Translations under genes and position numbers: made by a program
Notes under the pieces: model-generated
The model's input: the letters and a program-made list of their open reading frames with translations, nothing else
What the model was told of the DNA's origin: nothing
Database searches by the model: none
Shown: positions 1 to 60,997 of the stretch, piece by piece
Layout: each line of letters opens with the position of its first letter
Position numbering within the stretch: position 1 is the first letter of the stretch
IMG/VR virus record: IMGVR_UViG_3300031565_011186
Location: 1 to 60,997 of that record
Reading direction: 5' to 3' (one strand)
Length of the DNA: 60,997 nucleotides
Origin: a virus
Lineage: Duplodnaviria; Caudoviricetes

Positions 1-128
1 AGGAGCCTGACGCGTTCCGGCGCGGTCACCTCTTCCTGCACCCGAGCCGGCATGAGGGCAACGCCTACGCCCTCCTGGAGGCAGCGGCGTCAGGCCTGCC
101 GATCGTGACCACCAACGCCGGCCTGTTC
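1..128. repeat. Terminal direct repeat, left copy (assembly overlap of a circular or permuted genome)
   Basis: 21-128 is identical to 60890-60997; 1-20 aligns to 60870-60889 with 4 mismatches. Confidence 0.95.
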
Positions 129-350
129 GAGGACATCGCCTGGGACGCTGACGGGCGGACGGCGCTGGGTTACACTCTCCCCATCACCGCGACGCCTGAG
201 CAATTCGCCCTCGCCGTCAAGAAGGTCGCGCGGGGGATCCCGCAGGGTTGGTGGGCGCCGCGGCCCTGGGCCGAGGCCAACTGCAACATGACGGAATTTG
301 CCAACCAGTGGGACGCCTTCCTGCGTCAGTTCGTAAGGAGGAAGCGATGA
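3..350 (+). CDS. GT4 glycosyltransferase, 3' part
   Basis: Same reading frame as the right-end ORF through the terminal overlap; stop at 350. Confidence 0.85.
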   Translation, partial: EPDAFRRGHLFLHPSRHEGNAYALLEAAASGLPIVTTNAGLFEDIAWDADGRTALGYTLPITATPEQFALAVKKVARGIPQGWWAPRPWAEANCNMTEFANQWDAFLRQFVRRKR

Positions 351-706
351 CAACAAAGCAGGAGCTCACGGTAGACCGGACGCCGATCCGCGAGGCAGTC
401 GCGAGGGGCTGGTGCCAGGCCGACCAGACCTTGAAGACCATCGACCCCGCCCTGGCCGACGCGATCGTGGCTCAGGTCGCGCCGCTGGTCGACAGGTTGG
501 CCACGGGCCTGGAGGACATGATCGACGCCGTCCAGTGGATGAGCGGCGCCGACGACTTCGAGGTGGGAGGGAAGGCCTGGGTCGGCTGGCAGAAGACGTG
601 CGAGCGCCTGTTCGCGCAGATGGCCCTGCTGAAGTTCTGGAAGGGAGAGGCAACCGATGTTCAAAAGCAAGAGCGGGACGCGGGCGGAGAGGGTCGCGGC
701 GAATAA
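347..706 (+). CDS. Hypothetical protein
   Basis: AAGGAGG RBS, ATG overlapping the upstream stop, genome-like codon usage. Confidence 0.7.
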   Translation: MTTKQELTVDRTPIREAVARGWCQADQTLKTIDPALADAIVAQVAPLVDRLATGLEDMIDAVQWMSGADDFEVGGKAWVGWQKTCERLFAQMALLKFWKGEATDVQKQERDAGGEGRGE

Positions 707-872
707 CGAGTGGATGCGCCGCTTCATTGAGGAGCCGGAGCGCTTCGAGCGCGAGTTCGAGGCGGTCTGCCGGTTCAAGACCGAGGAGGCACACGGGCGG
801 GTGCCCTCCCACGGCGAGCGCATCGTCGCCTACGAGGAGTCGATCGTGGCTGACCTGAGGGCCAAGAAGTGA
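657..872 (+). CDS. Hypothetical protein
   Basis: GGAGAGG RBS, coupled to the next gene. Confidence 0.6.
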   Translation: MFKSKSGTRAERVAANNEWMRRFIEEPERFEREFEAVCRFKTEEAHGRVPSHGERIVAYEESIVADLRAKK

Positions 873-1294
873 GCCGGATCTATCACTTCACCGTGCCGAT
901 GCCGCCCGAGATCCTGAGACCCAACGGGCGCGGATCCTGGGCAGCGAAGCAGGCGTTCGGCAAGGCGTACGCCCAGCAGGTCGGCGACATGATCCACAAT
1001 CAAGTCATCGCCGCCGCGCCGAGTGCGCCGTGGCCGGAGGCGCGCAAGTACGGGCGCCTCTTGGCCACGATGTGTTGCCGCGGCGCCGCGCCCGACCCCG
1101 ACAACCGCGTCGGGATCCTGAAGCCTATCATCGACGTGCTCCAGGTCGCCAACCGGAGCACGGGCAAGCGGTACCGCCTCGGGCTGATCACCAATGACCG
1201 GCACTTGGAAGTCCAGCCCGTCGAGGCCTGCGCGCAGGAACGGGCGCTGAAGGAGTCCGTGATCGTATTGCGACTGGAGGTGTGGAATGGATGA
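869..1294 (+). CDS. RusA-like Holliday junction resolvase
   Basis: PMPP..L.PN start, PDPDN...KPIIDVL and LITNDR acidic motifs. Confidence 0.7.
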   Translation: MSRIYHFTVPMPPEILRPNGRGSWAAKQAFGKAYAQQVGDMIHNQVIAAAPSAPWPEARKYGRLLATMCCRGAAPDPDNRVGILKPIIDVLQVANRSTGKRYRLGLITNDRHLEVQPVEACAQERALKESVIVLRLEVWNG

Positions 1295-1529
1295 CTCTCC
1301 GCCGTTGCAGGCTGACCCTGGGGCCCCCGTCGCGGACGTGGCCGAACTGCTAAAGCAGATGAAGAAAAACGGCGGCCTGCCGCGCTGCGTCGAATGTGGC
1401 ACGCCGACAACCGGCGCCAAGACCGGCCTCGACGGCGAAAGGATCCCGCTCTGCAAGGACTGCTGCTTCCAAGGTGCGCCGGCAAATCGTGCCGAACGCC
1501 GAGCACGCCGAAGAGGGAGGAGACGATGA
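1287..1529 (+). CDS. Small zinc-finger protein
   Basis: CVEC...LCKDC, basic tail. Confidence 0.55.
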   Translation: MDDSPPLQADPGAPVADVAELLKQMKKNGGLPRCVECGTPTTGAKTGLDGERIPLCKDCCFQGAPANRAERRARRRGRRR

Positions 1530-1795
1530 AGAAGACGAACTTCAGGATCCGCACCCTCTGCCCCTGCGGCCGTCTCCTCGGGACTCCCTGGAGGGGCAAT
1601 GACTTCTTCCTCGACGCCGTCATCTGCCCGAGGTGCGCGGCCCCGCGGGACGACTGGACGGAGATCGCCCTGCGCTGGGTCGACCTCAGCACCTGGTGGA
1701 AGCCCTTCACCTGGCGCAGCGGTTACTGGGAGGATCCGGACGGGCAGGTCTATTTCGAATTCGACGGCCGGCTGGTCAAGAAGGTCGAGCCATGA
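1526..1795 (+). CDS. Small zinc-ribbon protein
   Basis: CPCG...CPRC, GGGAGG RBS. Confidence 0.65.
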   Translation: MKKTNFRIRTLCPCGRLLGTPWRGNDFFLDAVICPRCAAPRDDWTEIALRWVDLSTWWKPFTWRSGYWEDPDGQVYFEFDGRLVKKVEP

Positions 1796-2778
1796 AGATC
1801 TGGATCCAGTCCAGCGCCTTCCTGCCCACGCCGCCGCCGTCTACGGGCGGCCTCGAGACCGTCGTGGCCGAGATCGCCGCATCCCTGGCCCATCGCGGGC
1901 ATGACGTGACGCTCTTCGGCCTGGCCGGCTCTGCCGTCGAGGGCGTCGAGGTCATCACGGTCGTGCCGTACCGCCAACCGCACCAAACCGAGAGGGCGAT
2001 CGTCGACAAGATGGAGGGCCTGCGCCGGCCCGACGTGCTATTTGATCACAGTTTCTACCAGTTGGCCCAGCAGCGCTGGCCCGACCTGCCGGTCGTCACG
2101 CAGAGCCATGGCTGGGTCAAGATGCCGCCTCACGCCCGCAACCCCGTCTTCTGCTCGCGTCACCACGGGCAGTGGCACGGCATCCCTGACCCCATGCTGG
2201 CGCTGACCAACGTCCAGCCGGAGGCCTACGCGCTCGGCGGCCCTATGGCGGGGCGCGGCAACCCCCTCTTCCTCGGCCGGATCGTGCCCTACAAGCGCGT
2301 CCACCTGGCTGCTGACCTTTGCTTCACGGCAGGCCTGAAACTGAACGTCGCGGGCCCAATCAGCGACGGCGACTATTTCGCCGCGTCGATACAGCGTCGC
2401 ATCGGCGACGGCATCTGCCACCACCTCGGCGAGGTCGCGGGGAGCCACAAGGCCGAACTCCTGGCGAACGCCTGCTGCCTCATGTTCACCTCGGAGGCGG
2501 AGGAGCCGGCCGGCATCGTCATGCTGGAGGCGATGGCTGCGGGCACGCCCGTCTTCGCCTTTGACCACGGCGCCAACCCCGAGTACATCCTCCACGGCCG
2601 GACGGGCTTCCTCTTCAAGGACGAGGCCGACTTCTTGGCCGGTCTGCAGCGCCGCTGCTGGCTCGAGATCGACCCAGTGGAGTGCAGGCGGCACGTCGAG
2701 GCCGTCTTCTCACCCGAGAGGGCGGGTGATAGGATCGAGGCGCTGCTCAAGATGGCAGCGGAAGGAGATCGCTGGTAA
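1792..2778 (+). CDS. GT4-family glycosyltransferase
   Basis: TGGLE, RGHDVTLF, FLGRIVPYK, EEPAGIVMLEAMAAGTPV. Confidence 0.9.
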   Translation: MKIWIQSSAFLPTPPPSTGGLETVVAEIAASLAHRGHDVTLFGLAGSAVEGVEVITVVPYRQPHQTERAIVDKMEGLRRPDVLFDHSFYQLAQQRWPDLPVVTQSHGWVKMPPHARNPVFCSRHHGQWHGIPDPMLALTNVQPEAYALGGPMAGRGNPLFLGRIVPYKRVHLAADLCFTAGLKLNVAGPISDGDYFAASIQRRIGDGICHHLGEVAGSHKAELLANACCLMFTSEAEEPAGIVMLEAMAAGTPVFAFDHGANPEYILHGRTGFLFKDEADFLAGLQRRCWLEIDPVECRRHVEAVFSPERAGDRIEALLKMAAEGDRW

Positions 2779-3560
2779 TGACTCCGATTGAATACGCCTG
2801 GGAACTCTGCTCGGCCTACTGGCCAGGCCTGCCGCGTGAGGACTTTGACGCCTACGCCGGCGACGACTACGCCCTGGGCCAGCTTGAATGGGCGGACATG
2901 GTCGAGAACGGCGAAGGCCCGATGGAAGAACGCATGACGCGCTTCTACGAACGCGCCTTCGGCTGGATATTCGTGCTGCTCCGCACCTGCGACGAACTGG
3001 TCAATGCCTGGCCGGATGATCGGCACCGCGCCAATATCGCGCAGTCCTACCTCGCCAGCAACGCCGCCGGCCCGCAGGTGATCTTGGACTATGGGGGCGG
3101 GGTCGGCAGCGAGGCGATCTACCTCGCCCAGGTGGGCCACCACATCTGTTATCAGGACGTGGGAGAAATGGCTCGCTTCGCTGCCTGGCGCTTCGAACGC
3201 GAAGGCTTGCTGGCGGCAGGCTGGCACAATGGCGTGCGCAACCCGCCAATCCGGCTCTGGAAACCGAATGATGCGAGACGGCGGGGCTACTGGGACGCTA
3301 TCGTGGCGCTCGACGTACTGGAACACCTGAATGATCCCGCTGGCGTGCTGGCCGATCTTGCCCAAAGCCTCCGGCCTGGGGGCCTGCTGATCGCGACACG
3401 GCACAGTTTCAAGGCCCACCCAACCCACAACCCCACAACCTTCTGGCTGCAGCAGAAGATGGACGAAGTGCTGGACGGCCTGGGCTTGAGGCGGTTTGCG
3501 GGGCCAGAGGGCCATTACGGGATCGGCGGATGGCGGAAAACGGGGGCGGCGCCCGCGTAG
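2778..3560 (+). CDS. Class I SAM-dependent methyltransferase
   Basis: ILDYGGGVG, DVLEHL, LRPGGLL. Confidence 0.9.
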   Translation: MTPIEYAWELCSAYWPGLPREDFDAYAGDDYALGQLEWADMVENGEGPMEERMTRFYERAFGWIFVLLRTCDELVNAWPDDRHRANIAQSYLASNAAGPQVILDYGGGVGSEAIYLAQVGHHICYQDVGEMARFAAWRFEREGLLAAGWHNGVRNPPIRLWKPNDARRRGYWDAIVALDVLEHLNDPAGVLADLAQSLRPGGLLIATRHSFKAHPTHNPTTFWLQQKMDEVLDGLGLRRFAGPEGHYGIGGWRKTGAAPA

Positions 3561-3651
3561 AGCCGCGCGTGGCCGCACACGGTGCCCGTCAGGCGCCGAA
3601 ATGGGATCGGCGCGGGTGTGGGGGCCGACCGGCCCGAAAAGGAGGCGTGTC

Positions 3652-4197
3652 GTGCGTGCTGAAGTCTACAACTGGGTCGCCGGTGTGGTGCGGGAGCAGA
3701 AACCGCAGGCGCCTGTCCTGGAGGTGGGAGCCCGCGACGTCAACGGATCCGTGAGGTCACTGTTCCCGCCGGCGGGATACCTCGGGATCGACATGGTCGC
3801 CGGCCCAGGCGTCGACCTCGTACAGGACATCCTCGGCGCCGGCGGTTGGAGATTCGAGGGGGCCTTTAACACAGTCGTTTGTTGCGAAACCCTCGAGCAT
3901 ATCAAGGAGCCCTGGACGGCGCTCGACATCATGGCGATGGCGCTCAGGCCTGGCGGCCTGCTGATCGTCTCCTGGTGCTTCGCCTTCCCGCTCCACGACG
4001 CGGAGCCCGAGAAGGGGCAGAGTGGCGACTTCTGGCGCACGACGCCCCAGGGGCTGGACTACCTGCTGCGCCGCGCCGGCCTGACGGACATCGTCGTCCA
4101 GACCGAGGGCTGCGGCCGGCCCAGGAACGCGCCGCCAGAGGAGGCCGACTGGCAATATCCCGTCGGCGTCTTCGCTCACGCCAGGAGGCCAGCGTGA
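3652..4197 (+). CDS. Class I SAM-dependent methyltransferase
   Basis: VLEVGARDVNGS, GIDM..GPGVD, ETLEH, LRPGG, DFWR. Confidence 0.9.
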   Translation: MRAEVYNWVAGVVREQKPQAPVLEVGARDVNGSVRSLFPPAGYLGIDMVAGPGVDLVQDILGAGGWRFEGAFNTVVCCETLEHIKEPWTALDIMAMALRPGGLLIVSWCFAFPLHDAEPEKGQSGDFWRTTPQGLDYLLRRAGLTDIVVQTEGCGRPRNAPPEEADWQYPVGVFAHARRPA

Positions 4198-4370
4198 TTC
4201 GCTTTCGCCATCGACGGGCTTGCCGGCTCTACCGCCGCCTCTGGGCGGCCTGGCGCGATGGCCGCCAGGTGATCCCGCCGTCCTGGCAAGCCGAGAATCC
4301 CCTCGCTCTGGGCCGCGTGCGGCGGACGTTCATGCGCGACCTTCTACAGGCCGAAAGGACGCGACGATGA
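4194..4370 (+). CDS. Small basic hypothetical protein
   Basis: AGGAGG RBS, GTG overlapping the upstream stop, stop overlapping the next start. Confidence 0.55.
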   Translation: MIRFRHRRACRLYRRLWAAWRDGRQVIPPSWQAENPLALGRVRRTFMRDLLQAERTRR

Positions 4371-4936
4371 CGACCTTCGAGGAGATGCAGCGCGGCGAAC
4401 TGGACTGGTGGATCGCCTACCTTGGGCACCCCCATGCGGTCAGCCGGATCTTCGCCCTGTACGGCTACCGGTACTTGCCCTTCTTCTTCGAGGAGTTCAA
4501 TCACCTGGGCGAGGTCGTCGACTTCGGGTCAGGGCCGATCAGCGCCGCGTACATCGCTGAGCCGGCGCCGCGGGAGGTGATCTGCGTCGACCCGTTGATG
4601 CCGGAATATCACAAGCACGAACTGGTCTACGGCAGTCCCGTCGTCGAATGGCCGCCCCTGCCCGCCGCCGTCTTCGACACCGCCCTCCTCCTGAACGTCC
4701 TTGACCACTGCGAGGAGCCACAGAATCTCATCCGTGAAGCAGCGCGCAGTCTTGTCGGCGGCGGCGGCGCCCTGGTGTGGAGCCACGTAAACCAGGAGAC
4801 CGACTCGCTTCATCGCACTATTCACGCTGCGGAGATCGCCGGTTGGCTGCAGGAGGCCGGACTGTCGCTGCAGCGAGACGAAGTGAAGACCCACCTGGGA
4901 GTCATGTCCTACATGGCGAAGGCGGTCAAGCAGTGA
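4367..4936 (+). CDS. Class I SAM-dependent methyltransferase
   Basis: VDFGSGP, VDPL, NVLDHC. Confidence 0.85.
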   Translation: MTTFEEMQRGELDWWIAYLGHPHAVSRIFALYGYRYLPFFFEEFNHLGEVVDFGSGPISAAYIAEPAPREVICVDPLMPEYHKHELVYGSPVVEWPPLPAAVFDTALLLNVLDHCEEPQNLIREAARSLVGGGGALVWSHVNQETDSLHRTIHAAEIAGWLQEAGLSLQRDEVKTHLGVMSYMAKAVKQ

Positions 4937-5451
4937 GCGACCGGATCTGGCAGGTCGAACTGGGGTGCGGCCGGCGCAAGGCGGAGGGCTACTTCGGCGT
5001 CGACCGCGTTGCCCTCCCTGGCGTCGACCTCGTGCACAACCTGGAGCAGCGGCCCTGGCCCATGGGTGACTGCTCCGTCCGCCGCCTCATCGCCCACCAG
5101 ACGCTCGAGCACATCGGCGACCTGATCGGCTTCATGGCGGAGGCCTGGCGCGTCTGCCTCGACGGCGCCTGGGTCGAGTTCGTTGTGCCTTTCCACACGG
5201 CACCGACCGCCTGGGGCGACCCGACGCACGTGCGCGCCTTCACCTTCGAGACCTTCAGGTATTTCGAGCCTGGCTTCATCCGGCCCTGGGGTGACTACGG
5301 GATCCGGACGTATTGGCACATCGTCGAGCAGGCCGCCAACCCCCAGGGGAACCTCTGGGTGCTCATGCGGCCGATCAAGTCGTGGGCCTCGCTCATGGCC
5401 CACGCCAGGGAGGCGAGATGGCGCAATCGCAAGCAGAAGATGCTGGGCTGA
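4933..5451 (+). CDS. Class I SAM-dependent methyltransferase (type 11-like)
   Basis: ELGCG, GVDLVHNL, TLEHI, EAWRV, DPTHVR. Confidence 0.9.
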   Translation: MSDRIWQVELGCGRRKAEGYFGVDRVALPGVDLVHNLEQRPWPMGDCSVRRLIAHQTLEHIGDLIGFMAEAWRVCLDGAWVEFVVPFHTAPTAWGDPTHVRAFTFETFRYFEPGFIRPWGDYGIRTYWHIVEQAANPQGNLWVLMRPIKSWASLMAHAREARWRNRKQKMLG

Positions 5452-6245
5452 CGGCGACGATCGTCGTCCTGACCCACAACCGGCGCGCGGCGCTGGTGAC
5501 CTGCCTGCAGAAGATCTGGGACAACACGACGGTTGTTGCCGAAGTCATCGTGGTCGACAACGGCAGCACGGACGGGACGGCGGAACTTCTCAGGGAGTAC
5601 GCCGTGCCTGAGCGCCCACTGTTTGACGCCATCACCGTCAGCAGCAACGAAGGCGTCTGCGCGCGCAACCATGCCCTGCGCCTCGCCAAGGGCGAGTTCA
5701 TCCTGCAGGTCGACGACGACGTCGAGGTGGGGCCGCGCTGGGATGAATATCTCCTCGCGCCCTTCACTGACCCCAAGGTCGGCGCCGTGGGCCAGGAGGG
5801 CTTCTTCGTGAACTGGGCAGGCCTGCTGTCTGGCCCTTGGGTCGGGCCGAACTTCCTTGACGACCGCCGGCCAGCGCCAGGCGAGTTCTGCGACCTCGTC
5901 ATGGGCTACTGCTGGGCGTGGCGCAACACCTGGGGGCCGTACCCATCACGCAGCGCGCCGCTTGGCTACGAAGACCGGCCGGTCTTCCTCTACGACGAGC
6001 GGTTCAACCCGCATTGGCACGAGGAGACCGACCTGCAGTTGCAGATCAAGGTCGCCGGCTACCGGATCCGCTGCGGCCCCGTGGTCGCGCGGCACCGGAG
6101 CCAGAAGGACTGGGCGGCGGCCCGCGGCAACGATCCGCTGATCGGCCTACAGCACGCGGCTGACCACGAGCGGCTGCTGATCGAGAAGTGGCGGGACAAA
6201 CGCGAGCTCCTCCGGCTGGAACTCGACCGGCGAGGTGAGCAATGA
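5418..6245 (+). CDS. GT2-family glycosyltransferase
   Basis: IVVLTHN, VIVVDNGSTDGT, ARN, QVDDD, EETDL. Confidence 0.9.
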   Translation: MAQSQAEDAGLTATIVVLTHNRRAALVTCLQKIWDNTTVVAEVIVVDNGSTDGTAELLREYAVPERPLFDAITVSSNEGVCARNHALRLAKGEFILQVDDDVEVGPRWDEYLLAPFTDPKVGAVGQEGFFVNWAGLLSGPWVGPNFLDDRRPAPGEFCDLVMGYCWAWRNTWGPYPSRSAPLGYEDRPVFLYDERFNPHWHEETDLQLQIKVAGYRIRCGPVVARHRSQKDWAAARGNDPLIGLQHAADHERLLIEKWRDKRELLRLELDRRGEQ

Positions 6246-6415
6246 GCATCAAGGACTTCGTGGCCAGGCAAAAGGCGCGGGCCGCCTACCTCGTCGAGCG
6301 TGTCCTGACGGCGACGGAGGAGGCGTCAGGAGAGGGCGGCGTCCTCCCGAAGTTGCCGGCGAAAAATGAACGGCGCCGGATGAAGGACGGATCGAAGGAG
6401 ATCCACACTTCTTGA
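6242..6415 (+). CDS. Small hypothetical protein (57 aa)
   Basis: GAGGTG RBS, ATG overlapping the GT2 stop; MSIKDFVARQKARAAYLVERV...; below the ORF track cutoff. Confidence 0.4.
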   Translation: MSIKDFVARQKARAAYLVERVLTATEEASGEGGVLPKLPAKNERRRMKDGSKEIHTS

Positions 6416-6486
6416 TCAAGATCGTCTTAAGATCTACAACCGGATCGGGTATAGGGGAGTGATCATCCGTCCATCCTTCCTTCATC
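6379..6486. other. Origin-like locus: GATC cluster within nested inverted repeats
   Basis: 7 GATC in 6390-6464; palindrome TCTTGATCAAGA; arms GATGAAGGA/TCCTTCATC and GGACGGAT/ATCCGTCC; locally low GC. Confidence 0.45.
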
Positions 6487-6523
6487 GCCTGCACGCAGGC
6501 GCACGCGCGCGCGAGGACGGGAA

Positions 6524-6541
6524 ATGTTTCACGTGAAACAT
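6524..6541. promoter_or_regulatory. parS: parS centromere-like site
   Basis: Perfect 18-bp palindrome ATGTTTCACGTGAAACAT containing the canonical TGTTTCACGTGAAACA; intergenic. Confidence 0.85.
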
Positions 6542-6552
6542 GGGGGCACGAG

Positions 6553-7773
6553 ATGAGGATCTACGTCATAAGCGAGTTGAACCTGAAGGCCGGCAGCGGC
6601 TACACGACCATTACCCGCGGCCTGGCGGCCGAGATGGGCCTCCGCGGCCACGAGGTGAAGATCAGCGCGGTCTGGAACGACGGCGCTGAGCACCGGCTGC
6701 CGGCGACAGTCATGCCCTGCCAGCCAGAGATGTTGCCCGTCCAGGCGCGTCAGGTCTTGGACAACTTCAAACCTCAGGTGATCGTGGGCATCGCCGATAT
6801 CACGAAGCACGTCGAGTGGCAGGCCCTCATGAGCAGCGGCGTCCCGTACATCGGGATCTTCCCGCTGGAGAGCGATCCCCTGGCGCACCCGCACGAGTTC
6901 ACGCGGGTCATCGAACTGATGGCCATGGCGCTGCTCGAGACCGCCTGGGGAACGAAGTTGTGCCAAGACGTCGGCCTGACGGCGCGCCACATACCGATCG
7001 GCATCGACTGCGCCTTCTGGCGGCCGCCACGGGCGGCGGAGCGGCGCGCGGTCAGGGCCCGCATGGACAAGGCTGACGCCTTCGTCGTCCTGACGGTCTG
7101 CGACAGCCACGAACGCAAGAACCTGCCGGCGGCGGTCGCGACCGTCGCGCTCTTCTGCGGCAAGAAGATCGAATGGCCGCCAGGATCCGGCAGGAAGATC
7201 AGTGGCCCCGAGCCCGTCTGGACTGACGCCCAGATGATCATCAACACGAAGCGCCGGCCGGAAAGCGTCGGCTACTCGATGTGGAACCTCGCGGACTACT
7301 TCCACATGCAGAACGAGTTGACCTTCTATCAGCACGACCGCGAGGGCGGCCTCAGTGACGAGCAGTTGCGCGACCTCTACTGGGCGGCCGACGCCTTCCT
7401 GCTGACCAGCAAGGCGGAGGGCCTCGGCCTGCCCGTGATGGAGGCCATGGCGTGCGGCCTGCCCTGCGTCTGTACCGAGACCGGCGGCATGGCTGAGAAC
7501 CTGGCAGATGACCGCGGCTGGCTCATCCCCGCCGAGTACTCGTGCCTGGATCCGTTCGGCAACCAGTACCGGCGATTTGCCGACCCGCAGGCCGCGGCGC
7601 AACTGCTGCAGAACGTGCGGATCCAGCGGGTCGATCGGAAGGCGCGGGTGAGCAAGGCCCTGAGGTGGATCCGGCAACGTACTTGGGCCCGCGCGGCAGA
7701 CGTTCTTGAGGAGGCAATCAATGGGGTCGTCAGCGACACGAAGGAACCGGAGGCGGGCGGATCGGGCGAGTAA
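6553..7773 (+). CDS. GT4-family glycosyltransferase
   Basis: SGY, ERKN, ADAFLLTSKAEGLGLPVMEAMACGLPCV. Confidence 0.92.
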   Translation: MRIYVISELNLKAGSGYTTITRGLAAEMGLRGHEVKISAVWNDGAEHRLPATVMPCQPEMLPVQARQVLDNFKPQVIVGIADITKHVEWQALMSSGVPYIGIFPLESDPLAHPHEFTRVIELMAMALLETAWGTKLCQDVGLTARHIPIGIDCAFWRPPRAAERRAVRARMDKADAFVVLTVCDSHERKNLPAAVATVALFCGKKIEWPPGSGRKISGPEPVWTDAQMIINTKRRPESVGYSMWNLADYFHMQNELTFYQHDREGGLSDEQLRDLYWAADAFLLTSKAEGLGLPVMEAMACGLPCVCTETGGMAENLADDRGWLIPAEYSCLDPFGNQYRRFADPQAAAQLLQNVRIQRVDRKARVSKALRWIRQRTWARAADVLEEAINGVVSDTKEPEAGGSGE

Positions 7774-8608
7774 GCGCCCGCCGGCGAAGAACCTGCCCGT
7801 GTTGGCGCTGCCGTTCCGTGGCAGTGTCGACGTCGTCGTGAGCATCCAGGTCGAGGTCAGCCGGCTGGGGCCCTGCCTCGAAGCCCTGCGCGCTGAGTTG
7901 CCGGCCTCAGCGACGATCACCGTAGCGGACTCCGTGCGCGAGACACTCCCTGACGCCGGCAAGCGCCACGAGGAGATCGCCCTGGTCTCGCGCCGGTTCG
8001 AGGCCCACGTCATTCGCAACGCCCGCGGTCAGTGGGACGCCCGCAACCGCGCCGCCAGCGCCGGTCAGGCGCCGCTCCTCTTCTTCCTCGATGGCGACGC
8101 CGTCCTGGCGCACGGCGCCTGGGCCAAGGTCAGCGACCACATGGGGCGGGAGGACGTCGGCGTCCTCGGGGGCATGCTGCTCTGGGGCCTGAACCTCACC
8201 AAGCCCGAGATCAAAGAGGGCACGATCAAATACGCGGGCTTCGCCTTCGGGGCGCGTCTCATGCCCTACGCCCGCTTCCAGGGCTGGCTGCCTGACAACT
8301 CGAAGATCTACGCCCGCGATGACCTCCAGGCCGTGCCGGCCGCGATCATGGTGACGCGCCGGACGCTCTTCCGAAACCTGCATGGCTTCGACCCCGCCGA
8401 CAACTTCAAGGGGCTCTGTTACGCTGACGCGCACTACTGCGTGCGGGCCCGCGCCAATGGGCTCCTGGTCGCGTTTGAGCCGACGCTCTTCGCGGTCACG
8501 GCCCGCGAGCCGTTCGCCGTCGACGGGCAGGAACTGCGCGCCGGCGGCCAGGTGCTTCAGGCCATATCGCGTCACCTCTGCCAGTTCGACGAGTACCGCC
8601 TCCTCTGA
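7721..8608 (+). CDS. GT2-family glycosyltransferase
   Basis: ARN, LFFLDGD, AVPAA, GFD...YADAHYC. Confidence 0.8.
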   Translation: MGSSATRRNRRRADRASKRPPAKNLPVLALPFRGSVDVVVSIQVEVSRLGPCLEALRAELPASATITVADSVRETLPDAGKRHEEIALVSRRFEAHVIRNARGQWDARNRAASAGQAPLLFFLDGDAVLAHGAWAKVSDHMGREDVGVLGGMLLWGLNLTKPEIKEGTIKYAGFAFGARLMPYARFQGWLPDNSKIYARDDLQAVPAAIMVTRRTLFRNLHGFDPADNFKGLCYADAHYCVRARANGLLVAFEPTLFAVTAREPFAVDGQELRAGGQVLQAISRHLCQFDEYRLL

Positions 8609-8634
8609 CCGGCGGGAACGTCAGGCCTGAGCCG

Positions 8635-8648
8635 GTCGACCATATCAG
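8635..8648 (+). promoter_or_regulatory. Putative late promoter motif (GTCGACCATATCAG)
   Basis: Variant of the GTCGACCATTAG motif, upstream of the head-tail connector. Confidence 0.5.
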
Positions 8649-8664
8649 GTGAAGGGAGAGCCCC

Positions 8665-9381
8665 ATGAGCGAGCCCGACGCCGCCACCATTGACGCCCTC
8701 GAACTCGAGATGAACGCCATCGGTTTCCTGACCGGAACCGTCGCGGCCCTCGACGACGTCGCCTACAAGATGGCCTGGCAGGTCGCCGAGGACTACCTGG
8801 GCACGAACCTCATCACCGGCACCGTCGCGGCCGAGCGCCACATCTTCCCTCAGGGCTGGCTCGATTTTGACCTCAACTTCCGCTTCCTGCAGTTGGACAA
8901 GACATACCTCGTCAGCGTCACGACCGCGACCGTCGTGCATGACCTGGGCAGTTGCGACTGCGACACCGACGACGTCAGCGCCTGCGTCCTGGCCTACGAC
9001 CTGCGCCAGTCGACCGTCGAGGTGCGCGCCAGCAGCGGCGCCATCTCGGCCGGTTGCACATGTCTGCTGGATCTGAAGCCCGCTTGGGTCGACGTGACCT
9101 ACGTCGCGGGCATCTGGGCCTGCCTCGCGGACATCCCCGCCACGGTGAAGGTCGCGCTGGCCATCCTGGCGAAGGAGTTCCAGGCGCTCGGCGCCTCGGG
9201 CGGCGCCACGGTGAGCGCTTCCTTCGTCACGGAGTGGCAGAGCATGGACTACCAGGAACGGCTCAATCTCACCACGACCGTCCTGGGGTCGAGTCCCCAG
9301 GCCAACATGGCGGCAAGACTGCTGCGGGGCTACAGGGTGACGCGCATGGTGGGGTTCCGCGGTCGGCCGGCCGTCGACTGA
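8665..9381 (+). CDS. Head-tail connector/adaptor protein
   Basis: VAEDYLG, VTYVAG...IPATVKVA pattern; first gene of the neck module. Confidence 0.65.
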   Translation: MSEPDAATIDALELEMNAIGFLTGTVAALDDVAYKMAWQVAEDYLGTNLITGTVAAERHIFPQGWLDFDLNFRFLQLDKTYLVSVTTATVVHDLGSCDCDTDDVSACVLAYDLRQSTVEVRASSGAISAGCTCLLDLKPAWVDVTYVAGIWACLADIPATVKVALAILAKEFQALGASGGATVSASFVTEWQSMDYQERLNLTTTVLGSSPQANMAARLLRGYRVTRMVGFRGRPAVD

Positions 9382-9467
9382 TCGTTTTTTGGTTAACAAT
9401 ATTGGCCGAAAAGTGCAGCGTACTTAACAGGTCAGACCCCGCCATAATGCGGCGGTAAAGTGAGCAG

Positions 9468-9836
9468 ATGCAGGGCCTCGTCGTCATCGTCGATATCTAC
9501 GAGCAGCAGCACGCGGCCGATGACAGCGTCGGCGGGGCGGTGCGCACGGACGCGCTCCGCTACGCTGGCGTCCAGGCGCGGATCGCCAACGACCGGCCGT
9601 CTTCAGACGTCCGCATACAGGGAATCAAGCTGCCCAGAACCGTCCGGATCATCCTCTTCCCTGACGCCTACGGTGCCGTCCAGGCGGAAGACATCGTCGT
9701 GCCGCGAGACGGGCCGTGGGCCAACCAGCGGCTGAAGGTGACGGGTGTGCAGCGCTCCAGTCTCGGCGCCGGCGACCCACGCTCCCACATCCAGTTGACC
9801 GCGATCCACACGGACTACGCGCCAGGGGTGCCCTGA
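9468..9836 (+). CDS. Head closure/stopper protein
   Basis: Size, DSVGG motif, synteny. Confidence 0.55.
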   Translation: MQGLVVIVDIYEQQHAADDSVGGAVRTDALRYAGVQARIANDRPSSDVRIQGIKLPRTVRIILFPDAYGAVQAEDIVVPRDGPWANQRLKVTGVQRSSLGAGDPRSHIQLTAIHTDYAPGVP

Positions 9837-10240
9837 TGCCGGTCGAATACAAGAGTCACCTGAGGGGCAAGGCCGGACGCCTGGACATGCGCGTCCGGCT
9901 GGTGATGCAACTGGCCGGCCTCGTCCTGGCGGAGCAGATCCAGGTCTTCGCCCCGCTGCAATACGGGCACCTCACCCGCGGCATCAAGGCGGGCACGCCC
10001 ACCATCCAGGGCGGCCGGATCATCGAGACGCTCTACTCGCAGCAAGGCTACTGGAAGTTCCTCGAGTTGCCCCTGTATACGAAGGGCAGGCACTTGGGGC
10101 CGAAGTCCGTCGCGAAGGGTGCCAAGATGCCCTTCATCAAGCCAGCCTTCCGCGCCAAGAAGAAGGAGCTCCGGAAGCTCATCCGCGACGGGTTCCGCGC
10201 GGCGCTGAAGGATATCTCAGTGCCGAGGACGGCCAGATGA
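9836..10240 (+). CDS. HK97 gp10-like neck/tail completion protein
   Basis: AP..YGHLTRGI, FLE, PFIKPAF. Confidence 0.65.
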   Translation: MPVEYKSHLRGKAGRLDMRVRLVMQLAGLVLAEQIQVFAPLQYGHLTRGIKAGTPTIQGGRIIETLYSQQGYWKFLELPLYTKGRHLGPKSVAKGAKMPFIKPAFRAKKKELRKLIRDGFRAALKDISVPRTAR

Positions 10241-10647
10241 TCACACCACGCCAGGCGCAGGCCTCGGTCATCGCCCTGCTGAAGGCTGACGCAGCGCTGG
10301 TCGCCGTCGTCGCGGCCGAGATCCGCGAGGCGGAGTGGCAGGGCACCGCCTTCGTCTACCCCGCCTGCCGCGTCGACGAGAGTGACCTGAGGCCCCAGGG
10401 CACGGGCGGCTGCGCCGAGGAGTGGACGGCCCTCACCGGCGCCATCCGCGTCTTCAGCAAGGAGGAGTCCTCGGGGCAATGCCTCGACCTGCTGGGTCTC
10501 GTTCAGACCGCGATCCAGCGCCGGCACCTGATCGGCCTCGGCTACACCAGCCTGGAGATCAAGGTCGACATGACCGTGCTGCCGTACCAGGAGGAAAGCA
10601 TCTGGCGCGGCGAGGTCACCTTCTACACGACCCTCATCCCCACCTAA
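10237..10647 (+). CDS. Tail terminator protein
   Basis: LKADAALVAVV, YP motif, precedes the tail tube gene. Confidence 0.6.
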   Translation: MITPRQAQASVIALLKADAALVAVVAAEIREAEWQGTAFVYPACRVDESDLRPQGTGGCAEEWTALTGAIRVFSKEESSGQCLDLLGLVQTAIQRRHLIGLGYTSLEIKVDMTVLPYQEESIWRGEVTFYTTLIPT

Positions 10648-10670
10648 GTCCTCAACGCCTCCCGCCGCCC

Positions 10671-10687
10671 GTCGACCATTAGAGTGA
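10671..10687 (+). promoter_or_regulatory. Putative late promoter motif (GTCGACCATTAGAGTGA)
   Basis: 17-nt identity with 50337-50353; upstream of the tail tube gene. Confidence 0.7.
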
Positions 10688-10733
10688 CAGCACATCCGCG
10701 GGCCCTGACCCGCCCAAAAGGGAGGCGAGAATT

Positions 10734-11372
10734 ATGCCAACTCTAGGAACGGGCACCAGCATCCCCGTCGGGCCGGAAAGTCCTGACGAGGACATCTACC
10801 TGGAGGGCGGGCCAGACATCTGGTATCAGGACTCCGATGCGCCAGAGGCCCACAACCCCGACAGCGACGGCTACTACTGGGGTATTTCGGGCTCCGCGGC
10901 CTACCCCCTGATCCCGCTCGGGTGCTACGACGACCTCCAACTCGTCGACACGCGGACGTCGACCGTCGTCACCTGCGCCTCCCTGGGCAACGTGGCCCAG
11001 ATGCAGCGCCGTGACGCCCTCGAAGTCCAGTTGACGGTGAAGTCGCTCATGCCCCTGGCCAACCTGACGCACCTCATCGGCGGCGGCGCCGTCGTGCATA
11101 ACGCCGCTGAGGAGACGGAGAAGATGGGCATCGGGGCGCTGCCGCAGAACGACTTCTATCACGTCTTCATGAGCCGCGTCTACGACGAGACGGTCGGCGA
11201 CTACGTCTCGATCACCCTGCACAAGGTGCAGTGGATCGAGGCGACGCCGCTGAAGATGGCCTACGGCGAGCCCTGGACTTATGCGATCCGCGGCATGGCG
11301 CTCGCGGACAGCAGCATGCCAGCGGCTCAGCGGTTCGCCACCTGGCTGCGGTACGACCCGAGCGCGCTCTAG
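10734..11372 (+). CDS. Major tail (tube) protein
   Basis: Size, own promoter and RBS, position between terminator and chaperones. Confidence 0.6.
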   Translation: MPTLGTGTSIPVGPESPDEDIYLEGGPDIWYQDSDAPEAHNPDSDGYYWGISGSAAYPLIPLGCYDDLQLVDTRTSTVVTCASLGNVAQMQRRDALEVQLTVKSLMPLANLTHLIGGGAVVHNAAEETEKMGIGALPQNDFYHVFMSRVYDETVGDYVSITLHKVQWIEATPLKMAYGEPWTYAIRGMALADSSMPAAQRFATWLRYDPSAL

Positions 11373-11384
11373 TCGGGAGGCCGC

Positions 11385-12047
11385 TTGAGGCGGCAACTGG
11401 TCGACTATCTGGAGGCCCTAAGCCTTCGCGATGCGACCGCCGAGATCACACTCGGCGGTCGTGTCTTCGCCGTCAGGCGCGGGCGCCTGGGCGACCACTA
11501 TCGCCTGGCCGCTTTGTCTGTCGGCCTGAAACTGCCGGCCGGCGCCGCCGGCTACGTTGCCCAAGCCAGCGGCCTCGACCTCCCCGAACTCTCGCCGACC
11601 GCCGGCGAGATCGCCGAGGCCTTCTGCACCCTCCATGACCTCAACGCCTTTCGCGGCACGTTGCCCGTACAGTGGTCAACGGCGCCCGAGGCGAACGACC
11701 GTCCCGAGGACTATCCTCACCGCGCCCTGAGCAGCCTGGTGGCCAACCTCGCGCGCGCTTATGGCTGGACGGCCGACCATATCCTTGAGAGGGTCGGGCC
11801 CGAGGAGGCGGTCTGCTACCTGCAGGAAGCGGTCGTCGCCGAGCATGCTGAGCGCGGTTTCTTGTGGGAGATCGCCGACCTGCGCGACCGGAATCACCGA
11901 CATATCAACTACCCGCCACTGCCCTGGGCGAAATTGCAGCGGCGGCGCGGCCGGCCAGCCGGCCCATTGCCAGAGAAGTTCCGCCCACAGGGCCTTCAGT
12001 TCACCCTGCCGGAACGCAAGAAGGGAAAGGGGATGCCCAATGTCTAA
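11385..12047 (+). CDS. Probable tail assembly chaperone
   Basis: GGGAGG RBS with TTG start; LARAYGWT..IL gpT-like motif; synteny. Confidence 0.55.
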   Translation: MRRQLVDYLEALSLRDATAEITLGGRVFAVRRGRLGDHYRLAALSVGLKLPAGAAGYVAQASGLDLPELSPTAGEIAEAFCTLHDLNAFRGTLPVQWSTAPEANDRPEDYPHRALSSLVANLARAYGWTADHILERVGPEEAVCYLQEAVVAEHAERGFLWEIADLRDRNHRHINYPPLPWAKLQRRRGRPAGPLPEKFRPQGLQFTLPERKKGKGMPNV

Positions 12048-12567
12048 GGTCACTGTCGCGGGTACCGATCACGAGGTGCCGCCCCTGAACGGCGTGGCCG
12101 GTCTGGAGGCGGCGCAGATGCTGATCCCTCACCTGGTGGTGGCGCAGGGCGCTATCGACCGCCTGGCCGTCATCGCCGCCACAGCGCCCGTCGATGAGGC
12201 GGGGAACGTCCAGTTGGGCCAGGTGCAGATCCAGGGCGCGCTCTCGGCTGCAGCCGGTATCGGCGAGGCCATGCTGCCGCTGCTGAAGCCGGACGACTTC
12301 GTTCACCTGACGTCGCTGTTGACGTCCGTGCCGGAGGAGGAACTCCGCAAGGCGACGCTCGGCGAGCTCCTGGACGCCGCTGCGGTCGGTCTGGTGAACG
12401 CCGACATCCGCTCCATCATGGGCGCGACGGGCAAGATCTATCAGGAGATTCTCAGGGGCAGCCGCAACGCGGCACCGGCACCACAGCCCTCCGAGGCCAA
12501 GCAGTTGCAGGAGGAAGCGCAAACCGAGTTCGCCGAGCGGCCGCCCGAGGCTCCGCCCGAGGAGTAA
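12040..12567 (+). CDS. Probable second tail assembly chaperone
   Basis: Helical acidic protein directly upstream of the tape measure gene. Confidence 0.5.
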   Translation: MSKVTVAGTDHEVPPLNGVAGLEAAQMLIPHLVVAQGAIDRLAVIAATAPVDEAGNVQLGQVQIQGALSAAAGIGEAMLPLLKPDDFVHLTSLLTSVPEEELRKATLGELLDAAAVGLVNADIRSIMGATGKIYQEILRGSRNAAPAPQPSEAKQLQEEAQTEFAERPPEAPPEE

Positions 12568-12570
12568 CGC

Positions 12571-15500
12571 ATGGTCTCTCCAGTCGGAGGAGGCAGCGCA
12601 GTCGACGAGGCGATCTTCCGCCTCGTCGCTGACACCCGCGGCTTCATCACCAGCGTCCAGAGCGCGGGGCAGCAGGCGGCAGGCCAACTGAGGCAGGTCG
12701 ACGCCGCTGCCGAGAAGAACGTCAGCACCGTCGGCAAGATCGGCTCGCAGTTCACCAGGATGGTGGGCCTGGCTGCGGCCGCAGCCGCGGCCTTCGCCGC
12801 CGTCAAGTTCGGTACGGGCGCCGAGCAGTACGAGGCGACGCTCTCGCGCATCTGGGCCCTGACGTCCCTGACCACAGACGAAGTTAACCGGATGGGCAGG
12901 GAGATCGTCGAAATGGCCCCCGAGATGGGCAAGGGCCCGAACGAACTCGCCGAGGGCTTCTACTTCGCCGCCTCGACGATCGACGACGCTGATAAGGCCC
13001 TGGCCGTCCTCACCGCCAGCGCGAAGGCCTCCTCCGTTGGCCTGGGCGACACCAAGACCGTCGTGGACGCGCTGACCAGCGCGATGAACGCCTACAACCT
13101 CGGGGCAGACGACGCTGCGCGCGTGACGGACATCCTGCTCAACACGGTCAAATACGGCAAGATGGAGCCTGCGGATCTGGCGCAGTCGCTCGGCCGCGTC
13201 CTGCCGGTCGCCTCCGCGCTGAAGCTCGAGCTCGAAGACCTCGGCGCCTCCCTGGCCGTCCTGTCGAACGTCGGTCTCAGCACCGAGGAGGCCGTCACGG
13301 CCGTGCGGCAAGTCCTCGTCACTCTCATTAAGCCGACAAAGCAGGCAAACGACCTTCTCAAGAGCGTGGGGCTGGACGTGGGCGACCTCCGCGACAGCCT
13401 CGGCACAACGGGGCTCCTGCCGACGCTGAACATGATCATCGACGCGACCGAGGGCAACGTCGACGCCCTCAGTGAGATCTTCCCCAACATCCGAGCCCTC
13501 ATCGGCGTCCTGGGAACGGCCGGCGTCCAGGGCGAGCGCTACGGCGAGATCCTTGAAGGCATTCGGAACGGGATGGGCGCGACCGACATAGCCTTCGAGC
13601 ACCACACGCACACGCTCGAGTACGCCCAGCAGCGTCTGCGCGCTACCATCGAGGCGGGCGCCTACAAGATCCTGCTCACGACGCTGCCAGCGATCTCCGC
13701 CGCGCTGAGTGATACGACCCATGCGTTCGAGACGTTGGAGCCCGCCCTCTCGCCCGTCGGCAGCAGTCTGAAGGTCATCGCCGACGTCCTGAACGCGCTC
13801 AAACCGATCCTCGTCATCCTGACGGCCCTCTGGGCCGCGCATCGCATCCAGATGCTCTTAGTCGCCTCCGCTACCTGGCAGGCCGCTGCCGCCAACATGG
13901 CCATGCTGACGGGCGGGCCCTCGCGGGCCCTGGCGTCCGCGACGATGGGCCTCGCTGCCGGTACCGTCGCGCTGGCGACATCCTGGGTCGGCGTCGCCAT
14001 CGCCATCGGGGCGACGGACATCGCCCTGCGGAAGATGACCGGCAGCGGTCTCCTCTCCTGGCTGACCGGCGCGGCCCAGGCGCAGCGGCGATACGCCGAA
14101 TCGCTCCGCGAGACGGGCGACGCCCAGCAGCGCATGAACGACCTTGTCAAGGAAGGCATGACGGCCCAGCAGGCGCAGACCAAGGAGTTCGAGAGGCTGG
14201 CCGCTCGGGCGAAGGAGGTCGTGGAGCGCAACCTCCCGCCCTCGGGGCCGTTCATCCCCTCCCCGACGTTCGACATCAAGGAGCCCCTCTTCGGACTGCT
14301 GAGAACCAGGCGCAGCGAGGCGCAAAAAGAAGCGGTCTCCGACCTGAAGGCGCTGCACGAGCAGGTCATGAAGCTCAATCCGTCCTATCAGCAACTGCGG
14401 GACTTCACTGCGGGCAGCGACGCCATGACGAAGCTCTTCGCCGATGACCTTGACCGGCTCAAGGAGGCCTTCGACGCCGTCGCCCTCCAGCAGGAGGTCG
14501 ACCACATCAAGGACATGGCCGACGCCATGAGGGACGCCGCCGAGGGTACAGTCGAGCTCGTCGACGCGGCGAAGACACTGAAGGAGCAATACTCGGCCCT
14601 GGACGCCGCGATCTCGCTGGCCGGCGACACGCTCAAGGGCCAGGAGGCCACGACCCTGGCCTACCTGAAGCTCCAACAAAGCAACCTGGAGCGCCAGAAG
14701 AATCTCGCGCCCGTGGGCACCTGGACGTCCGACCAGGAGAAGCAACTGCAGGCGACGAGCAAGGCGATCGAGAACGTCACCGCACAACTCGAAACCGGCA
14801 AGAACGCCCTCGCGCTGTACGGCTATTCGATGGTCACCTACCTGGGCGGCAACCTGGTCGACTCCGCGAACAAAGTCACCGAATTGGGCGACCGCTTCTC
14901 GCAGTTGCCGCCCGAAATCATCACGCTGATCAAGGCCGTGCTGCCCGAGATGCAGATGGCCCAGATGTACCTGTTCATGGAGGCCCTCCGCCGCGGGGCC
15001 ACCTTCAACGTCGCGATCAAGGTCTCCTCGGCGGGGACGGAGAGCAACCTGAAGGCCTGGGCCGAGTCGTGGGACAGGATGAGCAGTCGACAGCAGGCCT
15101 ACGTCAAGGGGAAGCTCGCCATCACCGGCCCGAACGACCCGACAATACAGGAGCTCTACGACCTCAGCCAGGCCGTCAACGCCTTCGATGAGAGCGTCAA
15201 CGCCCTCTTGCCCACGGTCACGGGCTCCGGTGCCGCGGCCGCCAAGGGGATGAGCGAGGCCGAGAAGGGCCTGCGGGCCCTCCAGGCGGCCTTCAAGGCT
15301 TCCGGCATGACCGCGCTCGAGTGGGCCTTCGTGATGAAGATCGTGCAGCAGGCGGCGAAGGACTTTAACCTGTCGGGCGAGCAGATGGTCGAGATCCTGC
15401 GCCTCAGCGGCCTCTCGGCCATGGAGTTCGCCCAGCGCCTCTGGGCCCTGACCGTCCTGGAGCAGGTCAAGCGGGATGCGACCGAGGCGGCCGATGCCGT

Positions 15501-16197
15501 CGACGGTCTCTATGACGCCTTCAGCAAACTCTACGGGCAGCCCACCAGGGAGGAGGCCGCCCTGAAGCTCACACTGGCGGACTTGAAACTGAGGCGGGAG
15601 GAATCGCTGCAGTACGCCGGAGCGAACAAGGGCAGCGTCGCGGCCTACGTCAGGGAACTGGACAAGCAGATCGCTCAGATCGAGGACGACCTCGAACTCC
15701 GGCGCCTGCACCAGGACGTCGCGCGGGCCGAGTTGGACGTCTCCAACCAGGTGCTCCTCAATGACCAGCAGCAGTTGACCGTCACGGGCTGGCTCATCAC
15801 CGCGATGGGCGGCGCCTCGGCCAGCGCCGCAGCCCTGGGCACGACCGCCTTCGCCTCATCGATCCGACTGCAGCAGTGGACGCGGGATCTCGGTAACTGG
15901 ATGGAGGCCATCGGGGCCACGAGGCCGGAGGGCTTCCAGGGCGGCGGCATCATCCCAGGGCCCCGCGGCGCGCCGATCTTGATCCTCGCACACGGCCAGG
16001 AGGTCATGCTGACGCCTGACCAGTATGCGGAACTGCGGGGCGGTTACGGCTTCAACATGCCCATCAGCATCACGGCCCAGGGCGCCGACTTCGATATGAT
16101 CCGGCGCGCGGCGCATGAGGCCGTCGAGGCCGCTCTCCAGGGATCGCGGGCCCGCTGGTATCGGGCCGGCGCGAGCCTGAGCGGCTCCATCGGATAG
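12571..16197 (+). CDS. Tail tape measure protein (TP901-type core)
   Basis: 1208 aa, Ala-rich helical; ELAEGFYFAAS, TDILLNTVKYGK, C-terminal FQGGGIIPG...AHGQE. Confidence 0.93.
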   Translation: MVSPVGGGSAVDEAIFRLVADTRGFITSVQSAGQQAAGQLRQVDAAAEKNVSTVGKIGSQFTRMVGLAAAAAAAFAAVKFGTGAEQYEATLSRIWALTSLTTDEVNRMGREIVEMAPEMGKGPNELAEGFYFAASTIDDADKALAVLTASAKASSVGLGDTKTVVDALTSAMNAYNLGADDAARVTDILLNTVKYGKMEPADLAQSLGRVLPVASALKLELEDLGASLAVLSNVGLSTEEAVTAVRQVLVTLIKPTKQANDLLKSVGLDVGDLRDSLGTTGLLPTLNMIIDATEGNVDALSEIFPNIRALIGVLGTAGVQGERYGEILEGIRNGMGATDIAFEHHTHTLEYAQQRLRATIEAGAYKILLTTLPAISAALSDTTHAFETLEPALSPVGSSLKVIADVLNALKPILVILTALWAAHRIQMLLVASATWQAAAANMAMLTGGPSRALASATMGLAAGTVALATSWVGVAIAIGATDIALRKMTGSGLLSWLTGAAQAQRRYAESLRETGDAQQRMNDLVKEGMTAQQAQTKEFERLAARAKEVVERNLPPSGPFIPSPTFDIKEPLFGLLRTRRSEAQKEAVSDLKALHEQVMKLNPSYQQLRDFTAGSDAMTKLFADDLDRLKEAFDAVALQQEVDHIKDMADAMRDAAEGTVELVDAAKTLKEQYSALDAAISLAGDTLKGQEATTLAYLKLQQSNLERQKNLAPVGTWTSDQEKQLQATSKAIENVTAQLETGKNALALYGYSMVTYLGGNLVDSANKVTELGDRFSQLPPEIITLIKAVLPEMQMAQMYLFMEALRRGATFNVAIKVSSAGTESNLKAWAESWDRMSSRQQAYVKGKLAITGPNDPTIQELYDLSQAVNAFDESVNALLPTVTGSGAAAAKGMSEAEKGLRALQAAFKASGMTALEWAFVMKIVQQAAKDFNLSGEQMVEILRLSGLSAMEFAQRLWALTVLEQVKRDATEAADAVDGLYDAFSKLYGQPTREEAALKLTLADLKLRREESLQYAGANKGSVAAYVRELDKQIAQIEDDLELRRLHQDVARAELDVSNQVLLNDQQQLTVTGWLITAMGGASASAAALGTTAFASSIRLQQWTRDLGNWMEAIGATRPEGFQGGGIIPGPRGAPILILAHGQEVMLTPDQYAELRGGYGFNMPISITAQGADFDMIRRAAHEAVEAALQGSRARWYRAGASLSGSIG

Positions 16198-16207
16198 GAG
16201 GCGCACA

Positions 16208-16567
16208 GTGGCAGGTTTCAGCACCTTCACTTTCACAGGAGACGAGGGCGTCATCGCCGGAACAGACTCCGGCTGGGTGCCGGAGCCGAGCGTCCGACGG
16301 GGCAAGAACCTCGGGGCGATTCGTGACTCCCTGCTGGTCATGAACGTCGGCTCGATGATGCGCTCCTTCACCGTCTACCTGACGCCCGCGCGGTTGACCG
16401 TTCTGCAGGCGCTGCAGAATACCGTCGCGACCTTCACTGACTGGTTTGCCACGCCGGTCAGCCGCACGGCCTTCCTGCTAAGTGCCGTGCCGACTGACGT
16501 GTCGATGCCAGGCCTGGGCGTGGCGGGCGAGTTGCTACAGGTGAGGGTGACGCTGATCTCGCAATGA
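16208..16567 (+). CDS. Probable distal tail protein
   Basis: Position after the tape measure gene, AGGAGG RBS. Confidence 0.5.
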   Translation: MAGFSTFTFTGDEGVIAGTDSGWVPEPSVRRGKNLGAIRDSLLVMNVGSMMRSFTVYLTPARLTVLQALQNTVATFTDWFATPVSRTAFLLSAVPTDVSMPGLGVAGELLQVRVTLISQ

Positions 16568-19500
16568 CCACCATCTCTGACCTCTACAAATTCACCGACG
16601 CCAAGACCCATTCTTGGCGCATCATGATCGGCGCTGTGACGCTCACAGACGTCGAGGACGCGGGCTGGGACTTCAAGGTGGGCGTCATCCCCACGGCCTT
16701 CATCAAGGTGCCTGGGCGGGCGCCAGCCGCGGCTGTGTACCAGGCCAGGGTGACGATCGACACCGGCTTCGACGGCCTGATGGAGCGCCAGTTCACCGGC
16801 ATCGTGCAGGACGTCGACCCCTCGGAGCAGGGCGACACCATCCGCTGCGTCGGCGAGTCCTGGCCCCTGGACGTCAACTATCACGAGGTCGTGTACACCT
16901 TCAACAACGTGACGGCGCACGACGCCCTGGAGGATCTGTTCGACGACTCGGGCATCGAGCACTTCGCCGTCAGCGTGCCCGCCTGGACGATTTGCAGCGT
17001 CCTGGAGCAGGAGCACGAGTGGGAGACGTACGGCGAGGCCATCACGGCCATCGGCGAGGTCGACGGCTGCCGCTGGTACGAGCTCCCGACCGGCACCGTC
17101 CGGATCCACGAGCAAGACCCCATCCCCGCCGCGACCTACTGGCGCACCTACTTCACCGGCGTCTTGGCGCCTGGCTACACGATGACCTGGCCGGCCGGCA
17201 CGAGCGAGGCGGTTGACGGCTACCCGCGGATCCGCAATGTGGGCGGGCAGTCGCGGCTGCGTGACTGCAAGAACCGCGCCCGCGTCATGGGCGCCGTCAT
17301 CGACACCGCCGGCGGGCACGGCACCACGGATGCGGTCGACATCACCGCGACCGCCTACGCCGCCTCGCCGTGGGTGCTGAACCCCGACGGCTCCCAGGCC
17401 TATAACGACCTGCTCTTCAACAGCGACCTCATCGACACGGACGACAAGGCAGGCGACGTCGCCGTCCGGTTGGTGGTGGCCAACAACCGCCTCGTGATGA
17501 CGGTGAACGTCCAGATCGAGGGCGACCCCGAGATGCGCCTCTGCCGCACCGTCCGGATCGTCGACCCCGCCTACTCGGGCATCAACAGCCGCTGGTACGT
17601 CGAGGGCTACAGCAGCCGGATCAACAAGGACGACTTCGTGACGAGCCTGACGCTCATCGGCGGCCCCGAGGCGGGCTCGCAGGTGATGATCGACCCCTTC
17701 GCCGTCTTCAGCTACTCCATCGAGCGCGAGGTCATCGGCGACAAAGAGTGGGCGACCGTGACGTTCGACGCGACGCCGTCCTACGACGTCGACGGGCACA
17801 TCGATAGCTATCTCTGGAGCGACAACCTCGGCATCATCGCGGGCACCGACGCGGTCATGAACGTGCGCTGCGACGCCGAGACCACGACCGGCTGGCTCGT
17901 CACCCTCACCGTCACGGACAACGACGGCCTCACCAACACGCTGACGATTCCCGTCGACGTCCAGCCCGCCACAAACCCCGACGTCTTCATTCCGGCCCTC
18001 TTCGTCGCCTTCGGCACCCACGCTTCCGGCACACCGGACGGCGGCGTGACGTGGAACGACCAGGCCCTGGCGGGGTGCATCTCGGCTGGCGCCAAGGCGG
18101 CGGACGGCGTTCACTCCGGCATCGGCTGCTTCGGCACGTCGACCGGCGAGATCTACCGCACGACCGACTGCTGCGCCACAGCCCCGACGCTGGTGCTGGA
18201 CAACGCGGGCGGCGGGGCCGGTTACCCCGTCAACTACATCTGGTGGGATCTCAACCAACCGACCGTCGTGTGGGCCGTCACGGACAACGGCAGCCTCTAC
18301 TGGTCGTGGGATGACGGCATTACGTGGGTTCTCTACGACGACCTCGCGGCTCTCTTCGGCCTGGTCAACATCAAATGCACGCGCATCGGAACTCCTATCG
18401 GCGGCTCCGTCTGGGTCTTCGGCGGCACCGGCACGGGCTACCCGTTGATTGTCCGCGACCCCGTCGTGGGCTCGCACAACTGGGCGGGCGTGAGCCTGGG
18501 CACGGTAGCGAACAGCGAACTGATGGCCGACCTGGACGCCAGCGCCTACCCCGTCGACCTCTACGTGGCGGACTACGCGGATCCTGGCGGCTACGCGGCC
18601 ATGATCCTGAACTCCGCGACGCACCCGACGGCGGTCTACGGCACGGACGACATTCACGGCGACGGCTCGCACTGGAAGAGGGCGACGGGGCTGCCGGCCA
18701 AGACCTACGGCAAGTGGCTCTCGCTGGACGCCGACCCCGCGAAGTTCGCCTTCGGCTTCAATGACAACGTGAACTACGTCGGCGACGTGACGGCGGGGGC
18801 GCTGGCTGTTGCGGCGGCGGCTGCCTCGCTGGACGTGGGCGACTTCCCCAATCACGGGATCTGGCTCGGCTGGTGGGTCAACGGGAAGGCCGGCACCTAC
18901 ATCGTCGCCGCGGAGGCGACCGGCACGACTGCCGGTACGCTCTACAAGACCTGGGATCGGTTCGCTCACGTGGGCAAGATCCGGCCCGCGACAGGCTTCA
19001 CCGCGCCGCCCGCGGGCGCGAAGGCCAAGATGGTCGCGATGGGAGCGCCAGGGACGTCGGTGCCTGGCCTCACTGGACTTATCGTCCAGCAGGGTGCGCT
19101 GGGGAGCGCCGCCGCCGCCACGTATCAAGTCGCTAAGTTGTTTGGAACATGGGCACCAGTATCGAGCAACGCTGAGGCGGCGAGTCCGAAGACGCTGAGG
19201 CGGCTGGGGGCAAATCTGTATCGCATCCTCGCCTATGAGGCCGAGAACTCCTACAACGGCCCACAATTCGGCCAATTGCAGCGATCACCGGACGGGGGCG
19301 TGACGTGGTCGAATGTTGGCCCTGCACCGCTTCACGCGGGCGGCGGTACGGATGAATGGGGTTGCAATTCGGTCTGCATCGCAGCAAACGGCTACCTCTT
19401 CGCGAGCTACTGCGGCAATGCAGTAAGCGATATTGGCGGCACCTACTGGGGCGAAATCTGGCGGAGCACCGACGACGGCGTGACGTGGACGCGCGTCTAT

Positions 19501-20190
19501 CAGGATGCGAACCAATCGACATACAACAACACGATTCATGGGATCGCCGCTCACCCGCTGAACCAGAATATCGTGATCGGAATCGGTGGCGTCTGGAACC
19601 ACAACCTCTCGCTCTACACGACGGCTGATGCGGCGGCGGCGGCACCTACGTTCACGAGGAGACAGGGCGACACCTATCTCGGATTGTTCCGTTATCAGAA
19701 ACACGCGATCTTGGCGAATGGTCGCGTCATTATTCTGTCCTATGTGACAGGCGCTTACTACTGTGACAATCCAACAGCGGCGACACCGACGATTACGGCC
19801 GCCACGACTCAATTCGTTGGCGCTACCTATAAGAACTGGACGCTGGCGCGCGGCAGTACAAATGACGTGCTGTTCGCATCTTATGGCAACGCGCTGAGTG
19901 GATACGTGGCTCGAAGCACGGACTTCGGCAAGAACTGGGTAACGCTGTTGCGCCATGGCAGTGCCTTACCGGACTTCCCGACGCTGTACAACGTCATCTC
20001 GTTGTACTACGACTCCGTGAAAGATACCTTGTACATCAGCGCGAATGGGTACCCGCAAATCTATATGCTGGCGTTCGCCAGCACCCGCGCAGCGCCGACA
20101 ACGGCTGCGGACTGGGTAGACATCAGCTACAACCTCGATACGGTGCTGGCTGGCGACGATGACATCGGCCCGCATGGGATCGCCCAATGA
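16564..20190 (+). CDS. Tail tip/baseplate hub protein with PKD domain and BNR (Asp-box) beta-propellers
   Basis: N-terminal hub; PKD motif TFDATPSYDVDGHIDSYLW...VTLTVTDNDG; five S/T-x-D-x-G-x-T/N-W repeats. Confidence 0.85.
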   Translation: MTTISDLYKFTDAKTHSWRIMIGAVTLTDVEDAGWDFKVGVIPTAFIKVPGRAPAAAVYQARVTIDTGFDGLMERQFTGIVQDVDPSEQGDTIRCVGESWPLDVNYHEVVYTFNNVTAHDALEDLFDDSGIEHFAVSVPAWTICSVLEQEHEWETYGEAITAIGEVDGCRWYELPTGTVRIHEQDPIPAATYWRTYFTGVLAPGYTMTWPAGTSEAVDGYPRIRNVGGQSRLRDCKNRARVMGAVIDTAGGHGTTDAVDITATAYAASPWVLNPDGSQAYNDLLFNSDLIDTDDKAGDVAVRLVVANNRLVMTVNVQIEGDPEMRLCRTVRIVDPAYSGINSRWYVEGYSSRINKDDFVTSLTLIGGPEAGSQVMIDPFAVFSYSIEREVIGDKEWATVTFDATPSYDVDGHIDSYLWSDNLGIIAGTDAVMNVRCDAETTTGWLVTLTVTDNDGLTNTLTIPVDVQPATNPDVFIPALFVAFGTHASGTPDGGVTWNDQALAGCISAGAKAADGVHSGIGCFGTSTGEIYRTTDCCATAPTLVLDNAGGGAGYPVNYIWWDLNQPTVVWAVTDNGSLYWSWDDGITWVLYDDLAALFGLVNIKCTRIGTPIGGSVWVFGGTGTGYPLIVRDPVVGSHNWAGVSLGTVANSELMADLDASAYPVDLYVADYADPGGYAAMILNSATHPTAVYGTDDIHGDGSHWKRATGLPAKTYGKWLSLDADPAKFAFGFNDNVNYVGDVTAGALAVAAAAASLDVGDFPNHGIWLGWWVNGKAGTYIVAAEATGTTAGTLYKTWDRFAHVGKIRPATGFTAPPAGAKAKMVAMGAPGTSVPGLTGLIVQQGALGSAAAATYQVAKLFGTWAPVSSNAEAASPKTLRRLGANLYRILAYEAENSYNGPQFGQLQRSPDGGVTWSNVGPAPLHAGGGTDEWGCNSVCIAANGYLFASYCGNAVSDIGGTYWGEIWRSTDDGVTWTRVYQDANQSTYNNTIHGIAAHPLNQNIVIGIGGVWNHNLSLYTTADAAAAAPTFTRRQGDTYLGLFRYQKHAILANGRVIILSYVTGAYYCDNPTAATPTITAATTQFVGATYKNWTLARGSTNDVLFASYGNALSGYVARSTDFGKNWVTLLRHGSALPDFPTLYNVISLYYDSVKDTLYISANGYPQIYMLAFASTRAAPTTAADWVDISYNLDTVLAGDDDIGPHGIAQ

Positions 20191-21869
20191 ACAACGAGAT
20201 CGACTGGCTGCACGAACGGATCGAGGAGCACGCGCGGGAACTGCGCCGGCTGAAGAAGTGGCGCAACACCGTCGGCTCGGGCGACCACATCCGCTCGACC
20301 GCCATCGTGGGCTCGACGCCGACGGGCGGCGGCGGCACGGGCATCGTCACGACCGCGCCCATGTGGTACCTCTGGCAAAACCAGTCGGGCGCGCTCCGGC
20401 AGCAGGGCACGCTCGTCACGCAGGCGGGCAACCGGACGTTCGGCGTCACCACGACGCCGGACGACGAGCTCGTGATAGGCGTGCTGGACGAGGCGGACGT
20501 GGCGGTCGGGGATGACGCCCTGGTGCGGCACATCGGCTTCCAGCCTGTGGTGCTCACACAGGGCGTTGTGGCGGCCGGACACTACCTCAGGGCATCCACT
20601 ACCGCAGGCCGCGCTGAAGACGCCGGAACGGCGCCTACGGCGGGCACGTTCGGCTGGGCGCTGACGGCCTCGGGCGGTGGCGCCTCCTCCGTCGTGGCCT
20701 TCATCGACACCGGCCTCCGTCACCCCCTCAGCGGCGGCGGCGGTATGTCCGGCACGGCCAACCTGTACGTCGACGGCGAGCTGTTCTGCTCCAGCCTCGA
20801 CCTGAACATGGAGGAGGGCGAGGGGATCTGGATCTCCGGCTCCTGCGCGGGCGGCATCGGCACCTGGAAGGTCGGGGCCTACGCCACCGCGCCCTCCAGC
20901 GGCGGCATGAGCGGCGTATCGGTCGCACTGGACGGGACGGACTTCTGCTTCGCGGGCGGCCTGGACTTCCATCAGGGCAGCGGCGTGTGGATCTCGGGCA
21001 CGTGCGCTGGCGGGCAGGCCGACGTGACGGTCGGGGCCTACGCGCTGCCGGCCCCCACGTCCATCTCGGGCGTCGACTGGGGGGCCAACGAAGGGCACCT
21101 GGGCTTCGGGAATGCGGCAGACTTCCGAGAGGGCGCGGGTGTCTGGATCAGCGGCACGTTCGTCGACGGCGAGGCCATCTTCGACGTCGGGGCCTACCCC
21201 GCCGACGCGCCGCCTACGTCCATCTCCGGCGTTGACGTACTGCTGGAGGACGGCGAGGTCTGCTTCGCCCGCGCGCTCGACCTGCACCAGGGCCAGGGCA
21301 TCTGGATTTCGGGCTCCTGCGCCGACCAGGAAGCCGAGATGACCTTCGGGGCCTATCCTGCAGCGCCTCCGCCCACCTCGATCTCCGGCGTCGATTGGTG
21401 GGCGGGCGGCATGCCGCTGGCGTTCGATAACGAGGTCGACATTCGGGGCGGGCCTGGAGTCTGGATATCAGGGAGCGTTGTCGATGATCGGCCGGTCTAC
21501 CTAGTCGGCTCCTATGAGACCTATTCCCCGCACGCGATCGTACTCACCGTCGCGGGGATGGTGAGCGGCTGCTACTCGAACGTGGCCGATTTCCCCCTAC
21601 CGGCGCCCTTCGACTTCTACCTGCGCGAGTTGAGGATCAAGGCCCGTACGGCACCATCGTTCGCCACCGTCTTCCGCGCCACGGCGGATGATGCCAGCCT
21701 CGGCGAGATCACCTTGCCCAGCGGCACCGTCCACGCCTATAGCGACTGCGCCGACGTGTGGATCAGCGGCGGCAGCAACCTCGACCTCGACCTGCGGTCG
21801 GCCAATTGGACAGGCGAGAACTTCGCTGTCCTGCTGGTCGGCTGGGCACTGAATGGGGCGTGGGCATGA
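20187..21869 (+). CDS. Tail fibre/minor virion protein with five ~53-aa repeats
   Basis: N-terminal coiled coil, cement-like domain, repeats SISGVD...G(I/V)WISG(S/T)...GAY. Confidence 0.7.
   Translation: MNNEIDWLHERIEEHARELRRLKKWRNTVGSGDHIRSTAIVGSTPTGGGGTGIVTTAPMWYLWQNQSGALRQQGTLVTQAGNRTFGVTTTPDDELVIGVLDEADVAVGDDALVRHIGFQPVVLTQGVVAAGHYLRASTTAGRAEDAGTAPTAGTFGWALTASGGGASSVVAFIDTGLRHPLSGGGGMSGTANLYVDGELFCSSLDLNMEEGEGIWISGSCAGGIGTWKVGAYATAPSSGGMSGVSVALDGTDFCFAGGLDFHQGSGVWISGTCAGGQADVTVGAYALPAPTSISGVDWGANEGHLGFGNAADFREGAGVWISGTFVDGEAIFDVGAYPADAPPTSISGVDVLLEDGEVCFARALDLHQGQGIWISGSCADQEAEMTFGAYPAAPPPTSISGVDWWAGGMPLAFDNEVDIRGGPGVWISGSVVDDRPVYLVGSYETYSPHAIVLTVAGMVSGCYSNVADFPLPAPFDFYLRELRIKARTAPSFATVFRATADDASLGEITLPSGTVHAYSDCADVWISGGSNLDLDLRSANWTGENFAVLLVGWALNGAWA
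20745..21515 (+). repeat. Five tandem protein-coding repeats (WISG/SISG)
   Basis: Visible in translation and as recurring TGGAT(C/T/A) followed by a Ser-Gly codon pair. Confidence 0.85.
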
Positions 21870-22414
21870 CCGTCCGCCTGGCGACGGAGAAAGACCTCGA
21901 CGTGCTGTCGACGATGCTGGCCGACATGGGCCAGGTATGGAGCGACGCGGCCATCCTGCGGGCCGTCAAAGATCCCTGGATCACTATGATCCATGAATCG
22001 GCCAAGGGCCAGCGCGACGGCTTCTATATCGCACAACCGCTCGAAGGCAAACTGGGCAGCGCCCTACTCGGCCCCGCAGACGGCCCGCACGATAGCCACG
22101 AGGCCTGGCTCCGTGCCATCTGTGAAATGGGGCTGGCCATCGAAGACGAGGAAACCAGGCGCCGGCCCAAGATCGATCCCGCCGAATGCTGGTCAGTCAC
22201 GCGCATGTGGACAACCGTGGGGCCGCTTCGGGACACGATTGATAGCCGGATGGCTTTCGAAATGCGCGACGGGGCTGGTAAGCAGGGCTTCGATGATGTG
22301 GCCGACCTAAAGGATGCCAAAGGCAAGGTGATTGCAGCCGGCGTCCGCACCTACTGGTATCGTCGGCCTGCGCTCGTAGCGCGCGCCAAGGCGTTCCTGG
22401 CGGGGCTAAAATGA
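21866..22414 (+). CDS. Hypothetical protein, GNAT-like N-terminus
   Basis: TVRLATEKDLDVL start; coupled to both neighbours. Confidence 0.55.
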   Translation: MTVRLATEKDLDVLSTMLADMGQVWSDAAILRAVKDPWITMIHESAKGQRDGFYIAQPLEGKLGSALLGPADGPHDSHEAWLRAICEMGLAIEDEETRRRPKIDPAECWSVTRMWTTVGPLRDTIDSRMAFEMRDGAGKQGFDDVADLKDAKGKVIAAGVRTYWYRRPALVARAKAFLAGLK

Positions 22415-23613
22415 CGTTGGTGTGGAACGCCTTCCAGGGCGGCGAAACGCGCGATCCCCTTTCGGATGGCTGGACGGACAACAACCATAACTTCATGAAG
22501 ACCTCTGACGATGCAGGGGTCAAGACCTACATCGTGACGGCACCTGTAATTACGGGGTCGGGCGCAATCAAGATCGGCGTCCCTGGCTGGTACGGCAACA
22601 CGGGCGCATTACTTAGCGCACCCGCCGGTAAGGTAGTCGTCATTGAAGCTTGGCTATGCCTGGATGGGCCGCCTCCAGCCGCCTTTCTCCTCCTGGGCGA
22701 TAGATTCTGGCCGGCGATCGACCTCTACTGTGGCGCTAACCGCAGGCTCCAACTTAGGAAACCGACGGGGGCCGTGAGCCCCTGGTCACGTACGCCCTTG
22801 GCGACCGATGCCGCCACGCTCAAGCACGTCGTCTGGATTATTGATCCCCTGACCCTGGGTACGGCCCACGTGTTGCACTATCTCCTGATCGATTCGGTGC
22901 TGCAGTGGGCCGTTGACGCTGGCCCTGAGCCGATATATGACAGCATCTACCAGGTGCGCGTCAACTCGGATGGGCACGTTTCGATCTACGCGGACGATGT
23001 TTGCGCTGCCTATTCCACCGACCCCGCTGACGCTCCCCACCTAGCCCGCGTTCCCATAGGCAGGGTCGCCGCCCAGCACCCCGCCGGTGCTGGCATTAAC
23101 GCAGCCTGGGGCCTCTTTCCGAACGCCGGCGAAAGCGCCCACCAGGATTGGGATGACCCGACAGGCAACGATGGCGACAGTACCTACCTATTCGCGGGCA
23201 TCCCCAACAAGCTACACGATTCCGCGATGCAATCGGCCGATGCTTTAGGTTGGGCGGCGGGCGCTGCGATCCTGCGTTCTCCCGCCTATACGATCATCCA
23301 CAGGACGGTATCGGGGTCGAAGTTCAACGGCCAGACGCTTTGTAGTCTGGCCGCCCCTGAGATCATATCGGGGCCTGATACGGCCTATGTGGCGTGGGGC
23401 GCGGCACTACCTCGGTCGGCTGGCTCTTGGGCCAGGGCCGACCTGGGAACTCTTACGGTAGGCGCCCAAACAGGGATCACTAACCACGATAAGGAATGGC
23501 GAGTGACCGCGCTGATGATGCAGTGGCTCTATGCAGAAGCCTACCTGCCCCTCTTACCGGCCGGACGCGCTGGCCGGCGCTATGCGCCGCTAGGCTACAG
23601 CCAGGTCGTTTGA
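22411..23613 (+). CDS. Putative minor virion/receptor-binding protein
   Basis: 400 aa, beta-rich, lower GC, IYADD and PAGAG...W...D-type virion motifs. Confidence 0.55.
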   Translation: MTLVWNAFQGGETRDPLSDGWTDNNHNFMKTSDDAGVKTYIVTAPVITGSGAIKIGVPGWYGNTGALLSAPAGKVVVIEAWLCLDGPPPAAFLLLGDRFWPAIDLYCGANRRLQLRKPTGAVSPWSRTPLATDAATLKHVVWIIDPLTLGTAHVLHYLLIDSVLQWAVDAGPEPIYDSIYQVRVNSDGHVSIYADDVCAAYSTDPADAPHLARVPIGRVAAQHPAGAGINAAWGLFPNAGESAHQDWDDPTGNDGDSTYLFAGIPNKLHDSAMQSADALGWAAGAAILRSPAYTIIHRTVSGSKFNGQTLCSLAAPEIISGPDTAYVAWGAALPRSAGSWARADLGTLTVGAQTGITNHDKEWRVTALMMQWLYAEAYLPLLPAGRAGRRYAPLGYSQVV

Positions 23614-23639
23614 TGTCCCTTCTCCCGCGACGCGGCCCG

Positions 23640-23658
23640 TGCTATGATGGCGCCAATG
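23640..23658 (+). promoter_or_regulatory. Extended -10 promoter (TGcTATGAT), leaderless sigma transcript
   Basis: TATGAT at 23643-23648, 7 nt before ATG 23656, no SD. Confidence 0.5.
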
Positions 23659-24180
23659 GAAAATATCGCGGTCGGTGATCTACTGACTTTGCCCGAAGTC
23701 ATCGGCATGATCGAGGCAGCGGCGCGGCGCGCCGGCATCCACGATGGGATCGGCAACCTTGACGAAGAGGACGTGCGGTCAGAACTGACCTGCGTTGCCC
23801 TCGTGGCGGCGCGGGACTTCGACCCGACGTCAAAGGCCCGCTTCACGACCTACCTCTGGCCTCGTCTCCTCGGCGCCACTTACGACCTCCTCCGCCGTCA
23901 CGGCCGGCACAACCGTTCAGGCTACCCCCGCCTGGTGTTGGCGCCCATCGAGGCGGCGGCCTCCGCCTCCATCCCCGAGACTCATCCTGACGACACGATC
24001 GATCTGAATGACGCGATCTCGCGCCTGCCGTCGGCTGAGCGTGTGGCCTTACTGATGCGCGAATACGGACAGCAGCCGGCCACAGCGATCGCGGCCCTTG
24101 TCGGCGGTGACAAGACTTCCGCGCGCCTGCTCTCGCGTCAGGCGGTTCGTCGTCTGCGCGTAGGGCTGGGATCCGATTAG
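23656..24180 (+). CDS. RNA polymerase sigma factor, FliA/WhiG-like region 2 plus region 4
   Basis: DFDPTSKARFTTYLWPRLLGATYDLLR (region 2); LNDAISRLPSAER...IAALVG...QAVRRLR (region 4). Confidence 0.85.
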   Translation: MENIAVGDLLTLPEVIGMIEAAARRAGIHDGIGNLDEEDVRSELTCVALVAARDFDPTSKARFTTYLWPRLLGATYDLLRRHGRHNRSGYPRLVLAPIEAAASASIPETHPDDTIDLNDAISRLPSAERVALLMREYGQQPATAIAALVGGDKTSARLLSRQAVRRLRVGLGSD

Positions 24181-24190
24181 GATCCGATCG

Positions 24191-24201
24191 GTCGACAATA
24201 G
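24191..24201 (+). promoter_or_regulatory. Putative late promoter motif (GTCGACAATAG)
   Basis: Variant of the late motif, upstream of the lysis cassette. Confidence 0.5.
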
Positions 24202-24219
24202 CAGCAGGAGGAACGGCGA

Positions 24220-24618
24220 ATGCAAGGACGCAAGCGGCCTGCTCCTGCCGAACCCGCCCAGCCAACGCCACCGCTCGAGGTCTCCGTGGCCCGTCTCCAG
24301 GAGAGGGTCGACGGCTTCCAGACCACGACTTTCCCTATGTTCTGCAAGAGCCTGGATGACCGCATAAAGGGCTTCGACGGCCGCCTGGGCGCCATCGATG
24401 ACAAACTCGAGAAGGTAGTGCTCAAGAATGGCGAGTTCGACAAGGTGAAGAAGATGGCGGAGGAGTGGGCGGCCTCGAACCTTCGGAGGGAGGGCGCCGT
24501 CGGCCTCTTCAAGATCTCCTGGAGGGTGTTGGCCTGTTGCGCGGGCCTGGCCGGAGCTGCGGGCGTCTCGGGCAGCGGCTTCCTCTGGCTGCTCGGGAGG
24601 ATCACCGGCCATATCTAG
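24220..24618 (+). CDS. Membrane-anchored coiled-coil protein (holin-associated)
   Basis: Coiled coil plus C-terminal hydrophobic helix; AGGAGG RBS. Confidence 0.6.
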   Translation: MQGRKRPAPAEPAQPTPPLEVSVARLQERVDGFQTTTFPMFCKSLDDRIKGFDGRLGAIDDKLEKVVLKNGEFDKVKKMAEEWAASNLRREGAVGLFKISWRVLACCAGLAGAAGVSGSGFLWLLGRITGHI

Positions 24619-24626
24619 GAGGGAAG

Positions 24627-24881
24627 ATGAACGATTTCCCCCCGCACTGCCTCTGGACGGTCTGGGTCACCGTCGTCGTGCTGGTCGCCGCCTGGGGCCT
24701 GCTCCTCGAACTCGCCCCGATCTTCATGGGGCACCCCGACCTGACCCTCTCCTGGATCCTCTGGGATCATTTCAAGTTCATCCCGCCGGTCGTCTACTTC
24801 GCCCTCGGCGGCATGAACATCGGCGTCACGGTCTGGGCCATGTGGATCCACTTCCCCTCGGGCGGAAGGTGGGGGATCTGA
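24627..24881 (+). CDS. Putative holin (2 TM)
   Basis: 84 aa with two hydrophobic segments, near the endolysin. Confidence 0.55.
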   Translation: MNDFPPHCLWTVWVTVVVLVAAWGLLLELAPIFMGHPDLTLSWILWDHFKFIPPVVYFALGGMNIGVTVWAMWIHFPSGGRWGI

Positions 24882-25225
24882 TGCAACTGCTCGTCGAGAT
24901 CTCCAGCAGGAAGCAGACGGTCGCCCAGAAGTGGACAGCGGCTGGTGCGCGCGCCTTCGTCGAGGACGCGGTCAAGGCCTCCGGCTTGACGCCCTTCGGC
25001 GATCTAGCCCTCCATGAGGATGCCGAGCGCGTCATGGCCATGCAGATGATCGCGGAGAGCCACATCGCCGTCCACCTCTATCTCGGCGCGGGCCGCGGCT
25101 ACGTCGACGTCTTCTCGTGCAAGAACTTCGACCTGCCCACGATGGTTGGCCTAGTCGCCTCCTCCTTCTGCGGCAAGGGCAGCAGCCTCTACCCCGACGT
25201 CCATGACCGCGGGAGGCTGCCGTGA
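24881..25225 (+). CDS. speD: S-adenosylmethionine decarboxylase-like pyruvoyl enzyme
   Basis: IAESHIAVH autocleavage motif and YVDVFSCKNFD. Confidence 0.85.
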   Translation: MQLLVEISSRKQTVAQKWTAAGARAFVEDAVKASGLTPFGDLALHEDAERVMAMQMIAESHIAVHLYLGAGRGYVDVFSCKNFDLPTMVGLVASSFCGKGSSLYPDVHDRGRLP

Positions 25226-25986
25226 CGCTGGCCGTCGACATGAGCAGTTGGGGCGGGCCCATCACGTCGGCGAAGGTCGAGAGCCTCTGGCAGGCCGGCG
25301 CCCGCCGCGCGATCGTCGGCGTCAGTGACGTGGAGCTCGCGCGGCAGCAGTTGACGCTGACCGCCGAGCGCGGGATGGAGATCCAGGCCTACTCCTACAT
25401 GTACTGGGGCGCCAACAATGAGGAACGCCTCGACCGCGTCAGGCGCGCCGCCCAGGGTCTGCCGCTCGCCTTCGTCTGGCCGGACTTCGAAGATAAGAAC
25501 GCGCCGCTCGACGACCCCGCGGGCGTCATCTCCTGGATGCGCGGCTGTATGGCCCTGGCCGAGCGCCTGGGCCTGCCGGTCGGCGTCTACACTGCCGCCT
25601 GGTGGTGGCGTTCCTGGGCCCGCAACACCGCCGCCTTCGCGCACTATCCTCTCTGGGTCGCCCAATATGACGAGTGGCCCGTGCTGACGATGACGCCGTT
25701 CGGCGGCTGGACTGAGTGCGCGATGAAGCAGTACAAAGGGACGACGGTGCTCGGCTCCAAGCCGAACGACTACAGCGTCGACCTCAATTTCTACCTTGGA
25801 GGTGGCCCGATGCCCGAAGAAGTTGTCGACGAGAAGGCCCGCCGCGCGGCCGCCCAGGATGCCTTCCGGCAGCACATCGCCGGCCTGTTCCTGAGCGGCG
25901 ACCCCGCCCTGGCTGACAGGGTCTACTGGGAACTTCAGTACGTGCGCCTCTGCGCCGGCCTGCCGATCGTCCAGCCGCCTCAGTGA
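25222..25986 (+). CDS. Endolysin, GH25-like muramidase
   Basis: AVDMSSW, DFE, GVYT..WW, LWVAQY, KQY, VDLN. Confidence 0.85.
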   Translation: MTLAVDMSSWGGPITSAKVESLWQAGARRAIVGVSDVELARQQLTLTAERGMEIQAYSYMYWGANNEERLDRVRRAAQGLPLAFVWPDFEDKNAPLDDPAGVISWMRGCMALAERLGLPVGVYTAAWWWRSWARNTAAFAHYPLWVAQYDEWPVLTMTPFGGWTECAMKQYKGTTVLGSKPNDYSVDLNFYLGGGPMPEEVVDEKARRAAAQDAFRQHIAGLFLSGDPALADRVYWELQYVRLCAGLPIVQPPQ

Positions 25987-26174
25987 CGACCCTCTTCTAT
26001 CGCGGCGCCCAGATCCGCGACGTTGCCGGCGAGTCCGGCCGCGTCTATCACTGCGAGCCCCGCGCCTTCATCGAGGTCGACGACCAGGACGTGCCGCGCC
26101 TCCTCCGGATGCCGAAAGGCCGATGCGGCTGCGGCCGGATGTTCGAGCGGAGATCGCCGCGCCGACCCCCTTGA
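25983..26174 (+). CDS. Small Cys-containing protein (paralog of 59042-59245)
   Basis: SGRVYH...IEVDDQDVPRLL...CGCGRMFE. Confidence 0.7.
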   Translation: MTTLFYRGAQIRDVAGESGRVYHCEPRAFIEVDDQDVPRLLRMPKGRCGCGRMFERRSPRRPP

Positions 26175-26200
26175 CCTAAGCCCGCCGTCACGGCTACACT
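26171..26200 (+). promoter_or_regulatory. Sigma70-type promoter with operator B
   Basis: TTGACC-18-TACACT; palindrome GCCGTCACGGC at 26184-26194. Confidence 0.75.
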
Positions 26201-26251
26201 CCACGACGATCGGTCAGCCGGCATTCAGGCCGATCATGGAGGAGCGGCGTC

Positions 26252-26665
26252 ATGAGCAAGGGCCCATGGGATCAGCGCGGGCAAGGCTCCTGGGACTTCA
26301 CCGAGCAGCAGTATCGTCAGGTCATCGACTACCTGAAGGCCAACCACGTCGGCGTCCAGAACGCCGTCCTGACGCGCGACCTGGCCGCGGTCTTCCCTGG
26401 CGTCGAGGGGCGGGCCCTCAGGGGAATCCAGGCCAAGGCTGACGGCGTCGAGGCGGTACTGTGCAGCGGCGACTGGGGCGTCTTCGTGGCTGAGTATCAG
26501 GAGGACGCTGAGCGGTCAGCCGCGCGCCTCTTCTCTCAGGCCCGCAAGATGAACAGCCGCGGCCGGCGCAAGTTGCAGTTCGCGATGGAGCAACTACCGC
26601 GCCGGCAGGAGACGATGCTGCCACCAGCGGAGGAGCCCGAGGACAATGCCCCAGACGAGTTCTGA
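26252..26665 (+). CDS. Hypothetical protein, possible winged-HTH
   Basis: GGAGG RBS; IDYLKANHVG..NA...RDLA...GRALR pattern. Confidence 0.6.
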   Translation: MSKGPWDQRGQGSWDFTEQQYRQVIDYLKANHVGVQNAVLTRDLAAVFPGVEGRALRGIQAKADGVEAVLCSGDWGVFVAEYQEDAERSAARLFSQARKMNSRGRRKLQFAMEQLPRRQETMLPPAEEPEDNAPDEF

Positions 26666-27056
26666 CCGCGACCGCGCGGTAGATCGCTCCCTGACGCGCC
26701 GCGGTGGCCAACCGCGCCTGATCTGTGAGGAGTGCGGCTCAGCGCTCCTGCGCCGCAGCGGGGCCCCCGTGTGTGGCAAGGACGCGGCTCACGGGGGATT
26801 CGTCGAGGCTCCCTCTCACGCGGATCAGGTGGTGCTCGGCCGCCTGCGCCACGCCCACGCGGACAAGATCTTGGACTCCCTGACTGAGGCGCGGCGGCGC
26901 CGGCTCGGGTTCTTGATCCTGCGCCTTCACAACTGGGGATCCCACCAACATTGCCGCTGGCTCGCGGCGGTCGGAGTGAGTATAGTGTGCGACGCCGCGG
27001 CGCCCAGACCGCGGCCGATCGACAACCTCTGGGGAAAGGAATCGGAGGATGCCTAA
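26646..27056 (+). CDS. Hypothetical zinc-ribbon protein
   Basis: CEECG...C....HGG; 3' half uncertain. Confidence 0.4.
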   Translation: MPQTSSDRDRAVDRSLTRRGGQPRLICEECGSALLRRSGAPVCGKDAAHGGFVEAPSHADQVVLGRLRHAHADKILDSLTEARRRRLGFLILRLHNWGSHQHCRWLAAVGVSIVCDAAAPRPRPIDNLWGKESEDA

Positions 27057-28098
27057 CGATGAAGAGGCCACAGCACTGGTCGGTTTCCAGCCCAGGCCCC
27101 TGACCGAGGCCAACGTCAAGCAGGCGGTCGACTTCTTCTCCAGCGCCGATCTGGAAGGCTGGAATAAGCTGCCGGTCGCCACCAGACAGAGTTTCGCCAA
27201 GACCGCCGTCGCCCTGGGCCTGCACCCGCTGACGGGCGAGATCATGGTCTACAAGGGGAAGCTCTTCATCACCATCGACGGCCGCCGCCGCCTGGCCATG
27301 CGGGCGCCGGACTTCGCGGCCGTCCAACCCGAGATCATTAGCGACCCAACTGTCCGCAGATCGATGGGTGCCAGATGGCCTGGCGATATCCTGGCCAAGT
27401 GCGTCGTCTACCGGAAGAGCACGCCCATGCCGACGATCCAGTTCGGCCTCGTCCGCGAGGCGGAGCGGTATCCCAGCGACCGCGAGCGGGAGCAGTTGGG
27501 CATTACCGTGCCCAAGGTGCAGGAGGCCCGTGCTGCCCACGACCCCGACATGATCATGGACGCCTGCACCAATCCCGAGGCGAAGGTGCGGCCGGTCATT
27601 ACCCAGCCCGCGATCATGGCGATGAAGCGCGCCGAGGCGCGTTGCCTGAACATCATCGCCCAGGCGCCCCTGCCGACCTTCGACACTGAACTGGACACGC
27701 CCGTCGAGGAAGAGGCCAACGGCGATCCTGAGGTCATCGAGTCGACGGGGCGGGAGATCCCCATCGAGGAGGAAGCACGGCCCGACGAGGCGCCGGTGAA
27801 AGAGGCGGCAGAGCCGACTACCCCCGCTGACGTCCCGACGTCGGAGACGACGACGGCCACGCCAACGACGAATCCCAGGCCGGCCGCGCCGATGCCGAAG
27901 GCCGAGCCGGCCCAGCGCGGTCGGGGCGGCGTGCTGAACCCGCCCGAGACGCCCCAGAAGCTGCTGCAGTTCGCCGTCCAGCACCTCGGCTTCAGGAACC
28001 ACGCCGCCGTGCTGACTGCGCTCGGCGTCAAGGACATCACGGAGGTCATCGATCTAGTGACTGCCTGGAACACGCTCTGCGACCTGCAGGGGAAGTAG
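27049..28098 (+). CDS. RecT/Red-beta-like single-strand annealing protein
   Basis: LGLHPLTGEI, ITIDG.RRLA, PAIMAMKRAEARCL, low-complexity C-terminal linker. Confidence 0.75.
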   Translation: MPNDEEATALVGFQPRPLTEANVKQAVDFFSSADLEGWNKLPVATRQSFAKTAVALGLHPLTGEIMVYKGKLFITIDGRRRLAMRAPDFAAVQPEIISDPTVRRSMGARWPGDILAKCVVYRKSTPMPTIQFGLVREAERYPSDREREQLGITVPKVQEARAAHDPDMIMDACTNPEAKVRPVITQPAIMAMKRAEARCLNIIAQAPLPTFDTELDTPVEEEANGDPEVIESTGREIPIEEEARPDEAPVKEAAEPTTPADVPTSETTTATPTTNPRPAAPMPKAEPAQRGRGGVLNPPETPQKLLQFAVQHLGFRNHAAVLTALGVKDITEVIDLVTAWNTLCDLQGK

Positions 28099-28137
28099 TT
28101 ACCATCGGTAGATACCAATAGTAGCGACCGAAAGGAG

Positions 28138-28758
28138 ATGCCCATGCCAGAGCCGGAAGAGCCGAAGACCGAAGACGTCGTGCTGGACTACGCCGCCGTG
28201 GTGGCAGTCCTCGATCAAAACGGCGACCTCGAAGCGGTCATCGACAAGATCCTCTGTGAAGGGGTCTCGGGGCGGCTTGACGAGGAACAAGCCCGCGAAG
28301 ACGTCGGAGCCTTCCTCATGCGCCTCCGCGAAGTCCTGCGCATGCGCGGCTGGGGGCCGCCCCCGAAGGCGGCGATCACCTTCAAGGGCCAGATCAGCCA
28401 GTGGGCGCCGCGGGTGACGCCGGACGTCCGGCTGATGCGGATCACGTTTGACGCCCGCGGCGTGGAGTCCGCCGCCATCCCAGCGCTCTGGGACGTGCAG
28501 AACAAGACCTGCCAGGCAACCTTCCTGGTCAGGGACTACCAGCCGAGCCTCATGCCGGCCGCCGCCGCCAGCGCCCTGGGTGACCTCATGGCGGCCCACG
28601 AGGGCGGCCAGCACAAGACGCCGGATTGGGCCTGCCCGAACTGTCTCATGGAGGGCGCGGCGCGCCGGCTGGAAGCGCAGGAGGAGTTGAATGAGGAACC
28701 CGAATCGCCGGACGCCTATCCGGCCGCAGAACTGGACGCGGAGGCCGATCCTGAATAG
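28138..28758 (+). CDS. Hypothetical protein
   Basis: AAAGGAG RBS, CPNC, acidic tail. Confidence 0.7.
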   Translation: MPMPEPEEPKTEDVVLDYAAVVAVLDQNGDLEAVIDKILCEGVSGRLDEEQAREDVGAFLMRLREVLRMRGWGPPPKAAITFKGQISQWAPRVTPDVRLMRITFDARGVESAAIPALWDVQNKTCQATFLVRDYQPSLMPAAAASALGDLMAAHEGGQHKTPDWACPNCLMEGAARRLEAQEELNEEPESPDAYPAAELDAEADPE

Positions 28759-28858
28759 TTGGCGCGATCTGCGGCGGCCGGACTGGTGCGTTCTGTCCAT
28801 CGGGTTGGCCGTCGTCGTCACACTGGTGGCGGCTGACCTCTACTTTCTCTTGAGGTGA
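28751..28858 (+). CDS. Possible small membrane peptide (non-canonical CTG start)
   Basis: GGAGG upstream; WCVLSIGLAVVVTLVAADLYFLL hydrophobic helix. Confidence 0.3.
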   Translation: MNSWRDLRRPDWCVLSIGLAVVVTLVAADLYFLLR

Positions 28859-28888
28859 CGGAGCAACTGCGTAGGCGCTTTATCAACC

Positions 28889-28917
28889 TTGACACAAGCG
28901 GGGGCGGGATCTAATCT
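28889..28917 (+). promoter_or_regulatory. Sigma70-type promoter
   Basis: TTGACA-17-TAATCT. Confidence 0.6.
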
Positions 28918-28972
28918 CGCCCCCGCACCCGTCTGATCGGTCGTCTCCCACGAGCAAGGAAAGGACTCCGCA

Positions 28973-29392
28973 GTGCCATCTCAACCAGCCCGTCGCCTCC
29001 CGCCAGGAATCATCGATATTGCCGCCCCCCAGCTACCGTTAGAACCACACCAAAGCCCCCAGGACGCCCAACAGGCCGCGCAGATCATCCGGCCGGTATC
29101 GCCCATCGCCAGGGTCGCTGTCCGGCCACTGACGGCCGTGGAGCGGCTGACGGCGAAGTACCTGCGAGCCCGCGTCGGTTTCCACTACGGCGCTGAGCAC
29201 TTCCTCAAAAAGCATGGTGCCCCCGCTGTCCGCGCCGCCCTACGTGACGGCGTCCTGATCTTCGAAGACGGTGCCTATGGCTGGGACGCCCGCCGCCAGT
29301 GCCCCATGAGTCAGGGGCGCAGCCGCTGGACGGTGAACCCCCGCCTGCGCTCACCGGCCGCCTATTTGAACAGGATCCTCAACGACCCTTGA
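28973..29392 (+). CDS. Hypothetical protein with replication-initiator-like C-terminus
   Basis: Ends LRSPAAYLNRIL, resembling DnaD/Rep C-terminal helices. Confidence 0.5.
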   Translation: MPSQPARRLPPGIIDIAAPQLPLEPHQSPQDAQQAAQIIRPVSPIARVAVRPLTAVERLTAKYLRARVGFHYGAEHFLKKHGAPAVRAALRDGVLIFEDGAYGWDARRQCPMSQGRSRWTVNPRLRSPAAYLNRILNDP

Positions 29393-29418
29393 CGGCGGCT
29401 AGTCGCTGCGGCTATTAT
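29389..29418 (+). promoter_or_regulatory. Sigma70-type promoter with operator A
   Basis: TTGACG-18-TATTAT; GCGGCTAGTCGC at 29395-29406. Confidence 0.75.
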
Positions 29419-29444
29419 CAGCCGGTAGATTACCAGCAAGGAGG

Positions 29445-30752
29445 ATGCCCATGACTCCGAAAGCCATCCGCGGGATCGGGATCGCAGACCCTCACATTGG
29501 CATCGACAACGTCGGCCCCCCGAACGAGAACGGCCTGCCGGCGCGCGTTGACGACTTCCTCGGCAACCTCAGTCTCGTCGCCCAGGAGGCCATCAGCCGC
29601 AAGGTCGACCTCCTGGCGATCGACGGTGACCTGTTCAAGTCGCGGAACCCGCCCCAGCGCGTCCTGCAGCCAGTCTGCGCGACCCTCTGCGCTGTCGCTG
29701 ACGCAGGGATCCACGTCTTTCTCGTCCGCGGCAACCATGAGGGCGACTCTGAGCCAGGGCGGCCCAACGTCCTGGACACGATCGCCCTCCTCCGCCCGAA
29801 GATCTCGGCCTTCAACCATCCAGGCTGCCTAACCTACCCCGCCCTGGGCCTCAACATCCTGGCCATGCCCTGGCCTCGTCTCAAGTGGGCGCTCGGCGAG
29901 ATGCCGGTCGGCATGGACTACGCCGAGATGGTGCCGATGGCCAATGAGGGCCTCGCGCACCGCCTCTTGACGCTGACGTCGCTGCGCGACCCTGCCCTCC
30001 CGACGCTCCTCCTCGGCCACCTGGCCGTCCTGGGCGCCGACCGCTCATCCGAGCAGTGGATGACGCTCGGTTACGAGCCAACGATCAGCCTCGCCGACAT
30101 TCCCTTGGAGGTTGACCTGGGACTCTTCGGGCACTACCACAAGGGCTGCGAGATGACGTGGCCTCCCAACCTGCCTATTGCGGTCGGCGCTAACACCGAG
30201 TTCCGCCCCCGCCGCGCCGCCTACTGCGGCAGCATCGCGAAGATCGATTTCGGCGAGGAAGGTCAGGAGAAGTTCTGGTGGGAGTTCGAGTTCGGCGGCC
30301 CCAGCGGCAAGGAAGTCCGGCTCGAACCCCACCTGCTACCTGACCGGCCCTTCCGGACGCTCGACTTTACCTACCACGAGGCCGCCCCGCCTGAGACGGT
30401 GAACGAGGCGTTCGCTGCCTACATCTGGAGCCTCAACCACGACCTCGACCAGGCGGTCGTCCGCTGCCGGTTGGACTTCGGCACGGCGCAGCAGGCTGCC
30501 GCCTTCAGTGAGGGCGCCGCGGAGGAACGGATCCGTGAGGCCGGCGCGTGGTGGATCGCCGGCATCGAACGCAAGGCGCCCCGCGCCATCCGCCGGCAGG
30601 ACTCAAACGGTGAGATCTCGACGATGGGCGACCTGGATCTGCTGCGCCTCTTCCTGACCGGCCAGGAGCCGGACGAGGCGCGGCTCCAGCAGTTGATCTG
30701 GCAGGGAGCCAGAGTCATGGAGGGCCAGCCGGCTCTTGACCGTGGCGGCTAG
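29445..30752 (+). CDS. sbcD: SbcD/Mre11-family nuclease
   Basis: DPH, GDLF, GNHE, GH, GHYH phosphoesterase motifs; YCGSI...FGE. Confidence 0.92.
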   Translation: MPMTPKAIRGIGIADPHIGIDNVGPPNENGLPARVDDFLGNLSLVAQEAISRKVDLLAIDGDLFKSRNPPQRVLQPVCATLCAVADAGIHVFLVRGNHEGDSEPGRPNVLDTIALLRPKISAFNHPGCLTYPALGLNILAMPWPRLKWALGEMPVGMDYAEMVPMANEGLAHRLLTLTSLRDPALPTLLLGHLAVLGADRSSEQWMTLGYEPTISLADIPLEVDLGLFGHYHKGCEMTWPPNLPIAVGANTEFRPRRAAYCGSIAKIDFGEEGQEKFWWEFEFGGPSGKEVRLEPHLLPDRPFRTLDFTYHEAAPPETVNEAFAAYIWSLNHDLDQAVVRCRLDFGTAQQAAAFSEGAAEERIREAGAWWIAGIERKAPRAIRRQDSNGEISTMGDLDLLRLFLTGQEPDEARLQQLIWQGARVMEGQPALDRGG

Positions 30753-30765
30753 TCGCCGTTATCAT
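30736..30765 (+). promoter_or_regulatory. Sigma70-type promoter with operator A
   Basis: TTGACC-18-TATCAT; GCGGCTAGTCGC at 30745-30756. Confidence 0.75.
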
Positions 30766-30785
30766 CTGACGGAGGAGGATGCCCA

Positions 30786-31046
30786 ATGTTCACCGAGGAG
30801 ATACTGGCCACGCAACACAAGATCGGCTTGATCATGCAGGTGGTGGTCGACATGCCGCTGCAGGAGATGGCCGAGGAGATCAACCGCGCCGACGTCCTTG
30901 GCCCCGTTCTTGATCCCACGGCTTGGAGAGACGGCGCGCCCGCTATGAGGGAGTGGGCGGAACTGTTGAAACCCTTGATCGAATTCCAGCGGCTCAGCAG
31001 GAAGATCGTGCCAGCGCCTGAGGTGGCTGCGGGAGGCCTGGCATGA
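30786..31046 (+). CDS. Hypothetical protein inserted between sbcD and sbcC
   Basis: GGAGGAGG RBS, own promoter. Confidence 0.7.
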   Translation: MFTEEILATQHKIGLIMQVVVDMPLQEMAEEINRADVLGPVLDPTAWRDGAPAMREWAELLKPLIEFQRLSRKIVPAPEVAAGGLA

Positions 31047-33223
31047 TACCGAGGAGGATCGAGGTCAAGAACTTCCTCTCCTACGCCTACGCGCAGGTCG
31101 ACCTGAGCGGCTGCCACCTGGTGGCGCTCGCCGGCGAGAACGGCGCCGGCAAGTCCGCCCTCGCGGTCGACGCCATCACCTGGGCACTCTGGGGCGAGAG
31201 CCGAGCGCGCTCGGACGACGACCTGGTGCGGCAGGGCGCCGACGCCTGTGAGGTCAGCGTCTTCGTCGAGGCCCGCGGCTGGCACTACGAGATCCGCCGG
31301 TCGCGGCGCCTGGCACGTGAGGGCCGGTCGGCGCTCAGCAGCCTCGGCCTGATCCGTCATAACGCACAGGATCCTGACGCTGAGCCTCCGGTCGTCCTCA
31401 CGGCGGAAACCATCCGCGAGACCCAGGAACGGATCAACAGCGCCCTCGGGCTGGACTATTCGACCTTCATCAACACGGCCTGCCTGATCCAGGGGCGGGC
31501 CGACGAGTTCACCCGCGCGGCGCCGGTTGACCGAAAGAAGGTGCTGGCCTCCCTGCTCGGCCTGGAACGCTGGCAGCAGTGGACAGCCGCCCTGCACGAA
31601 GAGGGCGCCGTGACCGAGAGGAACCTCACCAGGGTTGACGGGATGATCGAGCAGACTGAACAGGCCCTCGCCCCGCTGGAGGATCTGCAGCGGGAGGCCA
31701 CGGGCCTGGAGGCCGCCGCCAACGACCTGGCGGTCAAGTTGACCGTGGCACACAGCACCGCCGAGGCGGCCCGCGCCGACGCGGACGCGCACACGAGCGA
31801 CGTCAATGAGCGGGGCAGGCTGGCCCAAGAAGGCGAGCGTGTCTACGGCGAGGTCAAGCGCAAGGACGACCAGATCTTCCGCCTGAACGAGCAGTTGAAA
31901 CAGGCGCCCACGCCCGAGGCCGTGGAGGAACTCCGCGCCCGCGTCTCTCTCCTGGAGGTGGCCAGCGCCGACTATCCGGCCATGCAGCAGGCGGCGGGGG
32001 AGTTCAGTCTGGCCTCTGAGCAGTTGGAGTCCATCAGGCGGCAACTGCCGAAGGACATCGCCGCACTGACGGAGGCCACGGAGGCGTTGGGCAAACTGCC
32101 CTTCGAGGAGGAGATCGCCGAGTTGGAGGAGTGCCCGACCTGTGGGCAGAAGCTCCACGACGCCGCGGCCGAGGAGAAAGCCCGCGCGGCCCTTAGGCTT
32201 CAGCGCGCGAATGTCCAGGCGCGGATCGACAAGGCCCAGAGGGCCGTCAACGCCGGCTATGACGCACAGAGCGAGATCGGCAACCGGATCGCCGACATGC
32301 CTGCTGCCAAGATCGGCTTTGCTGCCGCCTTCGGCAAGGCGCGCCAGGCGGCGGAAGAGATCGGCACGGCGCGGGCTACTCTGGCGAGGAACGAGGAGCG
32401 CCTGAAGGCCGCCGAGAGCCTCCGTGTTGCCCGTGACGCCCTGGTGGAGGACTCTGCCGTCCTGGGCAACCGGCTGGGCGATCTGCGTGAAGCCCTGGCC
32501 CTGAGGGAGCAGGCCGTGCTGGACGGCGCCGGCCGCGTCCTTGCCTTCCAGAATGCCGAAGGCGAGCGCCGGAAGATAAGCACTTCACTCGACGACGTCC
32601 GGCGGGCCCGCGACGAGATGAAGGGCCGCCTCGCGCACCTGCAGGAGATGGCCGCCGACCTGGGCAAGGCGCGCCAAGAGCGTCTGGCGCTGGCCGCTGA
32701 CCTCGACACAGAACGCATGCTGGAGAAGGCTTTCGGCCCCCGCGGGATCCAGGCGATGCTCATCGATTCGGCCATACCTGAGATCGTCGACGAGGCCAAC
32801 CGCCTCCTCAGCCTCATGACCGCCGGCTCGACGACCATAGATATGACGACCCAGCGCACCGGCAAGACGACGGGCAGGGAGATCGAGACCCTGGACGTCG
32901 TGATAGCGGATGCCCAAGGTGTCCGCCCCTACGAGAACTACAGCGGCGGCGAGCGATTCCGGATCGACTTCGCCCTCCGGATCGCCCTCAGCCGGCTGCT
33001 CGCGAGAAGGGCGAACGCGCCATGCAAGACGTTGATCATCGACGAGGGGTTCGGCTCCCAGGACGGGAATGGCCGGACGGGGTTGGTGGAGGCGCTGGCG
33101 ACGGTGAGCGATCAGTTCGGCCTGGTGATGGTCATCTCCCACGTCGACGAGGTCAGGGAGATCTTCCCGACAACGGTCACCGTCCGGAAGGGAACGAATG
33201 GCTCCGAGGTCAGCCTCTCTTAG
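31043..33223 (+). CDS. sbcC: SbcC/Rad50-family ATPase
   Basis: GENGAGKS, Q-loop, coiled coil with CPTC zinc hook, YSGGE, IIDEGFGSQD, ISH. Confidence 0.95.
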   Translation: MIPRRIEVKNFLSYAYAQVDLSGCHLVALAGENGAGKSALAVDAITWALWGESRARSDDDLVRQGADACEVSVFVEARGWHYEIRRSRRLAREGRSALSSLGLIRHNAQDPDAEPPVVLTAETIRETQERINSALGLDYSTFINTACLIQGRADEFTRAAPVDRKKVLASLLGLERWQQWTAALHEEGAVTERNLTRVDGMIEQTEQALAPLEDLQREATGLEAAANDLAVKLTVAHSTAEAARADADAHTSDVNERGRLAQEGERVYGEVKRKDDQIFRLNEQLKQAPTPEAVEELRARVSLLEVASADYPAMQQAAGEFSLASEQLESIRRQLPKDIAALTEATEALGKLPFEEEIAELEECPTCGQKLHDAAAEEKARAALRLQRANVQARIDKAQRAVNAGYDAQSEIGNRIADMPAAKIGFAAAFGKARQAAEEIGTARATLARNEERLKAAESLRVARDALVEDSAVLGNRLGDLREALALREQAVLDGAGRVLAFQNAEGERRKISTSLDDVRRARDEMKGRLAHLQEMAADLGKARQERLALAADLDTERMLEKAFGPRGIQAMLIDSAIPEIVDEANRLLSLMTAGSTTIDMTTQRTGKTTGREIETLDVVIADAQGVRPYENYSGGERFRIDFALRIALSRLLARRANAPCKTLIIDEGFGSQDGNGRTGLVEALATVSDQFGLVMVISHVDEVREIFPTTVTVRKGTNGSEVSLS

Positions 33224-33342
33224 GAGGGCCCCACTAGCCGGAAAGCGGGCGCGGCCGCCCGACGCAAGGCCGCGCGTTGGCGGCACGTTCGCCGGAAGGA
33301 ACGACGGTTCTGGCGCGTGGCGTTACGAAGGAGAGATCTCTA

Positions 33343-34131
33343 TTGACCGGCATCCCCTATCTCGATGAAGTCTGGAACGTGACCCACGGCTGCACGAAGG
33401 TCAGCGCGGGGTGCGCTAACTGCTACGCCGCACGGCTCAGTGACCGGTTCCCTCACGGCGGCAACTTCGGGGACGTTATCCCCCGTGAGAGCCAACTTGA
33501 CAAGCCGCTGCACTGGCGGCGTCCGCGGCGCGTCGGCGTCTGCTTCATGTCCGACCTTTTCCACGAGAGGGTGCCGGACGAGTTCCTGGACAAGGTGTTC
33601 GCGGTGATGGCGCTGACGCCTCAGCACACGTACGTGCTGCTGACGAAGAGGCCGGAGCGGATGCGGATGTACATCTCTGATCCGGCCCTAGATGATCGCC
33701 TGTGTGAATTGAACGAAGAACTCGGGCCACGCGGCTGGCCGCCCCCCAACGTCTGGCTCGGCGTGTCGGTCGAGAACCAGCAGGCCGCCGACGAGCGCAT
33801 ACCGCTGCTGCTGGAGACACCGGCGGCGGAGTGGTGGCTGTCGGTAGAGCCGCTGCTGGGGGCGGTCGATCTGTCGCGTTATCTGCCGAGCCCACACGTT
33901 CGTCTAACCGGCCGACCGACCCTCGACTGGGTTGTCGTCGGCGGCGAGTCCGGCCCGAAGGCGCGACCAATGGAGGGCGGCTGGCTCATGGACATCATGG
34001 CCGAATGCTCTGAGGCCGGAGTGCCCGTCTACGTGAAGCAGGACAGCGGGCCGCGACCAGGCCAGCAGGGGCGCATCCCCGACGCGCTGTGGGCTGTCAA
34101 GCAGTTGCCGTGGCCGAAGGAGGAACCATGA
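33343..34131 (+). CDS. DUF5131 (phage gp37/gp68-family) protein
   Basis: WN...GCTKVSAGCANCYA, MSDLFHE, LLTKRPER, SVEPLL, WVVVGGESG; TTG start after AAGGAG. Confidence 0.9.
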   Translation: MTGIPYLDEVWNVTHGCTKVSAGCANCYAARLSDRFPHGGNFGDVIPRESQLDKPLHWRRPRRVGVCFMSDLFHERVPDEFLDKVFAVMALTPQHTYVLLTKRPERMRMYISDPALDDRLCELNEELGPRGWPPPNVWLGVSVENQQAADERIPLLLETPAAEWWLSVEPLLGAVDLSRYLPSPHVRLTGRPTLDWVVVGGESGPKARPMEGGWLMDIMAECSEAGVPVYVKQDSGPRPGQQGRIPDALWAVKQLPWPKEEP

Positions 34132-34270
34132 AACGGTTCGAAAGGACGGTGGTCTGAGGTGTCAACGCGCAGTTGCCCTAGCGGCTATCTTGCTGGCGGC
34201 TGCGCTCTTCGGAAGGGAGGTCGCGAACGAAACACGGCTCGGGCGCTGGCGTAGCGGCGCTCGATATCGG

Positions 34271-34870
34271 ATGGCGGTGCTCCTGGGGCTGATAGTCCTC
34301 AGCAGCGCCTTTCTAGGAGGCAAGACAGATGGATGCCCAACAGATCCTAGTTGTACTCGCAGCGATGATAGCGGCCGCGCTGTCCGGTTCCTTCTTCGCG
34401 GAATACCGGCGGCGCTCCGAACAGCACCGCGAACGCTCCCAAGTCCGACGCCTGACGCGACACCCCTAGAGTTCGTCGCTCCTCCTGCAGCCACGCCGCC
34501 GACGGAACCCCCTGCCACCAGGGCGTCGGCGGCCGGCTATATCTCGGGCCGGCTGACGCACTACGGCGGCGGGCCGGTCTGGGGCGACGCCGTCGACTAT
34601 AACGGCCGCCAGATGGGTTGCCCAGGCGCCGGCCTCTACGATAGTGCCGACCCGACGATCGTCGCGGTCGGCCCCTCCCGCTACGCTGACTGGCCCTGCG
34701 GCACCGCCCTGAGCATCTGCGGGCCTACCGGCTGCCTTACCGCCATCCGTCAGGATGCCTGCCCAGGTTGTGGGCCCTTCCTCGTCGACGGAAGCGAATC
34801 CCTCTTCCGCGCCGTCTGCGGCGCCGGCGCCTCCGGATCCTGCGAGATCTCCATCACCGCCGCCCCATAA
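34271..34870 (+). CDS. Membrane-anchored RlpA-like double-psi beta-barrel protein
   Basis: Hydrophobic N-terminus, Pro/Thr linker, THY...CG...D.CPGC...VD.S..LF; start uncertain (34190 possible). Confidence 0.7.
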   Translation: MAVLLGLIVLSSAFLGGKTDGCPTDPSCTRSDDSGRAVRFLLRGIPAALRTAPRTLPSPTPDATPLEFVAPPAATPPTEPPATRASAAGYISGRLTHYGGGPVWGDAVDYNGRQMGCPGAGLYDSADPTIVAVGPSRYADWPCGTALSICGPTGCLTAIRQDACPGCGPFLVDGSESLFRAVCGAGASGSCEISITAAP

Positions 34871-34946
34871 TCGCCACGGCTGGCCCCCACGGCCCCACTT
34901 TCTTCGAAATAGGTCGAACTTTCTGAGGATTCTCGCGCCACAACCC

Positions 34947-34975
34947 TTGACTTCCATGGCCGTGACGGCTATATT
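34947..34975 (+). promoter_or_regulatory. Early sigma70-type promoter with operator B
   Basis: TTGACT-17-TATATT; GCCGTGACGGC at 34959-34969. Confidence 0.75.
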
Positions 34976-34981
34976 GGACTC

Positions 34982-35267
34982 ATGAAGTGAACCACAGGCG
35001 CGGGGCAGGCCAGCAAAAAACAAGCCCCACGGACACCGGCCGGAGCGAGGGAGCTAACACGGCTCGCCAGGGAACCCGCCCAGGCACGACAGCCCCCAGG
35101 CCCAAAACCCCCAGGGACGGCCGGAGACAAGGAGGGAAGCAGAAAGGCCGGAGACGACCGCGAAGCCTCCCGAGGGCGCCAAGAACGGAAGAGCAAGCGC
35201 GCAAGCGCGGACACGCCGAGAAGCGCCCGAGCAGAAGGAAGCCGAAACGAGGCGGGAACGCCTCGTC
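34982..35267 (+). ncRNA. Candidate U-depleted leader RNA released by hammerhead 1
   Basis: Only 3 T in 34989-35262; bounded by the promoter and the ribozyme cleavage site. Confidence 0.5.
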
Positions 35268-35307
35268 GCCTCAGGGTCACCTCCTGGGGCCTGAGGATGG
35301 CAGGTGA
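35241..35307 (+). ncRNA. Type II hammerhead ribozyme 1
   Basis: GCC-GAAA-C-GAGGCG(GGAA)CGCCTC-GTC-GCCTCAGG(GTCACCT)CCTGGGGC-CTGAGGA-T-GGC; loop TCACCT pairs with downstream AGGTGA (pseudoknot). Confidence 0.88.
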
Positions 35308-35322
35308 ACGAAAGGATGAACG

Positions 35323-35577
35323 ATGGATCTGGCAACGGTAGTCATCGAGGGGACGATGAGGGCGGGGGCCATGTACGTCGCCGAGAAGCACCTGACCATA
35401 GACTTCGCGGCCGTGACCGCGCGGATGCGCGATATCGTCAGGGCCGAGTACGGCGAACTGATGGAGACGTTGAAGGACGCCCTGGACGGCAACATGGGCG
35501 ACGCCATGTACCGCCAGGTCATCAACACCTTCTGCACCTCCTGGGCCATCCGCGCGGTTGATAACAGGGCGCGCTGA
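35323..35577 (+). CDS. Hypothetical 84-aa protein flanked by two hammerheads
   Basis: AAAGGA RBS, genome-like codon usage, stop abuts ribozyme 2. Confidence 0.75.
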   Translation: MDLATVVIEGTMRAGAMYVAEKHLTIDFAAVTARMRDIVRAEYGELMETLKDALDGNMGDAMYRQVINTFCTSWAIRAVDNRAR

Positions 35578-35637
35578 GCCGAAACGCCCGCGAGGGCGTC
35601 CGTCAGGACTGACCGCCTGGCGCCGATGAGGCAGGTC
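35578..35637 (+). ncRNA. Type II hammerhead ribozyme 2 (U4C core variant)
   Basis: GCC-GAAA-C-GCCC(GCGA)GGGC-GTC-CGTCAGG(ACTGACCG)CCTGGCG-CCGATGA-GGC; loop GACC pairs with downstream GGTC. Confidence 0.82.
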
Positions 35638-35658
35638 GAACGAGGAGGGATTGAGACG

Positions 35659-35970
35659 ATGACTGGCCGGAAGTTCAGCAGGGGCAAGGTTCGGCTCGTG
35701 ACCTGCGACGGTTGCGGCAAGCTCACCACGTCGGGAATCGACGGTTGCGTTGGCTTGAATCTCTGCCGCGAGTGCTTCAACGATGTCAACGGAGAGAACG
35801 CGCACAGCGACTATGGCCACGATGAGGCCGTTGCTGGGGGCGACTATTGGCCCAGGGGCTGCGAGAAGTGCAGGGCCGCGGCGGAAGATGCGAAGATCAT
35901 CGCCACGTTCAAAGCTATCAACGCCGCCGACCACAAGCGCGACGCCGAGGAGGCAGGTGAGGGCCGATGA
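35659..35970 (+). CDS. Cys-rich early protein
   Basis: CDGCGKLT...LCREC...ENAHSD..H...CEKC; GAGGAGG RBS. Confidence 0.75.
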   Translation: MTGRKFSRGKVRLVTCDGCGKLTTSGIDGCVGLNLCRECFNDVNGENAHSDYGHDEAVAGGDYWPRGCEKCRAAAEDAKIIATFKAINAADHKRDAEEAGEGR

Positions 35971-36215
35971 CTGACCTCACGCGCGGACAGCAGCAGCAGC
36001 AGAACAACAGGGATCGCGGGACTGGGCGGTACCGGACGGGGAACCGCTGCGACGTTTGCCAAAGGCCGGTGCCTTTCTACGACTACTTCGGCAACGCCGA
36101 CCTGCCCTGTGTCTGCAGCCGGAAGGCCTGCCTGAGGGCACTGCACGAGTCAGACCTGGCGGCCGGCCGGCGCGATGACACCTTCGCGGAGTTCTGGGCG
36201 CTGGTGAGGCGATAG
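35967..36215 (+). CDS. Small zinc-finger protein
   Basis: CDVC...VCSRKAC; coupled start. Confidence 0.65.
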   Translation: MTDLTRGQQQQQNNRDRGTGRYRTGNRCDVCQRPVPFYDYFGNADLPCVCSRKACLRALHESDLAAGRRDDTFAEFWALVRR

Positions 36216-36225
36216 GAGGAAGCAC

Positions 36226-36435
36226 ATGGCCTGGAAGATCGTATTCGAGACGGTAGAGGACGCCATTCGGAGCGCCCGCACCGACCGGCGCTACGGGCAG
36301 AGGATCGCGATAGTCTGCGCCACGAGGCGGGGATATCGCAAGGTAGCCCTAGCGGAGGGACAGGCGGCACGGACGTGTTGGCGGGGCGCTCATCTGGTCT
36401 GCGTGGTGGAGTTAGATGGCACCGTCACGCACTAG
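36226..36435 (+). CDS. Hypothetical protein
   Basis: AGGAGG RBS. Confidence 0.6.
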   Translation: MAWKIVFETVEDAIRSARTDRRYGQRIAIVCATRRGYRKVALAEGQAARTCWRGAHLVCVVELDGTVTH

Positions 36436-36504
36436 GGGCTCCTGCCCCTGGACTCGGCCCTTCGCTGGAGGGGCCGGATGCAGCAGCAGGAGGAGAGAAT
36501 CATG
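36434..36504 (+). promoter_or_regulatory. Repeated structured RNA leader, copy 1
   Basis: AGGGGC-TCCT-GCCCCT hairpin, stem with C(GCTG)G loop, GCAGGAG complementary to CTCCTGC. Confidence 0.65.
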
Positions 36505-37089
36505 TCTACCCCTTACAAGGCAGAAGACGAGCGGGTGCTCAGGGTCAGCATCGAGAGCGCCCAGAAGTCCATGGCCGAGTCCTTCGCCCTCATAGTGAGG
36601 CGCCTGCGCGAAAAGGCCGACGACATTGAGCGGCAGACGATGCGGGCCGTCGAGGCCGGACTGGACGGCGCCCTGGCCGGTGCTTACGTCAACATCGCCG
36701 ACGCGGTGCTGAACGAGATCGAATGGCTCTCCCCGAACCTGCCGGTCAGCCAGATCCAGCGGGAGGCGCGGCGCCTCGTCCAGTACGAGGCCATCCTCCA
36801 GCAGATGGGCGTCCTGGTCACCGACGAGGAGCGCGCTGGCGAGGCCGCCCTGGCCGCGAACCAGGCAATCGTCGACAAGGTGAAGGCCATGATCGAGGCG
36901 GGCGTGCCGGTCAAGGTCAGCGGCAACAGGATCGTAGACGTCGCCGTCGGCGGTTATGGCTACGCAGACCGGCCGATCATGTTCCGGCTGAAGGGCCGCA
37001 AGTACATGCGGACGGCGACGACCGCGGACGTCGAGGAACTGAAGGCGGCCGACAATCCGAGTTATGTATCGCGCCGGTCAGTGAAATAG
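36502..37089 (+). CDS. Hypothetical protein
   Basis: AGGAGG RBS, typical codon usage. Confidence 0.75.
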   Translation: MSTPYKAEDERVLRVSIESAQKSMAESFALIVRRLREKADDIERQTMRAVEAGLDGALAGAYVNIADAVLNEIEWLSPNLPVSQIQREARRLVQYEAILQQMGVLVTDEERAGEAALAANQAIVDKVKAMIEAGVPVKVSGNRIVDVAVGGYGYADRPIMFRLKGRKYMRTATTADVEELKAADNPSYVSRRSVK

Positions 37090-37093
37090 GGAC

Positions 37094-37123
37094 TTGACTT
37101 TCCCTGGCCGTGACGGCTATCGT
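37094..37123 (+). promoter_or_regulatory. Sigma70-type promoter with operator B
   Basis: TTGACT-18-TATCGT; GCCGTGACGGC at 37107-37117. Confidence 0.65.
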
Positions 37124-37135
37124 CACACAGCCAGC

Positions 37136-37204
37136 GGGGGCTCCTTGCCCCTGCGATGGCGACTCGCCGGAGCCGCCGTCGGAGCAGCAAGGAGGAGAGT
37201 GATG
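37136..37204 (+). promoter_or_regulatory. Repeated structured RNA leader, copy 2
   Basis: GGGGGC-TCCTT-GCCCCT, C(GCCG)G loop, GCAAGGAG complementary to CTCCTTGC. Confidence 0.65.
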
Positions 37205-38224
37205 AGCCACGAAGTCGAGAGCATGATGTACACGGACTGGGAAGCGCCCTGGCACGGGCTAGGCGTTCCCGTTCACGAGGCGCCCAACAGCGCCGAGGCC
37301 CTGAAGTTGGCGGGCCTCGACTGGCTGGTGGAGCAGGTGCCGGTCTACGTCGCCTCTGCCGGTAAAGGCAAGGGCGCGCCGGACGTCGAGGTGCCAGGTT
37401 ACAAGGCGGTCAGGCGCGACTCGGACGGGCGGATCTTCACCGTGCGGTCAGAGAACTTCCAGCCGTTTCAGAACCACGAGATGTTCGAGTTCCTCGACGC
37501 GCTCGTGGGCACGGGCGACCTCAAGTTCGACACCGCTGGCAGCCTCTTCGGCGGCAAGAAGGTCTGGGCCCTGGCGCGGACGCCGCAGACGATCAAGATC
37601 GGCGGCACGGACGAGATCCGGCAGTACATCCTGGTGGCGAACGGCCACGACGGGCACACGGCCCTGCAGGCGCTGGCGACCGACGAGCGCGTCGTCTGCC
37701 GCAACACCCTCAACGCCGCCCTGGCGCGCAGCAGGAAGACGAACGGCCTGGAGGTGCGGGTCTACCACAGTAGCAAGCTGGCCGACCACGTCGCGGAGGC
37801 CCGCCGGATCCTGGGCATCGTGAACGTCGAGTTCGAGACCTTCCGCCAGGCGGCCGAGGGGCTCGCGGCCGAGGACGGCATGCCGTACGTCGACAAGCTG
37901 CTCAACGCGATGTTCCCGCCGCCCACGGGCACCAACGCTGCAGCGAAGACAGTCTACGACCAGAAGCGCAGCACCATCGAGGGGCTGGTCAAGGCCGCTG
38001 ACGGGAGCGCCTGGGGCCTCCTGAACGGCATCACGGCCTTTGTCGACCATCGGGTGAGCCGCAGCAAGAAGGACGACGCCTCCAGCCGAAGGATGAACAG
38101 CGTGCTGCTGGGCCCCGACGCCGAGTTCAAGACGCGGGCTGCCCAGACCCTGCTGGACATGACGGGGATCTACGACAGCCTCATGCGCGACCGCGAGGCC
38201 ATGATGGTGCAGGTACGAAAGTAG
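37202..38224 (+). CDS. DUF932-family phage/plasmid protein
   Basis: MSHEVESMMY...PWHGLG, AGLDW.V, TAGSLFGGKKVW, NGHDG, RVVCRNTL, SAWGLLNGIT..DH. Confidence 0.9.
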   Translation: MSHEVESMMYTDWEAPWHGLGVPVHEAPNSAEALKLAGLDWLVEQVPVYVASAGKGKGAPDVEVPGYKAVRRDSDGRIFTVRSENFQPFQNHEMFEFLDALVGTGDLKFDTAGSLFGGKKVWALARTPQTIKIGGTDEIRQYILVANGHDGHTALQALATDERVVCRNTLNAALARSRKTNGLEVRVYHSSKLADHVAEARRILGIVNVEFETFRQAAEGLAAEDGMPYVDKLLNAMFPPPTGTNAAAKTVYDQKRSTIEGLVKAADGSAWGLLNGITAFVDHRVSRSKKDDASSRRMNSVLLGPDAEFKTRAAQTLLDMTGIYDSLMRDREAMMVQVRK

Positions 38225-38240
38225 CGGCGGGCTCTGCCCT

Positions 38241-38289
38241 CCGTGAGCGGGCTGCAGTTTTCTGGGGAAGGTTTGCAGCCCGCTGACGG
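38241..38289 (+). promoter_or_regulatory. Long intergenic hairpin
   Basis: CCGT-G-AGCGGGCTGCA / TGCAGCCCGCT-G-ACGG arms, no U-tract. Confidence 0.6.
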
Positions 38290-38322
38290 GCGGTTAAAGC
38301 AAGACTCACAAGGAGGAACAAG

Positions 38323-38796
38323 ATGATCGAGAAGGGCAGCCTCCAGGTCGGCGACGTCCTGGTGGCCAAGTTCAAGGGCGTGACCTACCACGCATCCGTC
38401 AGGGCGAAGAACGGCGACGGCACGCTGGTCTACGAGGCCATCGACGGCCCCGCGGCCGGCACGGAGTTCAAGACCCCTTCGGCCCTGGGGAAGGTGATCA
38501 CGGGTCACGAGTGCAACGGCTGGGCGTTCTGGAGCATCGAAGGCAAGGAACCTGTGAAGGCCCCGCGCGTCGCGCGCGCCAAGAGCAACCTGGTCGAGCG
38601 GTTCCAGTGCCCCGACTGCACTCACATCTTCCAGACTGCTGCCGCGGCGAAGCGCTGCCTCTGCCAGGGGGCCAAGGCGGCGCGGCTGAGCGGCACGCAC
38701 CTGGAGCCGGTCAGCGTCATGATCGACCCCATGGGGCCGGCCAAGGCGGAGGCCGCGGTCACGGTCACGCGCGAGCCGGCGGAGCCGGCCGCCTAA
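38323..38796 (+). CDS. RAMA-like DNA-binding domain protein with zinc finger
   Basis: L.VGD.L...KG..Y.A...DG...FKTPSA...ITG...NGWAFW; CPDC. Confidence 0.65.
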   Translation: MIEKGSLQVGDVLVAKFKGVTYHASVRAKNGDGTLVYEAIDGPAAGTEFKTPSALGKVITGHECNGWAFWSIEGKEPVKAPRVARAKSNLVERFQCPDCTHIFQTAAAAKRCLCQGAKAARLSGTHLEPVSVMIDPMGPAKAEAAVTVTREPAEPAA

Positions 38797-38802
38797 GCAC
38801 CG

Positions 38803-38877
38803 GAGGGGCTTCCGGCCCCTTCGCCTGCGCCTTCGCGGGAGGGCGCGGACGTCAGCGCCGGAAGGAGGAGCAGCGTG
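38803..38877 (+). promoter_or_regulatory. Repeated structured RNA leader, copy 3
   Basis: GAGGGGC-TTCCG-GCCCCTT, C(GCGG)G loop, GCCGGAAG complementary to CTTCCGGC. Confidence 0.6.
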
Positions 38878-39081
38878 ACCTACAACTACCGATACCAGCA
38901 CTGCAAACCTGAGGACGTGGCGACAGGCGCGCGGATCATCAAAGACGAACTCGGCTGGCAGGACACTGCGGATCCGAAGGAGGCCCTGCAGACCGTCATC
39001 GGCAAAATGATGGATCTGTGTGACCTCATCGCTGCGGTTGCGCCGACAAAGGAGGAATCCGATGGCGGTCTACGAAGGTAA
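38875..39081 (+). CDS. Hypothetical protein
   Basis: AAGGAGG RBS with GTG start. Confidence 0.65.
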   Translation: MTYNYRYQHCKPEDVATGARIIKDELGWQDTADPKEALQTVIGKMMDLCDLIAAVAPTKEESDGGLRR

Positions 39082-39391
39082 ACACGGGCACGACGTCACG
39101 CGCAACGGGATCGCCTTGGACTTGGCGCCCTCCCTGAAGGCCTGGAACCACAGCCCCACGGGATTCTCCTGGGGCTACGGCGGCAGCGGGCCCGCGCAGT
39201 TGGCGCTGGCGCTGCTCCTGGACGCCACGGGCGACGCCGAGCTATCAGTCAGGCTGCACCAGACATTCAAGTGGGCCTTCGTGGCCGGCTGGCCCACAGG
39301 CTGGCGCATCACCTCAGAACGGATTCGGGATTGGGTCGACGAGCGCCGTCCCGCTGACGAGGAGGCCACCGATGCCCAGGATCCAGTATGA
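39062..39391 (+). CDS. DUF6166-like protein
   Basis: NHSPTGFSWGYGGSGPAQLALALL...QTFKWAFVA. Confidence 0.8.
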   Translation: MAVYEGKHGHDVTRNGIALDLAPSLKAWNHSPTGFSWGYGGSGPAQLALALLLDATGDAELSVRLHQTFKWAFVAGWPTGWRITSERIRDWVDERRPADEEATDAQDPV

Positions 39392-40280
39392 AGAGCACGA
39401 GTTCAGGCCGGCGGCGCGGGCCGACATCGCCCGCGCCAACCGGATCCTGGAGGAGTATCAGGCCCAGGGTTTTGACCTCACCCTCCGCCAGCTTTACTAC
39501 CAGTTCATCGCCCGCGGCTGGATCAAGAACGTCGAACGCGAGTACAAGCGCTTGGGTGCGATCATCAACGACGCGCGCCTGGCCGGCCTGATCGACTGGG
39601 ATCGGATCAGTGACCGGACGCGTGAACTCGAAGAGAAGGCCCGCTGGGATGACCCCAGCCACGTTATTCGGGAGGTCGCCCGTCAGTACCGGACGGACGT
39701 CTGGGCCGGCCAAACCTACCGGCCTGAGGTCTGGATCGAGAAGGATGCCCTCGTCGGCGTCATCGCCGGCGTCTGCGAAGTCCTCTCGGTGCCCTACTTC
39801 TCCTGCCGCGGCTACGTTTCCCAGAGTTCAATGTGGGAGGCCGGCCAGCGTCTCGCTGGCTATCAGGATGGCGGTCAGGAAACGATCGTCCTTCACCTGG
39901 GCGACCACGACCCGTCAGGCATCGACATGACCCGCGACATTCAGGCGCGGCTTGACATGTTCGTCGGCAACGTCGAAGTCCGGCGCCTGGCGCTCTCGAT
40001 GGCTCAGGTCAGCGAGTACAAGCCGCCGCCGAACCCTGCCAAGATCACCGACTCGCGCTTCGCTGGCTACCTCGCTGAGTACGGCCGCGAGTCCTGGGAA
40101 CTGGATGCCCTGCAACCTCAGGTCATCGCCGACCTGATCAGGGACGCCATCCAGGGTGATCTGATCGACGAGGAGGAATGGCGGCAGACTCACGACCTGC
40201 AAGAGCGGGGTCGCCGCCTGTTGCAGCGGGCCGCCGGCAGGTGGGGCGAGCTCGTGACCCTCTTGGAGGAGGCCGACTGA
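39372..40280 (+). CDS. Spo11/TopoVIA-like Toprim-domain nuclease
   Basis: TLRQLYY (winged-helix Tyr), VWIEKDA, HLGDHDPSG, ELDAL. Confidence 0.8.
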   Translation: MPRIQYEEHEFRPAARADIARANRILEEYQAQGFDLTLRQLYYQFIARGWIKNVEREYKRLGAIINDARLAGLIDWDRISDRTRELEEKARWDDPSHVIREVARQYRTDVWAGQTYRPEVWIEKDALVGVIAGVCEVLSVPYFSCRGYVSQSSMWEAGQRLAGYQDGGQETIVLHLGDHDPSGIDMTRDIQARLDMFVGNVEVRRLALSMAQVSEYKPPPNPAKITDSRFAGYLAEYGRESWELDALQPQVIADLIRDAIQGDLIDEEEWRQTHDLQERGRRLLQRAAGRWGELVTLLEEAD

Positions 40281-40432
40281 TGCCACCACTGATTATTTAC
40301 GCGATCTTGGCCATCATCGCCATCGTCGGCATGACGGTGACCTATTTCTGCGGCAGGGACGATGGCCGACGGGGGGAAAGGGTAAAGGGCCTCCAGCAGG
40401 CAGAGGAGGACGATGATGCGCCACAAGCATGA
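40280..40432 (+). CDS. Small membrane protein
   Basis: LIIYAILAIIAIVGMTVTYF TM helix, GGAGGAGG RBS. Confidence 0.6.
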   Translation: MPPLIIYAILAIIAIVGMTVTYFCGRDDGRRGERVKGLQQAEEDDDAPQA

Positions 40433-40649
40433 CTGGTGGCCCGCTGCGCCGATTGACCCCGAGGGAGACCGAGGGAACGTCGCCGCGCGGAAAGGCCACT
40501 TGTACACCAAGACCGAGACTTTCATTTGCCGGTGCGGGGCCCAGAAGATGGAGTTGACCACCAACGGTCGGATCAACCGGTACGTCACGACGGCGAACGG
40601 GCGGCTCTGGCGCGGGCACCGCTGGCTGCGAAAGGCGGCGACGACGTGA
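40413..40649 (+). CDS. Hypothetical protein
   Basis: GAGGAGG RBS; HKHDW...CRCG. Confidence 0.6.
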   Translation: MMRHKHDWWPAAPIDPEGDRGNVAARKGHLYTKTETFICRCGAQKMELTTNGRINRYVTTANGRLWRGHRWLRKAATT

Positions 40650-40981
40650 GTGAGAGAGAACCCTATGCGGATCTGGTCGGCGAACATGCCTGGTTGGAGG
40701 ACAATTACGGCGGTCAGGTCTACGCGACCTTCGACGAGTTGTGGGCCGAGGCCCAGGAATACTGGCTGGGCCCGCTCGGGTGCTACAACTGGCCCGTCTG
40801 GGTCTCCTACGACGATGAGACCTACGACGTCGGCGGCGTCGTCACGGTCGGGATCTTCATGGAACGGCACGGCTTTTGCCGCCAAGTGGAGGCGCCCGCG
40901 ACGCGCGAACAAGAGCACCAGGTGCGGGCCGCCGTCCTGAAGGTCTGGGCCGGACGGGCGGAGCAGCATTTCGAACGCTGA
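40646..40981 (+). CDS. Hypothetical protein
   Basis: GTG overlapping the upstream stop. Confidence 0.6.
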   Translation: MSEREPYADLVGEHAWLEDNYGGQVYATFDELWAEAQEYWLGPLGCYNWPVWVSYDDETYDVGGVVTVGIFMERHGFCRQVEAPATREQEHQVRAAVLKVWAGRAEQHFER

Positions 40982-41026
40982 CGGCTAGTCGCGGCATTGA
41001 CACGGCGTGGCCGTCGCGGTTAACAT
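40981..41026 (+). promoter_or_regulatory. Promoter carrying both operators A and B
   Basis: ACGGCTAGTCGC at 40981-40992; TTGACA-18-TAACAT; GCCGTCGCGGT at 41010-41020. Confidence 0.75.
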
Positions 41027-41044
41027 CTGGGCGGGAGGTGGCCC

Positions 41045-41266
41045 ATGAACGACAAGGTAGCAACGCCGGAATCGATCCGGCAGTTCAGGGAGAAGTGGGG
41101 CCTCAGCCAGCCCAGACTGGCGCAGGCCCTCGGCCTCTCGCCCCAGACCGTCAGTCGCTGGGAGCGGGACGCGCAGGTCATCGCGAACCCGCGCCTAGTG
41201 TACCTGGCCCTCAAGGGACTGGAGGCTGACCTCAGGGCGCACGGGCGCCGTCACATCGCAGCATGA
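41045..41266 (+). CDS. Cro/CI-like XRE HTH regulator
   Basis: IRQFREKWGLSQPRLAQALGLSPQTVSRWER. Confidence 0.9.
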   Translation: MNDKVATPESIRQFREKWGLSQPRLAQALGLSPQTVSRWERDAQVIANPRLVYLALKGLEADLRAHGRRHIAA

Positions 41267-42069
41267 GTAGGGGGCGAAAGCCGCCCTGGCTCCCCAAACA
41301 TCCGATCCTCGTTATCGGCGACTTCTGCATCGACGCATTCACACAGGCACGGGCCTCGCGCATGTCACGCGAGCAGCCCGTGCCTGTCTTTGTCTCCGGC
41401 GATAGCCGAGACGAGGAGGGCTGCGCCGGCAACGTCGCGCGCCAAGTGGAGGCCCTCGGCGTGCCGGCCGTCCTCCAGCGGCTGTCGGCGACGCGCAAGG
41501 AGCGGATCCTGGCCGGTGAGCCTGCGCGGGAGGTCTTTCGCTTGGATCATCCTTGGCCGAGGCGGGAGGGCATGCCCTACTTCTGGACGCGTCGGTGCCC
41601 GCCGGCGGCCGTCGTCTTCGTCGACTATCAGGGGATCCCGCCGTCGCGCAAACTCGTCGAGTGGATGCTCCAGTGGGGCGTGCCGCTCATCGGTGACAGT
41701 CGGCAGCAGATCGCCGGCTGGGAAGGCTTCGACCTCGTCAAGATCAGCGAGGACGATACCAACGGCCTGCCGGTTTCCCTCTGCCATGAGGCCTGCCGCG
41801 CCAAGGCGGTCGTCGTCACCCGCGGCGCCAAGGGCCACAGCCTCTATGCCCACGAATACCTCACGGACGTCCCGCCCAGCCCCGCTCACGGGCCCGTCGC
41901 CAACATCAGCGGCGCCGGTGACGTCTTTACCGCTACCGCCGCCGTCGCCCTGGCGGGCGGCCAGACCGTCGAGGAGGCCTGCCGCCTCGCGGGGATCGCC
42001 GCCAGCCTGCGCGTCATGAAGCCGGAGTATAATGCGACCGTCACCTGGGAGGAGATATGCACGTCATGA
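41263..42069 (+). CDS. HldE/RfaE domain I-like heptose-7-phosphate kinase (PfkB family)
   Basis: ILVIGD..ID, RMSREQPVPV, G.AGNVA, TRKER, VTRGAKG, SGAGD. Confidence 0.8.
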   Translation: MSRGRKPPWLPKHPILVIGDFCIDAFTQARASRMSREQPVPVFVSGDSRDEEGCAGNVARQVEALGVPAVLQRLSATRKERILAGEPAREVFRLDHPWPRREGMPYFWTRRCPPAAVVFVDYQGIPPSRKLVEWMLQWGVPLIGDSRQQIAGWEGFDLVKISEDDTNGLPVSLCHEACRAKAVVVTRGAKGHSLYAHEYLTDVPPSPAHGPVANISGAGDVFTATAAVALAGGQTVEEACRLAGIAASLRVMKPEYNATVTWEEICTS

Positions 42070-42548
42070 CTGCCACCGAGGAAGTGCGATCCGATATGGA
42101 GGCCTTCACCTTCGCCGGCACAGACCGCCGGCCGGTCGTGGGCCTCACCAACGGCTGCTTTGACCTCCTGCATCCTGGCCACGTCTTGATGCTGGAGGAC
42201 TGTGCCCGCCGCTGCGACCTCCTGATAGTAGCGATCGACGATGACGACGCCGTCCGCGCCCTGAAGGGCCCACGTTGCCCGTGGCGGCCTTTTGTCGATA
42301 GGGCGCGAGTGGTAGCCGCGCTCCGCTCCGTGTGGCGCGTGTTGCCCATCACGGACGGCCAGTCGCTCGGCGATATCATGAAGATCCTCCGGCCCGATTT
42401 CTACTTCTGCCGCGGCGACGAGCAGGTGCCCGAGATGACGGACGCCATGCGGCTCCGGATCCCCATCGTGGCCCTGCCGCGGCACGGCGACTGGAGCACG
42501 AGGAAGGAAACATCGCAATGGCGAAGAGATCTCCACAGCAGCCGCTGA
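42057..42548 (+). CDS. HldE/RfaE domain II-like heptose-1-phosphate nucleotidyltransferase
   Basis: TNGCFDLLHPGH, LIVAI.DD.AVR.LKG, R..VVAAL, ST near the C-terminus. Confidence 0.85.
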   Translation: MHVMTATEEVRSDMEAFTFAGTDRRPVVGLTNGCFDLLHPGHVLMLEDCARRCDLLIVAIDDDDAVRALKGPRCPWRPFVDRARVVAALRSVWRVLPITDGQSLGDIMKILRPDFYFCRGDEQVPEMTDAMRLRIPIVALPRHGDWSTRKETSQWRRDLHSSR

Positions 42549-43753
42549 AGATCCAGTACCTGCCGACGTCGGCCCTCAGGCCCGCGGAGAACAACCCGCG
42601 GGTCATGCCTCCGCGCGAGATGGAGGCGCTCAAGAATGCGCTGTCGCACTGGGGCTTCGTCGACCCGATCGTCGCGCGCCCCCTCCGTGACGGCACGCTC
42701 GAGATAATCGGCGGCCACCAGCGCGTCACCGCCGCCCAGGAGATGGGCATCGCGGAGGTGCCCGTGGTGGTGATCGACGTCAGCGAGGTCGACGCCATGA
42801 TCCTGAACGAGGCGCTGAACCGGATCCATGGCACGTGGGACGAGCCTCAACTCGCCCTTCACCAGGCCGCCATTAGTCTGCTCGGGGGCGACCTCACGCT
42901 CACCGGCTTCACGGCGAGCGAACTGCTGCACATCTCGGGCGGCAAGACCGGTCTGACCGACCCCGACGACGTGCCCGATCCGCCGCCGGAACCGATCACG
43001 AAGACGGGCGACCTCTGGCAGTGTGGCACTCACCGGCTGCTGTGCGGGGATGCCACAAAGCCGGAGGATGTCGAGCGGCTGATGGCGGGGGAGAAGGCGG
43101 CGTTGATGGCAACTGACCCACCGTATCTCGTTAATTATCGAGGCGGGAGTCATCCTCAGTCGCGGGTCAACCGTGCAGAGGTGAAGGACAAGCACTGGGA
43201 CGACTACCACGACCCCGAGATGGCGGTCGAGTTCTTCGCCAAGTTCCTCCGCCTCGGCCTTGAGCACCTTGCCCCCAACTCGGCGATCTATCAGTGGCAC
43301 GCCAACATGCGTCAGGGTTTGGTACAGCAGGCTTGGCATGAATGCGGGCTGCTCGTTCACCAAGTCATTATCTGGGCGAAGAGTCGAGGGGTTCGCACCC
43401 ACAGCCACTATATGTGGCAGCACGAACCCTGCTTCTACGGCTGGGTCGAGGGCAAGCAGCCGTCCAGCAAGCCGCCTCCCAACGTCACTACCGTTTGGAA
43501 CGTCGACCAGCGGGGTGACAGTGACAACATCCACCCGACGCAAAAGCCCGTCGAACTCTTTGAGCGCCCCATCTCCTATCACACGGAGGCCGATGAGGTC
43601 TGTTATGAGCCCTTCCTCGGCTCAGGCACCACGATGATCGCATGCGAGCGCCTGGGGCGGCGCTGCTACGGCATGGAGATCGGGCCACACTATGTCGATG
43701 TGGCGGTGAAACGGTGGGAGGAATTCACGGGCGGGAAGGCCGAGCGAATCTGA
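42518..43753 (+). CDS. ParB-like N-terminal domain fused to N4/N6 DNA methyltransferase
   Basis: NNPR...WGFVDPIV...IIGGHQR; HRLLCGD, TDPPY, HPTQKPV, EPFLGSGTT. Confidence 0.92.
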   Translation: MAKRSPQQPLKIQYLPTSALRPAENNPRVMPPREMEALKNALSHWGFVDPIVARPLRDGTLEIIGGHQRVTAAQEMGIAEVPVVVIDVSEVDAMILNEALNRIHGTWDEPQLALHQAAISLLGGDLTLTGFTASELLHISGGKTGLTDPDDVPDPPPEPITKTGDLWQCGTHRLLCGDATKPEDVERLMAGEKAALMATDPPYLVNYRGGSHPQSRVNRAEVKDKHWDDYHDPEMAVEFFAKFLRLGLEHLAPNSAIYQWHANMRQGLVQQAWHECGLLVHQVIIWAKSRGVRTHSHYMWQHEPCFYGWVEGKQPSSKPPPNVTTVWNVDQRGDSDNIHPTQKPVELFERPISYHTEADEVCYEPFLGSGTTMIACERLGRRCYGMEIGPHYVDVAVKRWEEFTGGKAERI

Positions 43754-43780
43754 GGCCCAGGGACTCAGTCCCACTTGGAG

Positions 43781-43795
43781 TAAAATCCCCACATG
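43781..43795 (+). promoter_or_regulatory. Putative -10 for a leaderless terminase transcript
   Basis: TAAAAT 6 nt before the ATG; upstream palindrome GGGACT-C-AGTCCC. Confidence 0.4.
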
Positions 43796-45850
43796 CCGCG
43801 CAGCACAACGACGCGTAAACTCGTCCGGCTGGACGCTGAGAAGATCGCTCTCCGGCGCCAGCATGTCCGGACGCTCTGGGCGATGAAGATGAGCCCCGTG
43901 GCGATCATCGACACCCTGAAGTCTGACCCCAAGACCGCCCTCCTCATTGTGGGGCAGAAGGATCCGCTCGGCGTCATCATCAACGACCTGGAGGTCATCA
44001 CCAAACTGGAGGTGGCGGACGTCCTGGCCGGCGTCGGCACCGAGGCCTTGGCGCAGTACCTCCGGCTGAAGGCCGAACTCCTGAGGCGGGCCCTGGTCAT
44101 GTCAGAGCAGCGCGGCGAGGACACGACATCCCAAGGGCGCGCCGCCAGCCTGAAGTTGGCCTCGGAGATCGGCAACGATATCGCCCGCGCCATGGGCGTG
44201 CCGGTCGACCGCGTCCTCCTCGATCTGAACTGGGGCAACGCCCTGCGCGGCCAGGAGCAGAACCCGCTCCTCACCGCGGCGGCGGCGACGGCGGCGCCGG
44301 TCAACACCCTGATGGGCGGCGGGATCGTGGACGCCCTGAGCTTCGGCATGGATCCCTGGTACTGCGGCCTGACCGCGATCGGCGACAAGTTCCCCATGCA
44401 GCGCCGCGTGCTCAGCGACTTTATGTCGCCGACGTCCAACTACCGGACGCTCATCCTCATCTGCGGCATGCGCTCGGGCAAGGGCATCGGCGCCTCCGTG
44501 ATCGCCTGGTACGCCGCCTACGAGTTGCTGTCGCTGGCGGATCCCCAGGGCTATTTCGGGCTGGCGCCCAACCAGGAGATCCAGATCATCACCCTGGCGA
44601 CGAACGAGGCGCAGGCGAAGAACAACCTCTTCAAGCACATCAAGGATCGGCTCGACACGGGCGGCGGCTGGTTTGCCGGCCTGCGTCCGGATGCTCGTGT
44701 GACCGGCCTGGAGATCCACCTGCCGAAGAACATCGTCATCCGCTGCGGTCACTCACGGGCAACCGGTCTGGTCGGCGCGACCTCCTACGTCGTCATCCTC
44801 GACGAGCTACCGAAGTTCAAGGACACGGAGGGGCGGGACAACGCTGACGCCGTCTATGACCAGATGAGCGCCACCACAGCGACCTTCAAGGACGCCGCCC
44901 GCGTCCTCTGCATCGGGTCGCCTGAGTGGGCCGGCGATAAGGGCATGCGGCTCCTGGAGGAGGCGATGGAGGTCGACGATGAGGGCCACTTCCTGCACCC
45001 CTCGATGCTCGGGATCCAGATGCCCACCTGGGACGCCAACCTGAGCCTCTCCTTCGAATACCTCTGGCAGGCCTTCAACGGCGCCAAGAACCCGCGCGCC
45101 TTCTGGCGCGACTTCGGCGCCCGCCCGCCCGAGACGCTGGAGGCCTACTACCCTGACCCCGAGCGCTGGGATCGTCAGGTGGATCCGGAGCGACAGGATC
45201 CGTACGACGAGCGCGGGGCCCTGGCTGAGTGGTTCAAGCCCTGCTGCGACAGCCGGCGCTACGTCCACATCGACCTGGGCGCGACCCGTGACGCCTGCGG
45301 TCTGGGCATGGCCCACAAGCCCGTCCCTGGCTGCCCCTACTACGAGGCGCCGCCCAGGAAGCACCCGCCGGAGGGTGAGGAGCCGCCGCCGAAGAACCCG
45401 AGGGCCAAGAAGGTCGTCCTGGACGTCTGCGTGCAGGTGGCGCCGCCGCGGGAGCGGGACGAGAAGGCGGAGATCTCGTTCGAGCGGATCCGGCAGTACG
45501 TCTATGACTGGCAGGATCGGGGCTTCAACGTCCACGGCGGGCAGGTCAGTTTCGACGGCTGGCAGAGCCTGGACAGCCAGCAGCAACTGCGGGCCCAGGG
45601 GTACGCCGTCAAGGAGTTCAGCCTTGACCGCAACACCGAGGGCCACGACACGCTGCAGGAGCTCGTCAACACCGACCAGGTCAGCTACTACAAGCACCCC
45701 GTCCTGATCCGTGAGGCGAAGCAGCTTTCGCTCGTCCGCGGTAAGAAGGTCGATCACCCCAAGGGCGGCTCGAAGGACGTCGTCGACGCCGTCGCGGGCG
45801 CCTGCTACTGGGCCCTGAAGCGGGGCGGCCGCATGACGTTCATCGGCTGA
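43793..45850 (+). CDS. terL: Terminase large subunit with N-terminal TerS-like extension
   Basis: CGMRSGKG Walker A, VILDE Walker B, HIDLG...D, FDGWQS, DHPKGGSKDVVDA. Confidence 0.92.
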   Translation: MPRSTTTRKLVRLDAEKIALRRQHVRTLWAMKMSPVAIIDTLKSDPKTALLIVGQKDPLGVIINDLEVITKLEVADVLAGVGTEALAQYLRLKAELLRRALVMSEQRGEDTTSQGRAASLKLASEIGNDIARAMGVPVDRVLLDLNWGNALRGQEQNPLLTAAAATAAPVNTLMGGGIVDALSFGMDPWYCGLTAIGDKFPMQRRVLSDFMSPTSNYRTLILICGMRSGKGIGASVIAWYAAYELLSLADPQGYFGLAPNQEIQIITLATNEAQAKNNLFKHIKDRLDTGGGWFAGLRPDARVTGLEIHLPKNIVIRCGHSRATGLVGATSYVVILDELPKFKDTEGRDNADAVYDQMSATTATFKDAARVLCIGSPEWAGDKGMRLLEEAMEVDDEGHFLHPSMLGIQMPTWDANLSLSFEYLWQAFNGAKNPRAFWRDFGARPPETLEAYYPDPERWDRQVDPERQDPYDERGALAEWFKPCCDSRRYVHIDLGATRDACGLGMAHKPVPGCPYYEAPPRKHPPEGEEPPPKNPRAKKVVLDVCVQVAPPRERDEKAEISFERIRQYVYDWQDRGFNVHGGQVSFDGWQSLDSQQQLRAQGYAVKEFSLDRNTEGHDTLQELVNTDQVSYYKHPVLIREAKQLSLVRGKKVDHPKGGSKDVVDAVAGACYWALKRGGRMTFIG

Positions 45851-45858
45851 CTCACCCC

Positions 45859-45887
45859 TTGACGCCCGTCGCCGTCGCGGCTACACT
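45859..45887 (+). promoter_or_regulatory. Sigma70-type promoter with operator B
   Basis: TTGACG-17-TACACT; GCCGTCGCGGC at 45871-45881. Confidence 0.75.
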
Positions 45888-45907
45888 GAGCGGCGAGGTG
45901 AACAGCG

Positions 45908-46849
45908 ATGTCCCTGATCGACCGAGCGATCGAGATCCACGACTCAGCCCGCCGGCAGGCCGCAGAACTTCGCTGGAACCATCGGATCGCCGAGGCGACC
46001 ATGAAGCAGCGGCATCCAGATACCACTCCGGAGGAGGCAAAGGAGGTCGGGCTCCGCGTCGCGCAGTTGATGAAGCGCGAGGTCAACATGGCAGAATTGT
46101 TCTGCTGCTCCGCTCCGATCGGCGACCTGTTGTGGGGCGCGGCTTCGACGCTGCCGCCCATGAGGCTGACCGATGACCTCATCCCCGCGACCTCTTCCCT
46201 CATCGTCCTGGAGCGAGAAGTCCCAGGGAGAGAGATTGTCAGTGCCAACGTGCTGGCGGAGGGATCGCCCAGGCCCGAGCCAGGTTGGCAGGAACGTTGG
46301 AATCTCGTCGGCATCGTTGCCGGCTACCTTTCGACCGGTCACCCCTGGCCGCGCGGCCTCCACTTGGTGCCCATCATCGAGGTGGGCGGCACCATCACGC
46401 CTGGCGGCAGCTTCATTTGGGACATCGGGTCGACCATCGAGGACTCCCTGACGCGGATCCACCAGGCCGGCGATGCCTCTCCCGCCACGATGGCCCTCAT
46501 TCGCAAGATCACTCCTTTTGTTGCCTCCTTCCTGCTCTTCATCAACCAGCGCCTCATCGGTTCTTCCCGCGAGCGCCCGTCAAGGGCGGCCCGCCGGCGG
46601 GCCTTGCAGACCGGCCGGCCCCTGCCCGAGATCAACGTTGTCATCCTGCGCAAGCGGACGTATGCCGGCACCGGCGCTCACCGCGACGTCGAGTGGGCCT
46701 GCCAGTGGATCGTCCGCGGTCACTGGCGGCAGCAATGGATGCCAGCGTCTCAGCAGCACCAGCCGCGCTGGATCGCACCCTACTGGAAGGGCCCTGAGGA
46801 CAAGCCGGTCAAGAGCCCCGAGCGCACACTCTTCGCGGTCGTGCGATGA
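45908..46849 (+). CDS. Conserved phage hypothetical protein (VRGHWR motif)
   Basis: C-terminal WIVRGHWRQQ...WIAPYWKGP. Confidence 0.75.
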   Translation: MSLIDRAIEIHDSARRQAAELRWNHRIAEATMKQRHPDTTPEEAKEVGLRVAQLMKREVNMAELFCCSAPIGDLLWGAASTLPPMRLTDDLIPATSSLIVLEREVPGREIVSANVLAEGSPRPEPGWQERWNLVGIVAGYLSTGHPWPRGLHLVPIIEVGGTITPGGSFIWDIGSTIEDSLTRIHQAGDASPATMALIRKITPFVASFLLFINQRLIGSSRERPSRAARRRALQTGRPLPEINVVILRKRTYAGTGAHRDVEWACQWIVRGHWRQQWMPASQQHQPRWIAPYWKGPEDKPVKSPERTLFAVVR

Positions 46850-47283
46850 CGCAGAGCAAGTTCCTCAGCATCGACCGCGCCCTGAAGGACGGCTTTGTGC
46901 TTCATCCGAAGGATGAGGAGAGCCTGGCGCTGATCAAGGAAGCCGCCGCCTCGCCCCTGCCGCAGGACATGCAGAAGGTGATGAAGCAGGGCGGCTTCAT
47001 CACGCCGGCCTCGCTGGAGGAGCACGGCAGCGCCCTCAACCTCTACTTCGAGATCATGCATGGCCTCATGTGGCAACTGATCCACATCGACCCTGAGATG
47101 GCCGGCTGGGCGAAGGATCTCCGCGTCGGGAAGCGATACAGTTGGCGCATGGTGGCTCAGGCCTTCACCGATAAGAGCGGGGCGCCCTGGGATCCTGCCT
47201 GGAATCAGATCGGCGGCATGGCCCTCTGCAGGGCGGCCGCTGAAAAGCTGGAAGAGAAGTGGGACGAGCCCCCCTGGAACTGA
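46846..47283 (+). CDS. Hypothetical protein
   Basis: Coupled start, typical codon usage. Confidence 0.7.
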   Translation: MTQSKFLSIDRALKDGFVLHPKDEESLALIKEAAASPLPQDMQKVMKQGGFITPASLEEHGSALNLYFEIMHGLMWQLIHIDPEMAGWAKDLRVGKRYSWRMVAQAFTDKSGAPWDPAWNQIGGMALCRAAAEKLEEKWDEPPWN

Positions 47284-47286
47284 GCG

Positions 47287-47670
47287 ATGATCCCGCCTGA
47301 ACTCGACACGGGCAGCTATCTCAGCCACTACGGGATCCTGAACCTTTGGACGCAGTGGCTCCTGCGTAAGGCGCCCGAGTTGGTGGCCATGAGGCCCACG
47401 GTTCTCCGCACGACGGACGTCAGGCCGCGCTGCCCTGACGTCTTCTGCCGGCACCCCATGAACCCGCGGCCTGAGGGCTGGGCCTGCTATCGTCACCACG
47501 TGCCGATGAGGCGCAAGCCGAGGCTAGAGGTGCCTGCCGTGAAGTGGGCACCCAACCAGCCGTCGGCCCTTTCGCTCGTGGGTAAGGAGACGGAGGTCGT
47601 CTGGCGGCACTTTCCGGAGAGGCCCCAGGACGACGGCTACGTGATCATCGTGAAGGAGGATACCCCATGA
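47287..47670 (+). CDS. Hypothetical protein
   Basis: In operon; C...C..H...C..H. Confidence 0.65.
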   Translation: MIPPELDTGSYLSHYGILNLWTQWLLRKAPELVAMRPTVLRTTDVRPRCPDVFCRHPMNPRPEGWACYRHHVPMRRKPRLEVPAVKWAPNQPSALSLVGKETEVVWRHFPERPQDDGYVIIVKEDTP

Positions 47671-48158
47671 TCCACGATCTGAAGTGCTGGCCCGAGGAGT
47701 TCCAGGCCGTCCTGGACGGCCTCAAGACCTTCGACGTCCGGATTGATGATCGCGGCTACGGAGTGGGCGACGTCCTGCGACTGAGGGAGTGGCAGACCGG
47801 CCCCACGGTCAGCGGCTATACCGGCAGGGAGCACCTCGTCAAGGTGGCCTACATCTACCGCGGCAACCGCCTGGGCAACCCCGTCGCCCTCGACCCGTAC
47901 GTCGCCACTGCCCTGGAGGGCCGCGCGCCAGGCTCAGAGCCTGCGGTCGTCATCATGGCCCTCGTGCCGTTGGTCGGCACGACTCGGCCGATAAGGCCTG
48001 ATCCGCGCCTGAGCAACCCGACTGCTCGGGGGGCGACGATCTGCTGGCTCTGTTACGAGGATGCCGCTAGTGCGGGCAACGCTGAGTACAGCCTCGGGTT
48101 CGGCTGGTGGCACCGCCTCGTTCGCGGTCACTGGCCGAAGGAGGATCGCAATGGTTGA
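47667..48158 (+). CDS. DUF3850/ASCH-domain protein
   Basis: HDLKCWPEEFQAVLDGLKTFDVR.DDRGY.VGD.L.LREW. Confidence 0.88.
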   Translation: MIHDLKCWPEEFQAVLDGLKTFDVRIDDRGYGVGDVLRLREWQTGPTVSGYTGREHLVKVAYIYRGNRLGNPVALDPYVATALEGRAPGSEPAVVIMALVPLVGTTRPIRPDPRLSNPTARGATICWLCYEDAASAGNAEYSLGFGWWHRLVRGHWPKEDRNG

Positions 48159-48654
48159 CGCCGTTCACTTCAGCAGCAACCGGCACGACTGGGAGACGCC
48201 GCCTGAGGTCATGAAGGCGCTGGAGGAAGTCTTCGGGAAGTTCGACCTTGACCCCTGCGCCACGAAGGAGACGAAGAAGGCGAAGCGCTGCTTCCGCGCC
48301 GGCGTCAGCGGCCTTGACCAGCCCTGGCGCGGCAAGGTCTTCGTGAACCCGCCCTATGGCCGCAAGTGGAAGGACGCCTGGATCCGCAAGTGCCACCTGG
48401 AGGTCGCGGAGGGGCGGGCCGACCTGGTCGTCGCCCTCCTGCCCAGCCGGACGGACACGCCTGGCTGGCACGACTACATCATGGAGGCGACGCACGTCAT
48501 CTTCATCCGCGGGCGGATCCGCTTCGTCGGCGCCGACAACAGCGCCCCGTTTCCCTCAGTGATCGTCGTCTGGCAGAAGGGCCTGCTCGGTTGCCCGCAG
48601 TACAGCAGACTGAAGATCCGCCGAGGAGGATCGCCATGTGGTTCGTCGTCCTGA
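48151..48654 (+). CDS. Phage DNA N6-adenine methyltransferase (Dam-type)
   Basis: WETP, FDLDPCA, GLDQPW, NPPYG, LLPSRTDT, RGRIRF, APFPS. Confidence 0.92.
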   Translation: MVDAVHFSSNRHDWETPPEVMKALEEVFGKFDLDPCATKETKKAKRCFRAGVSGLDQPWRGKVFVNPPYGRKWKDAWIRKCHLEVAEGRADLVVALLPSRTDTPGWHDYIMEATHVIFIRGRIRFVGADNSAPFPSVIVVWQKGLLGCPQYSRLKIRRGGSPCGSSS

Positions 48655-49052
48655 TCCTGAAGCATTGGGATAGCATCGAGGGCACCATGATGGGCCTGAC
48701 CGCCAAGGTGGCTGCGGATCCAGATGATCCCTGCGTCGGCTTCCTGGCCGTCTATTCGACCCGTGAGGCCGCCCTGGAGGCGGCTGAGGGTGACGCCACG
48801 TTGGTGCGCGCGATCCAGCAGACCGCGCCGGCCGAGGTGGCGGCCAGGTTAGCTGAGGGCTGGGGCGGCCCGTTGCTGGCGTCGAAATTCCACTACTTCG
48901 TCAACGGCCAATCGCTCTGCCGCCGGTGGGCTTTCACCGGCGAACTGCAGGCCGGCGAAGTGGGGGAGGCGCGCAGGACAGAAGATTGCGTGGCCTGCTA
49001 CCGGAAACTGGAGAAGCGCCGCGCGGCGAAGGCCAAGGAAGCCAAGGCGTGA
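48636..49052 (+). CDS. Hypothetical protein with C-terminal zinc finger
   Basis: HYF...SLC...CVAC; GAGGAGG RBS. Confidence 0.65.
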   Translation: MWFVVLILKHWDSIEGTMMGLTAKVAADPDDPCVGFLAVYSTREAALEAAEGDATLVRAIQQTAPAEVAARLAEGWGGPLLASKFHYFVNGQSLCRRWAFTGELQAGEVGEARRTEDCVACYRKLEKRRAAKAKEAKA

Positions 49053-49297
49053 GCACCGCCCATCTCCAAGTCCTGCGGGCCTGGCGGGGCGGCGGCACTG
49101 ACGGCCGGCCTGGCTGGGTCGTGCAGTTCCGTTACAGCGAGCCAGGCGTCCGCCGGCTGAAGGCCCTCGTGCCCGCGGCCGACCGGCAATGGGACGATAC
49201 CGCGAAGGTCTGGTGGTTCGCCGACGACGTCCTGCCTCAGGTGATGAAGGTGGCGCCGGCGCTAGAACTCTACACGGCGCAGAAGAACTTGCTATGA
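49049..49297 (+). CDS. Stand-alone HARP-like domain protein
   Basis: VQFRY...LKALVP...RQWD...KVWWF. Confidence 0.6.
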   Translation: MSTAHLQVLRAWRGGGTDGRPGWVVQFRYSEPGVRRLKALVPAADRQWDDTAKVWWFADDVLPQVMKVAPALELYTAQKNLL

Positions 49298-49311
49298 GAG
49301 GAGAGAATACG

Positions 49312-49659
49312 ATGATGCCAGCCAGCGAAGACGTCGAGTTCGAGCGCTTCAGGCGCATGGGCAAGGCCGTGCGCGCACTGTTCAGCGCCGTCAGTGAGAC
49401 GGTGCCCGAGAACGTCGCCGCGGACGTCGTGAAGACGGCCCTGCAGATCGGCTTTCTGAACGACTACGGCGGCGACACCTACCGCGAGCACGTTGCCCGC
49501 CAGGCCCAGCAGTTTCAACTGCAGCAGAAGCAGGTCGAATTGCAGGAGAAACTGGTCGGGATCATGGAGGAGGCCGTCGGGCACCTGCGGGCGCTCGTCG
49601 CTTCCCAGTACGAGCCGGAGGAATCGCGTGAGACCACACCGGATCAAGCGCAGCTTTAA
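49312..49659 (+). CDS. Hypothetical coiled-coil protein
   Basis: GAGGAG RBS. Confidence 0.65.
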   Translation: MMPASEDVEFERFRRMGKAVRALFSAVSETVPENVAADVVKTALQIGFLNDYGGDTYREHVARQAQQFQLQQKQVELQEKLVGIMEEAVGHLRALVASQYEPEESRETTPDQAQL

Positions 49660-49831
49660 CTGCCGCTGCGGCGCCTCGATCGCCGTCAGCGGGCCCGTTG
49701 CCACGGTCGAGGACTTGCTCGGGCAGTTCCGCGAGCGCCATCATGGTGAGCGATGCGGGGAGACGACGGCCATGATCGCCTCGCAGGCGCGCCGTAGGGC
49801 CGAGCACCTCGGGGCGACCCGCCAGGCATGA
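49628..49831 (+). CDS. Small zinc-binding hypothetical protein
   Basis: CRCG...H...C; GGAGG RBS with GTG. Confidence 0.5.
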   Translation: MRPHRIKRSFNCRCGASIAVSGPVATVEDLLGQFRERHHGERCGETTAMIASQARRRAEHLGATRQA

Positions 49832-50325
49832 GTTGGCGCGAGCACATCTTCTGCCGCGACTTCTCCGTCGAGGCCTGCCTGTGGTGCCGCCGGCCCCTGA
49901 ACGGCCGGAAGGCCTTGTGCTGCAGCCCCACCTGCACGGCGGCCTTCAGCACGAATCACTTCTGGTCAGCGGCGGCGCCTGAGGCGCTGCGGCGGGCTCA
50001 CTCCACCTGCCTCCGTTGCGGCCGCCAGCCCTTCTGGGCTTCGCGGGACTGGACACCAGGCGCGGGCCTGCGCGAGGGCGTCAACCCCGACGATCTCGTC
50101 CGGATCTTCCTCGAAGTCCATCACCGCGTTCCCCTCCTGGGTCAGCCGCGCTCCATGACGTGCTACAACCACCAGGCCAACCTCCTCGTCTTGTGCTCCG
50201 ACTGCCACCTGGAGACGCATCACCCTGGCCGGCTGGCCCGCCTGGAGGCCGTCGCCTTCCGCCAAGTTGACCGCGAGCGCGAGCGACAGCGTCTAGCAGC
50301 GATGCAGCCGAGGCTGGTGTTATGA
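49828..50325 (+). CDS. HNH endonuclease with zinc fingers
   Basis: CLRCG, LEVHH, NLLVLCSDCH...H; directly upstream of the portal. Confidence 0.85.
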   Translation: MSWREHIFCRDFSVEACLWCRRPLNGRKALCCSPTCTAAFSTNHFWSAAAPEALRRAHSTCLRCGRQPFWASRDWTPGAGLREGVNPDDLVRIFLEVHHRVPLLGQPRSMTCYNHQANLLVLCSDCHLETHHPGRLARLEAVAFRQVDRERERQRLAAMQPRLVL

Positions 50326-50336
50326 TGCCCCCAGCG

Positions 50337-50353
50337 GTCGACCATTAGAGTGA
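50337..50353 (+). promoter_or_regulatory. Putative late promoter motif
   Basis: GTCGACCATTAGAGTGA upstream of the portal. Confidence 0.7.
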
Positions 50354-50436
50354 GGCAGGGCGCCCAGCCCCATCGGCGATAATGTGGGCATCCTCGTCGA
50401 ACCTGGGCGCCCGCTCGCTGAAGGAGACACCGGCTA

Positions 50437-52665
50437 ATGCCCGCAAAGACGAAGACTCCGCCCGCGCCGGCCGCCAAGGGGATCCGCGAACCCCAATCGA
50501 TCACCCGCCAGGTCGCCACCTTCTTCGACCCCCTGACCCTCAGCGCGAAGCACTGGCGCCGTGTGGTGGCTCAGGCCCCCGTCGTTGGCGCCTGCGTGCA
50601 GACGCTGATCATGCAAATCACCGGCTTGAACTGGAAGATTGAATCCGACGACGAGGAACTCACAGAACGGTTCACTCTCCTGCTCAATATGGCCGACAAC
50701 GGCGCCGGCATGGAGTCGCTGTTGTCGAGGGTCGCTGAGGACACGTTGACCATGCCCTTCGGCGGCGCCTTCGAGCTCGGCGTCTATCCTGACGGCGAGG
50801 TCGCGTGGATCGCTCACCTCGACGCCGGCCTCATGGCGCCCACCTATGACGAGAAGTTCCCCTACCGGCAGGTCAACCCGTACGACGCTCTGCACCCGAA
50901 GATCTTCAAGAGCACTGAGGTCAGCCGGATCAAGTGGCAGCCGCAGGCCGATATCGCCTATTACGGTTGGACGAAGACGCCCTGCATGGCCTCCCTGCCG
51001 GCGATCCAGGGCCTGCTCCGCAGCGACAGGTTCTGGCAGACCCTGCTGACGGACTCACCGCCGGCGGGCATCCTGGTGATCCCAGGCATGTCGGAGAACG
51101 AGGCCCGCGACTGGCTCTCTGGCTGGAAGACAATGATGGCCGGCATCGACAGCCTCAAGGTGCCGCTGCTGCCGCTCCAAGGCACGGAGAAGGGCACAGC
51201 CGAGGCGAAGTTCATCTCGTTCGCCCAGACCGCCACGGAGGCGGAACTGCCCGACCTCGTGAAACGCTACAGCGAGCAGGTGACCGCCAACTTCGGCATG
51301 AACACCGGTGACCTGGGCCTCTTCGGCCAGGAACTGCGCCTGGCCGGCGCCACCAAGTTGATCGAACTGAGCAAGCGCCAGGGCCTGGCCCGCCTGCTGA
51401 AGCAGTTCGCCCGCGCCATCAACACCGACGTCCTGCCCGACGGCGTGACCTTCAAGTGGGAGGACGTCGAACTGGAGGACACTGTCCGCAAGGCCGCGGC
51501 GAAGAATCAGACGTCGATTGCCCTGGGGAATCTCGTCTCCCAGGCTGGTCTTCCCCCCCACATCGCTATCGCCCAGGCAATCGCCGACGGCATCATCACC
51601 GTGGCGGTGCCGGAGGAACTGCTGGCGCCGCCGCCGGAGGAAGGGCCGGCTCCGGCCCCGACAGCGCAAGAGGGGCCTCCGACGGCCGACGCAGGCACCA
51701 CGACGTCCGGCGAGACGAAGGGCAACCAGGCGGCCCGCGCAGGCCCAAAAGTGCGGGCCCCGCTGCTGCGGGGCGATTCTACTGACCCCATCCCGCCCCG
51801 AACGTACCCTGGCGAGACCCCTGCCGGTCGTGAACTCGGCCGGATCGTGGGCCCGTGGATCCAGCGCATCGTGAACTCCTTCACCAAGGGCCGCCTCAGC
51901 ACCCTCTATGACGCCGCCCTGGGGGCGTACGTCAAAGTCGCGGAGCGCTTCAGCCCTGCCGATGAAGCGGCCAACGCAGCCATCGAGGCCATCCTGTCGG
52001 GCAGCGACTGGTGGATGGCGGCCGACCTTGAGGCGCAGATCGCGCGCGCGCTGGCCCAGGGCTATGAGGACGCGCTCGTCGAGTCGGCCGGTGAGTTGCA
52101 GGGCGCTCTCTATCAGGCCGGCCTCGCCGACACGGCCAACATCGGGTTCGCCGCGGCTCACGTGACCGACCCCGACACGATCGCCTCCCTCGAGGCCCAG
52201 GCCGGCAGCATGATCAAGAACGTGGACGACGGCACGAAGTTCTTCGTAAAGCAGACCGTCCTGTCAGGCGTCAAGGAGGGCCTCGGCTCACCCGAGATCG
52301 CCCGCAAGCTCCTCATCGACAACGTCCGGCGCGGCGTCATCGAGAAGTTCCGCGGGCGGGCCCTCAGCATCGTGAACACGGAGATGAACCGCGCCATGAG
52401 CGACGGCGCGCTGGCGCAGCAGATGCACGTCGGGCTGAAGAAGAAGCGCTGGCACAACGTGCCCGCCTTGGCCTGCAACGTCTGCGTCCGCAATACCGGC
52501 CGCGGCGCCATCCCGAACGCCTCCAAGTTCGAGGCCGTCTGGGGCTCCTGCAACGCGCCGCCCGCGCACCCAACGGTGTGCCACTGCTGGATCACCTTCG
52601 ACAAGCCGGAACTGAGCGCTCTCGTCAGCGGCGGCAAGGTTCCGGACTACTGGAAGGGCGGTTGA
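50437..52665 (+). CDS. Portal protein fused to MuF (gp7-like) minor head domain
   Basis: HK97-like portal (VGACV, PPAGIL, FGM...LG); C-terminal RA..IVNTE...KRW...C..C...PPAHP.CHC. Confidence 0.88.
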   Translation: MPAKTKTPPAPAAKGIREPQSITRQVATFFDPLTLSAKHWRRVVAQAPVVGACVQTLIMQITGLNWKIESDDEELTERFTLLLNMADNGAGMESLLSRVAEDTLTMPFGGAFELGVYPDGEVAWIAHLDAGLMAPTYDEKFPYRQVNPYDALHPKIFKSTEVSRIKWQPQADIAYYGWTKTPCMASLPAIQGLLRSDRFWQTLLTDSPPAGILVIPGMSENEARDWLSGWKTMMAGIDSLKVPLLPLQGTEKGTAEAKFISFAQTATEAELPDLVKRYSEQVTANFGMNTGDLGLFGQELRLAGATKLIELSKRQGLARLLKQFARAINTDVLPDGVTFKWEDVELEDTVRKAAAKNQTSIALGNLVSQAGLPPHIAIAQAIADGIITVAVPEELLAPPPEEGPAPAPTAQEGPPTADAGTTTSGETKGNQAARAGPKVRAPLLRGDSTDPIPPRTYPGETPAGRELGRIVGPWIQRIVNSFTKGRLSTLYDAALGAYVKVAERFSPADEAANAAIEAILSGSDWWMAADLEAQIARALAQGYEDALVESAGELQGALYQAGLADTANIGFAAAHVTDPDTIASLEAQAGSMIKNVDDGTKFFVKQTVLSGVKEGLGSPEIARKLLIDNVRRGVIEKFRGRALSIVNTEMNRAMSDGALAQQMHVGLKKKRWHNVPALACNVCVRNTGRGAIPNASKFEAVWGSCNAPPAHPTVCHCWITFDKPELSALVSGGKVPDYWKGG

Positions 52666-52689
52666 CCCAGTGGGCGCGGCGGCTATAAT
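52662..52689 (+). promoter_or_regulatory. Sigma70-type promoter, leaderless
   Basis: TTGACC-16-TATAAT, 6 nt before ATG 52696. Confidence 0.65.
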
Positions 52690-52736
52690 GACGGCATGAT
52701 CCCCTACTACGCGACACCGGACGGCAAGGTGACGCC

Positions 52737-53507
52737 GTGAGGACTCGCTACCGCTGGTCAGAGGCCGACCTTATGACGCTGGAAGAGATGATCGCCGCTG
52801 GTAAGAGCGACCTCAGCATCGGGCGCGTGCTCGGCTGCACGGCGGTAGCGATCAACGTCGTCCGCAAGCGGCGCGGCATCACCTGTCGACGGAAGGTACT
52901 GCACTCGGCGAGGGCTATCGCAAAGCGCCTCGGCATTCCCTCTGGCGACAAGACCGTGGCGTGGTGGCTCCAGAACGGCTATTTGAAAGGCCGTCGCGGG
53001 CAAGGATGCGGCCCATACCTCGGCTGGTATGTGACGGAGGAGGCCCTGCTCGACTTCCTGGCCGATGCCCGCTACTGGCACCTGTGGACGCCGGAGAGGA
53101 TACGAGACGCCAACCTGAGGGAGTGGATCACGGATACTCGCAACGGCACGCACTTTCTCACGACCGGCGAAGTGGCCGCCCGCCTGGCGGTTCATCACGC
53201 GACCGTCAATGACTACATCCATCGCCGCCTGCTACCCGCTGTTCGTCACGGCAACTGGCTTATCCGCGAACAAGACCTCGTCGGCTTCATTCCGCCGTGC
53301 GACCGAAGCAAAAAGGGCACACGACCGCGACGTTTCACAGCCGACGAAGACCGATACCTGCTCGCCCTACGCGAAGCGGGCAAGACGTGGACGCGCATCG
53401 CTGAGATGTTGGGGCGGACTGTCGGCAGCGTCTATAGGCGCTTCGACCGCATTCTCCCGCGCGACAAACCCTGCGACAAAGCACCCGCGCTGGTAGATTC
53501 GCCTTAG
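52737..53507 (+). CDS. Multi-HTH DNA-binding protein
   Basis: W/F-S/T..D..L...GK..I...LG modules at both ends; FLTTGEVAARL.V...TV excisionase-like HTH. Confidence 0.75.
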   Translation: MRTRYRWSEADLMTLEEMIAAGKSDLSIGRVLGCTAVAINVVRKRRGITCRRKVLHSARAIAKRLGIPSGDKTVAWWLQNGYLKGRRGQGCGPYLGWYVTEEALLDFLADARYWHLWTPERIRDANLREWITDTRNGTHFLTTGEVAARLAVHHATVNDYIHRRLLPAVRHGNWLIREQDLVGFIPPCDRSKKGTRPRRFTADEDRYLLALREAGKTWTRIAEMLGRTVGSVYRRFDRILPRDKPCDKAPALVDSP

Positions 53508-53517
53508 GAGTGCCAAC

Positions 53518-53784
53518 ATGCCGGACAAAACACTGGACAAAGTCGTCGACCTCTCGATGAATAACCTGCTGGTCGACACGCCGCGAAAGGCCGGTCTGGC
53601 CACGGCGGTCATTCTGAAGCACACCACGACGGAGGGTCAGCGGATCTGGGAGATCGACTGCGAGATGATTGACCTGGCGATGGACGCCGGCACCGAGCGA
53701 ATAGGCTGCCTGCAGGGGCTTAGCGGGACGGAAGGAGTGACGTTGGAATGGACATTCGAGGAACTTCTCCTGCCGGCGCCCTGA
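53518..53784 (+). CDS. Hypothetical protein
   Basis: AGGAG RBS. Confidence 0.6.
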   Translation: MPDKTLDKVVDLSMNNLLVDTPRKAGLATAVILKHTTTEGQRIWEIDCEMIDLAMDAGTERIGCLQGLSGTEGVTLEWTFEELLLPAP

Positions 53785-54071
53785 CTGACCTGGGGATCCA
53801 GGGCCTCGTGAACAACCAGGTCACCACAGTCGTCTGCGACAGCGACCTGTTCGAGCCCGTCCGTTGCCGCGCTGAGCGCTTCAGTCCTTGGCTGGGCGAA
53901 CTCCTGAACTGCCATCTCTGCTTCGGCACGTGGGCGGCTTTCGGGCAGGCGGCCTACCGGCAACTGACCGGCACGGCGCCCCGCCGCGGCCTCATCCCCA
54001 TGCTCCTGGACGCCTTCGCGATCGCGGCCGCCGGCCGGCTCGCGCGGCGCATCATCAACCGCGAGTCCTGA
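53748..54071 (+). CDS. DUF1360-like membrane protein
   Basis: T..V..DLFEPVR...LGELLNCHLCFGTW. Confidence 0.7.
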   Translation: MDIRGTSPAGALTDLGIQGLVNNQVTTVVCDSDLFEPVRCRAERFSPWLGELLNCHLCFGTWAAFGQAAYRQLTGTAPRRGLIPMLLDAFAIAAAGRLARRIINRES

Positions 54072-54088
54072 TCGCTTTCCCCGCGCCC

Positions 54089-54100
54089 GTCGACCATTAG
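54089..54100 (+). promoter_or_regulatory. Putative late promoter motif
   Basis: GTCGACCATTAG 6 nt before the protease ATG, no SD. Confidence 0.7.
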
Positions 54101-54106
54101 GTTGAG

Positions 54107-56557
54107 ATGGGCGACAAGATCAAACCGCCGCTACTCGCTGGGCGCCCCTATTCCGGCGTCGGCGATGATTCCCTTCCTGACAATGTGAAGGCGCTGCCGG
54201 CGCATGGCAAGGAGATCTGGGTCGCCGCCTTCAACGGCGCCTGGAGTTCGTACGACAGCGCCAGCACTGACCTCACCCAGGAAGGCTACGCCATGGCCGT
54301 CGCCTGGGCCGCGGTCAAGAAGCAGTACAAGAAGGACGCCGAGGGCAACTGGACGAAGCGCAGCGTCATCGAGGGCGCCGACGGCTACTTCACGAAGGTC
54401 TGGCGCAGCGCCGATGGCAAGATGCGCTGGCGCGCGACGATCAGCGACGACGGCGTCGACCAGTACGCGACCCGTATGACATCCGACTTCCTGGACGACA
54501 TGTGCCGGCGCGCGATGGCGCCTGGCGGCATGCCCTGGCTCGGGATCTCACACTATGACGTCTTCTCAGCGATCGGCGCGCCCGACCGTGTCTACCGTGA
54601 CGGCCGCCAACTGAAGGCTGAGGGCGTCTTCCTGGCCGACTCCGAGGACGCGTTCCAGCGGGAACTCGCGCTGGCCGCCTTCGAGACCGCCCGCAGCGAG
54701 GCGTCGCTCCTGCCGGCGCACCGCAGCATCCGCACCTCCATCGCCTTCGTTCCGGAGGCCTTTGTGATCGAGGACTGCGGCGTTATGGCTTACACTCACG
54801 GGAGCCTGAGGCACATCGCGCTCACGACGCGACCGGCCAACTCGCGGGCCGACTTTACAGCCGAGGAGGACAGTATGCCACGAAGTAAGACTCTCCGCGA
54901 CCTCCGCCGAGAGGACGCCGCCGCCATCGTGGGCGAGGAACTGGCCGGCCGGCTCTACGAGAAGGAGGGCGACGACACGACGCAGCGAACGACCGAGCAC
55001 GACGGCCTCATGTACCGAGCGGCCCTGGAAGACGAGGACGGCGACGTGATGGTCAGCGCCGACGGCGAGAACTGGGAGCCCGTCTCGGCCACGACGCGGG
55101 CCGGCCAGCCATTCGCCGCCGCGCCCCTGAATGACAGGGCGACGGCCTGGGAGGCGGCCAAGGCCCGTGGCCGCATCTGGGCCTGGGCGACGGATGCCGA
55201 CGGCAAGTTCAGCGGTGCCAAGGCCCGCAAGGGCTTCGCCGTCTTCGACAGCGAGAACCCCGACCTCAAGATCGGCATGGCGCTACCGCATCATGACATC
55301 GAGGGCGAGAAGTTCGTGACGTCGCAGCGCGGCGTCATCGCCGGCGGTGCCGTCGTGCAGGGAGCCCGCGGCGGCTTCAAGGAATTCCAGGAGGGCGATA
55401 CCGAGGCGGCCAAGATCCACCTCGCCGGTCACTACAAGCAGATGGACATGACAGCACCCTGGGAGGCGGAGCGCGCCAACCTGCGCCATCGCGCCGAGGA
55501 GCTCTGGCTGATCGAGGCGGTGCCCGAACTCTGGGAGGACAGCGCCCTCGAGACCGCCAGGCAGGCCCTGATGACCGACCTGACGTCCGGCGCCGTGCCG
55601 CGGCCGACCCTTGACGAGGCCCGCGCCGTGTTCGACGGAGGTCACCAGTTCGGCCTCTCGCTGTTGCGCGCGACCGGCGCGACGCCGCTGACCATCATGA
55701 ATGCCCTGCGCTGCATCGTCAGCGATCCTGACGACACGTGGGGCGAAGGCGCCCACCAGGCCGAGCCCGCAGACGTCCGCGCTGTCTCGCCCGACGTGCC
55801 CTTCCGCACTGCCCTGGCCGAGCGCTACGGCATAGAGCCAGCGCCGGACGCTGGTCTCATCGCAACGATGAACGCCGAGGAGGTGATGGACACAGCCTTC
55901 CACGCCTCCTGGACTCTCATGGACATCATCGCCGCCAACGTCCAGGCGGCTCCCAAGGAGGTCTCCTTCGAGGAGCGCCTGGCCAACGTGCAGGCCGCCC
56001 TGAACGAATTCGCCCAGATCATCAACCAGGTTCTTGCTCAGTCCACGCAGCGGTCACTGACCGACGGCGACGGCGTAAAGCCAGGCGGGGCGGACAAGGG
56101 TACCGTGAACCCGCCACCAGGCGAGCCGGACGCCGCTACCCTGGCGGTCGACGAGACGCTGGACGCCATCCGCGCCTTCGTGCGCGGGGCCGCGCCCGAG
56201 GGTGAGCAAGCGCAGGTGCTTCTCGAAACGCTGGGAGAGCGCCTGATGCCGATCATCCGACGAGCGGCCGCGCCACCTGACGCTGCGGCGGAGTTGGCGG
56301 CCACTGTGCTTGATCGCCTGGAAGGGATGCAGCGCACGATCGACACGCTGGTCGCGGACAAGGCGGGAGGGGGCCCGCCCGAACCGTCATCGCTCGCGCC
56401 GCGCCGGACGGCCGCAAGGTTGCCGCCGCCGCGGCGGTCAGTGCGGGCCCTGGGCATTCCCGCCCAGGAGCCTCAGCGCCGGCCAGGCGATCCGGTATCG
56501 CCCCACGACTACGCCAGGGGTGCCCACCTAAGGACGGGGTTCAACCCGTACGAATAG
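54107..56557 (+). CDS. ChaB domain - prohead protease - scaffold fusion
   Basis: LP..VK.LP.HG.EIW.AAFN...AWAAVKK.Y.K...W (ChaB); H, S and IALTTRPAN (protease); LPHHD...QGARGG...HL..HY....PW domain; helical tail. Confidence 0.8.
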   Translation: MGDKIKPPLLAGRPYSGVGDDSLPDNVKALPAHGKEIWVAAFNGAWSSYDSASTDLTQEGYAMAVAWAAVKKQYKKDAEGNWTKRSVIEGADGYFTKVWRSADGKMRWRATISDDGVDQYATRMTSDFLDDMCRRAMAPGGMPWLGISHYDVFSAIGAPDRVYRDGRQLKAEGVFLADSEDAFQRELALAAFETARSEASLLPAHRSIRTSIAFVPEAFVIEDCGVMAYTHGSLRHIALTTRPANSRADFTAEEDSMPRSKTLRDLRREDAAAIVGEELAGRLYEKEGDDTTQRTTEHDGLMYRAALEDEDGDVMVSADGENWEPVSATTRAGQPFAAAPLNDRATAWEAAKARGRIWAWATDADGKFSGAKARKGFAVFDSENPDLKIGMALPHHDIEGEKFVTSQRGVIAGGAVVQGARGGFKEFQEGDTEAAKIHLAGHYKQMDMTAPWEAERANLRHRAEELWLIEAVPELWEDSALETARQALMTDLTSGAVPRPTLDEARAVFDGGHQFGLSLLRATGATPLTIMNALRCIVSDPDDTWGEGAHQAEPADVRAVSPDVPFRTALAERYGIEPAPDAGLIATMNAEEVMDTAFHASWTLMDIIAANVQAAPKEVSFEERLANVQAALNEFAQIINQVLAQSTQRSLTDGDGVKPGGADKGTVNPPPGEPDAATLAVDETLDAIRAFVRGAAPEGEQAQVLLETLGERLMPIIRRAAAPPDAAAELAATVLDRLEGMQRTIDTLVADKAGGGPPEPSSLAPRRTAARLPPPRRSVRALGIPAQEPQRRPGDPVSPHDYARGAHLRTGFNPYE

Positions 56558-56566
56558 GAGCCCCCC

Positions 56567-58096
56567 ATGAGAAATCTACCGCCGTTTGCGGTTCACAAGG
56601 CCCTGCAGGCGCCGAACATGTTCGGCTCTGGGGCCGGCGTGAGCCCGAGATTCATTTCCAGCGGCGCCTACCGGACGATGCGGTACGAGGACTGGGTCAG
56701 AGAGGAACGCGCTCGCGCTGACCTCGAGGGCCGCAGGGCCTACGTGCCGCCCGTCGACCAGAACGGCGTCCCGCTGGACATCGCCCACTACGCCTCCAGG
56801 GAGGAGGCGATCGACTGGGCCAACCAGATCCTCGCCGAGAGCGGTCGCAGCGACGCCGACAAGGCGCGCTTGGCCGAACTTGAGGCGCGGATGGGCGCGG
56901 ACTTCAAGGAGGCCGCGGGCTCGGGAGACCCCGCGAAGATCATCGGCGTCGTCCGCTCAGCCCTCCTGCAGTTGCGCGACACCGACCCCGTCATGTGGCC
57001 GTCGCCGCCTCCGACGCCGCACGACTTCACGACGGAGTTCGGCACCATCGTCGACCAGACCGAGATCATCCCCATGTGTGAGGAGTTGGGCCTCTACAAC
57101 GCCTTCCCCGAAGACGTTAACGGCGCCAACACCGACACGTGGCGTGAGATGACCATGCTCGAGTTCGCCTCGGGCTGCGACTCCTGCGCCTTCACGCCTG
57201 GCGCCTGTCCGGAGGACTTCGTGCACGACACGGAGACCCAGCACACTCACAAGCGCCACATCGGCGTCAAGAAGTCCCTCACCGAGAGCGACATCCGGCA
57301 CAGCGCCGCGGCGATCGCGGCGGGCGTCGGCATCAACGCGCTCGTGGGCGGCTTCAACGACCAGGGACTTCCTGGCGAGAACGACGCCGCGAGCCTCTTG
57401 AGGGGCAGCGTTGCCGACCTGAAGGAGAAGGAGCTCCGGCTGGCCATGGTGCTCGTGCTGAACTGCTGGGACGACTTGCTCGTCAACGGCAGCAACCTCA
57501 CGAACCCGCTGGAGTTCGACGGGATCCGGAACCTCATCACCGCCGCCAACGGGGCGCGGTCGTGCTCCACCACCATGACGGGCACGTTCAGCGCCTCGCG
57601 GTTCGACGACTTCCTGAGCGAGGGCTGCGCCCTCCCGCAGGCCATCATCGGACACCCGACGGCGCTGGCGCAGATCGCCCTGGCCTACATGGCGATCGGC
57701 AGCCAGACGGTCATGTTCGACCGGAACGAGGGCATCGTCCCTGGTCTGAACTTCGCCTCCCAAATCATGGCCGGTATCGGGCCGGTCGCCCTGATCGGCG
57801 ACACCCGATTCCCGCGCCAGACGAATGCGGGAGGGACGTTCACCACGGACGTCTATCCGGTGCGGCTGACGCACAACGGAGAGCCGCTGATCTACAAGGC
57901 GACGCAGATCCCGCTCGCCGCAAAGGACTTGACGCCTGGCTGCACGGCCATCGCCTTCGAGGTGTGGGCCGTGACCGCCCTGGTGATCAAGGCCATGTGC
58001 GCGCAAGCGGTCTGCCGCCTGACCTTCAGCGGCATCCAGGGCGACGGCTGCCACTACGTGCACCCGTGCACGCCGGTGAACTACCTGGCACAGTAG
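56567..58096 (+). CDS. Major capsid protein
   Basis: Follows protease-scaffold; L.NG....PLEFDGI motif; strong terminator downstream. Confidence 0.8.
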   Translation: MRNLPPFAVHKALQAPNMFGSGAGVSPRFISSGAYRTMRYEDWVREERARADLEGRRAYVPPVDQNGVPLDIAHYASREEAIDWANQILAESGRSDADKARLAELEARMGADFKEAAGSGDPAKIIGVVRSALLQLRDTDPVMWPSPPPTPHDFTTEFGTIVDQTEIIPMCEELGLYNAFPEDVNGANTDTWREMTMLEFASGCDSCAFTPGACPEDFVHDTETQHTHKRHIGVKKSLTESDIRHSAAAIAAGVGINALVGGFNDQGLPGENDAASLLRGSVADLKEKELRLAMVLVLNCWDDLLVNGSNLTNPLEFDGIRNLITAANGARSCSTTMTGTFSASRFDDFLSEGCALPQAIIGHPTALAQIALAYMAIGSQTVMFDRNEGIVPGLNFASQIMAGIGPVALIGDTRFPRQTNAGGTFTTDVYPVRLTHNGEPLIYKATQIPLAAKDLTPGCTAIAFEVWAVTALVIKAMCAQAVCRLTFSGIQGDGCHYVHPCTPVNYLAQ

Positions 58097-58130
58097 GCCC
58101 GCCAGGCCGGCAGTGAATCGACAGTCAGAT

Positions 58131-58164
58131 ACGGGGCTCTGCTTCGGCAGAGCCCCGTTGTTCT
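58131..58164 (+). terminator. Intrinsic terminator after the capsid gene
   Basis: ACGGGGCTCTGC-TTCG-GCAGAGCCCCGT followed by TGTTCT. Confidence 0.85.
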
Positions 58165-58183
58165 GCTCACCGGCATAGGCCCC

Positions 58184-58213
58184 TTGACAGCGGCTAGTCG
58201 CACTGTCTACTAT
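58184..58213 (+). promoter_or_regulatory. Sigma70-type promoter with operator A
   Basis: TTGACA-18-TACTAT; GCGGCTAGTCGC at 58190-58201. Confidence 0.8.
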
Positions 58214-58219
58214 CAGCGC

Positions 58220-58425
58220 GGGAGACGGGGCGACAGATCGCCCAGGCGCGGTCGACCCGTAGGGAGGCCAGGCCCGTGAGGACTCTGGCCATTGACCTGC
58301 AAGCGCGAATGCCTGGGGAGTCCCGCCTCCCATAGACAAACGAATTCCCTCGCACGGCCTATCCTCCGGCGGGGTAGCGAGGGGCTGAGGGTGTCAGCCT
58401 AATGGGCCGCGAAGCTGGCATCCGC
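58220..58425 (+). ncRNA. Candidate structured leader/ncRNA
   Basis: Nested stems GGGAGACGGGGC/GTCCCGCCTCCC, CCCAGGC/GCCTGGG, GGTCGA/TTGACC, GGCCAG/CTGGCC, then further hairpins; no credible ORF. Confidence 0.45.
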
Positions 58426-58443
58426 CAACCACAAGGAGGAACC

Positions 58444-59037
58444 ATGCCGAAGGCAGACGTCCCGACGTCAGAGCCTCAGGGTGAGGCCGAAGCCACTGCC
58501 GACGTCGTCGGCAGTTTCACGATCGAGGTGGTCAGAGGAACGCTCGACTCACTGCAAAAGTCGGTCACCGTGATCAGCGAGGCGGCAAGCGTCATCCGCG
58601 AGGCGATGCAGTTGTCTCTGCAGGCTGGCGCGGGCCTTGCGGGGATCCGCACCGTCACGGCGGCGCCTGGCATCAACAACATCCAGGCCCTCCTTGACCA
58701 AGGCTGGGAGATCCTGCACCTGTCGTTCTGTGACGAGGTTCGCGAGACCAGCGCCGTCAGGGGCCGAGCAATAAGCACGCAGTGGGTGCCCTACGCCATC
58801 CTCGGCAAGCGCGGCGAGTTGGCCGCCTCCGACCGGCAGGGCATCGCCGCGGACGCTGAGCGCCAACTCCTGGAGCATGCCAGCCCGCTGACCGCGGGCC
58901 AGGCCGAAGTCCCTGGGGGCAGCGAGGAAGGGCCGGCTGACTCGGCACGACCGCAGGCCCTCGGGCACCAGGTCGAACCCCATCGGACGCAGACAGTCCC
59001 GCCCGACTTTGAACCCACGGGAGGGCTGAAGCACTGA
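58444..59037 (+). CDS. Hypothetical protein
   Basis: AAGGAGG RBS; LLDQGWEIL motif. Confidence 0.7.
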   Translation: MPKADVPTSEPQGEAEATADVVGSFTIEVVRGTLDSLQKSVTVISEAASVIREAMQLSLQAGAGLAGIRTVTAAPGINNIQALLDQGWEILHLSFCDEVRETSAVRGRAISTQWVPYAILGKRGELAASDRQGIAADAERQLLEHASPLTAGQAEVPGGSEEGPADSARPQALGHQVEPHRTQTVPPDFEPTGGLKH

Positions 59038-59041
59038 CCTG

Positions 59042-59245
59042 ATGCTGCTGCGCTACGTCTTCCAGGGGCCCATCACCGTGGGGAAGCGCAACCCGACCCC
59101 GAGCGGCCGGATCTACCACATCGGTTGGAAGGATCCGCCGGAGATCGAGGTCGCGGATGAGGACGTGGACTTCTTGCTCTCTTTCCGCGGCTACTGTTGC
59201 ACCGGCGGGAAGCGTCCCATGTTCGAGAAGGTCGAGGGGCCATGA
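59042..59245 (+). CDS. Small Cys-containing protein (paralog of 25983-26174)
   Basis: SGRIYH...IEVADEDVDFLL...CCTGG..MFE. Confidence 0.7.
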   Translation: MLLRYVFQGPITVGKRNPTPSGRIYHIGWKDPPEIEVADEDVDFLLSFRGYCCTGGKRPMFEKVEGP

Positions 59246-60264
59246 AGCAGAAGACCCACGTCCTGCGGATCCTCTGGGGCCTCGGCGATGTGCTCTGCAC
59301 GACGCCGGCGCTGCGGGCTTTCCGCGCCGCTCACCCCCGAGACCGGATCGTCTTTCGCACCCACGTGAAAGGCGCCAGGCGACTCGAGTACGACGCGCCT
59401 GACCGGCCCGCCGGCAGCGGCGGCGCCCCCGACGAGATGCTCTGGGACAACCCGAACATCGACGCCATCATCGACGCCGACAACCATGAGCGCCAAGGCG
59501 AACACGTCGAGGAGATTGAACTCCGCTATGCCTGGTACGGTTGCCCGCCCCTCGACGAGCCGCTGCAGGCGCGCTACTTCGACTGCCTCGGGTTGCCGCG
59601 GCCGGCGGACGGGCGTTATAGCGCCGACTACTTCATGCGCGACATGGAGCGGCGGGACGCCGCTTACCTGCTCGAATATCACAACAAGTGGGCCTATCAC
59701 TTCTGCGCCCTCACGCCCCGCGTCGGCTGGGTCGGCAAGACCTGGCGCGACGACGGCTGGGTCGAGATCATGCAGCGCCTGCACGCGCGCGGCTGGACGC
59801 CCGTGATCCTCGCTGGCCGGCACCTGCAGCAGCGCGAGTGGGATGACTGCGGCGCGATCAACCTGAGCGGCCAACTCGACATGAGGATGACGGCGGCTGT
59901 CCTGGAGCGTTGCCAGGCGATGCTGGCGACGGAGGGCGGCCTGACCAACCTACGCTTTGCCCTCCGTGGCAGAGCGGTCGTGCTGACGTGCGCGACCAGT
60001 TTCCAGACGCAGGTCTGGGCGCCGCCCGAACTTTGCACTGAGGTCAGGAACCCAGACCGCTGCGAACCCTGCATGTGGCGCGGCCCTCATTCCCAGGGGA
60101 TCACGGACGGGCCCCCTGGGAACATCGCGAAGTGTCCGACGGGGAGGACGCTGCGCGACCTGGACGCCGATTTCGTCTGGCCGTTCCTGGAGAAGGATCT
60201 GGATGCCCATGAGCAAGCCGAAGCAGCCGACCCTCGTTCACGTCTCATGGCTGAAGCGCGATAG
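59242..60264 (+). CDS. GT9-family (ADP-heptose type) glycosyltransferase
   Basis: GLGDVLCTTPALRA, NPNID, K.W...W, NLSGQL.MR.TAAVL, EGG..NL, CEPC...C. Confidence 0.88.
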   Translation: MKQKTHVLRILWGLGDVLCTTPALRAFRAAHPRDRIVFRTHVKGARRLEYDAPDRPAGSGGAPDEMLWDNPNIDAIIDADNHERQGEHVEEIELRYAWYGCPPLDEPLQARYFDCLGLPRPADGRYSADYFMRDMERRDAAYLLEYHNKWAYHFCALTPRVGWVGKTWRDDGWVEIMQRLHARGWTPVILAGRHLQQREWDDCGAINLSGQLDMRMTAAVLERCQAMLATEGGLTNLRFALRGRAVVLTCATSFQTQVWAPPELCTEVRNPDRCEPCMWRGPHSQGITDGPPGNIAKCPTGRTLRDLDADFVWPFLEKDLDAHEQAEAADPRSRLMAEAR

Positions 60265-60997
60265 CGGCCACCTCGGCGGCGTCGAGAAGTTCGCCGCCTA
60301 CCTGCGCCAGGCGCTCAGCGAAAAGGGCTGGGGCGTGGCGATCATCGCCTGGGACGACTTCCCTGGCCATCACTACTACCAAGACCGCCCGAACCCCGAC
60401 AAGGCCGACCTGCTCGGTCACTGGATCGACGGGCCGGCCTTCGGCTTCGCCCACGACGTCATCGTCAGTGACGGGTACTGGGGCATCGGCGTCAGCAGCA
60501 AGCCGGTCGTGCCCGTCGTCCATGGCACCTGGGCCGAGTTTCACGCCCGCATGGGCCTGCGGCCGACGCTGGAGGTGACGCGCCAAGGCGAGGCCTTCAA
60601 CGCCCCGAATGCCTTCCCTGTCGCCTGCTCGCCGGCGTCAGCCCGTGAGGTGAAGCGCTATCACGGCCGGTCTGTCGCGGCCACCATCACCCACGGGATC
60701 GACCTCGGCCTCTACCGCCCGCCCGTCGAACCGCTGCCGCCAGGGCCGCCCTGGATAGTGCTGGAGGCCGCCGGCCGCAATGAGAAGAAGGGCGCGCGCA
60801 TCATCCCCGAGATCCAGCGCTTCCTCGGGAAGGACTTCATCGTCGAGTACCTCAGCGCCGGCCTGGGCCAGGAGGCGGACGCCTTCCGCCGCGGTCACCT
60901 CTTCCTGCACCCGAGCCGGCATGAGGGCAACGCCTACGCCCTCCTGGAGGCAGCGGCGTCAGGCCTGCCGATCGTGACCACCAACGCCGGCCTGTTC
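60203..60997 (+). CDS. GT4-family glycosyltransferase, 5' part (continues across the circular junction to the stop at 350)
   Basis: N-terminal GGVEKF motif; C-terminal FLHPSRHEGNAYALLEAAASGLPIVTT (EX7E); not in the ORF track because it runs off the end. Confidence 0.85.
   Translation, partial: MPMSKPKQPTLVHVSWLKRDSGHLGGVEKFAAYLRQALSEKGWGVAIIAWDDFPGHHYYQDRPNPDKADLLGHWIDGPAFGFAHDVIVSDGYWGIGVSSKPVVPVVHGTWAEFHARMGLRPTLEVTRQGEAFNAPNAFPVACSPASAREVKRYHGRSVAATITHGIDLGLYRPPVEPLPPGPPWIVLEAAGRNEKKGARIIPEIQRFLGKDFIVEYLSAGLGQEADAFRRGHLFLHPSRHEGNAYALLEAAASGLPIVTTNAGLF
60870..60997. repeat. Terminal direct repeat, right copy
   Basis: Matches 1-128 (108 bp exact). Confidence 0.95.

What the first reader, a model, noticed from the sequence alone, without database searches (positions are those of the whole stretch)
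35241..35637. Two type II hammerhead ribozymes bracket one ORF and excise a 333-nt RNA that could circularise
Seen: two complete hammerhead folds, each with GAAA, a GUC cleavage triplet, a CUGANGA-type core and a loop-I/3'-tail pseudoknot. Stem sequences differ between the two but pairing is preserved. They flank the 84-aa ORF 35323-35577, and ribozyme 2 starts at the base after its stop codon. Known: hammerhead cleavage leaves 5'-OH and 2',3'-cyclic phosphate ends, which are substrates for RtcB and for the reverse hammerhead reaction. Inference: cutting after C35267 and C35600 releases 35268-35600, carrying the 3' half of ribozyme 1 at its 5' end and the 5' half of ribozyme 2 at its 3' end. 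Stem II is GCC/GGC in both, so the ends can assemble a chimeric hammerhead, giving a circular mRNA with an intact RBS and ORF. At minimum this is host-RNase-independent processing of an early transcript.
Basis: partly seen in the sequence, partly recalled or inferred. Interest (0 to 1): 0.9.

Follow-up and report, generated by a model that had tools for sequence, protein, structure and literature searches.

The report
Hammerhead ribozymes flanking a phage gene
Two genuine self-cutting hammerhead RNAs sit on either side of a small gene in a soil phage, but this is an ordinary example of a known phage habit of putting a ribozyme in front of each gene, and nothing here points to a circular RNA.

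Summary
Rfam finds exactly two matches in the 60,997-b window, both Hammerhead_II on the + strand: 35240-35309 (37.2 bits, cut-off 37) and 35577-35640 (45.8 bits). The cuts fall after C35267 and C35600, giving a 333-nt RNA that carries the conserved 84-aa ORF.

The arrangement is not new. Perreault et al. 2011 described hammerheads flanking single prophage genes. They also raised spliced or circular products and did not detect them.

My survey of 135 IMG/VR phage loci shows the same module everywhere. The previous gene's stop codon abuts the ribozyme in 121 of 162 cases, and an SD plus start codon follows 10-39 nt after it in 116 of 162. 31 loci carry arrays, with cuts 221-3800 nt apart.

The circle idea gains no support:
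- The shared GCC/GGC stem II is the family default.
- 10 of 43 neighbouring pairs are incompatible.
- The end-joining helix has a probability of about 6e-5.
- The one related phage does not bracket this ORF.
- No RNA data could be laid.

Best reading: ribozyme punctuation that releases single-gene mRNAs. This scan has reported the same arrangement on other DNA (for example e1-6129471).

The parts
34947..34975 (+). Sigma-70-like promoter TTGACT-17-TATATT with the palindrome GCCGTGACGGC in the spacer; inferred start of the transcript near 34982
   Evidence: 10 of 12 hexamer matches; 3 promoter-like sites found in 34000-38500 against 0.2 expected from shuffles; sequence. A terminator-like hairpin at 34878-34894 closes the upstream gene.
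34982..35239 (+). Non-coding leader, almost free of T. HH1 would release it, together with the 5' part of the ribozyme (to C35267), as an RNA of about 286 nt ending in a 2',3'-cyclic phosphate
   Evidence: T is 1.2-1.9% here against 15.4% in the window, the lowest of all 258-nt stretches. No ORF of 60 aa or more is listed on the + strand of the corresponding L003 leader. The leader aligns poorly to L003 apart from the block AACAAGCCCCAC.
35240..35309 (+). Hammerhead type II no. 1 (HH1), predicted to cut after C35267. Core CUGAGGA with an extra U35298. Pseudoknot 35277-81 with 35303-07
   Evidence: 37.2 bits, cut-off 37; descriptor; folds (active fold -32.8 kcal/mol, competing hairpin -34.5, pseudoknot duplex -7.8).
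35268..35600 (+). 333-nt RNA predicted to be released by the two cuts. 5'-OH end with stem I and pseudoknot, RBS AAGGA (about 35312-16), the ORF, then 23 nt ending in the stem III GNRA hairpin with a 2',3'-cyclic phosphate
   Evidence: Positions counted; fold. The end chemistry is inferred from established hammerhead chemistry.
35323..35577 (+). ORF of 84 aa: conserved, a predicted three-helix protein of no known family
   Evidence: 4 homologues at 67-83% identity; 48 invariant columns; no Pfam or PHROG family; pLDDT 86.1, three helices; no fold match at E<=0.001 (0 of 62 PDB matches, 0 of 104 BFVD matches).
35577..35640 (+). Hammerhead type II no. 2 (HH2), predicted to cut after C35600. Core CCGAUGA (U4C). 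Pseudoknot 35610-14 with 35634-38
   Evidence: 45.8 bits; descriptor; a 96%-identical strain in run X7 differs at only 2 places inside it, both structure-preserving (35592 G>A keeps the GNRA loop; 35603 T>C turns U.G into C-G).
35642..35970 (+). RBS GAGGAGG (35642-48) and the next gene (ATG 35659, 103 aa, Cys-rich), whose 5' UTR is the 3' part of HH2
   Evidence: no family; no relative in viral contigs (13 candidate stretches, none confirmed).

Best explanation
These are two bona fide type II hammerhead ribozymes acting as intercistronic punctuation. Each one is the 5'-UTR module of the gene that follows it.

A host-RNA-polymerase transcript starts near 34982. As each ribozyme is transcribed it folds (stems III and I as local hairpins, a 3-bp stem II, and a loop I/tail pseudoknot) and cuts itself after C35267 and after C35600. 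The cuts give three RNAs:
1. A U-poor leader of about 286 nt.
2. A 333-nt single-gene mRNA for the 84-aa protein.
3. The mRNA of the downstream genes.

Each message then starts with a 5'-OH followed by the stem I/pseudoknot structure about 20 nt before its start codon. The upstream message ends 23 nt past its stop codon in a GNRA-capped hairpin with a 2',3'-cyclic phosphate.

The likely benefit is that each cistron's stability and translation is set by its own defined, structured ends, independent of the leader, of neighbouring cistrons and of host RNases.

Shown here: family membership, the anatomy, and the generality of the stop-ribozyme-SD-start module.
Inferred: that cutting happens, the end chemistry, and the effect on stability and translation.
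For: - Both motifs pass Rfam's curated cut-off, and they are the only 2 Rfam matches in the window.
- The pseudoknots covary between the two copies: UCACC/GGUGA against (U)GACC/GGUC(G) (duplex energies -7.8 and -7.1 kcal/mol).
- A natural strain variant changes HH2 only at structure-neutral places.
- Both core deviations recur in phages. The U4C form with GGCAGG occurs in 22 IMG/VR loci (25 sites, 19 of them above the Rfam cut-off). In the form with an inserted base (at least 113 loci), the base is T in 118 of 122 sites.
- Perreault 2011 (discussion passage) states that a U4C variant lowers activity in vitro but still supports viroid infectivity.
- Survey of 135 phage loci: 176 descriptor sites against 2 in reversed controls.
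- In that survey, 116 of 162 sites have an SD plus the start of an ORF of at least 40 codons 10-39 nt after stem II, against 75 of 810 random positions.
- 121 of 162 sites have a stop codon ending -1 to +9 nt before stem II, against 59 of 810 random positions. The window fits both figures (22 nt and 0 nt).
- Arrays are common: 31 of 135 loci have 2 or more sites, and there are 45 neighbouring pairs with cuts 221-3800 nt apart.
- Published precedent: clustered hammerheads flank prophage genes and all cut in vitro, and in E. coli for the A. tumefaciens set (Perreault 2011, passages). Two type II hammerheads about 313 nt apart in D. vulgaris both cut in vivo (PMC8782182, passages).
- The related phage G001 has the same layout of a promoter-like region, a leader of about 300 nt, a hammerhead fold and then the first ORF, but with a type III topology. 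This argues that the cut itself, not a particular ribozyme, is what is kept.
Against: - No cleavage or transcript data exist for this phage.
- HH1 scores only 0.2 bits above the cut-off. Without its pseudoknot, the competing hairpin 35269-75/35290-96, which buries C3-G8, is favoured: -34.5 against -32.8 kcal/mol, pair probability 0.93 against 0.06.
- HH2 carries U4C, which is reported to lower activity in vitro.
- The type III fold in G001 is not recognised by any Rfam hammerhead model even at E<=10, and its folding energy is not unusual (z -1.77; 12 of 200 shuffles fold as well).
- The stabilising effect of 5'-OH and cyclic-phosphate ends is inferred from general knowledge of bacterial RNA decay and was not tested.
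- My survey loci were retrieved with patterns taken from these two ribozymes, so they describe this subclass and not all hammerheads.
Confidence: 0.7

Rival explanations
1. Circular mRNA. After both cuts, the 5'-OH and 2',3'-cyclic phosphate ends of 35268-35600 are joined into a translatable 333-nt circle. The joining is done either by a chimeric hammerhead (5' half of HH2 plus 3' half of HH1) working in reverse, or by a host RtcB ligase.
For: - The two halves are formally compatible: stem II is GCC/GGC in both, and stems I, III and the pseudoknot each lie within one half.
- Engineered ribozyme-flanked mRNAs that keep their RBS, coding region and stop codon are circularised in E. coli by the native RtcB and are translated (PMC12628768, passages).
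- The competing hairpin in the 3' half of HH1 could protect a ligated circle from re-cutting, as alternative folds do in viroids (recalled).
- Neighbouring pairs are slightly more often compatible than shuffled partners: 33 of 43 against 30.1 +/- 1.3, with 4% of shuffles reaching 33.
Against: - GCC/GGC is the class default (146 of 176 sites), and 10 of 43 neighbouring pairs cannot form the chimera.
- The three chimeric stem II pairs have probabilities of 2-6e-5 in the linear fragment. Its minimum-energy fold does not bring the ends together, and the same hairpin that might protect a circle also buries the core needed for ribozyme ligation.
- There is no Tornado-like end stem.
- The phage encodes no RtcB and the host is unknown.
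- Perreault et al. looked for circular or spliced products from such arrays and found none (data not shown in the paper).
- In the related phage G001 the ORF homologue has a mutated ribozyme remnant upstream and none downstream, so a circle of this ORF is not conserved.
- The ORF has an in-frame stop codon, so the length of 333 = 3 x 111 has no rolling-translation meaning.
Confidence: 0.07
2. Conditional or weak ribozymes. One or both are slow or switchable, through the competing hairpin in HH1 and U4C in HH2. On this reading cleavage is a regulated step that tunes expression of the 84-aa protein and of downstream genes, for example in response to Mg2+, temperature, ribosome traffic over the stop codon that abuts HH2, or a factor. 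It would not be constitutive punctuation.
For: - HH1's competing fold is 1.7 kcal/mol more stable than the active secondary structure without the pseudoknot, and dominates the ensemble.
- U4C 'considerably decreases activity in vitro' (Perreault 2011 discussion). The same paper suggests that slower phage variants may be regulated.
- A ribosome terminating at 35575-77 would cover stem II and part of stem III of HH2 (inference from the known ribosome footprint).
Against: - The pseudoknot (about -7.8 kcal/mol as a duplex) should tip HH1 towards the active fold, and stem I is transcribed before the competing strand.
- Both core variants are common in phage arrays, which fits ordinary function.
- No ligand-binding or sensor element is evident.
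Confidence: 0.15
3. Cassette boundaries. The ribozyme-plus-RBS modules matter mainly as shared sequence patches at which small genes are exchanged or duplicated between phages, and the RNA cleavage is secondary.
For: - In G001 a 46-nt direct repeat (91% identical, 264 nt apart) flanks an extra zinc-ribbon ORF inserted ahead of the ORF homologue. The repeat consists of the 3' part of the hammerhead fold plus the RBS.
- The genes after the ORF differ between the two phages.
- Other soil phage contigs in runs X4 and X6 share only the 35594-35641 module of HH2, with a different stem III.
- Perreault 2011 notes that the identities of the flanked genes are not constant.
Against: - This does not explain why intact catalytic cores, pseudoknots and compensatory changes are kept.
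- The second copy in G001 has lost core bases, which shows that the repeat alone is not what selection keeps.
- The idea is compatible with the best explanation rather than an alternative to it.
Confidence: 0.05

Closest known systems
Clustered hammerhead ribozymes flanking single genes or short gene blocks in prophages (Perreault et al. 2011, PMC3088659; restated in de la Pena et al. 2017, PMC6155905)
   Same: Several hammerheads on one strand, close together, flanking small genes of varying identity in phage DNA. Type II topology with a loop I/tail pseudoknot. Proposed role of cutting long transcripts into gene-length mRNAs. The circular or spliced alternative is already discussed there (passages read).
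   Different: Only the instance is different: another phage (an uncultured soil virus, 66% G+C), another flanked gene, and a first ribozyme that follows a U-poor non-coding leader instead of a gene. My survey adds figures for the module (stop codon abutting the ribozyme; start codon about 20 nt after it). I did not see these in the passages I read. I could not see that paper's figures or supplements.
Desulfovibrio vulgaris type II hammerheads loc 2 and loc 3 (cyPhyRNA-seq, PMC8782182)
   Same: Two type II hammerheads on the same strand, about 313 nt apart, near hypothetical and phage-like genes. Both were shown to cut in vivo by capture of the 2',3'-cyclic phosphate and 5'-OH ends (passages).
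   Different: That pair has been validated experimentally and this one has not. I made no sequence comparison with it.
Tornado-type engineered circular mRNAs in E. coli (ribozyme-flanked RNA joined by the native RtcB; PMC12628768)
   Same: An RBS, a coding region and a stop codon between two self-cleaving ribozymes that leave 5'-OH and 2',3'-cyclic phosphate ends (passages).
   Different: The engineered RNAs have designed complementary ends that hold the termini together for RtcB. Here the ends share only a 3-bp helix of negligible predicted occupancy. No ligase is encoded and no circle has been observed.
Viroid and retrozyme circular RNAs processed by hammerheads (de la Pena et al. 2020, PMC7761336)
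   Same: A unit released by two hammerhead cuts, whose ends can in principle rebuild one hammerhead.
   Different: Those are repeats of one unit with identical type I or III ribozymes, mostly non-coding, with compact folds that bring the ends together, and with circles shown experimentally. Here two different type II ribozymes lie in a DNA phage operon around a protein gene.

Membership tests
Hammerhead ribozyme, type II (Rfam RF02276) | Covariance-model score at or above the curated gathering score (37 bits), full-length match | tested here: met
   HH1 scores 37.2 bits (borderline) and HH2 45.8 bits, both over model positions 1-66.
Hammerhead ribozyme, type II (Rfam RF02276) | Conserved catalytic core: C3 U4 G5 A6 N7 G8 A9, G12 A13 A14, A15.1-U16.1, and a cleavage-site base that is not G | tested here: inconclusive
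   All core bases are present except one deviation in each ribozyme: HH1 has an extra U between A9 and stem II, and HH2 has C at position 4. Both deviations recur in many phage sites. U4C is a known natural variant that is active in vivo. Activity was not measured.
Hammerhead ribozyme, type II (Rfam RF02276) | Three helices with stems I and III closed by loops and stem II open | tested here: met
   cmscan alignments; own descriptor. The HH2 minimum-energy fold shows all three stems. The HH1 minimum-energy fold replaces stem I with a competing hairpin.
Hammerhead ribozyme, type II (Rfam RF02276) | Pseudoknot of 4 or more bp between loop I and the tail 3' of stem II (Perreault 2011) | tested here: met
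   HH1 has 5-6 bp (35277-82 with 35302-07) and HH2 has 4-5 bp (35610-14 with 35634-38). The sequences differ between the copies but pairing is kept. Duplex energies are -7.8 and -7.1 kcal/mol.
Hammerhead ribozyme, type II (Rfam RF02276) | Site-specific self-cleavage giving 2',3'-cyclic phosphate and 5'-OH ends | not testable with these tools
   This needs in vitro transcription or RNA-end sequencing.
Clustered hammerheads flanking phage genes (Perreault 2011) | Two or more hammerheads on one strand, close together, flanking single genes or short blocks in phage DNA | tested here: met
   The two sites are 333 nt apart (cut to cut) on the + strand of a complete virus record. The same layout occurs in 31 of 135 surveyed phage loci.
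Hammerhead-processed circular RNA (viroid, retrozyme or Tornado-like) | Ends of the released unit held together by stable pairing so that they can be ligated | tested here: not met
   Only the 3-bp stem II is available, with pair probabilities of 2-6e-5. The linear minimum-energy fold (-151.8 kcal/mol) does not pair the ends, and the circular fold is less stable (-146.5).
Hammerhead-processed circular RNA (viroid, retrozyme or Tornado-like) | A circular junction observed in RNA | not testable with these tools
   This needs RNA from infected cells or a metatranscriptome. See Tried and rejected for what was attempted.
Hammerhead-processed circular RNA (viroid, retrozyme or Tornado-like) | A ligase available (RtcB or similar) | tested here: inconclusive
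   There is no RtcB (PF01139) match in the phage record, while the control search matches in 10 of 14 reference genomes. The host is unknown.

The most novel reading that the evidence does not exclude
Phage type II hammerhead arrays are natural 'Tornado' devices. Because any 5' half can pair with any 3' half through the near-universal GCC/GGC stem II, a fraction of each excised stop-to-start cassette, including 35268-35600, would be closed by host RtcB (or by reverse hammerhead chemistry) into a small, exonuclease-proof circular mRNA. That circle would keep its own RBS, ORF, stop codon and one rebuilt ribozyme.
Probability: 0.07. Interest if true: 0.8.

Novelty: new member of a known kind. Interest (0 to 1): 0.3.

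Why it matters
In itself this is one more example of a phenomenon described in 2011 whose biological purpose is still unproven. It has modest value in three ways.

1. It is a clean, compact test case: one promoter, one leader, two ribozymes and one small gene in about 700 nt. It could be used to ask what ribozyme punctuation does for phage gene expression, meaning mRNA stability, translation, and insulation from the leader.

2. The survey made here shows that the module is very regular. The stop codon touches the ribozyme, and the start codon follows about 20 nt after it. This points to a role tied to translation and to mRNA ends.

3. The related phage carries a hammerhead fold of another topology at the same place. 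This suggests that the cut is what selection keeps.

If circles were ever found, they would be the first natural circular mRNAs of a DNA phage. Nothing here favours that.

Tried and rejected
- RNA evidence: the look-up of sequencing runs listed 8 DNA runs (soil and sediment) and no RNA holder. Expression, the cleavage ends and the 35600/35268 junction therefore could not be examined. Read laying on the contigs of X7, X8, X4 and X6 showed no DNA joint at 35268/35600. These are DNA contigs and cannot show RNA ends.
- Relatives of the ORF. Viral contigs: 96 candidate stretches, 1 relative (L003). Metagenome contigs: 390 candidates, 1 locus, which is the same contig (L004). Genome contigs: 62 candidates, none. 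The megablast search of 33000-39000 against GenBank phages found no match. The gene after HH2 has no relative in viral contigs. Conservation of the pair therefore rests on one near-identical strain (X7) and one divergent phage.
- Rfam on the relative: no hammerhead of any type in L003/G001 at E<=1 or E<=10. The type III fold there rests on my reading, a simple motif scan and its minimum-energy fold, and its energy is not exceptional.
- CsrA-sponge idea for the leader: 12 GGA motifs against 9.4 +/- 2.4 in shuffles (19% of shuffles reach 12). Rejected.
- A link between U4C and the absence of the extra U: the raw table (CT+insert 123, CC+none 30, CT+none 21, CC+insert 2) is produced by my two search patterns. 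Among the 34 sites that match neither pattern the counts are 19, 8, 5 and 2, which shows no clear link. Dropped.
- Function of the 84-aa protein: no Pfam or PHROG family and no fold match.
- Genome-contig pattern scan: only 17 of the 120 stored stretches pass the full descriptor. The rest are probably chance matches in 596 Gb, so I make no taxonomic claim beyond named examples (for instance, six sites on one strand in a Streptomyces sp. NRRL F-5123 contig, L182).
- Literature: I found no report of natural circular mRNAs from hammerhead-flanked phage genes. This covers the listings and the passages read.
- Papers, and what I saw of them: PMC3088659 (outline, section 8 and passages); PMC7761336, PMC8782182, PMC12628768, PMC13725137 and PMC6155905 (passages only). 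I did not open supplements. Figures S1-S3 and S6-S7 of PMC3088659 and the supplementary tables of PMC8782182 may bear on the core variants and on the circle test.
Full report
WHAT IS THERE.
The window is a complete uncultured virus record (60,997 b, CheckV 100%) with 66% G+C. Rfam's 4,227 models give exactly two matches in it, at the curated thresholds and also at E<=1. Both are Hammerhead_II (RF02276), full length, on the + strand: 35240-35309 at 37.2 bits (cut-off 37) and 35577-35640 at 45.8 bits.

Both ribozymes have a GNRA-capped stem III, a stem I hairpin, a 3-bp GCC/GGC stem II, and a tail that pairs with loop I. The tail pairing is UCACC/GGUGA in HH1 and (U)GACC/GGUC(G) in HH2, with duplex energies of -7.8 and -7.1 kcal/mol.

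A descriptor I wrote (core, three helices, cleavage base) finds these two sites and nothing else in the window, and only 2 sites in 1.19 Mb of reversed control DNA.

TWO QUALIFICATIONS.
HH1 has an extra U (35298) between A9 and stem II, and HH2 has C instead of U at core position 4.

HH1 barely passes the Rfam cut-off. Its minimum-energy fold, which ignores the pseudoknot, is a competing hairpin (35269-75 with 35290-96) that buries C3-G8. That fold has -34.5 kcal/mol against -32.8 for the active secondary structure, with pair probabilities of 0.93 against 0.06.

Neither core deviation is a one-off:
- A scan of IMG/VR for the U4C form found 22 loci with 25 sites. 19 of the 25 pass the Rfam cut-off; the sites in L005, L006, L017, L019, L025 and L026 do not.
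The inserted base is T in 118 of the 122 sites that carry one.
- Perreault et al. 2011 (discussion passage) note that a U4C variant 'considerably decreases activity in vitro' but still supports viroid infectivity.
- A 96%-identical strain in run X7 differs from the window at 16 places in 35471-35894. Only two lie in HH2, and both preserve structure: 35592 G>A keeps a GNRA loop, and 35603 T>C turns a U.G pair into C-G.

CONTEXT.
A strong sigma-70-like promoter (TTGACT-17-TATATT, 34947-34975) follows a terminator-like hairpin at the end of the upstream gene. Between the promoter and HH1 lies a leader of about 258 nt. It is the most T-poor stretch of the whole window (1.2-1.9% T against 15.4%).

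The ORF 35323-35577 is a real gene. It has four homologues at 67-83% identity with 48 invariant columns. It is predicted with confidence as a three-helix protein (pLDDT 86.1). It has no Pfam, PHROG or fold match.

Its stop codon ends at 35577 and stem II of HH2 begins at 35578. The next gene (ATG 35659) has its RBS four bases after the HH2 tail.

HOW ORDINARY IS THIS?
Perreault et al. [quoted passage not shown] The 2017 review by de la Pena et al. repeats the observation. In D. vulgaris, two type II hammerheads about 313 nt apart both cut in vivo.

I surveyed the 135 IMG/VR loci retrieved with the two patterns:
- Rfam on the first 22 loci gave 30 Hammerhead_II and 3 twister-sister matches. 8 of the 22 loci have two or more ribozymes.
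- My descriptor found 176 sites in 131 of the 135 loci.
- 31 loci have two or more sites, up to seven. There are 45 neighbouring same-strand pairs with cuts 221-3800 nt apart, and 21 of them are 570 nt apart or less.
- Of the 162 sites with enough flank, 116 have a Shine-Dalgarno sequence plus the start of an ORF of at least 40 codons 10-39 nt after stem II (random positions: 75 of 810).
- 121 of the 162 have the stop codon of an open frame of at least 40 codons ending -1 to +9 nt before stem II (random positions: 59 of 810). In 48 cases it abuts exactly and in 36 it overlaps by one base.

The window's figures are 22 nt and 0 nt. The 'bracketing' is therefore two consecutive ribozyme-RBS-gene modules packed tightly, and 'ribozyme 2 starts right after the stop codon' is a trait of the whole class.

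The caveat is that these loci were found with patterns taken from these two ribozymes. In bacterial genomes the same U4C pattern mostly gives chance hits (17 of 120 pass the descriptor). The true hits include arrays, for example six sites on one strand in a Streptomyces sp. NRRL F-5123 contig.

THE RELATED PHAGE.
The only DNA relative is G001 (L003 = L004), with 82% protein identity in the ORF. It has no Rfam hammerhead.

It does show the same layout of a promoter-like region followed by a leader of about 300 nt that shares AACAAGCCCCAC. At 2646-2701 there is a sequence whose minimum-energy fold is a textbook type III hammerhead: stem III GGGU/ACCC, C17 at 2650, an 8-bp stem I, core CCGAUGA (again U4C), a 5-bp stem II, and GAAA. 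Its energy is not unusual (z -1.77).

A 46-nt direct repeat of its 3' part plus the RBS lies 264 nt downstream, after an extra zinc-ribbon ORF and directly before the ORF homologue. This second copy has lost core bases (CGGAUGA, GUAA) and does not fold as a hammerhead. No ribozyme follows the ORF homologue, and the next gene is different.

Two things follow. A cut between the leader and the first gene seems to be kept, by a different ribozyme topology. Bracketing of this particular ORF is not kept.

THE CIRCLE HYPOTHESIS.
Formally the ends can rebuild a hammerhead, but that is true of almost any neighbouring pair:
- GCC/GGC is the stem II of 146 of 176 surveyed sites.
- Among 43 neighbouring pairs within 2 kb, 33 are compatible for a circle and 32 for a splice. 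Shuffled partners give 30.1 +/- 1.3, and 81 of 86 native stems are compatible. So 10 pairs are incompatible, and compatibility is not a kept requirement.
- In the thermodynamic ensemble of the 333-nt RNA the three chimeric pairs have probabilities of 2-6e-5. The 5' end instead adopts the hairpin that buries the core, and the circular fold (-146.5 kcal/mol) is no better than the linear one (-151.8).
- There is no designed end stem of the kind used in engineered Tornado circles, which do work in E. coli with the native RtcB.
- The phage has no RtcB and the host is unknown.

I could not test for RNA junctions (see Tried and rejected). I put the circle at about 7%.

MECHANISM PROPOSED.
Co-transcriptional self-cleavage at both sites turns one transcript into a U-poor leader RNA, a single-gene mRNA for the 84-aa protein, and the downstream message. 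Each coding RNA then begins with a 5'-OH and a stem I/pseudoknot structure just before its RBS. The upstream one ends in a GNRA hairpin with a cyclic phosphate 23 nt past its stop codon.

From general knowledge of bacterial RNA decay, such ends should resist 5'-end-dependent RNases and 3' exonucleases, and should uncouple each cistron from its neighbours. This is recalled knowledge and was not tested here.

Shown: membership, anatomy, generality. Inferred: cleavage, end chemistry, the benefit.

Rivals: regulated or slow ribozymes (15%), circular mRNA (7%), cassette-exchange boundaries as the main role (5%).

VERDICT.
These are real ribozymes, correctly located, and a new member of a well-known arrangement. 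Earlier follow-ups in this scan reached the same view on other genomes (e1-6129471, e1-6029276, e1-3287451). Interest is 0.3.

Noticed in passing
window 34982-35239: The leader between the promoter and HH1 is the most T-poor and most A-rich 258-nt stretch of the window (T 1.2-1.9% against 15.4%). HH1 would release it as a discrete RNA of about 286 nt. GGA motifs are not enriched over shuffles (12 against 9.4 +/- 2.4). No conserved ORF is apparent in it. The corresponding G001 leader is less extreme (8.6% T). Function unknown.
   Followed up: partly
L003 2646-2701 and 2927-2972 (G001): A type III hammerhead fold with a U4C core that no Rfam hammerhead model detects. A 46-nt, 91%-identical, core-mutated copy lies 264 nt downstream. 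The two flank an extra 67-aa zinc-ribbon ORF inserted ahead of the ORF homologue.
   Followed up: partly
window 36434-36504, 37136-37204, 38803-38877: Three copies of a two-hairpin motif (GGGGC-loop-GCCCC, then a stem capped by YUCGCNGGAG, then AGC and the SD) fill later intergenic gaps of the same gene string. The CUCC-like loop of the first hairpin could pair with the GGAG of the second loop or with the SD. There is no Rfam match at E<=1. I only read the sequences.
   Followed up: no
runs X4 and X6, contigs matching window 35594-35641 only: Much more abundant contigs (word depth about 150, 7-25 kb) in the same soils share only the stem I, core and tail module of HH2 (3-5 mismatches). They have a different stem III (CGGGG-GCAA-CCCCG) and different flanks, so this ribozyme module is shared among otherwise unrelated soil phages.
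   Followed up: partly
window 34959-34969: The palindrome GCCGTGACGGC sits between the -35 and -10 hexamers of the promoter that drives the ribozyme-bearing transcript. It is a likely repressor operator. A variant, GCCGTGGCGGC, stands at the same place in a divergent relative in run X7 (loose end).
   Followed up: no
L017 (IMGVR_UViG_3300001687_000115) about 11009-13713; L182 (Streptomyces sp. NRRL F-5123 contig) about 4244-7413: Long arrays of type II hammerheads on one strand by my descriptor: seven sites spaced 295-556 nt in L017 and six in L182. Each gap holds about one small ORF.
   Followed up: partly
L008, L021, L024: Twister-sister ribozymes (RF02681, 43.9-52 bits) lie on the same strand and within a few kb of type II hammerheads in three of the 22 phage loci. 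This fits the known association of ribozyme classes.
   Followed up: no

Follow-up and report, generated by a model that had tools for sequence, protein, structure and literature searches.

A nearly uridine-free non-coding tract between a predicted promoter and a type II hammerhead in a phage genome

The window (the whole 60,997-nt stretch of phage DNA that was analysed) contains a compact set of plus-strand features (Table 1). A sigma-70-like promoter is followed by a mini-ORF, a T-depleted tract and a type II hammerhead, HH1. An ORFan and a second type II hammerhead, HH2, come next, and a further ORFan is the first gene past HH2. Ahead of the promoter, a terminator-like hairpin lies directly after the stop codon of the upstream ORF (34190-34870).

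Table 1. Features at and around the T-depleted tract, in window coordinates.
Feature	Position	Strand	Basis
Weak terminator-like hairpin and T-run	34878..34903	+	5-bp stem, 4 G-C pairs, then CCACTTTCTT
Sigma-70-like promoter TTGACT-17-TATATT	34947..34975	+	10/12 matches
ATG AAG TGA mini-ORF at predicted 5' end	34982..34990	+	Read from sequence
T-depleted (U-free) non-coding leader	34989..35262	+	Composition, flat GC phases, no repeats, fold or family match
Sole leader block aligning with L081: AGGC..GG.GCAGGCCAG, 4 or 5 nt, AACAAGC.CC	34995..35027	+	Alignment
Type II hammerhead 1 (HH1)	35240..35309	+	Rfam Hammerhead_II RF02276, 37.2 bits
84-aa ORFan between HH1 and HH2	35323..35577	+	GC by codon position 0.56/0.42/0.89
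Type II hammerhead 2 (HH2)	35577..35640	+	Rfam Hammerhead_II RF02276, 45.8 bits
103-aa Cys-rich ORFan, first gene past HH2	35659..35970	+	Translation

The tract contains 3 T, 97 G, 92 C and 82 A in 274 nt. Its only T's are at 35055, 35064 and 35168. The genome as a whole is 15.4% T, and all of its 274-nt segments taken together have a mean of 42.3 T (sd 6.5). In a sliding scan of base composition the tract is an extreme outlier, and the lowest segment outside the tract locus has 19 T (27681-27969). The binomial probability of three or fewer T in 274 nt is 2.4e-16. The three longest T-free runs of the genome (103, 94 and 66 nt) all fall within the tract, and the next longest is 56 nt. The depletion is confined to one strand. 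No comparably A-, C- or G-poor 274-nt segment is present in the genome, where the minima are 30 A, 64 C and 65 G. The purine content of the tract is 65%. Every countable item of an earlier note on this DNA (the T count, promoter, mini-ORF, motifs and ribozymes) is reproduced. The tract is not an assembly artefact, as contigs from two further runs agree with it: a 991-nt contig of run X5 covers 34700-35517 with one difference, and a 651-nt contig of run X6 covers 35078-35728 with none.

At the 5' boundary, the promoter that had been read from the sequence is found just ahead of the tract. A promoter scan of 33000-37000 returns two sites, versus 0.4 expected in shuffles. The homologous promoter of a related locus, L081 (TTGACA-18-TAGAGT), also has 10/12 matches, and a spacer motif, CCGTG-N-CGG, is common to the window promoter, L081 and the X7 metagenomic variant. 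The transcription start is predicted near A34982. The mini-ORF is present at this position as described, its leaderless translation being a label of the earlier note. It carries the last two T's ahead of the tract, T34983 and T34988, at about +2 and +7 of the predicted transcript. Terminator-like sites are no more numerous than in shuffles, and the upstream hairpin is thus a weak sign of a border between transcription units. Two other early-type promoters of the genome (29389 and 30736) have no T-depleted tract downstream.

At the 3' boundary, the tract ends at the first hammerhead, as the earlier note had claimed; more precisely, the T depletion stops inside HH1, just before the obligatory U of GUC. 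The 5' part of HH1 is U-free except for U35263 and U35266. Cleavage is predicted after C35267 in HH1 (GUC at 35265-35267) and after C35600 in HH2. HH1 only just reaches the gathering score of Hammerhead_II (37 bits); HH2 and the hammerhead of a second phage, described below, score above it. The HH1 core has CUGAGGA, GAAA and GUC; an additional U, 35298, separates A9 from stem II. The HH2 core, CCGAUGA, has a C in place of the consensus U4. Either ribozyme could be slow or inactive. In the X8 metagenomic variant of HH1, G35295>T together with the absence of base 35298 gives the canonical CUGAUGA-GGC. The leader is complementary to the HH1 core over 10 nt (35094-35103 with 35287-35296), a match estimated to be at about chance level and dropped for that reason. 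In a search of 34900-35750 against Rfam 15 at E<=1, the two hammerheads and one chance-level minus-strand hit are the only matches, with none for the tract itself. Neither ORFan has a Pfam or PHROG family. In the Atlas, neither the 84-aa ORFan nor the genes that come first after the hammerheads had a match above chance level.

The tract does not have the composition of a gene. Its GC content by codon phase is 0.64-0.71 in all three phases, versus 0.9/0.55/0.4 by phase and 0.56/0.42/0.89 by codon position in the next gene, and there is no period-3 signal. Typical genes of the genome have about 0.66/0.47/0.86. Without U, all six frames are open across the tract, and ORF lists accordingly contain ORFs that overlap on both strands. 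One of these, ORF 34987-35307, is judged not to be a gene on this pattern, and its translation has no Pfam or PHROG match.

No significant repeat or periodicity is present in the tract. The highest autocorrelation at lags 3-60 is 0.38, compared with 0.88-0.91 in repeat-type T-poor regions of other loci; in the tract of the second phage, L302, it is 0.42. On these maxima, a tandem or low-complexity repeat was rejected as the identity of the tract. The predicted fold is no better than that of shuffles (MFE z-score -0.92 for the window leader and -1.62 for the L302 leader). The tract contains the 13 GGA and three copies of GGCCGGAG counted earlier (at 35038, 35119 and 35146; P about 0.06), and the number of GGA is near the compositional expectation in dinucleotide shuffles (z 1.5). 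The motif A-N-GGA, which was chosen after viewing the sequence from among 14 motif counts and one run-length measure, occurs 8 times versus 2.6 +/- 1.5 in dinucleotide shuffles (z 3.6). It is at expectation in L302 (4 versus 3.9, z 0.1) and in L081 (2 versus 2.4, z -0.3). A Shine-Dalgarno-like AAGGAGG at 35129 has no start codon nearby, and GGAG is neither enriched nor depleted (z 0.9 and 0.7).

The earlier note had proposed a check for T-free tracts upstream of hammerheads in other phages. This check yields one extreme case, in the unrelated phage L302/G001, a complete phage of 91,316 bp with 52.6% GC and 23% T. It has no proteins in common with the window at E<1e-5. T is present in its tract only at 5037, 5154 and 5488, leaving 450 nt with one T (P = 1e-49), and the next-lowest 274-nt segment of G001 has 35 T. 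The tract is 60% purine. It stays free of T as far as the U in the GUC triplet of a Hammerhead_II (41.6 bits) with a fully canonical core, and a ribosome-binding site and then small ORFans lie downstream. When the hammerhead part is set apart, the window and L302 leaders share 17 8-mers and 7 9-mers, versus 15.1 and 5.2 in shuffles. No motif among those tested is enriched in both. The promoter scan of L302 gives TTTAAA-17-TATTAT at 4903-4931, about 100 nt upstream in T-containing DNA. An alternative at 5001-5029, TTGCGC-17-TACGAT, has only 7/12 matches. The promoter of L302 is therefore uncertain, and its T-free tract may not begin at +1. The open frames of L302 extend back into AT-rich promoter DNA. 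A search with the protein neighbouring the L302 tract found only that protein itself. The same layout in a phage without shared proteins suggests that it serves some purpose.

L081 is the only close relative of the window that was found. It keeps the homologous promoter and has no hammerhead. Its leader has 14 T in 263 nt (5.3%, versus 14.6% in its locus; P 1.4e-6) and aligns with the window leader only in the first ~40 nt. The two aligned sub-blocks are 5 nt apart in the window and 4 nt apart in L081, so that the reading frame is not kept, and the L081 leader has stops in two of three frames. An X8 metagenomic contig differs from the window at 19 of ~142 positions (13% diverged) and is still T-poor; 2 of the 12 differences listed create a T. 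Normal T content at homologous loci, raised in the earlier note as an objection to its reading, is thus found neither in L081 nor in X8. In both, T-poverty persists while the sequence turns over. Searches for further relatives with blastn against GenBank phages, and with DUF932 and TerL proteins against IMG/VR, returned no close relative. The best cultured TerL match (tblastn) is 28% identical. Scans with a topoisomerase-like protein (IMG/VR, metagenomes and GTDB genomes) returned only L081, everything else being at most 64% identical. A further locus, L161, looks like the same phage as L081. L081, the only leader without a hammerhead, is also the least strict in T exclusion.

The arrangement is rare. 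Two extreme cases (the window and L302) and one mild case (L081) are known. None of 101 other phage hammerhead sites has a U-free upstream tract; in the 200 nt upstream of these sites, the median ratio of observed to expected T is 0.95 and the lowest is 0.57. A survey of 299 loci (3.24 Mb), with a cut-off of at most 8 of one base in 200 nt, flagged 14 loci, 13 T-poor and one A-poor. On inspection, L010, L047, L061, L062, L071, L128, L132, L142, L181, L213, L250, L274 and L276 were rejected as further cases, being tandem-repeat or low-complexity regions that look coding within long open frames. Outside this inspection are L290, which is A-poor, and L096, which only the 150-nt setting flagged. 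Among 44 whole viral records scanned for at most 2 T or A in 158 nt, only G001 was returned, itself the positive control. A pattern scan with the GGCGAAAC variant gave four matches; none has an extended T-free tract, and they were set aside as looking like chance or coding matches. The pattern scan of 401 Pseudomonadota genomes gave one match, a tandem repeat judging by the matched string. A search for Rfam Hammerhead_II in 151 genomes of one order and five single genomes gave no matches, an uninformative outcome given the few candidates scored and the silent controls. In the literature searched, there is no description of a U-free, hammerhead-bounded leader.

The boundaries of the tract point to selection on the RNA, as had been suggested earlier: the tract starts ~7 nt past the predicted start and ends inside HH1, and the same 3' boundary is present in L302. 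Judged from the sequences, this selection is on the absence of U and not on sequence, motif or fold, because the two extreme leaders have only composition in common. The L081 pattern of laxer exclusion and no hammerhead, anecdotal at n=3, would fit the released fragment being the unit under selection.

The reading preferred here, and held tentatively, is that the tract gives rise to a ribozyme-released, untranslatable RNA made resistant to U-dependent endonucleases. Resistance to U-dependent RNases or toxins was among the roles suggested in the earlier note, and it would match a constraint that concerns only composition. An early-type transcription unit would open with the tract as its non-coding 5' leader: transcription by host RNA polymerase would begin near 34982 and run through ~285 nt almost without U. 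Cleavage by HH1 would then set the leader free as a separate RNA, its 5' end a triphosphate and its 3' end, behind the stem III hairpin, a 2',3'-cyclic phosphate; the downstream mRNA would have a 5'-OH. The specificity of RNase E varies among bacterial groups. A U-free RNA would have no sites of the RNase E type, in which a uridine lies 2 nt downstream of the cut in single-stranded RNA. It would also be without the U-containing sites of most mRNA-interferase toxins, and no start or stop codon would be possible in it. According to PMC5222698, the main determinant of RNase E cleavage in vivo is a uridine located 2 nt downstream within a single-stranded stretch.

With both ends blocked, the freed leader would be an unusually stable, untranslatable RNA that persists early in infection, and it might act downstream as a decoy or in some other role. 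That even one exposed U is harmful would be the most likely reason for the exclusion. The predicted positions of the single U's do not cleanly bear out a ban on exposed U's: in the predicted folds, two of those in the window are paired, and the single one of L302 lies in a hairpin loop. A stable RNA without conserved sequence has no obvious target. It is possible, and on balance doubtful, that nucleotide-exclusion leader RNAs constitute a new class of phage ncRNA. Such RNAs would lack uridine, be transcribed from an early promoter and be released by a hammerhead. They would have evolved at least twice or moved between unrelated phages, and would be immune to U-dependent decay or toxin nucleases of host or phage, persisting as a decoy or scaffold.

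Selection may instead act during transcription or on the DNA-RNA hybrid. An A-free template would have no rU:dA pairs, no intrinsic terminators, fewer pauses and a very stable hybrid. These properties could serve pause-free early transcription, for example during DNA entry, or an R-loop for replication or recombination, with the hammerhead freeing the mRNA from an anchored leader. In the window and in L081 alike, the promoter marks the start of the tract, both extreme tracts are purine-rich, and no replication genes are recognised among the window ORFs scanned, which makes a host-dependent origin conceivable. This alternative is nevertheless unlikely. R-loop-prone regions are G-rich on the RNA side, whereas G and C are balanced both in the window tract and in L302 (37% G and 39% C). 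A 2',3'-cyclic phosphate end is unable to prime DNA synthesis. The near-total exclusion of U is hard to square with the small cost expected of a single rU:dA pair, and the early-type promoters at 29389 and 30736 lack such a tract. The "UTP-independent first transcript" of the earlier note is weakened by the U's at about +2 and +7. Considerably less probable is that the tract is an untranslatable spacer, which would keep ribosomes off to leave room for some other factor, or would avoid spurious peptides. Without U there is no AUG, GUG or UUG and no stop in any frame, and this follows directly from the composition, as do the six open frames; the Shine-Dalgarno-like strings have no nearby start. 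However, blocking translation does not need the removal of every U, ordinary long 5' UTRs manage without U exclusion, and the Shine-Dalgarno-like motifs are neither enriched nor depleted. An equally small chance attaches to a signal at the DNA level, in which T-free/A-free strands of 270-450 bp would avoid or attract a DNA enzyme with strand or base specificity (for modification, restriction, primase sites or packaging). Genes of the phage for a Dam-like methyltransferase (48061-48654), two glycosyltransferases and sugar-nucleotide enzymes make base-specific DNA chemistry plausible, and palindromic sites containing A or T are by logic impossible in the tract. A DNA role does not predict limits at a promoter and at a ribozyme cleavage triplet, and the two phages share no proteins. 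The depleted base is moreover always T on the transcribed sense strand.

The many GGA motifs led to the suggestion of a sponge for a CsrA/RsmA-type or other protein. Like the CsrB/RsmZ RNAs, the predicted leader is an ncRNA of a few hundred nucleotides with many GGA, 8 of which in the window occur as A-N-GGA, above the number in shuffles. As a general explanation a CsrB/RsmZ-like sponge is not supported, and it is considered very improbable. Unlike in CsrB/RsmZ, the GGA count is not above composition, and the A-N-GGA excess, picked post hoc, is present in neither L302 nor L081. No motif is common to the two extreme leaders. U is present in known sponge RNAs, whose hallmarks are motif and structure and not base exclusion, and a sponge leaves the exclusion of U unexplained. 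A neutral by-product of local mutational bias, such as adenine-directed mutagenesis of the minus strand, would by reasoning end in an A-free strand if iterated. This origin has little credibility, as the sharp limits at RNA landmarks and the independent recurrence argue for selection and the usual C-to-T pressure adds T. A diversity-generating (DGR) or reverse-transcriptase origin was rejected, because reverse transcriptase (PF00078) is absent from all three phage records, each rated 100% complete. Hardly to be believed is translation of ORF 34987-35307 from a GTG start into an Arg/Lys/Pro/Gly-rich protein that would be basic and disordered. The ORF runs for 106 codons without a stop, the corresponding L081 frame is also open, and this pair tops a series of weak blastp hits (30% over 73 aa, composition correction off). 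Since every frame pair gives hits of similar weakness, the resemblance reflects composition. The codon positions differ little in GC, there is no Shine-Dalgarno sequence, and only ~5 nt separate the GTG from the predicted 5' end. Between the sole conserved blocks a 1-nt indel disrupts the frame, there is no Pfam or PHROG match, and in L302 the open frames run into AT-rich promoter DNA. A conserved Arg/Lys/Pro-rich protein, which the earlier note had named as an outcome contrary to its reading, thus fails the GC-phase, frame and family tests.

Conserved sequence or structure is how functional RNAs are usually identified; in this case, what is conserved is that one base is missing over 270-450 nt. 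The setting is non-coding, non-repetitive DNA that runs from a promoter to a ribozyme cleavage site, in two phages without common genes. If the preferred reading, escape from U-dependent nucleases, is true, it would mean that the early RNAs of phages are under strong selection that has so far gone unnoticed, and it would offer a natural design rule for RNase-resistant RNA in bacteria. If the transcription or R-loop reading is true, the tract would be a new kind of cis element. Either way, the release of a defined RNA would be a concrete job for phage hammerheads, and a composition-based search could reveal more cases that sequence- and structure-based tools do not detect.

Several known systems resemble the tract in part. 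The omega leader of tobacco mosaic virus is ~70 nt long, G-poor and unstructured; it stays attached and enhances translation. Both are viral 5' leaders almost without one base and apparently selected for composition. In the tract, unlike in omega, the missing base is U, and both G+C content and pairing are high; it is also 4 to 6 times longer, with a predicted cut that detaches it from the mRNA. Synthetic U-less or G-less cassettes and RiboJ-type ribozyme insulators are laboratory devices, and U-less cassettes appear in eukaryotic transcription papers. The tract shares with them a promoter-proximal stretch free of one base and a hammerhead that would remove the 5' leader, giving an mRNA with a defined 5'-OH. 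No natural counterpart combining these two elements is described in the literature searched.

The vrRNA arrays of VIPR, as presented in bioRxiv 10.64898/2026.04.26.720920, consist of 9-16 tandem YNNGG units interspersed with hammerheads. The likeness to what is presented there is a phage ncRNA released by a hammerhead, a release that is predicted in the present case. Unlike these arrays, the tract does not repeat with a 5-nt period (lag-5 autocorrelation 0.29, with no excess for any base or GG). No RAMP-like (Vipr) protein is recognised with Pfam or PHROG near the window or L302 tract, whose neighbouring ORFs have no family in either. Identity with vrRNA was rejected on the lack of a 5-nt period.

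For clustered type II hammerheads, a role in cutting long phage transcripts down to mRNAs of gene length has been proposed (Perreault et al. 2011, PMC3088659). The U-free leader upstream of HH1 is an added and rare feature, given the normal T content upstream of the 101 other phage hammerhead sites; that account, in the portion consulted, is silent on the composition of the upstream RNA. As in the clusters it describes, the two type II hammerheads of the window flank one small gene near the start of a block of small genes.

The tract at 34989-35262 on the + strand contains 3 T in 274 nt, as an earlier note on this DNA had counted (binomial P = 2.4e-16). A sliding-window composition scan of the whole genome, one of the checks that the note had proposed, gives a mean of 42.3 T per 274-nt window (sd 6.5), and the next-lowest window contains 19. 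A comparable shortage of A, C or G is seen in no window of this size. Ranked by length, the genome's top three runs without T (103, 94 and 66 nt) all fall within the tract. The promoter and the ATG AAG TGA mini-ORF described in the note are recovered unchanged, as are the 13 GGA and three copies of GGCCGGAG. The T-free stretch extends into the 5' part of HH1, the first of two type II hammerheads, and halts right before the U's needed by stem III and the GUC cleavage triplet (35263, 35266). The predicted RNA from A34982 to C35267 is 286 nt long and contains 7 U.

With 60,997 bp and 66% G+C, the window represents a complete virus record. A codon-position filter puts all of its gene-like ORFs on the + strand; a handful of minus-strand ORFs also pass, each nested in a larger + strand ORF. 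The locus is not an assembly artefact because contigs of other soil metagenome runs span it, one (run X5) across 34700-35517 with 1 difference and one (run X6) across 35078-35728 with 0 differences. The window also contains two glycosyltransferase-like genes, an S-adenosylmethionine-decarboxylase-like gene and a PfkB-kinase and cytidylyltransferase pair (1633-2778, 6553-7773, 24842-25225 and 41263-42548). Together, these enzymes point to a sugar-nucleotide or modification pathway that would serve the virion, DNA or host surface.

Features of the window and of the equivalent place in the close relative L081
Feature	Position	Strand	Remarks
Tape measure	12571-16197		siphovirus-type structural gene
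SbcCD-like nuclease genes	29445-33223		upstream of tract
DUF5131	33277-34131		upstream of tract
Sigma-70-like promoter TTGACT-17-TATATT	34947-34975	+	10/12 matches
ATG AAG TGA mini-ORF	34982-34990	+	
HH1, type II hammerhead	35240-35309	+	Rfam 37.2 bits; gathering score 37
HH2, type II hammerhead	35577-35640	+	Rfam 45.8 bits
DUF932, RAMA-domain protein, DUF6166, topoisomerase-like PHROG			downstream of tract
Large terminase	43793-45850		siphovirus-type structural gene
Portal	50437-52665		siphovirus-type structural gene
Major head protein	56567-58096		weak match, E 9e-05
L081 promoter TTGACA-18-TAGAGT	6099-6128 of L081		10/12 matches; equivalent place

A coding reading of the tract fails four tests. 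The ORF at 34987-35307 (+), for which the note had proposed a coding test, proves non-coding. G+C by codon phase is flat in the tract (0.64-0.71; the next gene has about 0.9/0.55/0.4), the ORF has no ribosome-binding site, and searches of Pfam and PHROG give no family for it. Its existence is due solely to the lack of stop codons in a T-free strand. The tract shows ORFs in all six frames, and mechanical ORF callers report them because neither a T-free strand nor its A-free complement contains stop codons. Gene predictions across tracts of such composition are therefore to be distrusted. Long overlapping ORFs of this kind are at 34969-35934 (-), 34980-35204 (-), 35054-35335 (-) and 34987-35307 (+).

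The tract is also neither a repeat nor a known RNA. It contains no periodicity or significantly repeated words; lag-5 autocorrelation is not raised, and three copies of GGCCGGAG have P ~0.06. At -104 kcal/mol, its predicted structure is not more stable than those of dinucleotide shuffles (z -0.92). An Rfam search at E<=1 returns no family beyond the hammerheads.

Both hammerheads of the window depart from the canonical core. In HH1 (35291-35301), an additional U at 35298 separates A9 from stem II, and the HH2 core reads CCGAUGA, with C in place of U4 (35624-35632). From these cores, the window ribozymes may be slow or regulated. In a permafrost variant (run X8), the HH1 core is the canonical CUGAUGA and U35298 has no counterpart. 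A ~25-kb contig at ~150x depth in the X5 and X6 soil samples matches the window solely at the HH2 core (35598-35634); its flanks differ from the window and again start with GCCGAAAC. A hammerhead very much like HH2 is apparently present in a much commoner phage or element of this soil.

Scans of IMG/VR, metagenomes and GTDB yield a single close relative, L081, a locus in a 60.7-kb record. Its topoisomerase-like protein is 77% identical to that of the window, and SbcC and DUF5131 are syntenic. The two promoters share a spacer motif and a motif 5' of the -35. The L081 leader follows the promoter and aligns with the window leader over the first ~40 nt alone. The T content of homologous loci, on which the note's inference of selection had been made to depend, is low here: the leader has 14 T in 263 nt (5.3%, locus 14.6%; P 1.4e-6) and is the lowest T window of its 16-kb locus. 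Two of its three frames contain stops and a 1-nt indel separates conserved blocks, so the homology is at the nucleotide level and not at the protein level. No hammerhead is detected in L081 (Rfam E<=1 over 5800-7200, with the whole record also searched). The X8 permafrost contig covers window positions 35118-35259 with 19 differences; among the 12 of these that are listed, 2 create a T. Contigs from freshwater sediment (run X7) have a variant form of the promoter, and their flanking 30-mers are T-free. A motif GAAA(A)TAG, 1-3 nt, G(C)CGAAC is 5' of the -35 at 34906-34921 in the window and occurs twice in L081 (6056-6098, first copy partial). Given its position, promoters of this family may use it as an operator or UP-like element. 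The sequence AGGTCGAAC is found again at 35633-35641, directly past HH2, at about chance level by our estimate.

IMG/VR was scanned for at least 60 T-free bases directly before a type II hammerhead skeleton (GCCGAAAC...GTC...CTGA), a search of other phages that the note had also suggested. It gives 3 matches, one of which is a further case: L302, a locus of the unrelated phage record G001 (91,316 bp, rated complete). The other two matches have neither an extended T-free tract nor a hammerhead and look like chance in ordinary DNA. No proteins are common to G001 and the window at E<1e-5. L302 has a single T (5154) in the 450 nt from 5038 to 5487, against a G001 background of 23% T and 52.6% G+C (P = 1e-49); the next-lowest 274-nt window in G001 has 35 T. 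The tract ends at the U of GUC in a fully canonical Hammerhead_II (41.6 bits). Codon phases are 0.73-0.78 throughout with no periodicity, and the tract is not repetitive and folds only marginally better than shuffles (z -1.62). Downstream of the hammerhead, the same strand carries an RBS, an ATG and then a series of small ORFans. The first protein past the hammerhead (5557-6054) shows a very faint structural likeness to Rho_N, SAP and HeH-type helix-extension-helix domains (Atlas, TM <0.4), a lead below evidential level. The L302 promoter is uncertain: promoter-scan matches are found only ~100 nt upstream, in AT-rich DNA, and a -10-like TACGAT that fits a +1 at the tract start is part of a mere 7/12 match. 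An 11-bp G+C-only inverted repeat (GCGCGGCCCCC ... GGGGGCCGCGC; 4976-5018), preceded by an AT-rich stretch, is directly 5' of, and overlaps, this weak promoter-like site. It could be an operator or structural element.

The sole property common to the window and L302 leaders is the absence of U. With the hammerhead excluded, they share 17 8-mers (15.1 +/- 5.1 in shuffles) and 7 9-mers (5.2 +/- 3.1). Among 14 motifs and the longest A-R-N run, none is enriched in both; GCAGGC is enriched in L302 only. T is replaced by A in the window tract and by G and C in the L302 tract. The idea of a CsrA sponge, which follows the CsrB/RsmZ-like decoy or sponge put forward in the note, fails the comparison with L302 and L081: A-N-GGA is enriched in the window only (8 vs 2.6, z 3.6).

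Such tracts are rare. To sample phage type II hammerheads without bias, a pattern lacking the T-free requirement was used; it yields at least 120 stretches, with 80 loci listed, and, once L302 is added, 102 sites for which 200 nt of upstream sequence is available. When upstream T at these sites, from the matches listed, is divided by the locus mean, the median ratio is 0.95, the 5th percentile is 0.66 and the only outlier is L302 (0.0). A 158-nt window with two or fewer T or A occurs in 0 of 43 other whole viral records. Other loci (3.24 Mb in total) also yield T-poor windows; these consist of tandem repeats or of hydrophilic, low-complexity sequence in coding-looking long open frames.

Purifying selection against U in a predicted ribozyme-released RNA fragment is favoured by the limits at the promoter and the cleavage triplet, the constant sense strand, T-poverty despite sequence turnover and the occurrence of a second case in an unrelated phage. 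A mutational origin via reverse transcriptase is ruled out, as PF00078 is absent from all three phage records. A role of the tract as DNA does not predict the RNA landmarks. A role in transcription or in the RNA:DNA hybrid, through the lack of rU:dA pairs, an R-loop or the pause-free entry that the note had raised, is weakened by the balance of G and C, the non-extendable 3' end and the U at about +2 and +7.

Since the leaders avoid almost all U and share no other conserved feature, the mechanism should be one that makes any single U costly. The simplest such mechanism would be endonucleolytic attack. U is part of the target site of most sequence-specific mRNA-interferase toxins. PMC5222698 describes a U located 2 nt downstream, in single-stranded RNA, as the dominant determinant of RNase E cleavage in vivo. 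The released leader would have a 5' triphosphate and a 2',3'-cyclic phosphate behind a G-C hairpin, ends that, from established ribozyme chemistry, should be poor substrates for end-dependent decay. A U-free leader would also have no possible start or stop codon. From endonuclease avoidance, protected ends and the lack of such codons, a long-lived, untranslatable early RNA is proposed. This reading as a whole, in which the long life is deliberate, is tentative; the narrower claim of a selected, non-coding, ribozyme-bounded leader RNA is probable.

In the literature searched in full text, no natural U-free leader is described in a phage or bacterium. We rate the element as outside known kinds, its parts (promoter, leader and hammerhead) being ordinary. 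A U-free leader is not among the features that the 2011 hammerhead survey gives in its account of prophage hammerheads, which flank genes (PMC3088659). VIPR vrRNA arrays, phage-encoded tandem-unit RNAs of which some are hammerhead-interspersed, need YNNGG tandem units as the preprint outlines them (bioRxiv 10.64898/2026.04.26.720920); these units are absent from the tract. Elsewhere in IMG/VR, type II hammerhead-pattern arrays occur in L362 (9 matches, positions listed for 8, 890-4792) and, among the matches listed, in L391 (4 within 1.1 kb), L365 (4), L355 (3) and L343 (3). Judged by pattern density, these may be VIPR-type hammerhead-interspersed RNA arrays or heavily processed operons.

Follow-up and report, generated by a model that had tools for sequence, protein, structure and literature searches.

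Early genes of an uncultured soil phage are separated in several places by a repeated RNA element of 60–70 bases, and this raises the question of what a recurring structure placed at ribosome-binding sites (RBSs) does for the genes around it. We analyzed the whole DNA stretch of 60,997 nt from the IMG/VR record IMGVR_UViG_3300031565_011186 (referred to here as the window; genomic G+C content 66%). An initial annotation had described three copies of a motif and suggested a translational switch or a processing site. According to our analysis, a repeated, covarying RNA element at RBSs is real, and its predicted structure and its position indicate that it probably serves as one of these two.

Copies of the Element in the Window

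All three copies were present on the + strand (c1, 36435–36501; c2, 37137–37201; c3, 38805–38874), each bounded upstream by a stop codon or a promoter and downstream by the next start codon. In c1, the TAG stop of the upstream ORF (36433–36435) falls within the 5′ strand of hairpin 1 (GGGGC-UCCU-GCCCC, 36435–36448; 8 bp with its flanks, 36432–36451). The loop and part of the 3′ strand of this hairpin form the 5′ strand of a lower stem (CUCCUGC, 36439–36445), which is followed by the 2 × 2 internal loop CC/CA (36446–36447 and 36484–36485), the upper stem including hairpin 2 (36448–36483, loop GCUG at 36464–36467), the 3′ strand of the lower stem (GCAGGAG, 36486–36492), and the ATG start codon at 36502. 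The second copy has hairpin 1 at 37137–37151 (GGGGC-UCCUU-GCCCC), lower-stem strands at 37141–37148 (CUCCUUGC) and 37187–37194 (GCAAGGAG), and an upper stem with hairpin 2 at 37151–37184 (12 bp with one A.C mismatch, loop GCCG at 37166–37169, internal loop CC/CA); the ATG at 37202 opens a DUF932 gene. The third copy, preceded by a TAA stop at 38794–38796, has hairpin 1 at 38805–38819 (GGGGC-UUCCG-GCCCC; 10 bp in its extended form, 38801–38823), lower-stem strands at 38809–38816 (CUUCCGGC) and 38857–38864 (GCCGGAAG), an upper stem with hairpin 2 at 38819–38855 (10 bp, loop GCGG at 38835–38838) and the GTG start codon at 38875. As had been proposed, the two lower-stem strands are exact Watson–Crick complements in every window copy, and the 3′ strand overlaps the Shine–Dalgarno (SD) sequence GGAGGAG in c1 (36489–36495) and c2 (37191–37197) and abuts it in c3 (38864–38870). 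Among the window copies, only c2 has a promoter-like site upstream: the sigma-70-like promoter P2 (TTGACT-18-TATCGT, 37094–37123, + strand) lies just 5′ of it and has a twin, P1, at 34947–34975 (two such promoters found vs. 0.4 expected).

The joint pattern of the motif matched three times in the window, and none of 100 dinucleotide shuffles gave any match. Each half of the pattern taken alone is at chance level (GGGGC-N3-7-GCCCC, 4 matches vs. 2.44 expected; YTCGCNGGAG, 4 vs. 3.78), and the bare architecture, i.e., a GGGG..CCCC hairpin with a 7-nt complement within 75 nt, gave about 7 match lines against a shuffle mean of 9.3. The bare architecture is not rare, and therefore the significance of the element rests on the shared sequence, the shared position and covariation. 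A covariance model seeded with the three window copies scored them at 88.1, 81.9, and 74.5 bits; the next-best score in the window was 15.0 bits, for the reverse complement of c3.

Copies in Other Phages

In a search of 104,654 nt from 5 sources at E ≤ 0.001, the model recovered seven non-seed copies, located in four other uncultured phage records: two in L208 (62.2 and 30.8 bits), one each in L181 (46.5) and L183 (32.0), and three in L025 (32.9, 32.5, and 23.2). A further long hairpin of L025 (L025_A, 12182–12285, − strand) is arranged differently and was excluded from all counts. The sequence was found in soil and sediment DNA sequencing runs, with no RNA run among those listed. Neither blastn against GenBank phages nor tblastn with the 195-aa protein as the query gave a match; relatives of the DUF932 protein were all below 60% identity, and a separate search for related loci with this protein confirmed none.

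Pattern scans were of low yield. One scan returned 42 loci, of which a single one (L025) was true, another returned only a locus of L025, and a further one gave three true loci (L181, L182, and L186) out of 16. Nine loci of another scan were all dismissed on inspection, as were the seven unconvincing loci of a genome scan; a metagenome scan gave at least 118 stretches, two of which passed a loose structural filter and were judged to be chance matches. Model matches of 19–30 bits in pattern-preselected loci were also inspected and rejected, along with L180 and with L174, a locus of a Chloroflexota MAG that scored 30.1 bits but has neither the long hairpin nor the start-codon context.

Two Mutually Exclusive Folds and Their Covariation

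The computed structures offer two mutually exclusive folds. Fold A consists of hairpin 1, in which the G-run pairs with the C-run over 6–10 bp, and hairpin 2, and leaves the RBS free. Fold B is a single long interrupted hairpin of about 21–25 bp; its lower stem (7–10 bp) pairs the loop and 3′ strand of hairpin 1 with the purine segment at or abutting the SD, and the upper stem (14–17 nt per side), set off from it by a small internal loop with the sequence CC/CA or CU/UA, ends in a tetraloop (G-Y-N-G in 8 of the 10 model-aligned copies). The initial annotation had left the choice between two competing folds and a pseudoknot. The mutually exclusive pairings of hairpin 1 and the lower stem were borne out; the geometry speaks against the pseudoknot. 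The loop of hairpin 1 has only 3–5 nt in the longest form of the hairpin, and the long-range helix takes every loop base together with 2–4 bases of the 3′ strand, so that no connecting loop is left for an H-type pseudoknot. Since hairpin 1 is conserved yet incompatible with the lower stem, competing folds fit better, and the minimum-free-energy fold of c1 and c2 is indeed one long interrupted hairpin. The preQ1-II riboswitch is an SD-sequestering H-type pseudoknot in which a hairpin loop pairs with an SD-bearing 3′ segment and an extra hairpin is inserted between them; the element differs from it in having a loop whose length does not allow a pseudoknot as long as hairpin 1 is intact, no evident ligand pocket, no Rfam match, and three copies that precede unrelated phage genes.

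Analysis with the covariance model confirmed covariation in the homologs: in hairpin 2, all eight pairs change on both sides, with 94.7% of the cells paired. Over the whole structure, 96.8% of the cells are paired vs. 73.7 ± 3.1 in shuffles (none of 500 reached 96.8%), and the proportion falls to 42–57% when the partners are slid out of place. The lower stem has 7–9 contiguous Watson–Crick pairs in 9 of the 11 copies. Because MAFFT left hairpin 2 out of register, the lower-stem table was compiled by hand in a script; its six copies contain one mismatch in 51 cells, with both-sided changes or matched indels at four columns. The compensatory changes claimed for the long-range pairing were thus recovered as matched substitutions and indels, and the lower stems track loop changes and indels across five different sequence versions. 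G.U pairs appear in the + strand reading only, and therefore the structure is one of RNA, not of DNA. In the c3 orthologue of the related phage G001, hairpin 1, the linker and the lower-stem strands are identical to those of c3, and in hairpin 2 four of the eight pairs are changed on both sides and one on a single side; the geometry was kept while the sequence was replaced.

Since pyrimidines prevail in one strand and purines in the other, the lower-stem complementarity of a single copy is only moderately improbable: with shuffled tails, the observed length was reached in 8 to 126 of 1000 trials for six clean copies, whereas the two irregular copies gave about 500 such trials of 1000. Due to the same bias, a cross-pairing matrix with G.U pairs allowed was uninformative, and the Watson–Crick-only version was used, in which cognate strands pair over a mean of 7.6 bp vs. 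5.4 bp for non-cognate ones. The ease of such chance pairing would suit a passive role of the hairpins, which would stabilize the 3′ end of the upstream gene or terminate it without a U-tract and would be conserved boundary sequences for cassette recombination, with the SD complementarity as a by-product of composition. Two observations agree with this explanation: in relatives on metagenome contigs, genes are replaced with joints that coincide with the borders of the motif (36199→36434 and 38867/38871→39063, plus one loose end after 36495), and L181 has a similar hairpin where an operon ends, in front of a promoter. We nevertheless regard it as unlikely, given the excess of cognate pairing, the all-Watson–Crick lower stems that follow the loop changes, and the position of c2 downstream of a promoter. 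Moreover, an intrinsic-terminator test found three terminator-like sites in 34700–39300, none of them at a motif copy; no U-tract follows any copy, and only 1–2 U stand directly after hairpin 1. T4-type phages carry PeSL cassettes, composed of a promoter and a terminator-like stem-loop, between small early genes (PMC2839356, PMC4122927). As far as the available text of these reports goes, the gain, loss and replacement of genes at the cassette borders resemble the situation here, whereas the element has a promoter at c2 only, lacks a U-tract and pairs with the RBS.

Possible Translational Switch or Protein-Binding Site

A translational switch working without cleavage, in which the long hairpin would mask the RBS at least partly and hairpin 1 would be the anti-sequestering alternative, is the main rival of the processing site proposed below, although we hold it to be doubtful. 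Its balance might be set by the terminating upstream ribosome, by the order of co-transcriptional folding or by the relative stability of the folds, and each gene would get its own translation level. Both mutually exclusive helices are conserved, and one of them includes the SD; hairpin 1 forms 6–10 bp in all 11 copies with flanking pairs of differing sequence, and in nine of them the lower stem reaches up to or into the SD with its 3′ strand. In 10 of the 11 copies, the upstream stop codon is part of the 5′ strand of hairpin 1 or at most 9 nt away from that strand, so that a terminating ribosome must melt hairpin 1. The predicted energy gap between the folds ranges from −12 to +5 kcal/mol by copy, as gene-specific tuning predicts: fold B is the predicted ground state in four of the six copies tested, by 6 to 12 kcal/mol, and the two folds of c1 are within 1 kcal/mol of each other. 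For the copies in L181 and L183, too, fold B is the one of minimum energy. On the other hand, a conserved upper stem of such length with fixed mismatch positions is not required for masking, c2 is located in a 5′ UTR close behind a promoter and is separated from the nearest upstream stop by about 50 nt, and the fold favored by a terminating ribosome would change to the opposite one between copies that differ in the distance from stop to hairpin. The predicted accessibility of the SD is not that of a sequestered site either: in an equilibrium prediction only, the mean P(unpaired) over −14..−4 is 0.40, 0.37, and 0.55 for the three motif genes, which is ordinary compared with the median of 0.44 over 52 window genes.

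It is improbable that the element is an operator for a trans-acting RNA-binding protein of the phage or its host that would read capped hairpin 2 or hairpin 1 and jointly shut off or activate the early gene set. The recurrent G-Y-N-G tetraloop of hairpin 2 would be in line with such recognition, as would the core GGGGC..GCCCC of hairpin 1, which is near-invariant across phages with completely different hairpin 2; the invariance of this core is, however, explained by its double pairing duty and its complementarity to the SD. The cap had been described as always YTC-GCNG-GAG. This holds for the three window copies and for one of the seven elsewhere (L025_D). The closing pairs are changed in the remaining six, four of which also deviate in the loop (GUGG in two cases, ACCG, and UGAU); among the orthologues upstream of DUF932, the closing pairs and the loop differ as well (GCCG, ACCG, and UGAU). 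The related suggestion of a shared protein titrated by a T-poor RNA found no support, as GCCGGAG occurs 39 times in the window, at chance level (31.3 ± 5.0 expected), the exact heptamer is present in c2 only, and the cap is not conserved in the copies of related phages. A Pfam scan of the 68 window proteins recognized no nuclease or RNA-binding domain.

Comparison With Known RNA Elements

A scan of 34500–39500 against Rfam 15 gave only two Hammerhead_II matches upstream of the copies and two chance-level ones (mir-2066 on the strand opposite c1, 22.5 bits vs. a cutoff of 100, and HCV_SL8670). The element itself had no Rfam match even at E ≤ 10, in agreement with the initial view that it belongs to no known family. 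The two type II hammerheads occupy the first and second stop-to-start slots of the same operon on the + strand (35240–35309, 37.2 bits with the Rfam model, gathering score 37; 35577–35640, 45.8 bits), gene junctions equivalent to those of c1–c3 and upstream of them; the core of the second is CCGAUGA, not CUGAUGA.

The shared slot, the structured, conserved and pseudoknot-capable layout and the fact that new ribozyme classes have turned up beside known ones could suggest a new self-cleaving ribozyme class replacing the hammerheads at later junctions. We consider this very unlikely. The element has no conserved unpaired core, and its invariant G-run, C-run and anti-SD/SD bases are all paired in at least one of the two folds. 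No CUGANGA/GAAA core motifs of hammerheads were found in c1–c3, and at E ≤ 10 neither the hammerhead models nor those of the pistol, twister, twister-sister, hatchet and HDV-like ribozymes matched; in pistol, the helix order also differs from that of the element (hairpin, hairpin, then pseudoknot strand).

Another repeat of phage RBSs is the start-associated sequence (SAS; extended form, ESAS) of Cluster K mycobacteriophages, which occurs in 11–19 copies per genome. It includes the SD and directly precedes the start codon in some of the non-structural genes; about half of the SAS have, immediately 5′ of them, an imperfect inverted repeat whose arms are separated by a short spacer, and the role is thought to be translational (PMC3203893). 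The available text of that report describes no competing G-run hairpin or long-range SD pairing like those of the element. The 13-nt SAS consensus GGGATAGGAGCCC was not present on the sense strand 3–8 nt 5′ of starts, and the window contains 18 matches at ≤3 mismatches vs. 28.4 expected. A resemblance, with 2 mismatches, is confined to the reverse complement of hairpin 1; both matches within the motif fall there, on the opposite strand, against a chance-level background.

Proposed Intercistronic Processing

Among phages, T7 has RNase III processing signals between its early genes, and SP82 early mRNA carries homologous hairpins cut by Bacillus RNase III. The sites are related interrupted hairpins of about two helical turns, with an internal loop between the upper and lower stems, situated between cistrons of an early polycistronic transcript; after cleavage, the hairpin stays on the 3′ end of the upstream message, and a downstream RBS is sometimes freed. 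The element is alike in layout and shares no sequence similarity with them. It has, in addition, a conserved G-run able to steal one strand of the lower stem by forming hairpin 1; to our knowledge, the T7 and SP82 sites are without such a run.

The explanation that we favor, while giving it somewhat less than an even chance, is an RNase III-type intercistronic processing site that also masks the RBS, in which cleavage is purely what we infer. Each copy would then be a cis-acting RNA module at a junction of genes in the early + strand operon. Fold B would be recognized by an endoribonuclease with specificity for double strands, such as RNase III of the host, the cut of which would split the polycistronic early message between genes. 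Afterward, the G-run would re-form hairpin 1 and displace the SD-bearing strand, so that the upstream message would be left with two protective 3′ hairpins and the downstream message would begin with an unmasked RBS. At the two preceding junctions, the hammerheads would do the same job through self-cleavage.

The shape of an RNase III signal, namely an intercistronic or 5′ UTR hairpin with interruptions and at least about 20 bp, was seen in c1, c2, L025_B/C/D, L181, and L183; c3 is less regular. That two type II hammerheads recognized by Rfam fill stop-to-start slots of the same kind in this operon also argues for processing, as does the predicted preference for fold B in four of the six copies tested. 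Arrays of hammerheads flanking prophage genes have been interpreted in terms of polycistronic RNA processing, and the available text of that report proposes a similar cutting of long phage transcripts into gene-length mRNAs (PMC3088659). Besides its stop-to-start slots in the same operon, the element has in common with hammerheads a layout of two hairpins with a 3′ tail complementary to a hairpin loop; the partner of the tail is the first hairpin's loop in the element, and the stem I loop in hammerheads. In related phages, the cores of hammerhead-like elements are non-canonical, which makes cleavage at every junction insecure even for those. Counting against the processing site are also the prediction for c3, in which fold A is favored by 5 kcal/mol, the balanced folds of c1, the ordinary predicted SD accessibility, the modest improbability of the lower stem in single copies, the negative Pfam scan for nuclease and RNA-binding domains, the five core pairs of hairpin 1, which show no covariation, and two of the 11 copies (L025_D and L181_c2), in which the 3′ strand of the lower stem lies 12–25 nt upstream of the SD.

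It is very unlikely that the element is a dedicated RNA-cleavage module, either a new ribozyme class or the substrate of a loop-measuring nuclease, that arose as a lineage-specific successor of the hammerheads; the nuclease would cut the conserved internal loop 13–16 bp from the G-Y-N-G tetraloop, and the G-run would act as a strand displacer releasing the RBS after the cut.

Implications and a Possible Fourth Copy

The element matches no described RNA family; it is a candidate addition to RNA family libraries and may improve the annotation of phage intergenic regions. It is short, modular and portable between unrelated genes. If the processing reading is right, the early operon of these uncultured soil and sediment phages consists of genes split by interchangeable RNA modules, with hammerheads at some junctions and a two-state hairpin at others. 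It would thus provide a natural side-by-side comparison of ribozyme control of cistrons with control by a host nuclease (or by structure only). The three-strand design (the G-run, the C-run with the anti-SD, and the SD strand) is open to compensatory mutants.

One more structure of the window deserves mention here. The intergenic hairpin ig4 (38225–38322, + strand), missed by the covariance model from the three window copies (5.5 bits), consists of a small GGGC-UCU-GCCC hairpin followed by a 16-bp hairpin. It may be a degenerate fourth copy; the related phage G001 has a true copy of the motif at the equivalent junction.

Structure and reality of the RNA motif

The three copies of the motif described in the initial annotation are present on the + strand of the window, at 36435–36501 (c1), 37137–37201 (c2) and 38805–38874 (c3), upstream of gene starts at 36502, 37202 and 38875. 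Each has a GGGGC..GCCCC hairpin (hairpin 1) followed by a capped stem (hairpin 2). Each of two sequence signatures, taken alone, occurs in the window at chance frequency; the joint pattern occurs three times, and in none of 100 shuffles. A covariance model (R1), seeded with c1–c3, built on hairpins 1 and 2 and run without filters, scored these copies at 88.1, 81.9 and 74.5 bits, the next-best place in the window reaching 15.0 bits. The motif had not been recognized as a known family, and indeed it has no Rfam match even at E ≤ 10; no description of it was found in Rfam 15 or in the literature on analogous systems, which was searched by analogue. The motif is a real, small structured-RNA family in uncultured phages and, on these two sources, an undescribed one.

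In most pattern scans of public collections the matches listed proved on checking to be due to chance, and three scans gave true members, all in other uncultured phage records: L025; L181, L182 and L183; and L186 (extended as L208, in record G001). In the records of these relatives R1 found seven non-seed copies at E ≤ 0.001, and one further irregular copy was recognized by eye (L181, 2547–2641). The tally is 11 copies in five records, including the window (L182 repeats L181).

The claim of covariation was borne out for hairpin 2: in an R1-fitted alignment of 10 copies, one thus adjusted to the very structure being tested, both-sided changes occur at 8/8 pairs and 94.7% of cells are paired. 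For the whole structure, 96.8% of cells are paired, vs 73.7 ± 3.1% in shuffles (0/500 reach the observed value) and 42–57% with slid partners. The G001 orthologue of c3 is identical to c3 in hairpin 1, the linker and the lower-stem strands, and its hairpin 2 differs by both-sided changes at four of eight pairs and a one-sided change at one. The five core pairs of hairpin 1 show no covariation in the R1-fitted alignment; a G-run/C-run hairpin of 6–10 bp can form in all 11 copies, with flanking pairs that differ in sequence.

The YUC-GCNG-GAG cap, initially taken as constant, is seen only in the window copies and in one copy from L025 (L025_D); the remaining copies have other closing pairs, with the loops GCGG, GUGG, ACCG and UGAU. 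The related heptamer GCCGGAG, supposed to connect the motif with a T-poor RNA, occurs 39 times in the window vs 31.3 ± 5.0 expected, and Pfam recognized no RNA-binding or nuclease domain among the 68 window proteins. The proposal that the motif and the T-poor RNA share a binding protein, which the latter titrates, is therefore without support. More generally, we regard a role of the motif as an operator for a protein as improbable.

Mutually exclusive folds

The loop and 3′ strand of hairpin 1 can also pair with a purine segment overlapping or just 5′ of the Shine-Dalgarno sequence, forming a lower stem. The compensatory changes reported initially for this pairing were confirmed: the versions CUCCUGC/GCAGGAG, CUCCUUGC/GCAAGGAG, CUUCCGGC/GCCGGAAG, CCUUCUGC/GCAGAAGG, CUCCUGCCC/GGGCAGGAG and CUCCUGUCC/GGACAGGAG are all Watson-Crick, with length changes matched on both strands; L025_D and L181_c2 have irregular lower stems. 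Chance pairing is easy here because one strand is pyrimidine-rich and the other purine-rich: shuffled 3′ tails gave a Watson-Crick stem as long as the real one in 126, 47, 50, 8, 9 and 14 per 1000 cases for six clean copies, and in 475 and 503 per 1000 for the two irregular ones. Cognate strands pair over 7.6 bp on average vs 5.4 bp for non-cognate strands (n = 56, maximum 9). The bare architecture, a GGGG..CCCC hairpin with a nearby complement, is common in the window genome.

Together with an extended hairpin 2, the lower stem (7–10 bp) makes a single long interrupted hairpin whose upper stem has 14–17 nt per side. A 2×2 internal loop follows the lower stem (CC/CA in four of the six tabulated copies, CU/UA in L025_D), and a 1×1 mismatch lies at upper-stem position 13 in five of the six. 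For c1, c2, L025_B/C/D, L181 and L183, the long hairpin is the fold of lowest energy.

Hairpin 1 and the lower stem cannot coexist, because both use the same bases, and the hairpin-1 loop of 3–5 nt is wholly taken by the lower stem, leaving no connecting loop for an H-type pseudoknot. Of the competing folds or pseudoknot first suggested, the former thus fit better, and we read the motif as a two-state RNA on the basis of geometry. Constrained folding of six copies gave, for hairpins 1 + 2 and for the long hairpin, respectively, −40.3 and −39.3 kcal/mol (c1), −29.5 and −39.9 (c2), −44.8 and −39.8 (c3), −40.1 and −46.5 (L025_B), −40.6 and −48.5 (L025_C), and −26.3 and −37.9 (L025_D). The predicted Shine-Dalgarno accessibility of the three motif-led genes (0.40, 0.37 and 0.55) is ordinary vs the median of 0.44 over 52 genes. 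Control of translation by this two-state RNA without any cleavage is the main alternative to the processing signal discussed below, and a possible though somewhat unlikely one.

Position in the early operon

The window, a complete IMG/VR virus record of 60,997 bp, has a G+C content of 66%, nearly all genes on the + strand, and tail, lysis, SbcCD-like and methylase genes (Pfam). A new + strand unit starts at the sigma-70-like promoter P1 (34947–34975), which has a twin, P2 (37094–37123, +); both carry CTTGACTT..GGCCGTGACGGCTAT, and a scan of 34700–39300 gave two promoter-like sites vs 0.4 expected. A sigma-70-like protein is encoded by the phage itself at 23614–24177 (+; region 2, E = 9.5e-6; region 4 weak). 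Downstream of P1, the leader at 34985–35240 (+) contains 1.6% T over 256 nt vs 15.4% genome-wide, and GGCCGGAG three times within 35038–35153. Small genes with structured spacers follow: two hammerheads, then c1–c3, plus a hairpin of another type at 38225–38322.

The hammerheads (Rfam Hammerhead_II, gathering score 37) occupy the first and second gene junctions of the operon, at 35240–35309 (+, 37.2 bits) and 35577–35640 (+, 45.8 bits); the latter has CCGAUGA in place of the core consensus CUGAUGA. They and the motif fill the same kind of stop-to-start slot. That the motif is itself a new ribozyme seems to us very unlikely. For 10 of the 11 copies, hairpin 1 has the stop codon of the preceding gene inside its 5′ strand or at most 9 nt from it, the exception being c2, which follows P2 instead of a nearby upstream stop. 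No copy has a U-tract.

In metagenome relatives (contigs of runs X7 and X8), the small genes at 36226–36435 and 38875–39081 are replaced or missing, with joints at the c1 and c3 borders: 36199→36434 with an insert of 42 other letters, another gene beyond 36495, and 38867/38871→39063. The motif therefore behaves as a portable junction module. We give little credence to its being only a passive stabilizer or recombination cassette. In G001 (L208, −, reverse-complement ~6838–6990), the 5′ half of a type II hammerhead (AGCCGAAAC) runs straight into a hairpin near-identical to c1 hairpin 1 plus the UGGAC linker of c1, with no CUGANGA core after it, which suggests that hammerheads and the motif have recombined at this hairpin.

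Relatives and spread

No close relative was found among GenBank phages. Related to the window phage but diverged from it (67–89% identity in pieces), the phages of G001, L183 and L181 have in common with it the promoter type, the T-poor leader and several early genes. A similar promoter lies in L181 (~4988–5016) and in G001. The leader behind this type of promoter is T-poor in G001 (6% T over 300 nt) and, as judged by eye, in L183 too. The motif precedes a DUF932 gene in all three lineages showing that gene (window c2, L181 3264 and L183 6789), and G001 has a true copy at the position of the window hairpin 38225–38322. No protein common to L025 and the window was detectable, so the element passes from phage to phage where nothing else relates them.

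Several other structures were also observed in these records. Hammerhead-like sequences with non-canonical cores occur in L181 and L183: the one in L181 (1936–2004, +) reaches 33.7 bits, short of the gathering score, with CCGAUGA and a cleavage triplet lacking U; the two in L183 (~4960–5015 and 5225–5275, +), seen by eye, have no Rfam match at E ≤ 1. At 4866–4990 (+) in L181, a hairpin-1-like hairpin (GGGGGGCUCCGGCCCCC) and a long hairpin end the operon just upstream of the next promoter, with no start codon downstream. In G001, a tRNA match (L208 5808–5877, −; 34.7 bits, gathering score 29) lies on the operon strand upstream of the early promoter.

Possible function and known analogues

In its proposed working, the motif most resembles the early RNase III sites of T7 and SP82. 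It is also similar to the prophage hammerhead arrays (PMC3088659), and its genomic habit recalls that of the SAS/ESAS repeats of Cluster K mycobacteriophages (PMC3203893) and of the PeSL cassettes of T4-type phages. The defining tests of every testable named family gave negative results.

Our leading but tentative reading, held at somewhat less than even confidence, is an RNase III-type intercistronic processing signal, with a lower stem that would cover the ribosome-binding site. The cut would fall between genes, within the motif; the G-run would then re-form hairpin 1, and this strand displacement may free the Shine-Dalgarno strand, while the 3′ end of the upstream message would keep two hairpins.

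The reverse complement of hairpin 1 (36436–36448 and 37138–37150, −) matches the Cluster K SAS consensus at two mismatches, a resemblance that is probably trivial (GGG..AGGAG..CCC). In a Chloroflexota MAG chromosome (L174 6822–6893, −), a 22-nt stretch matches c3 hairpin 1 followed by the c1 linker (R1, 30.1 bits); it lies in a different context, a convergent gene end, and may be a chance match, a terminator or a remnant of a phage.
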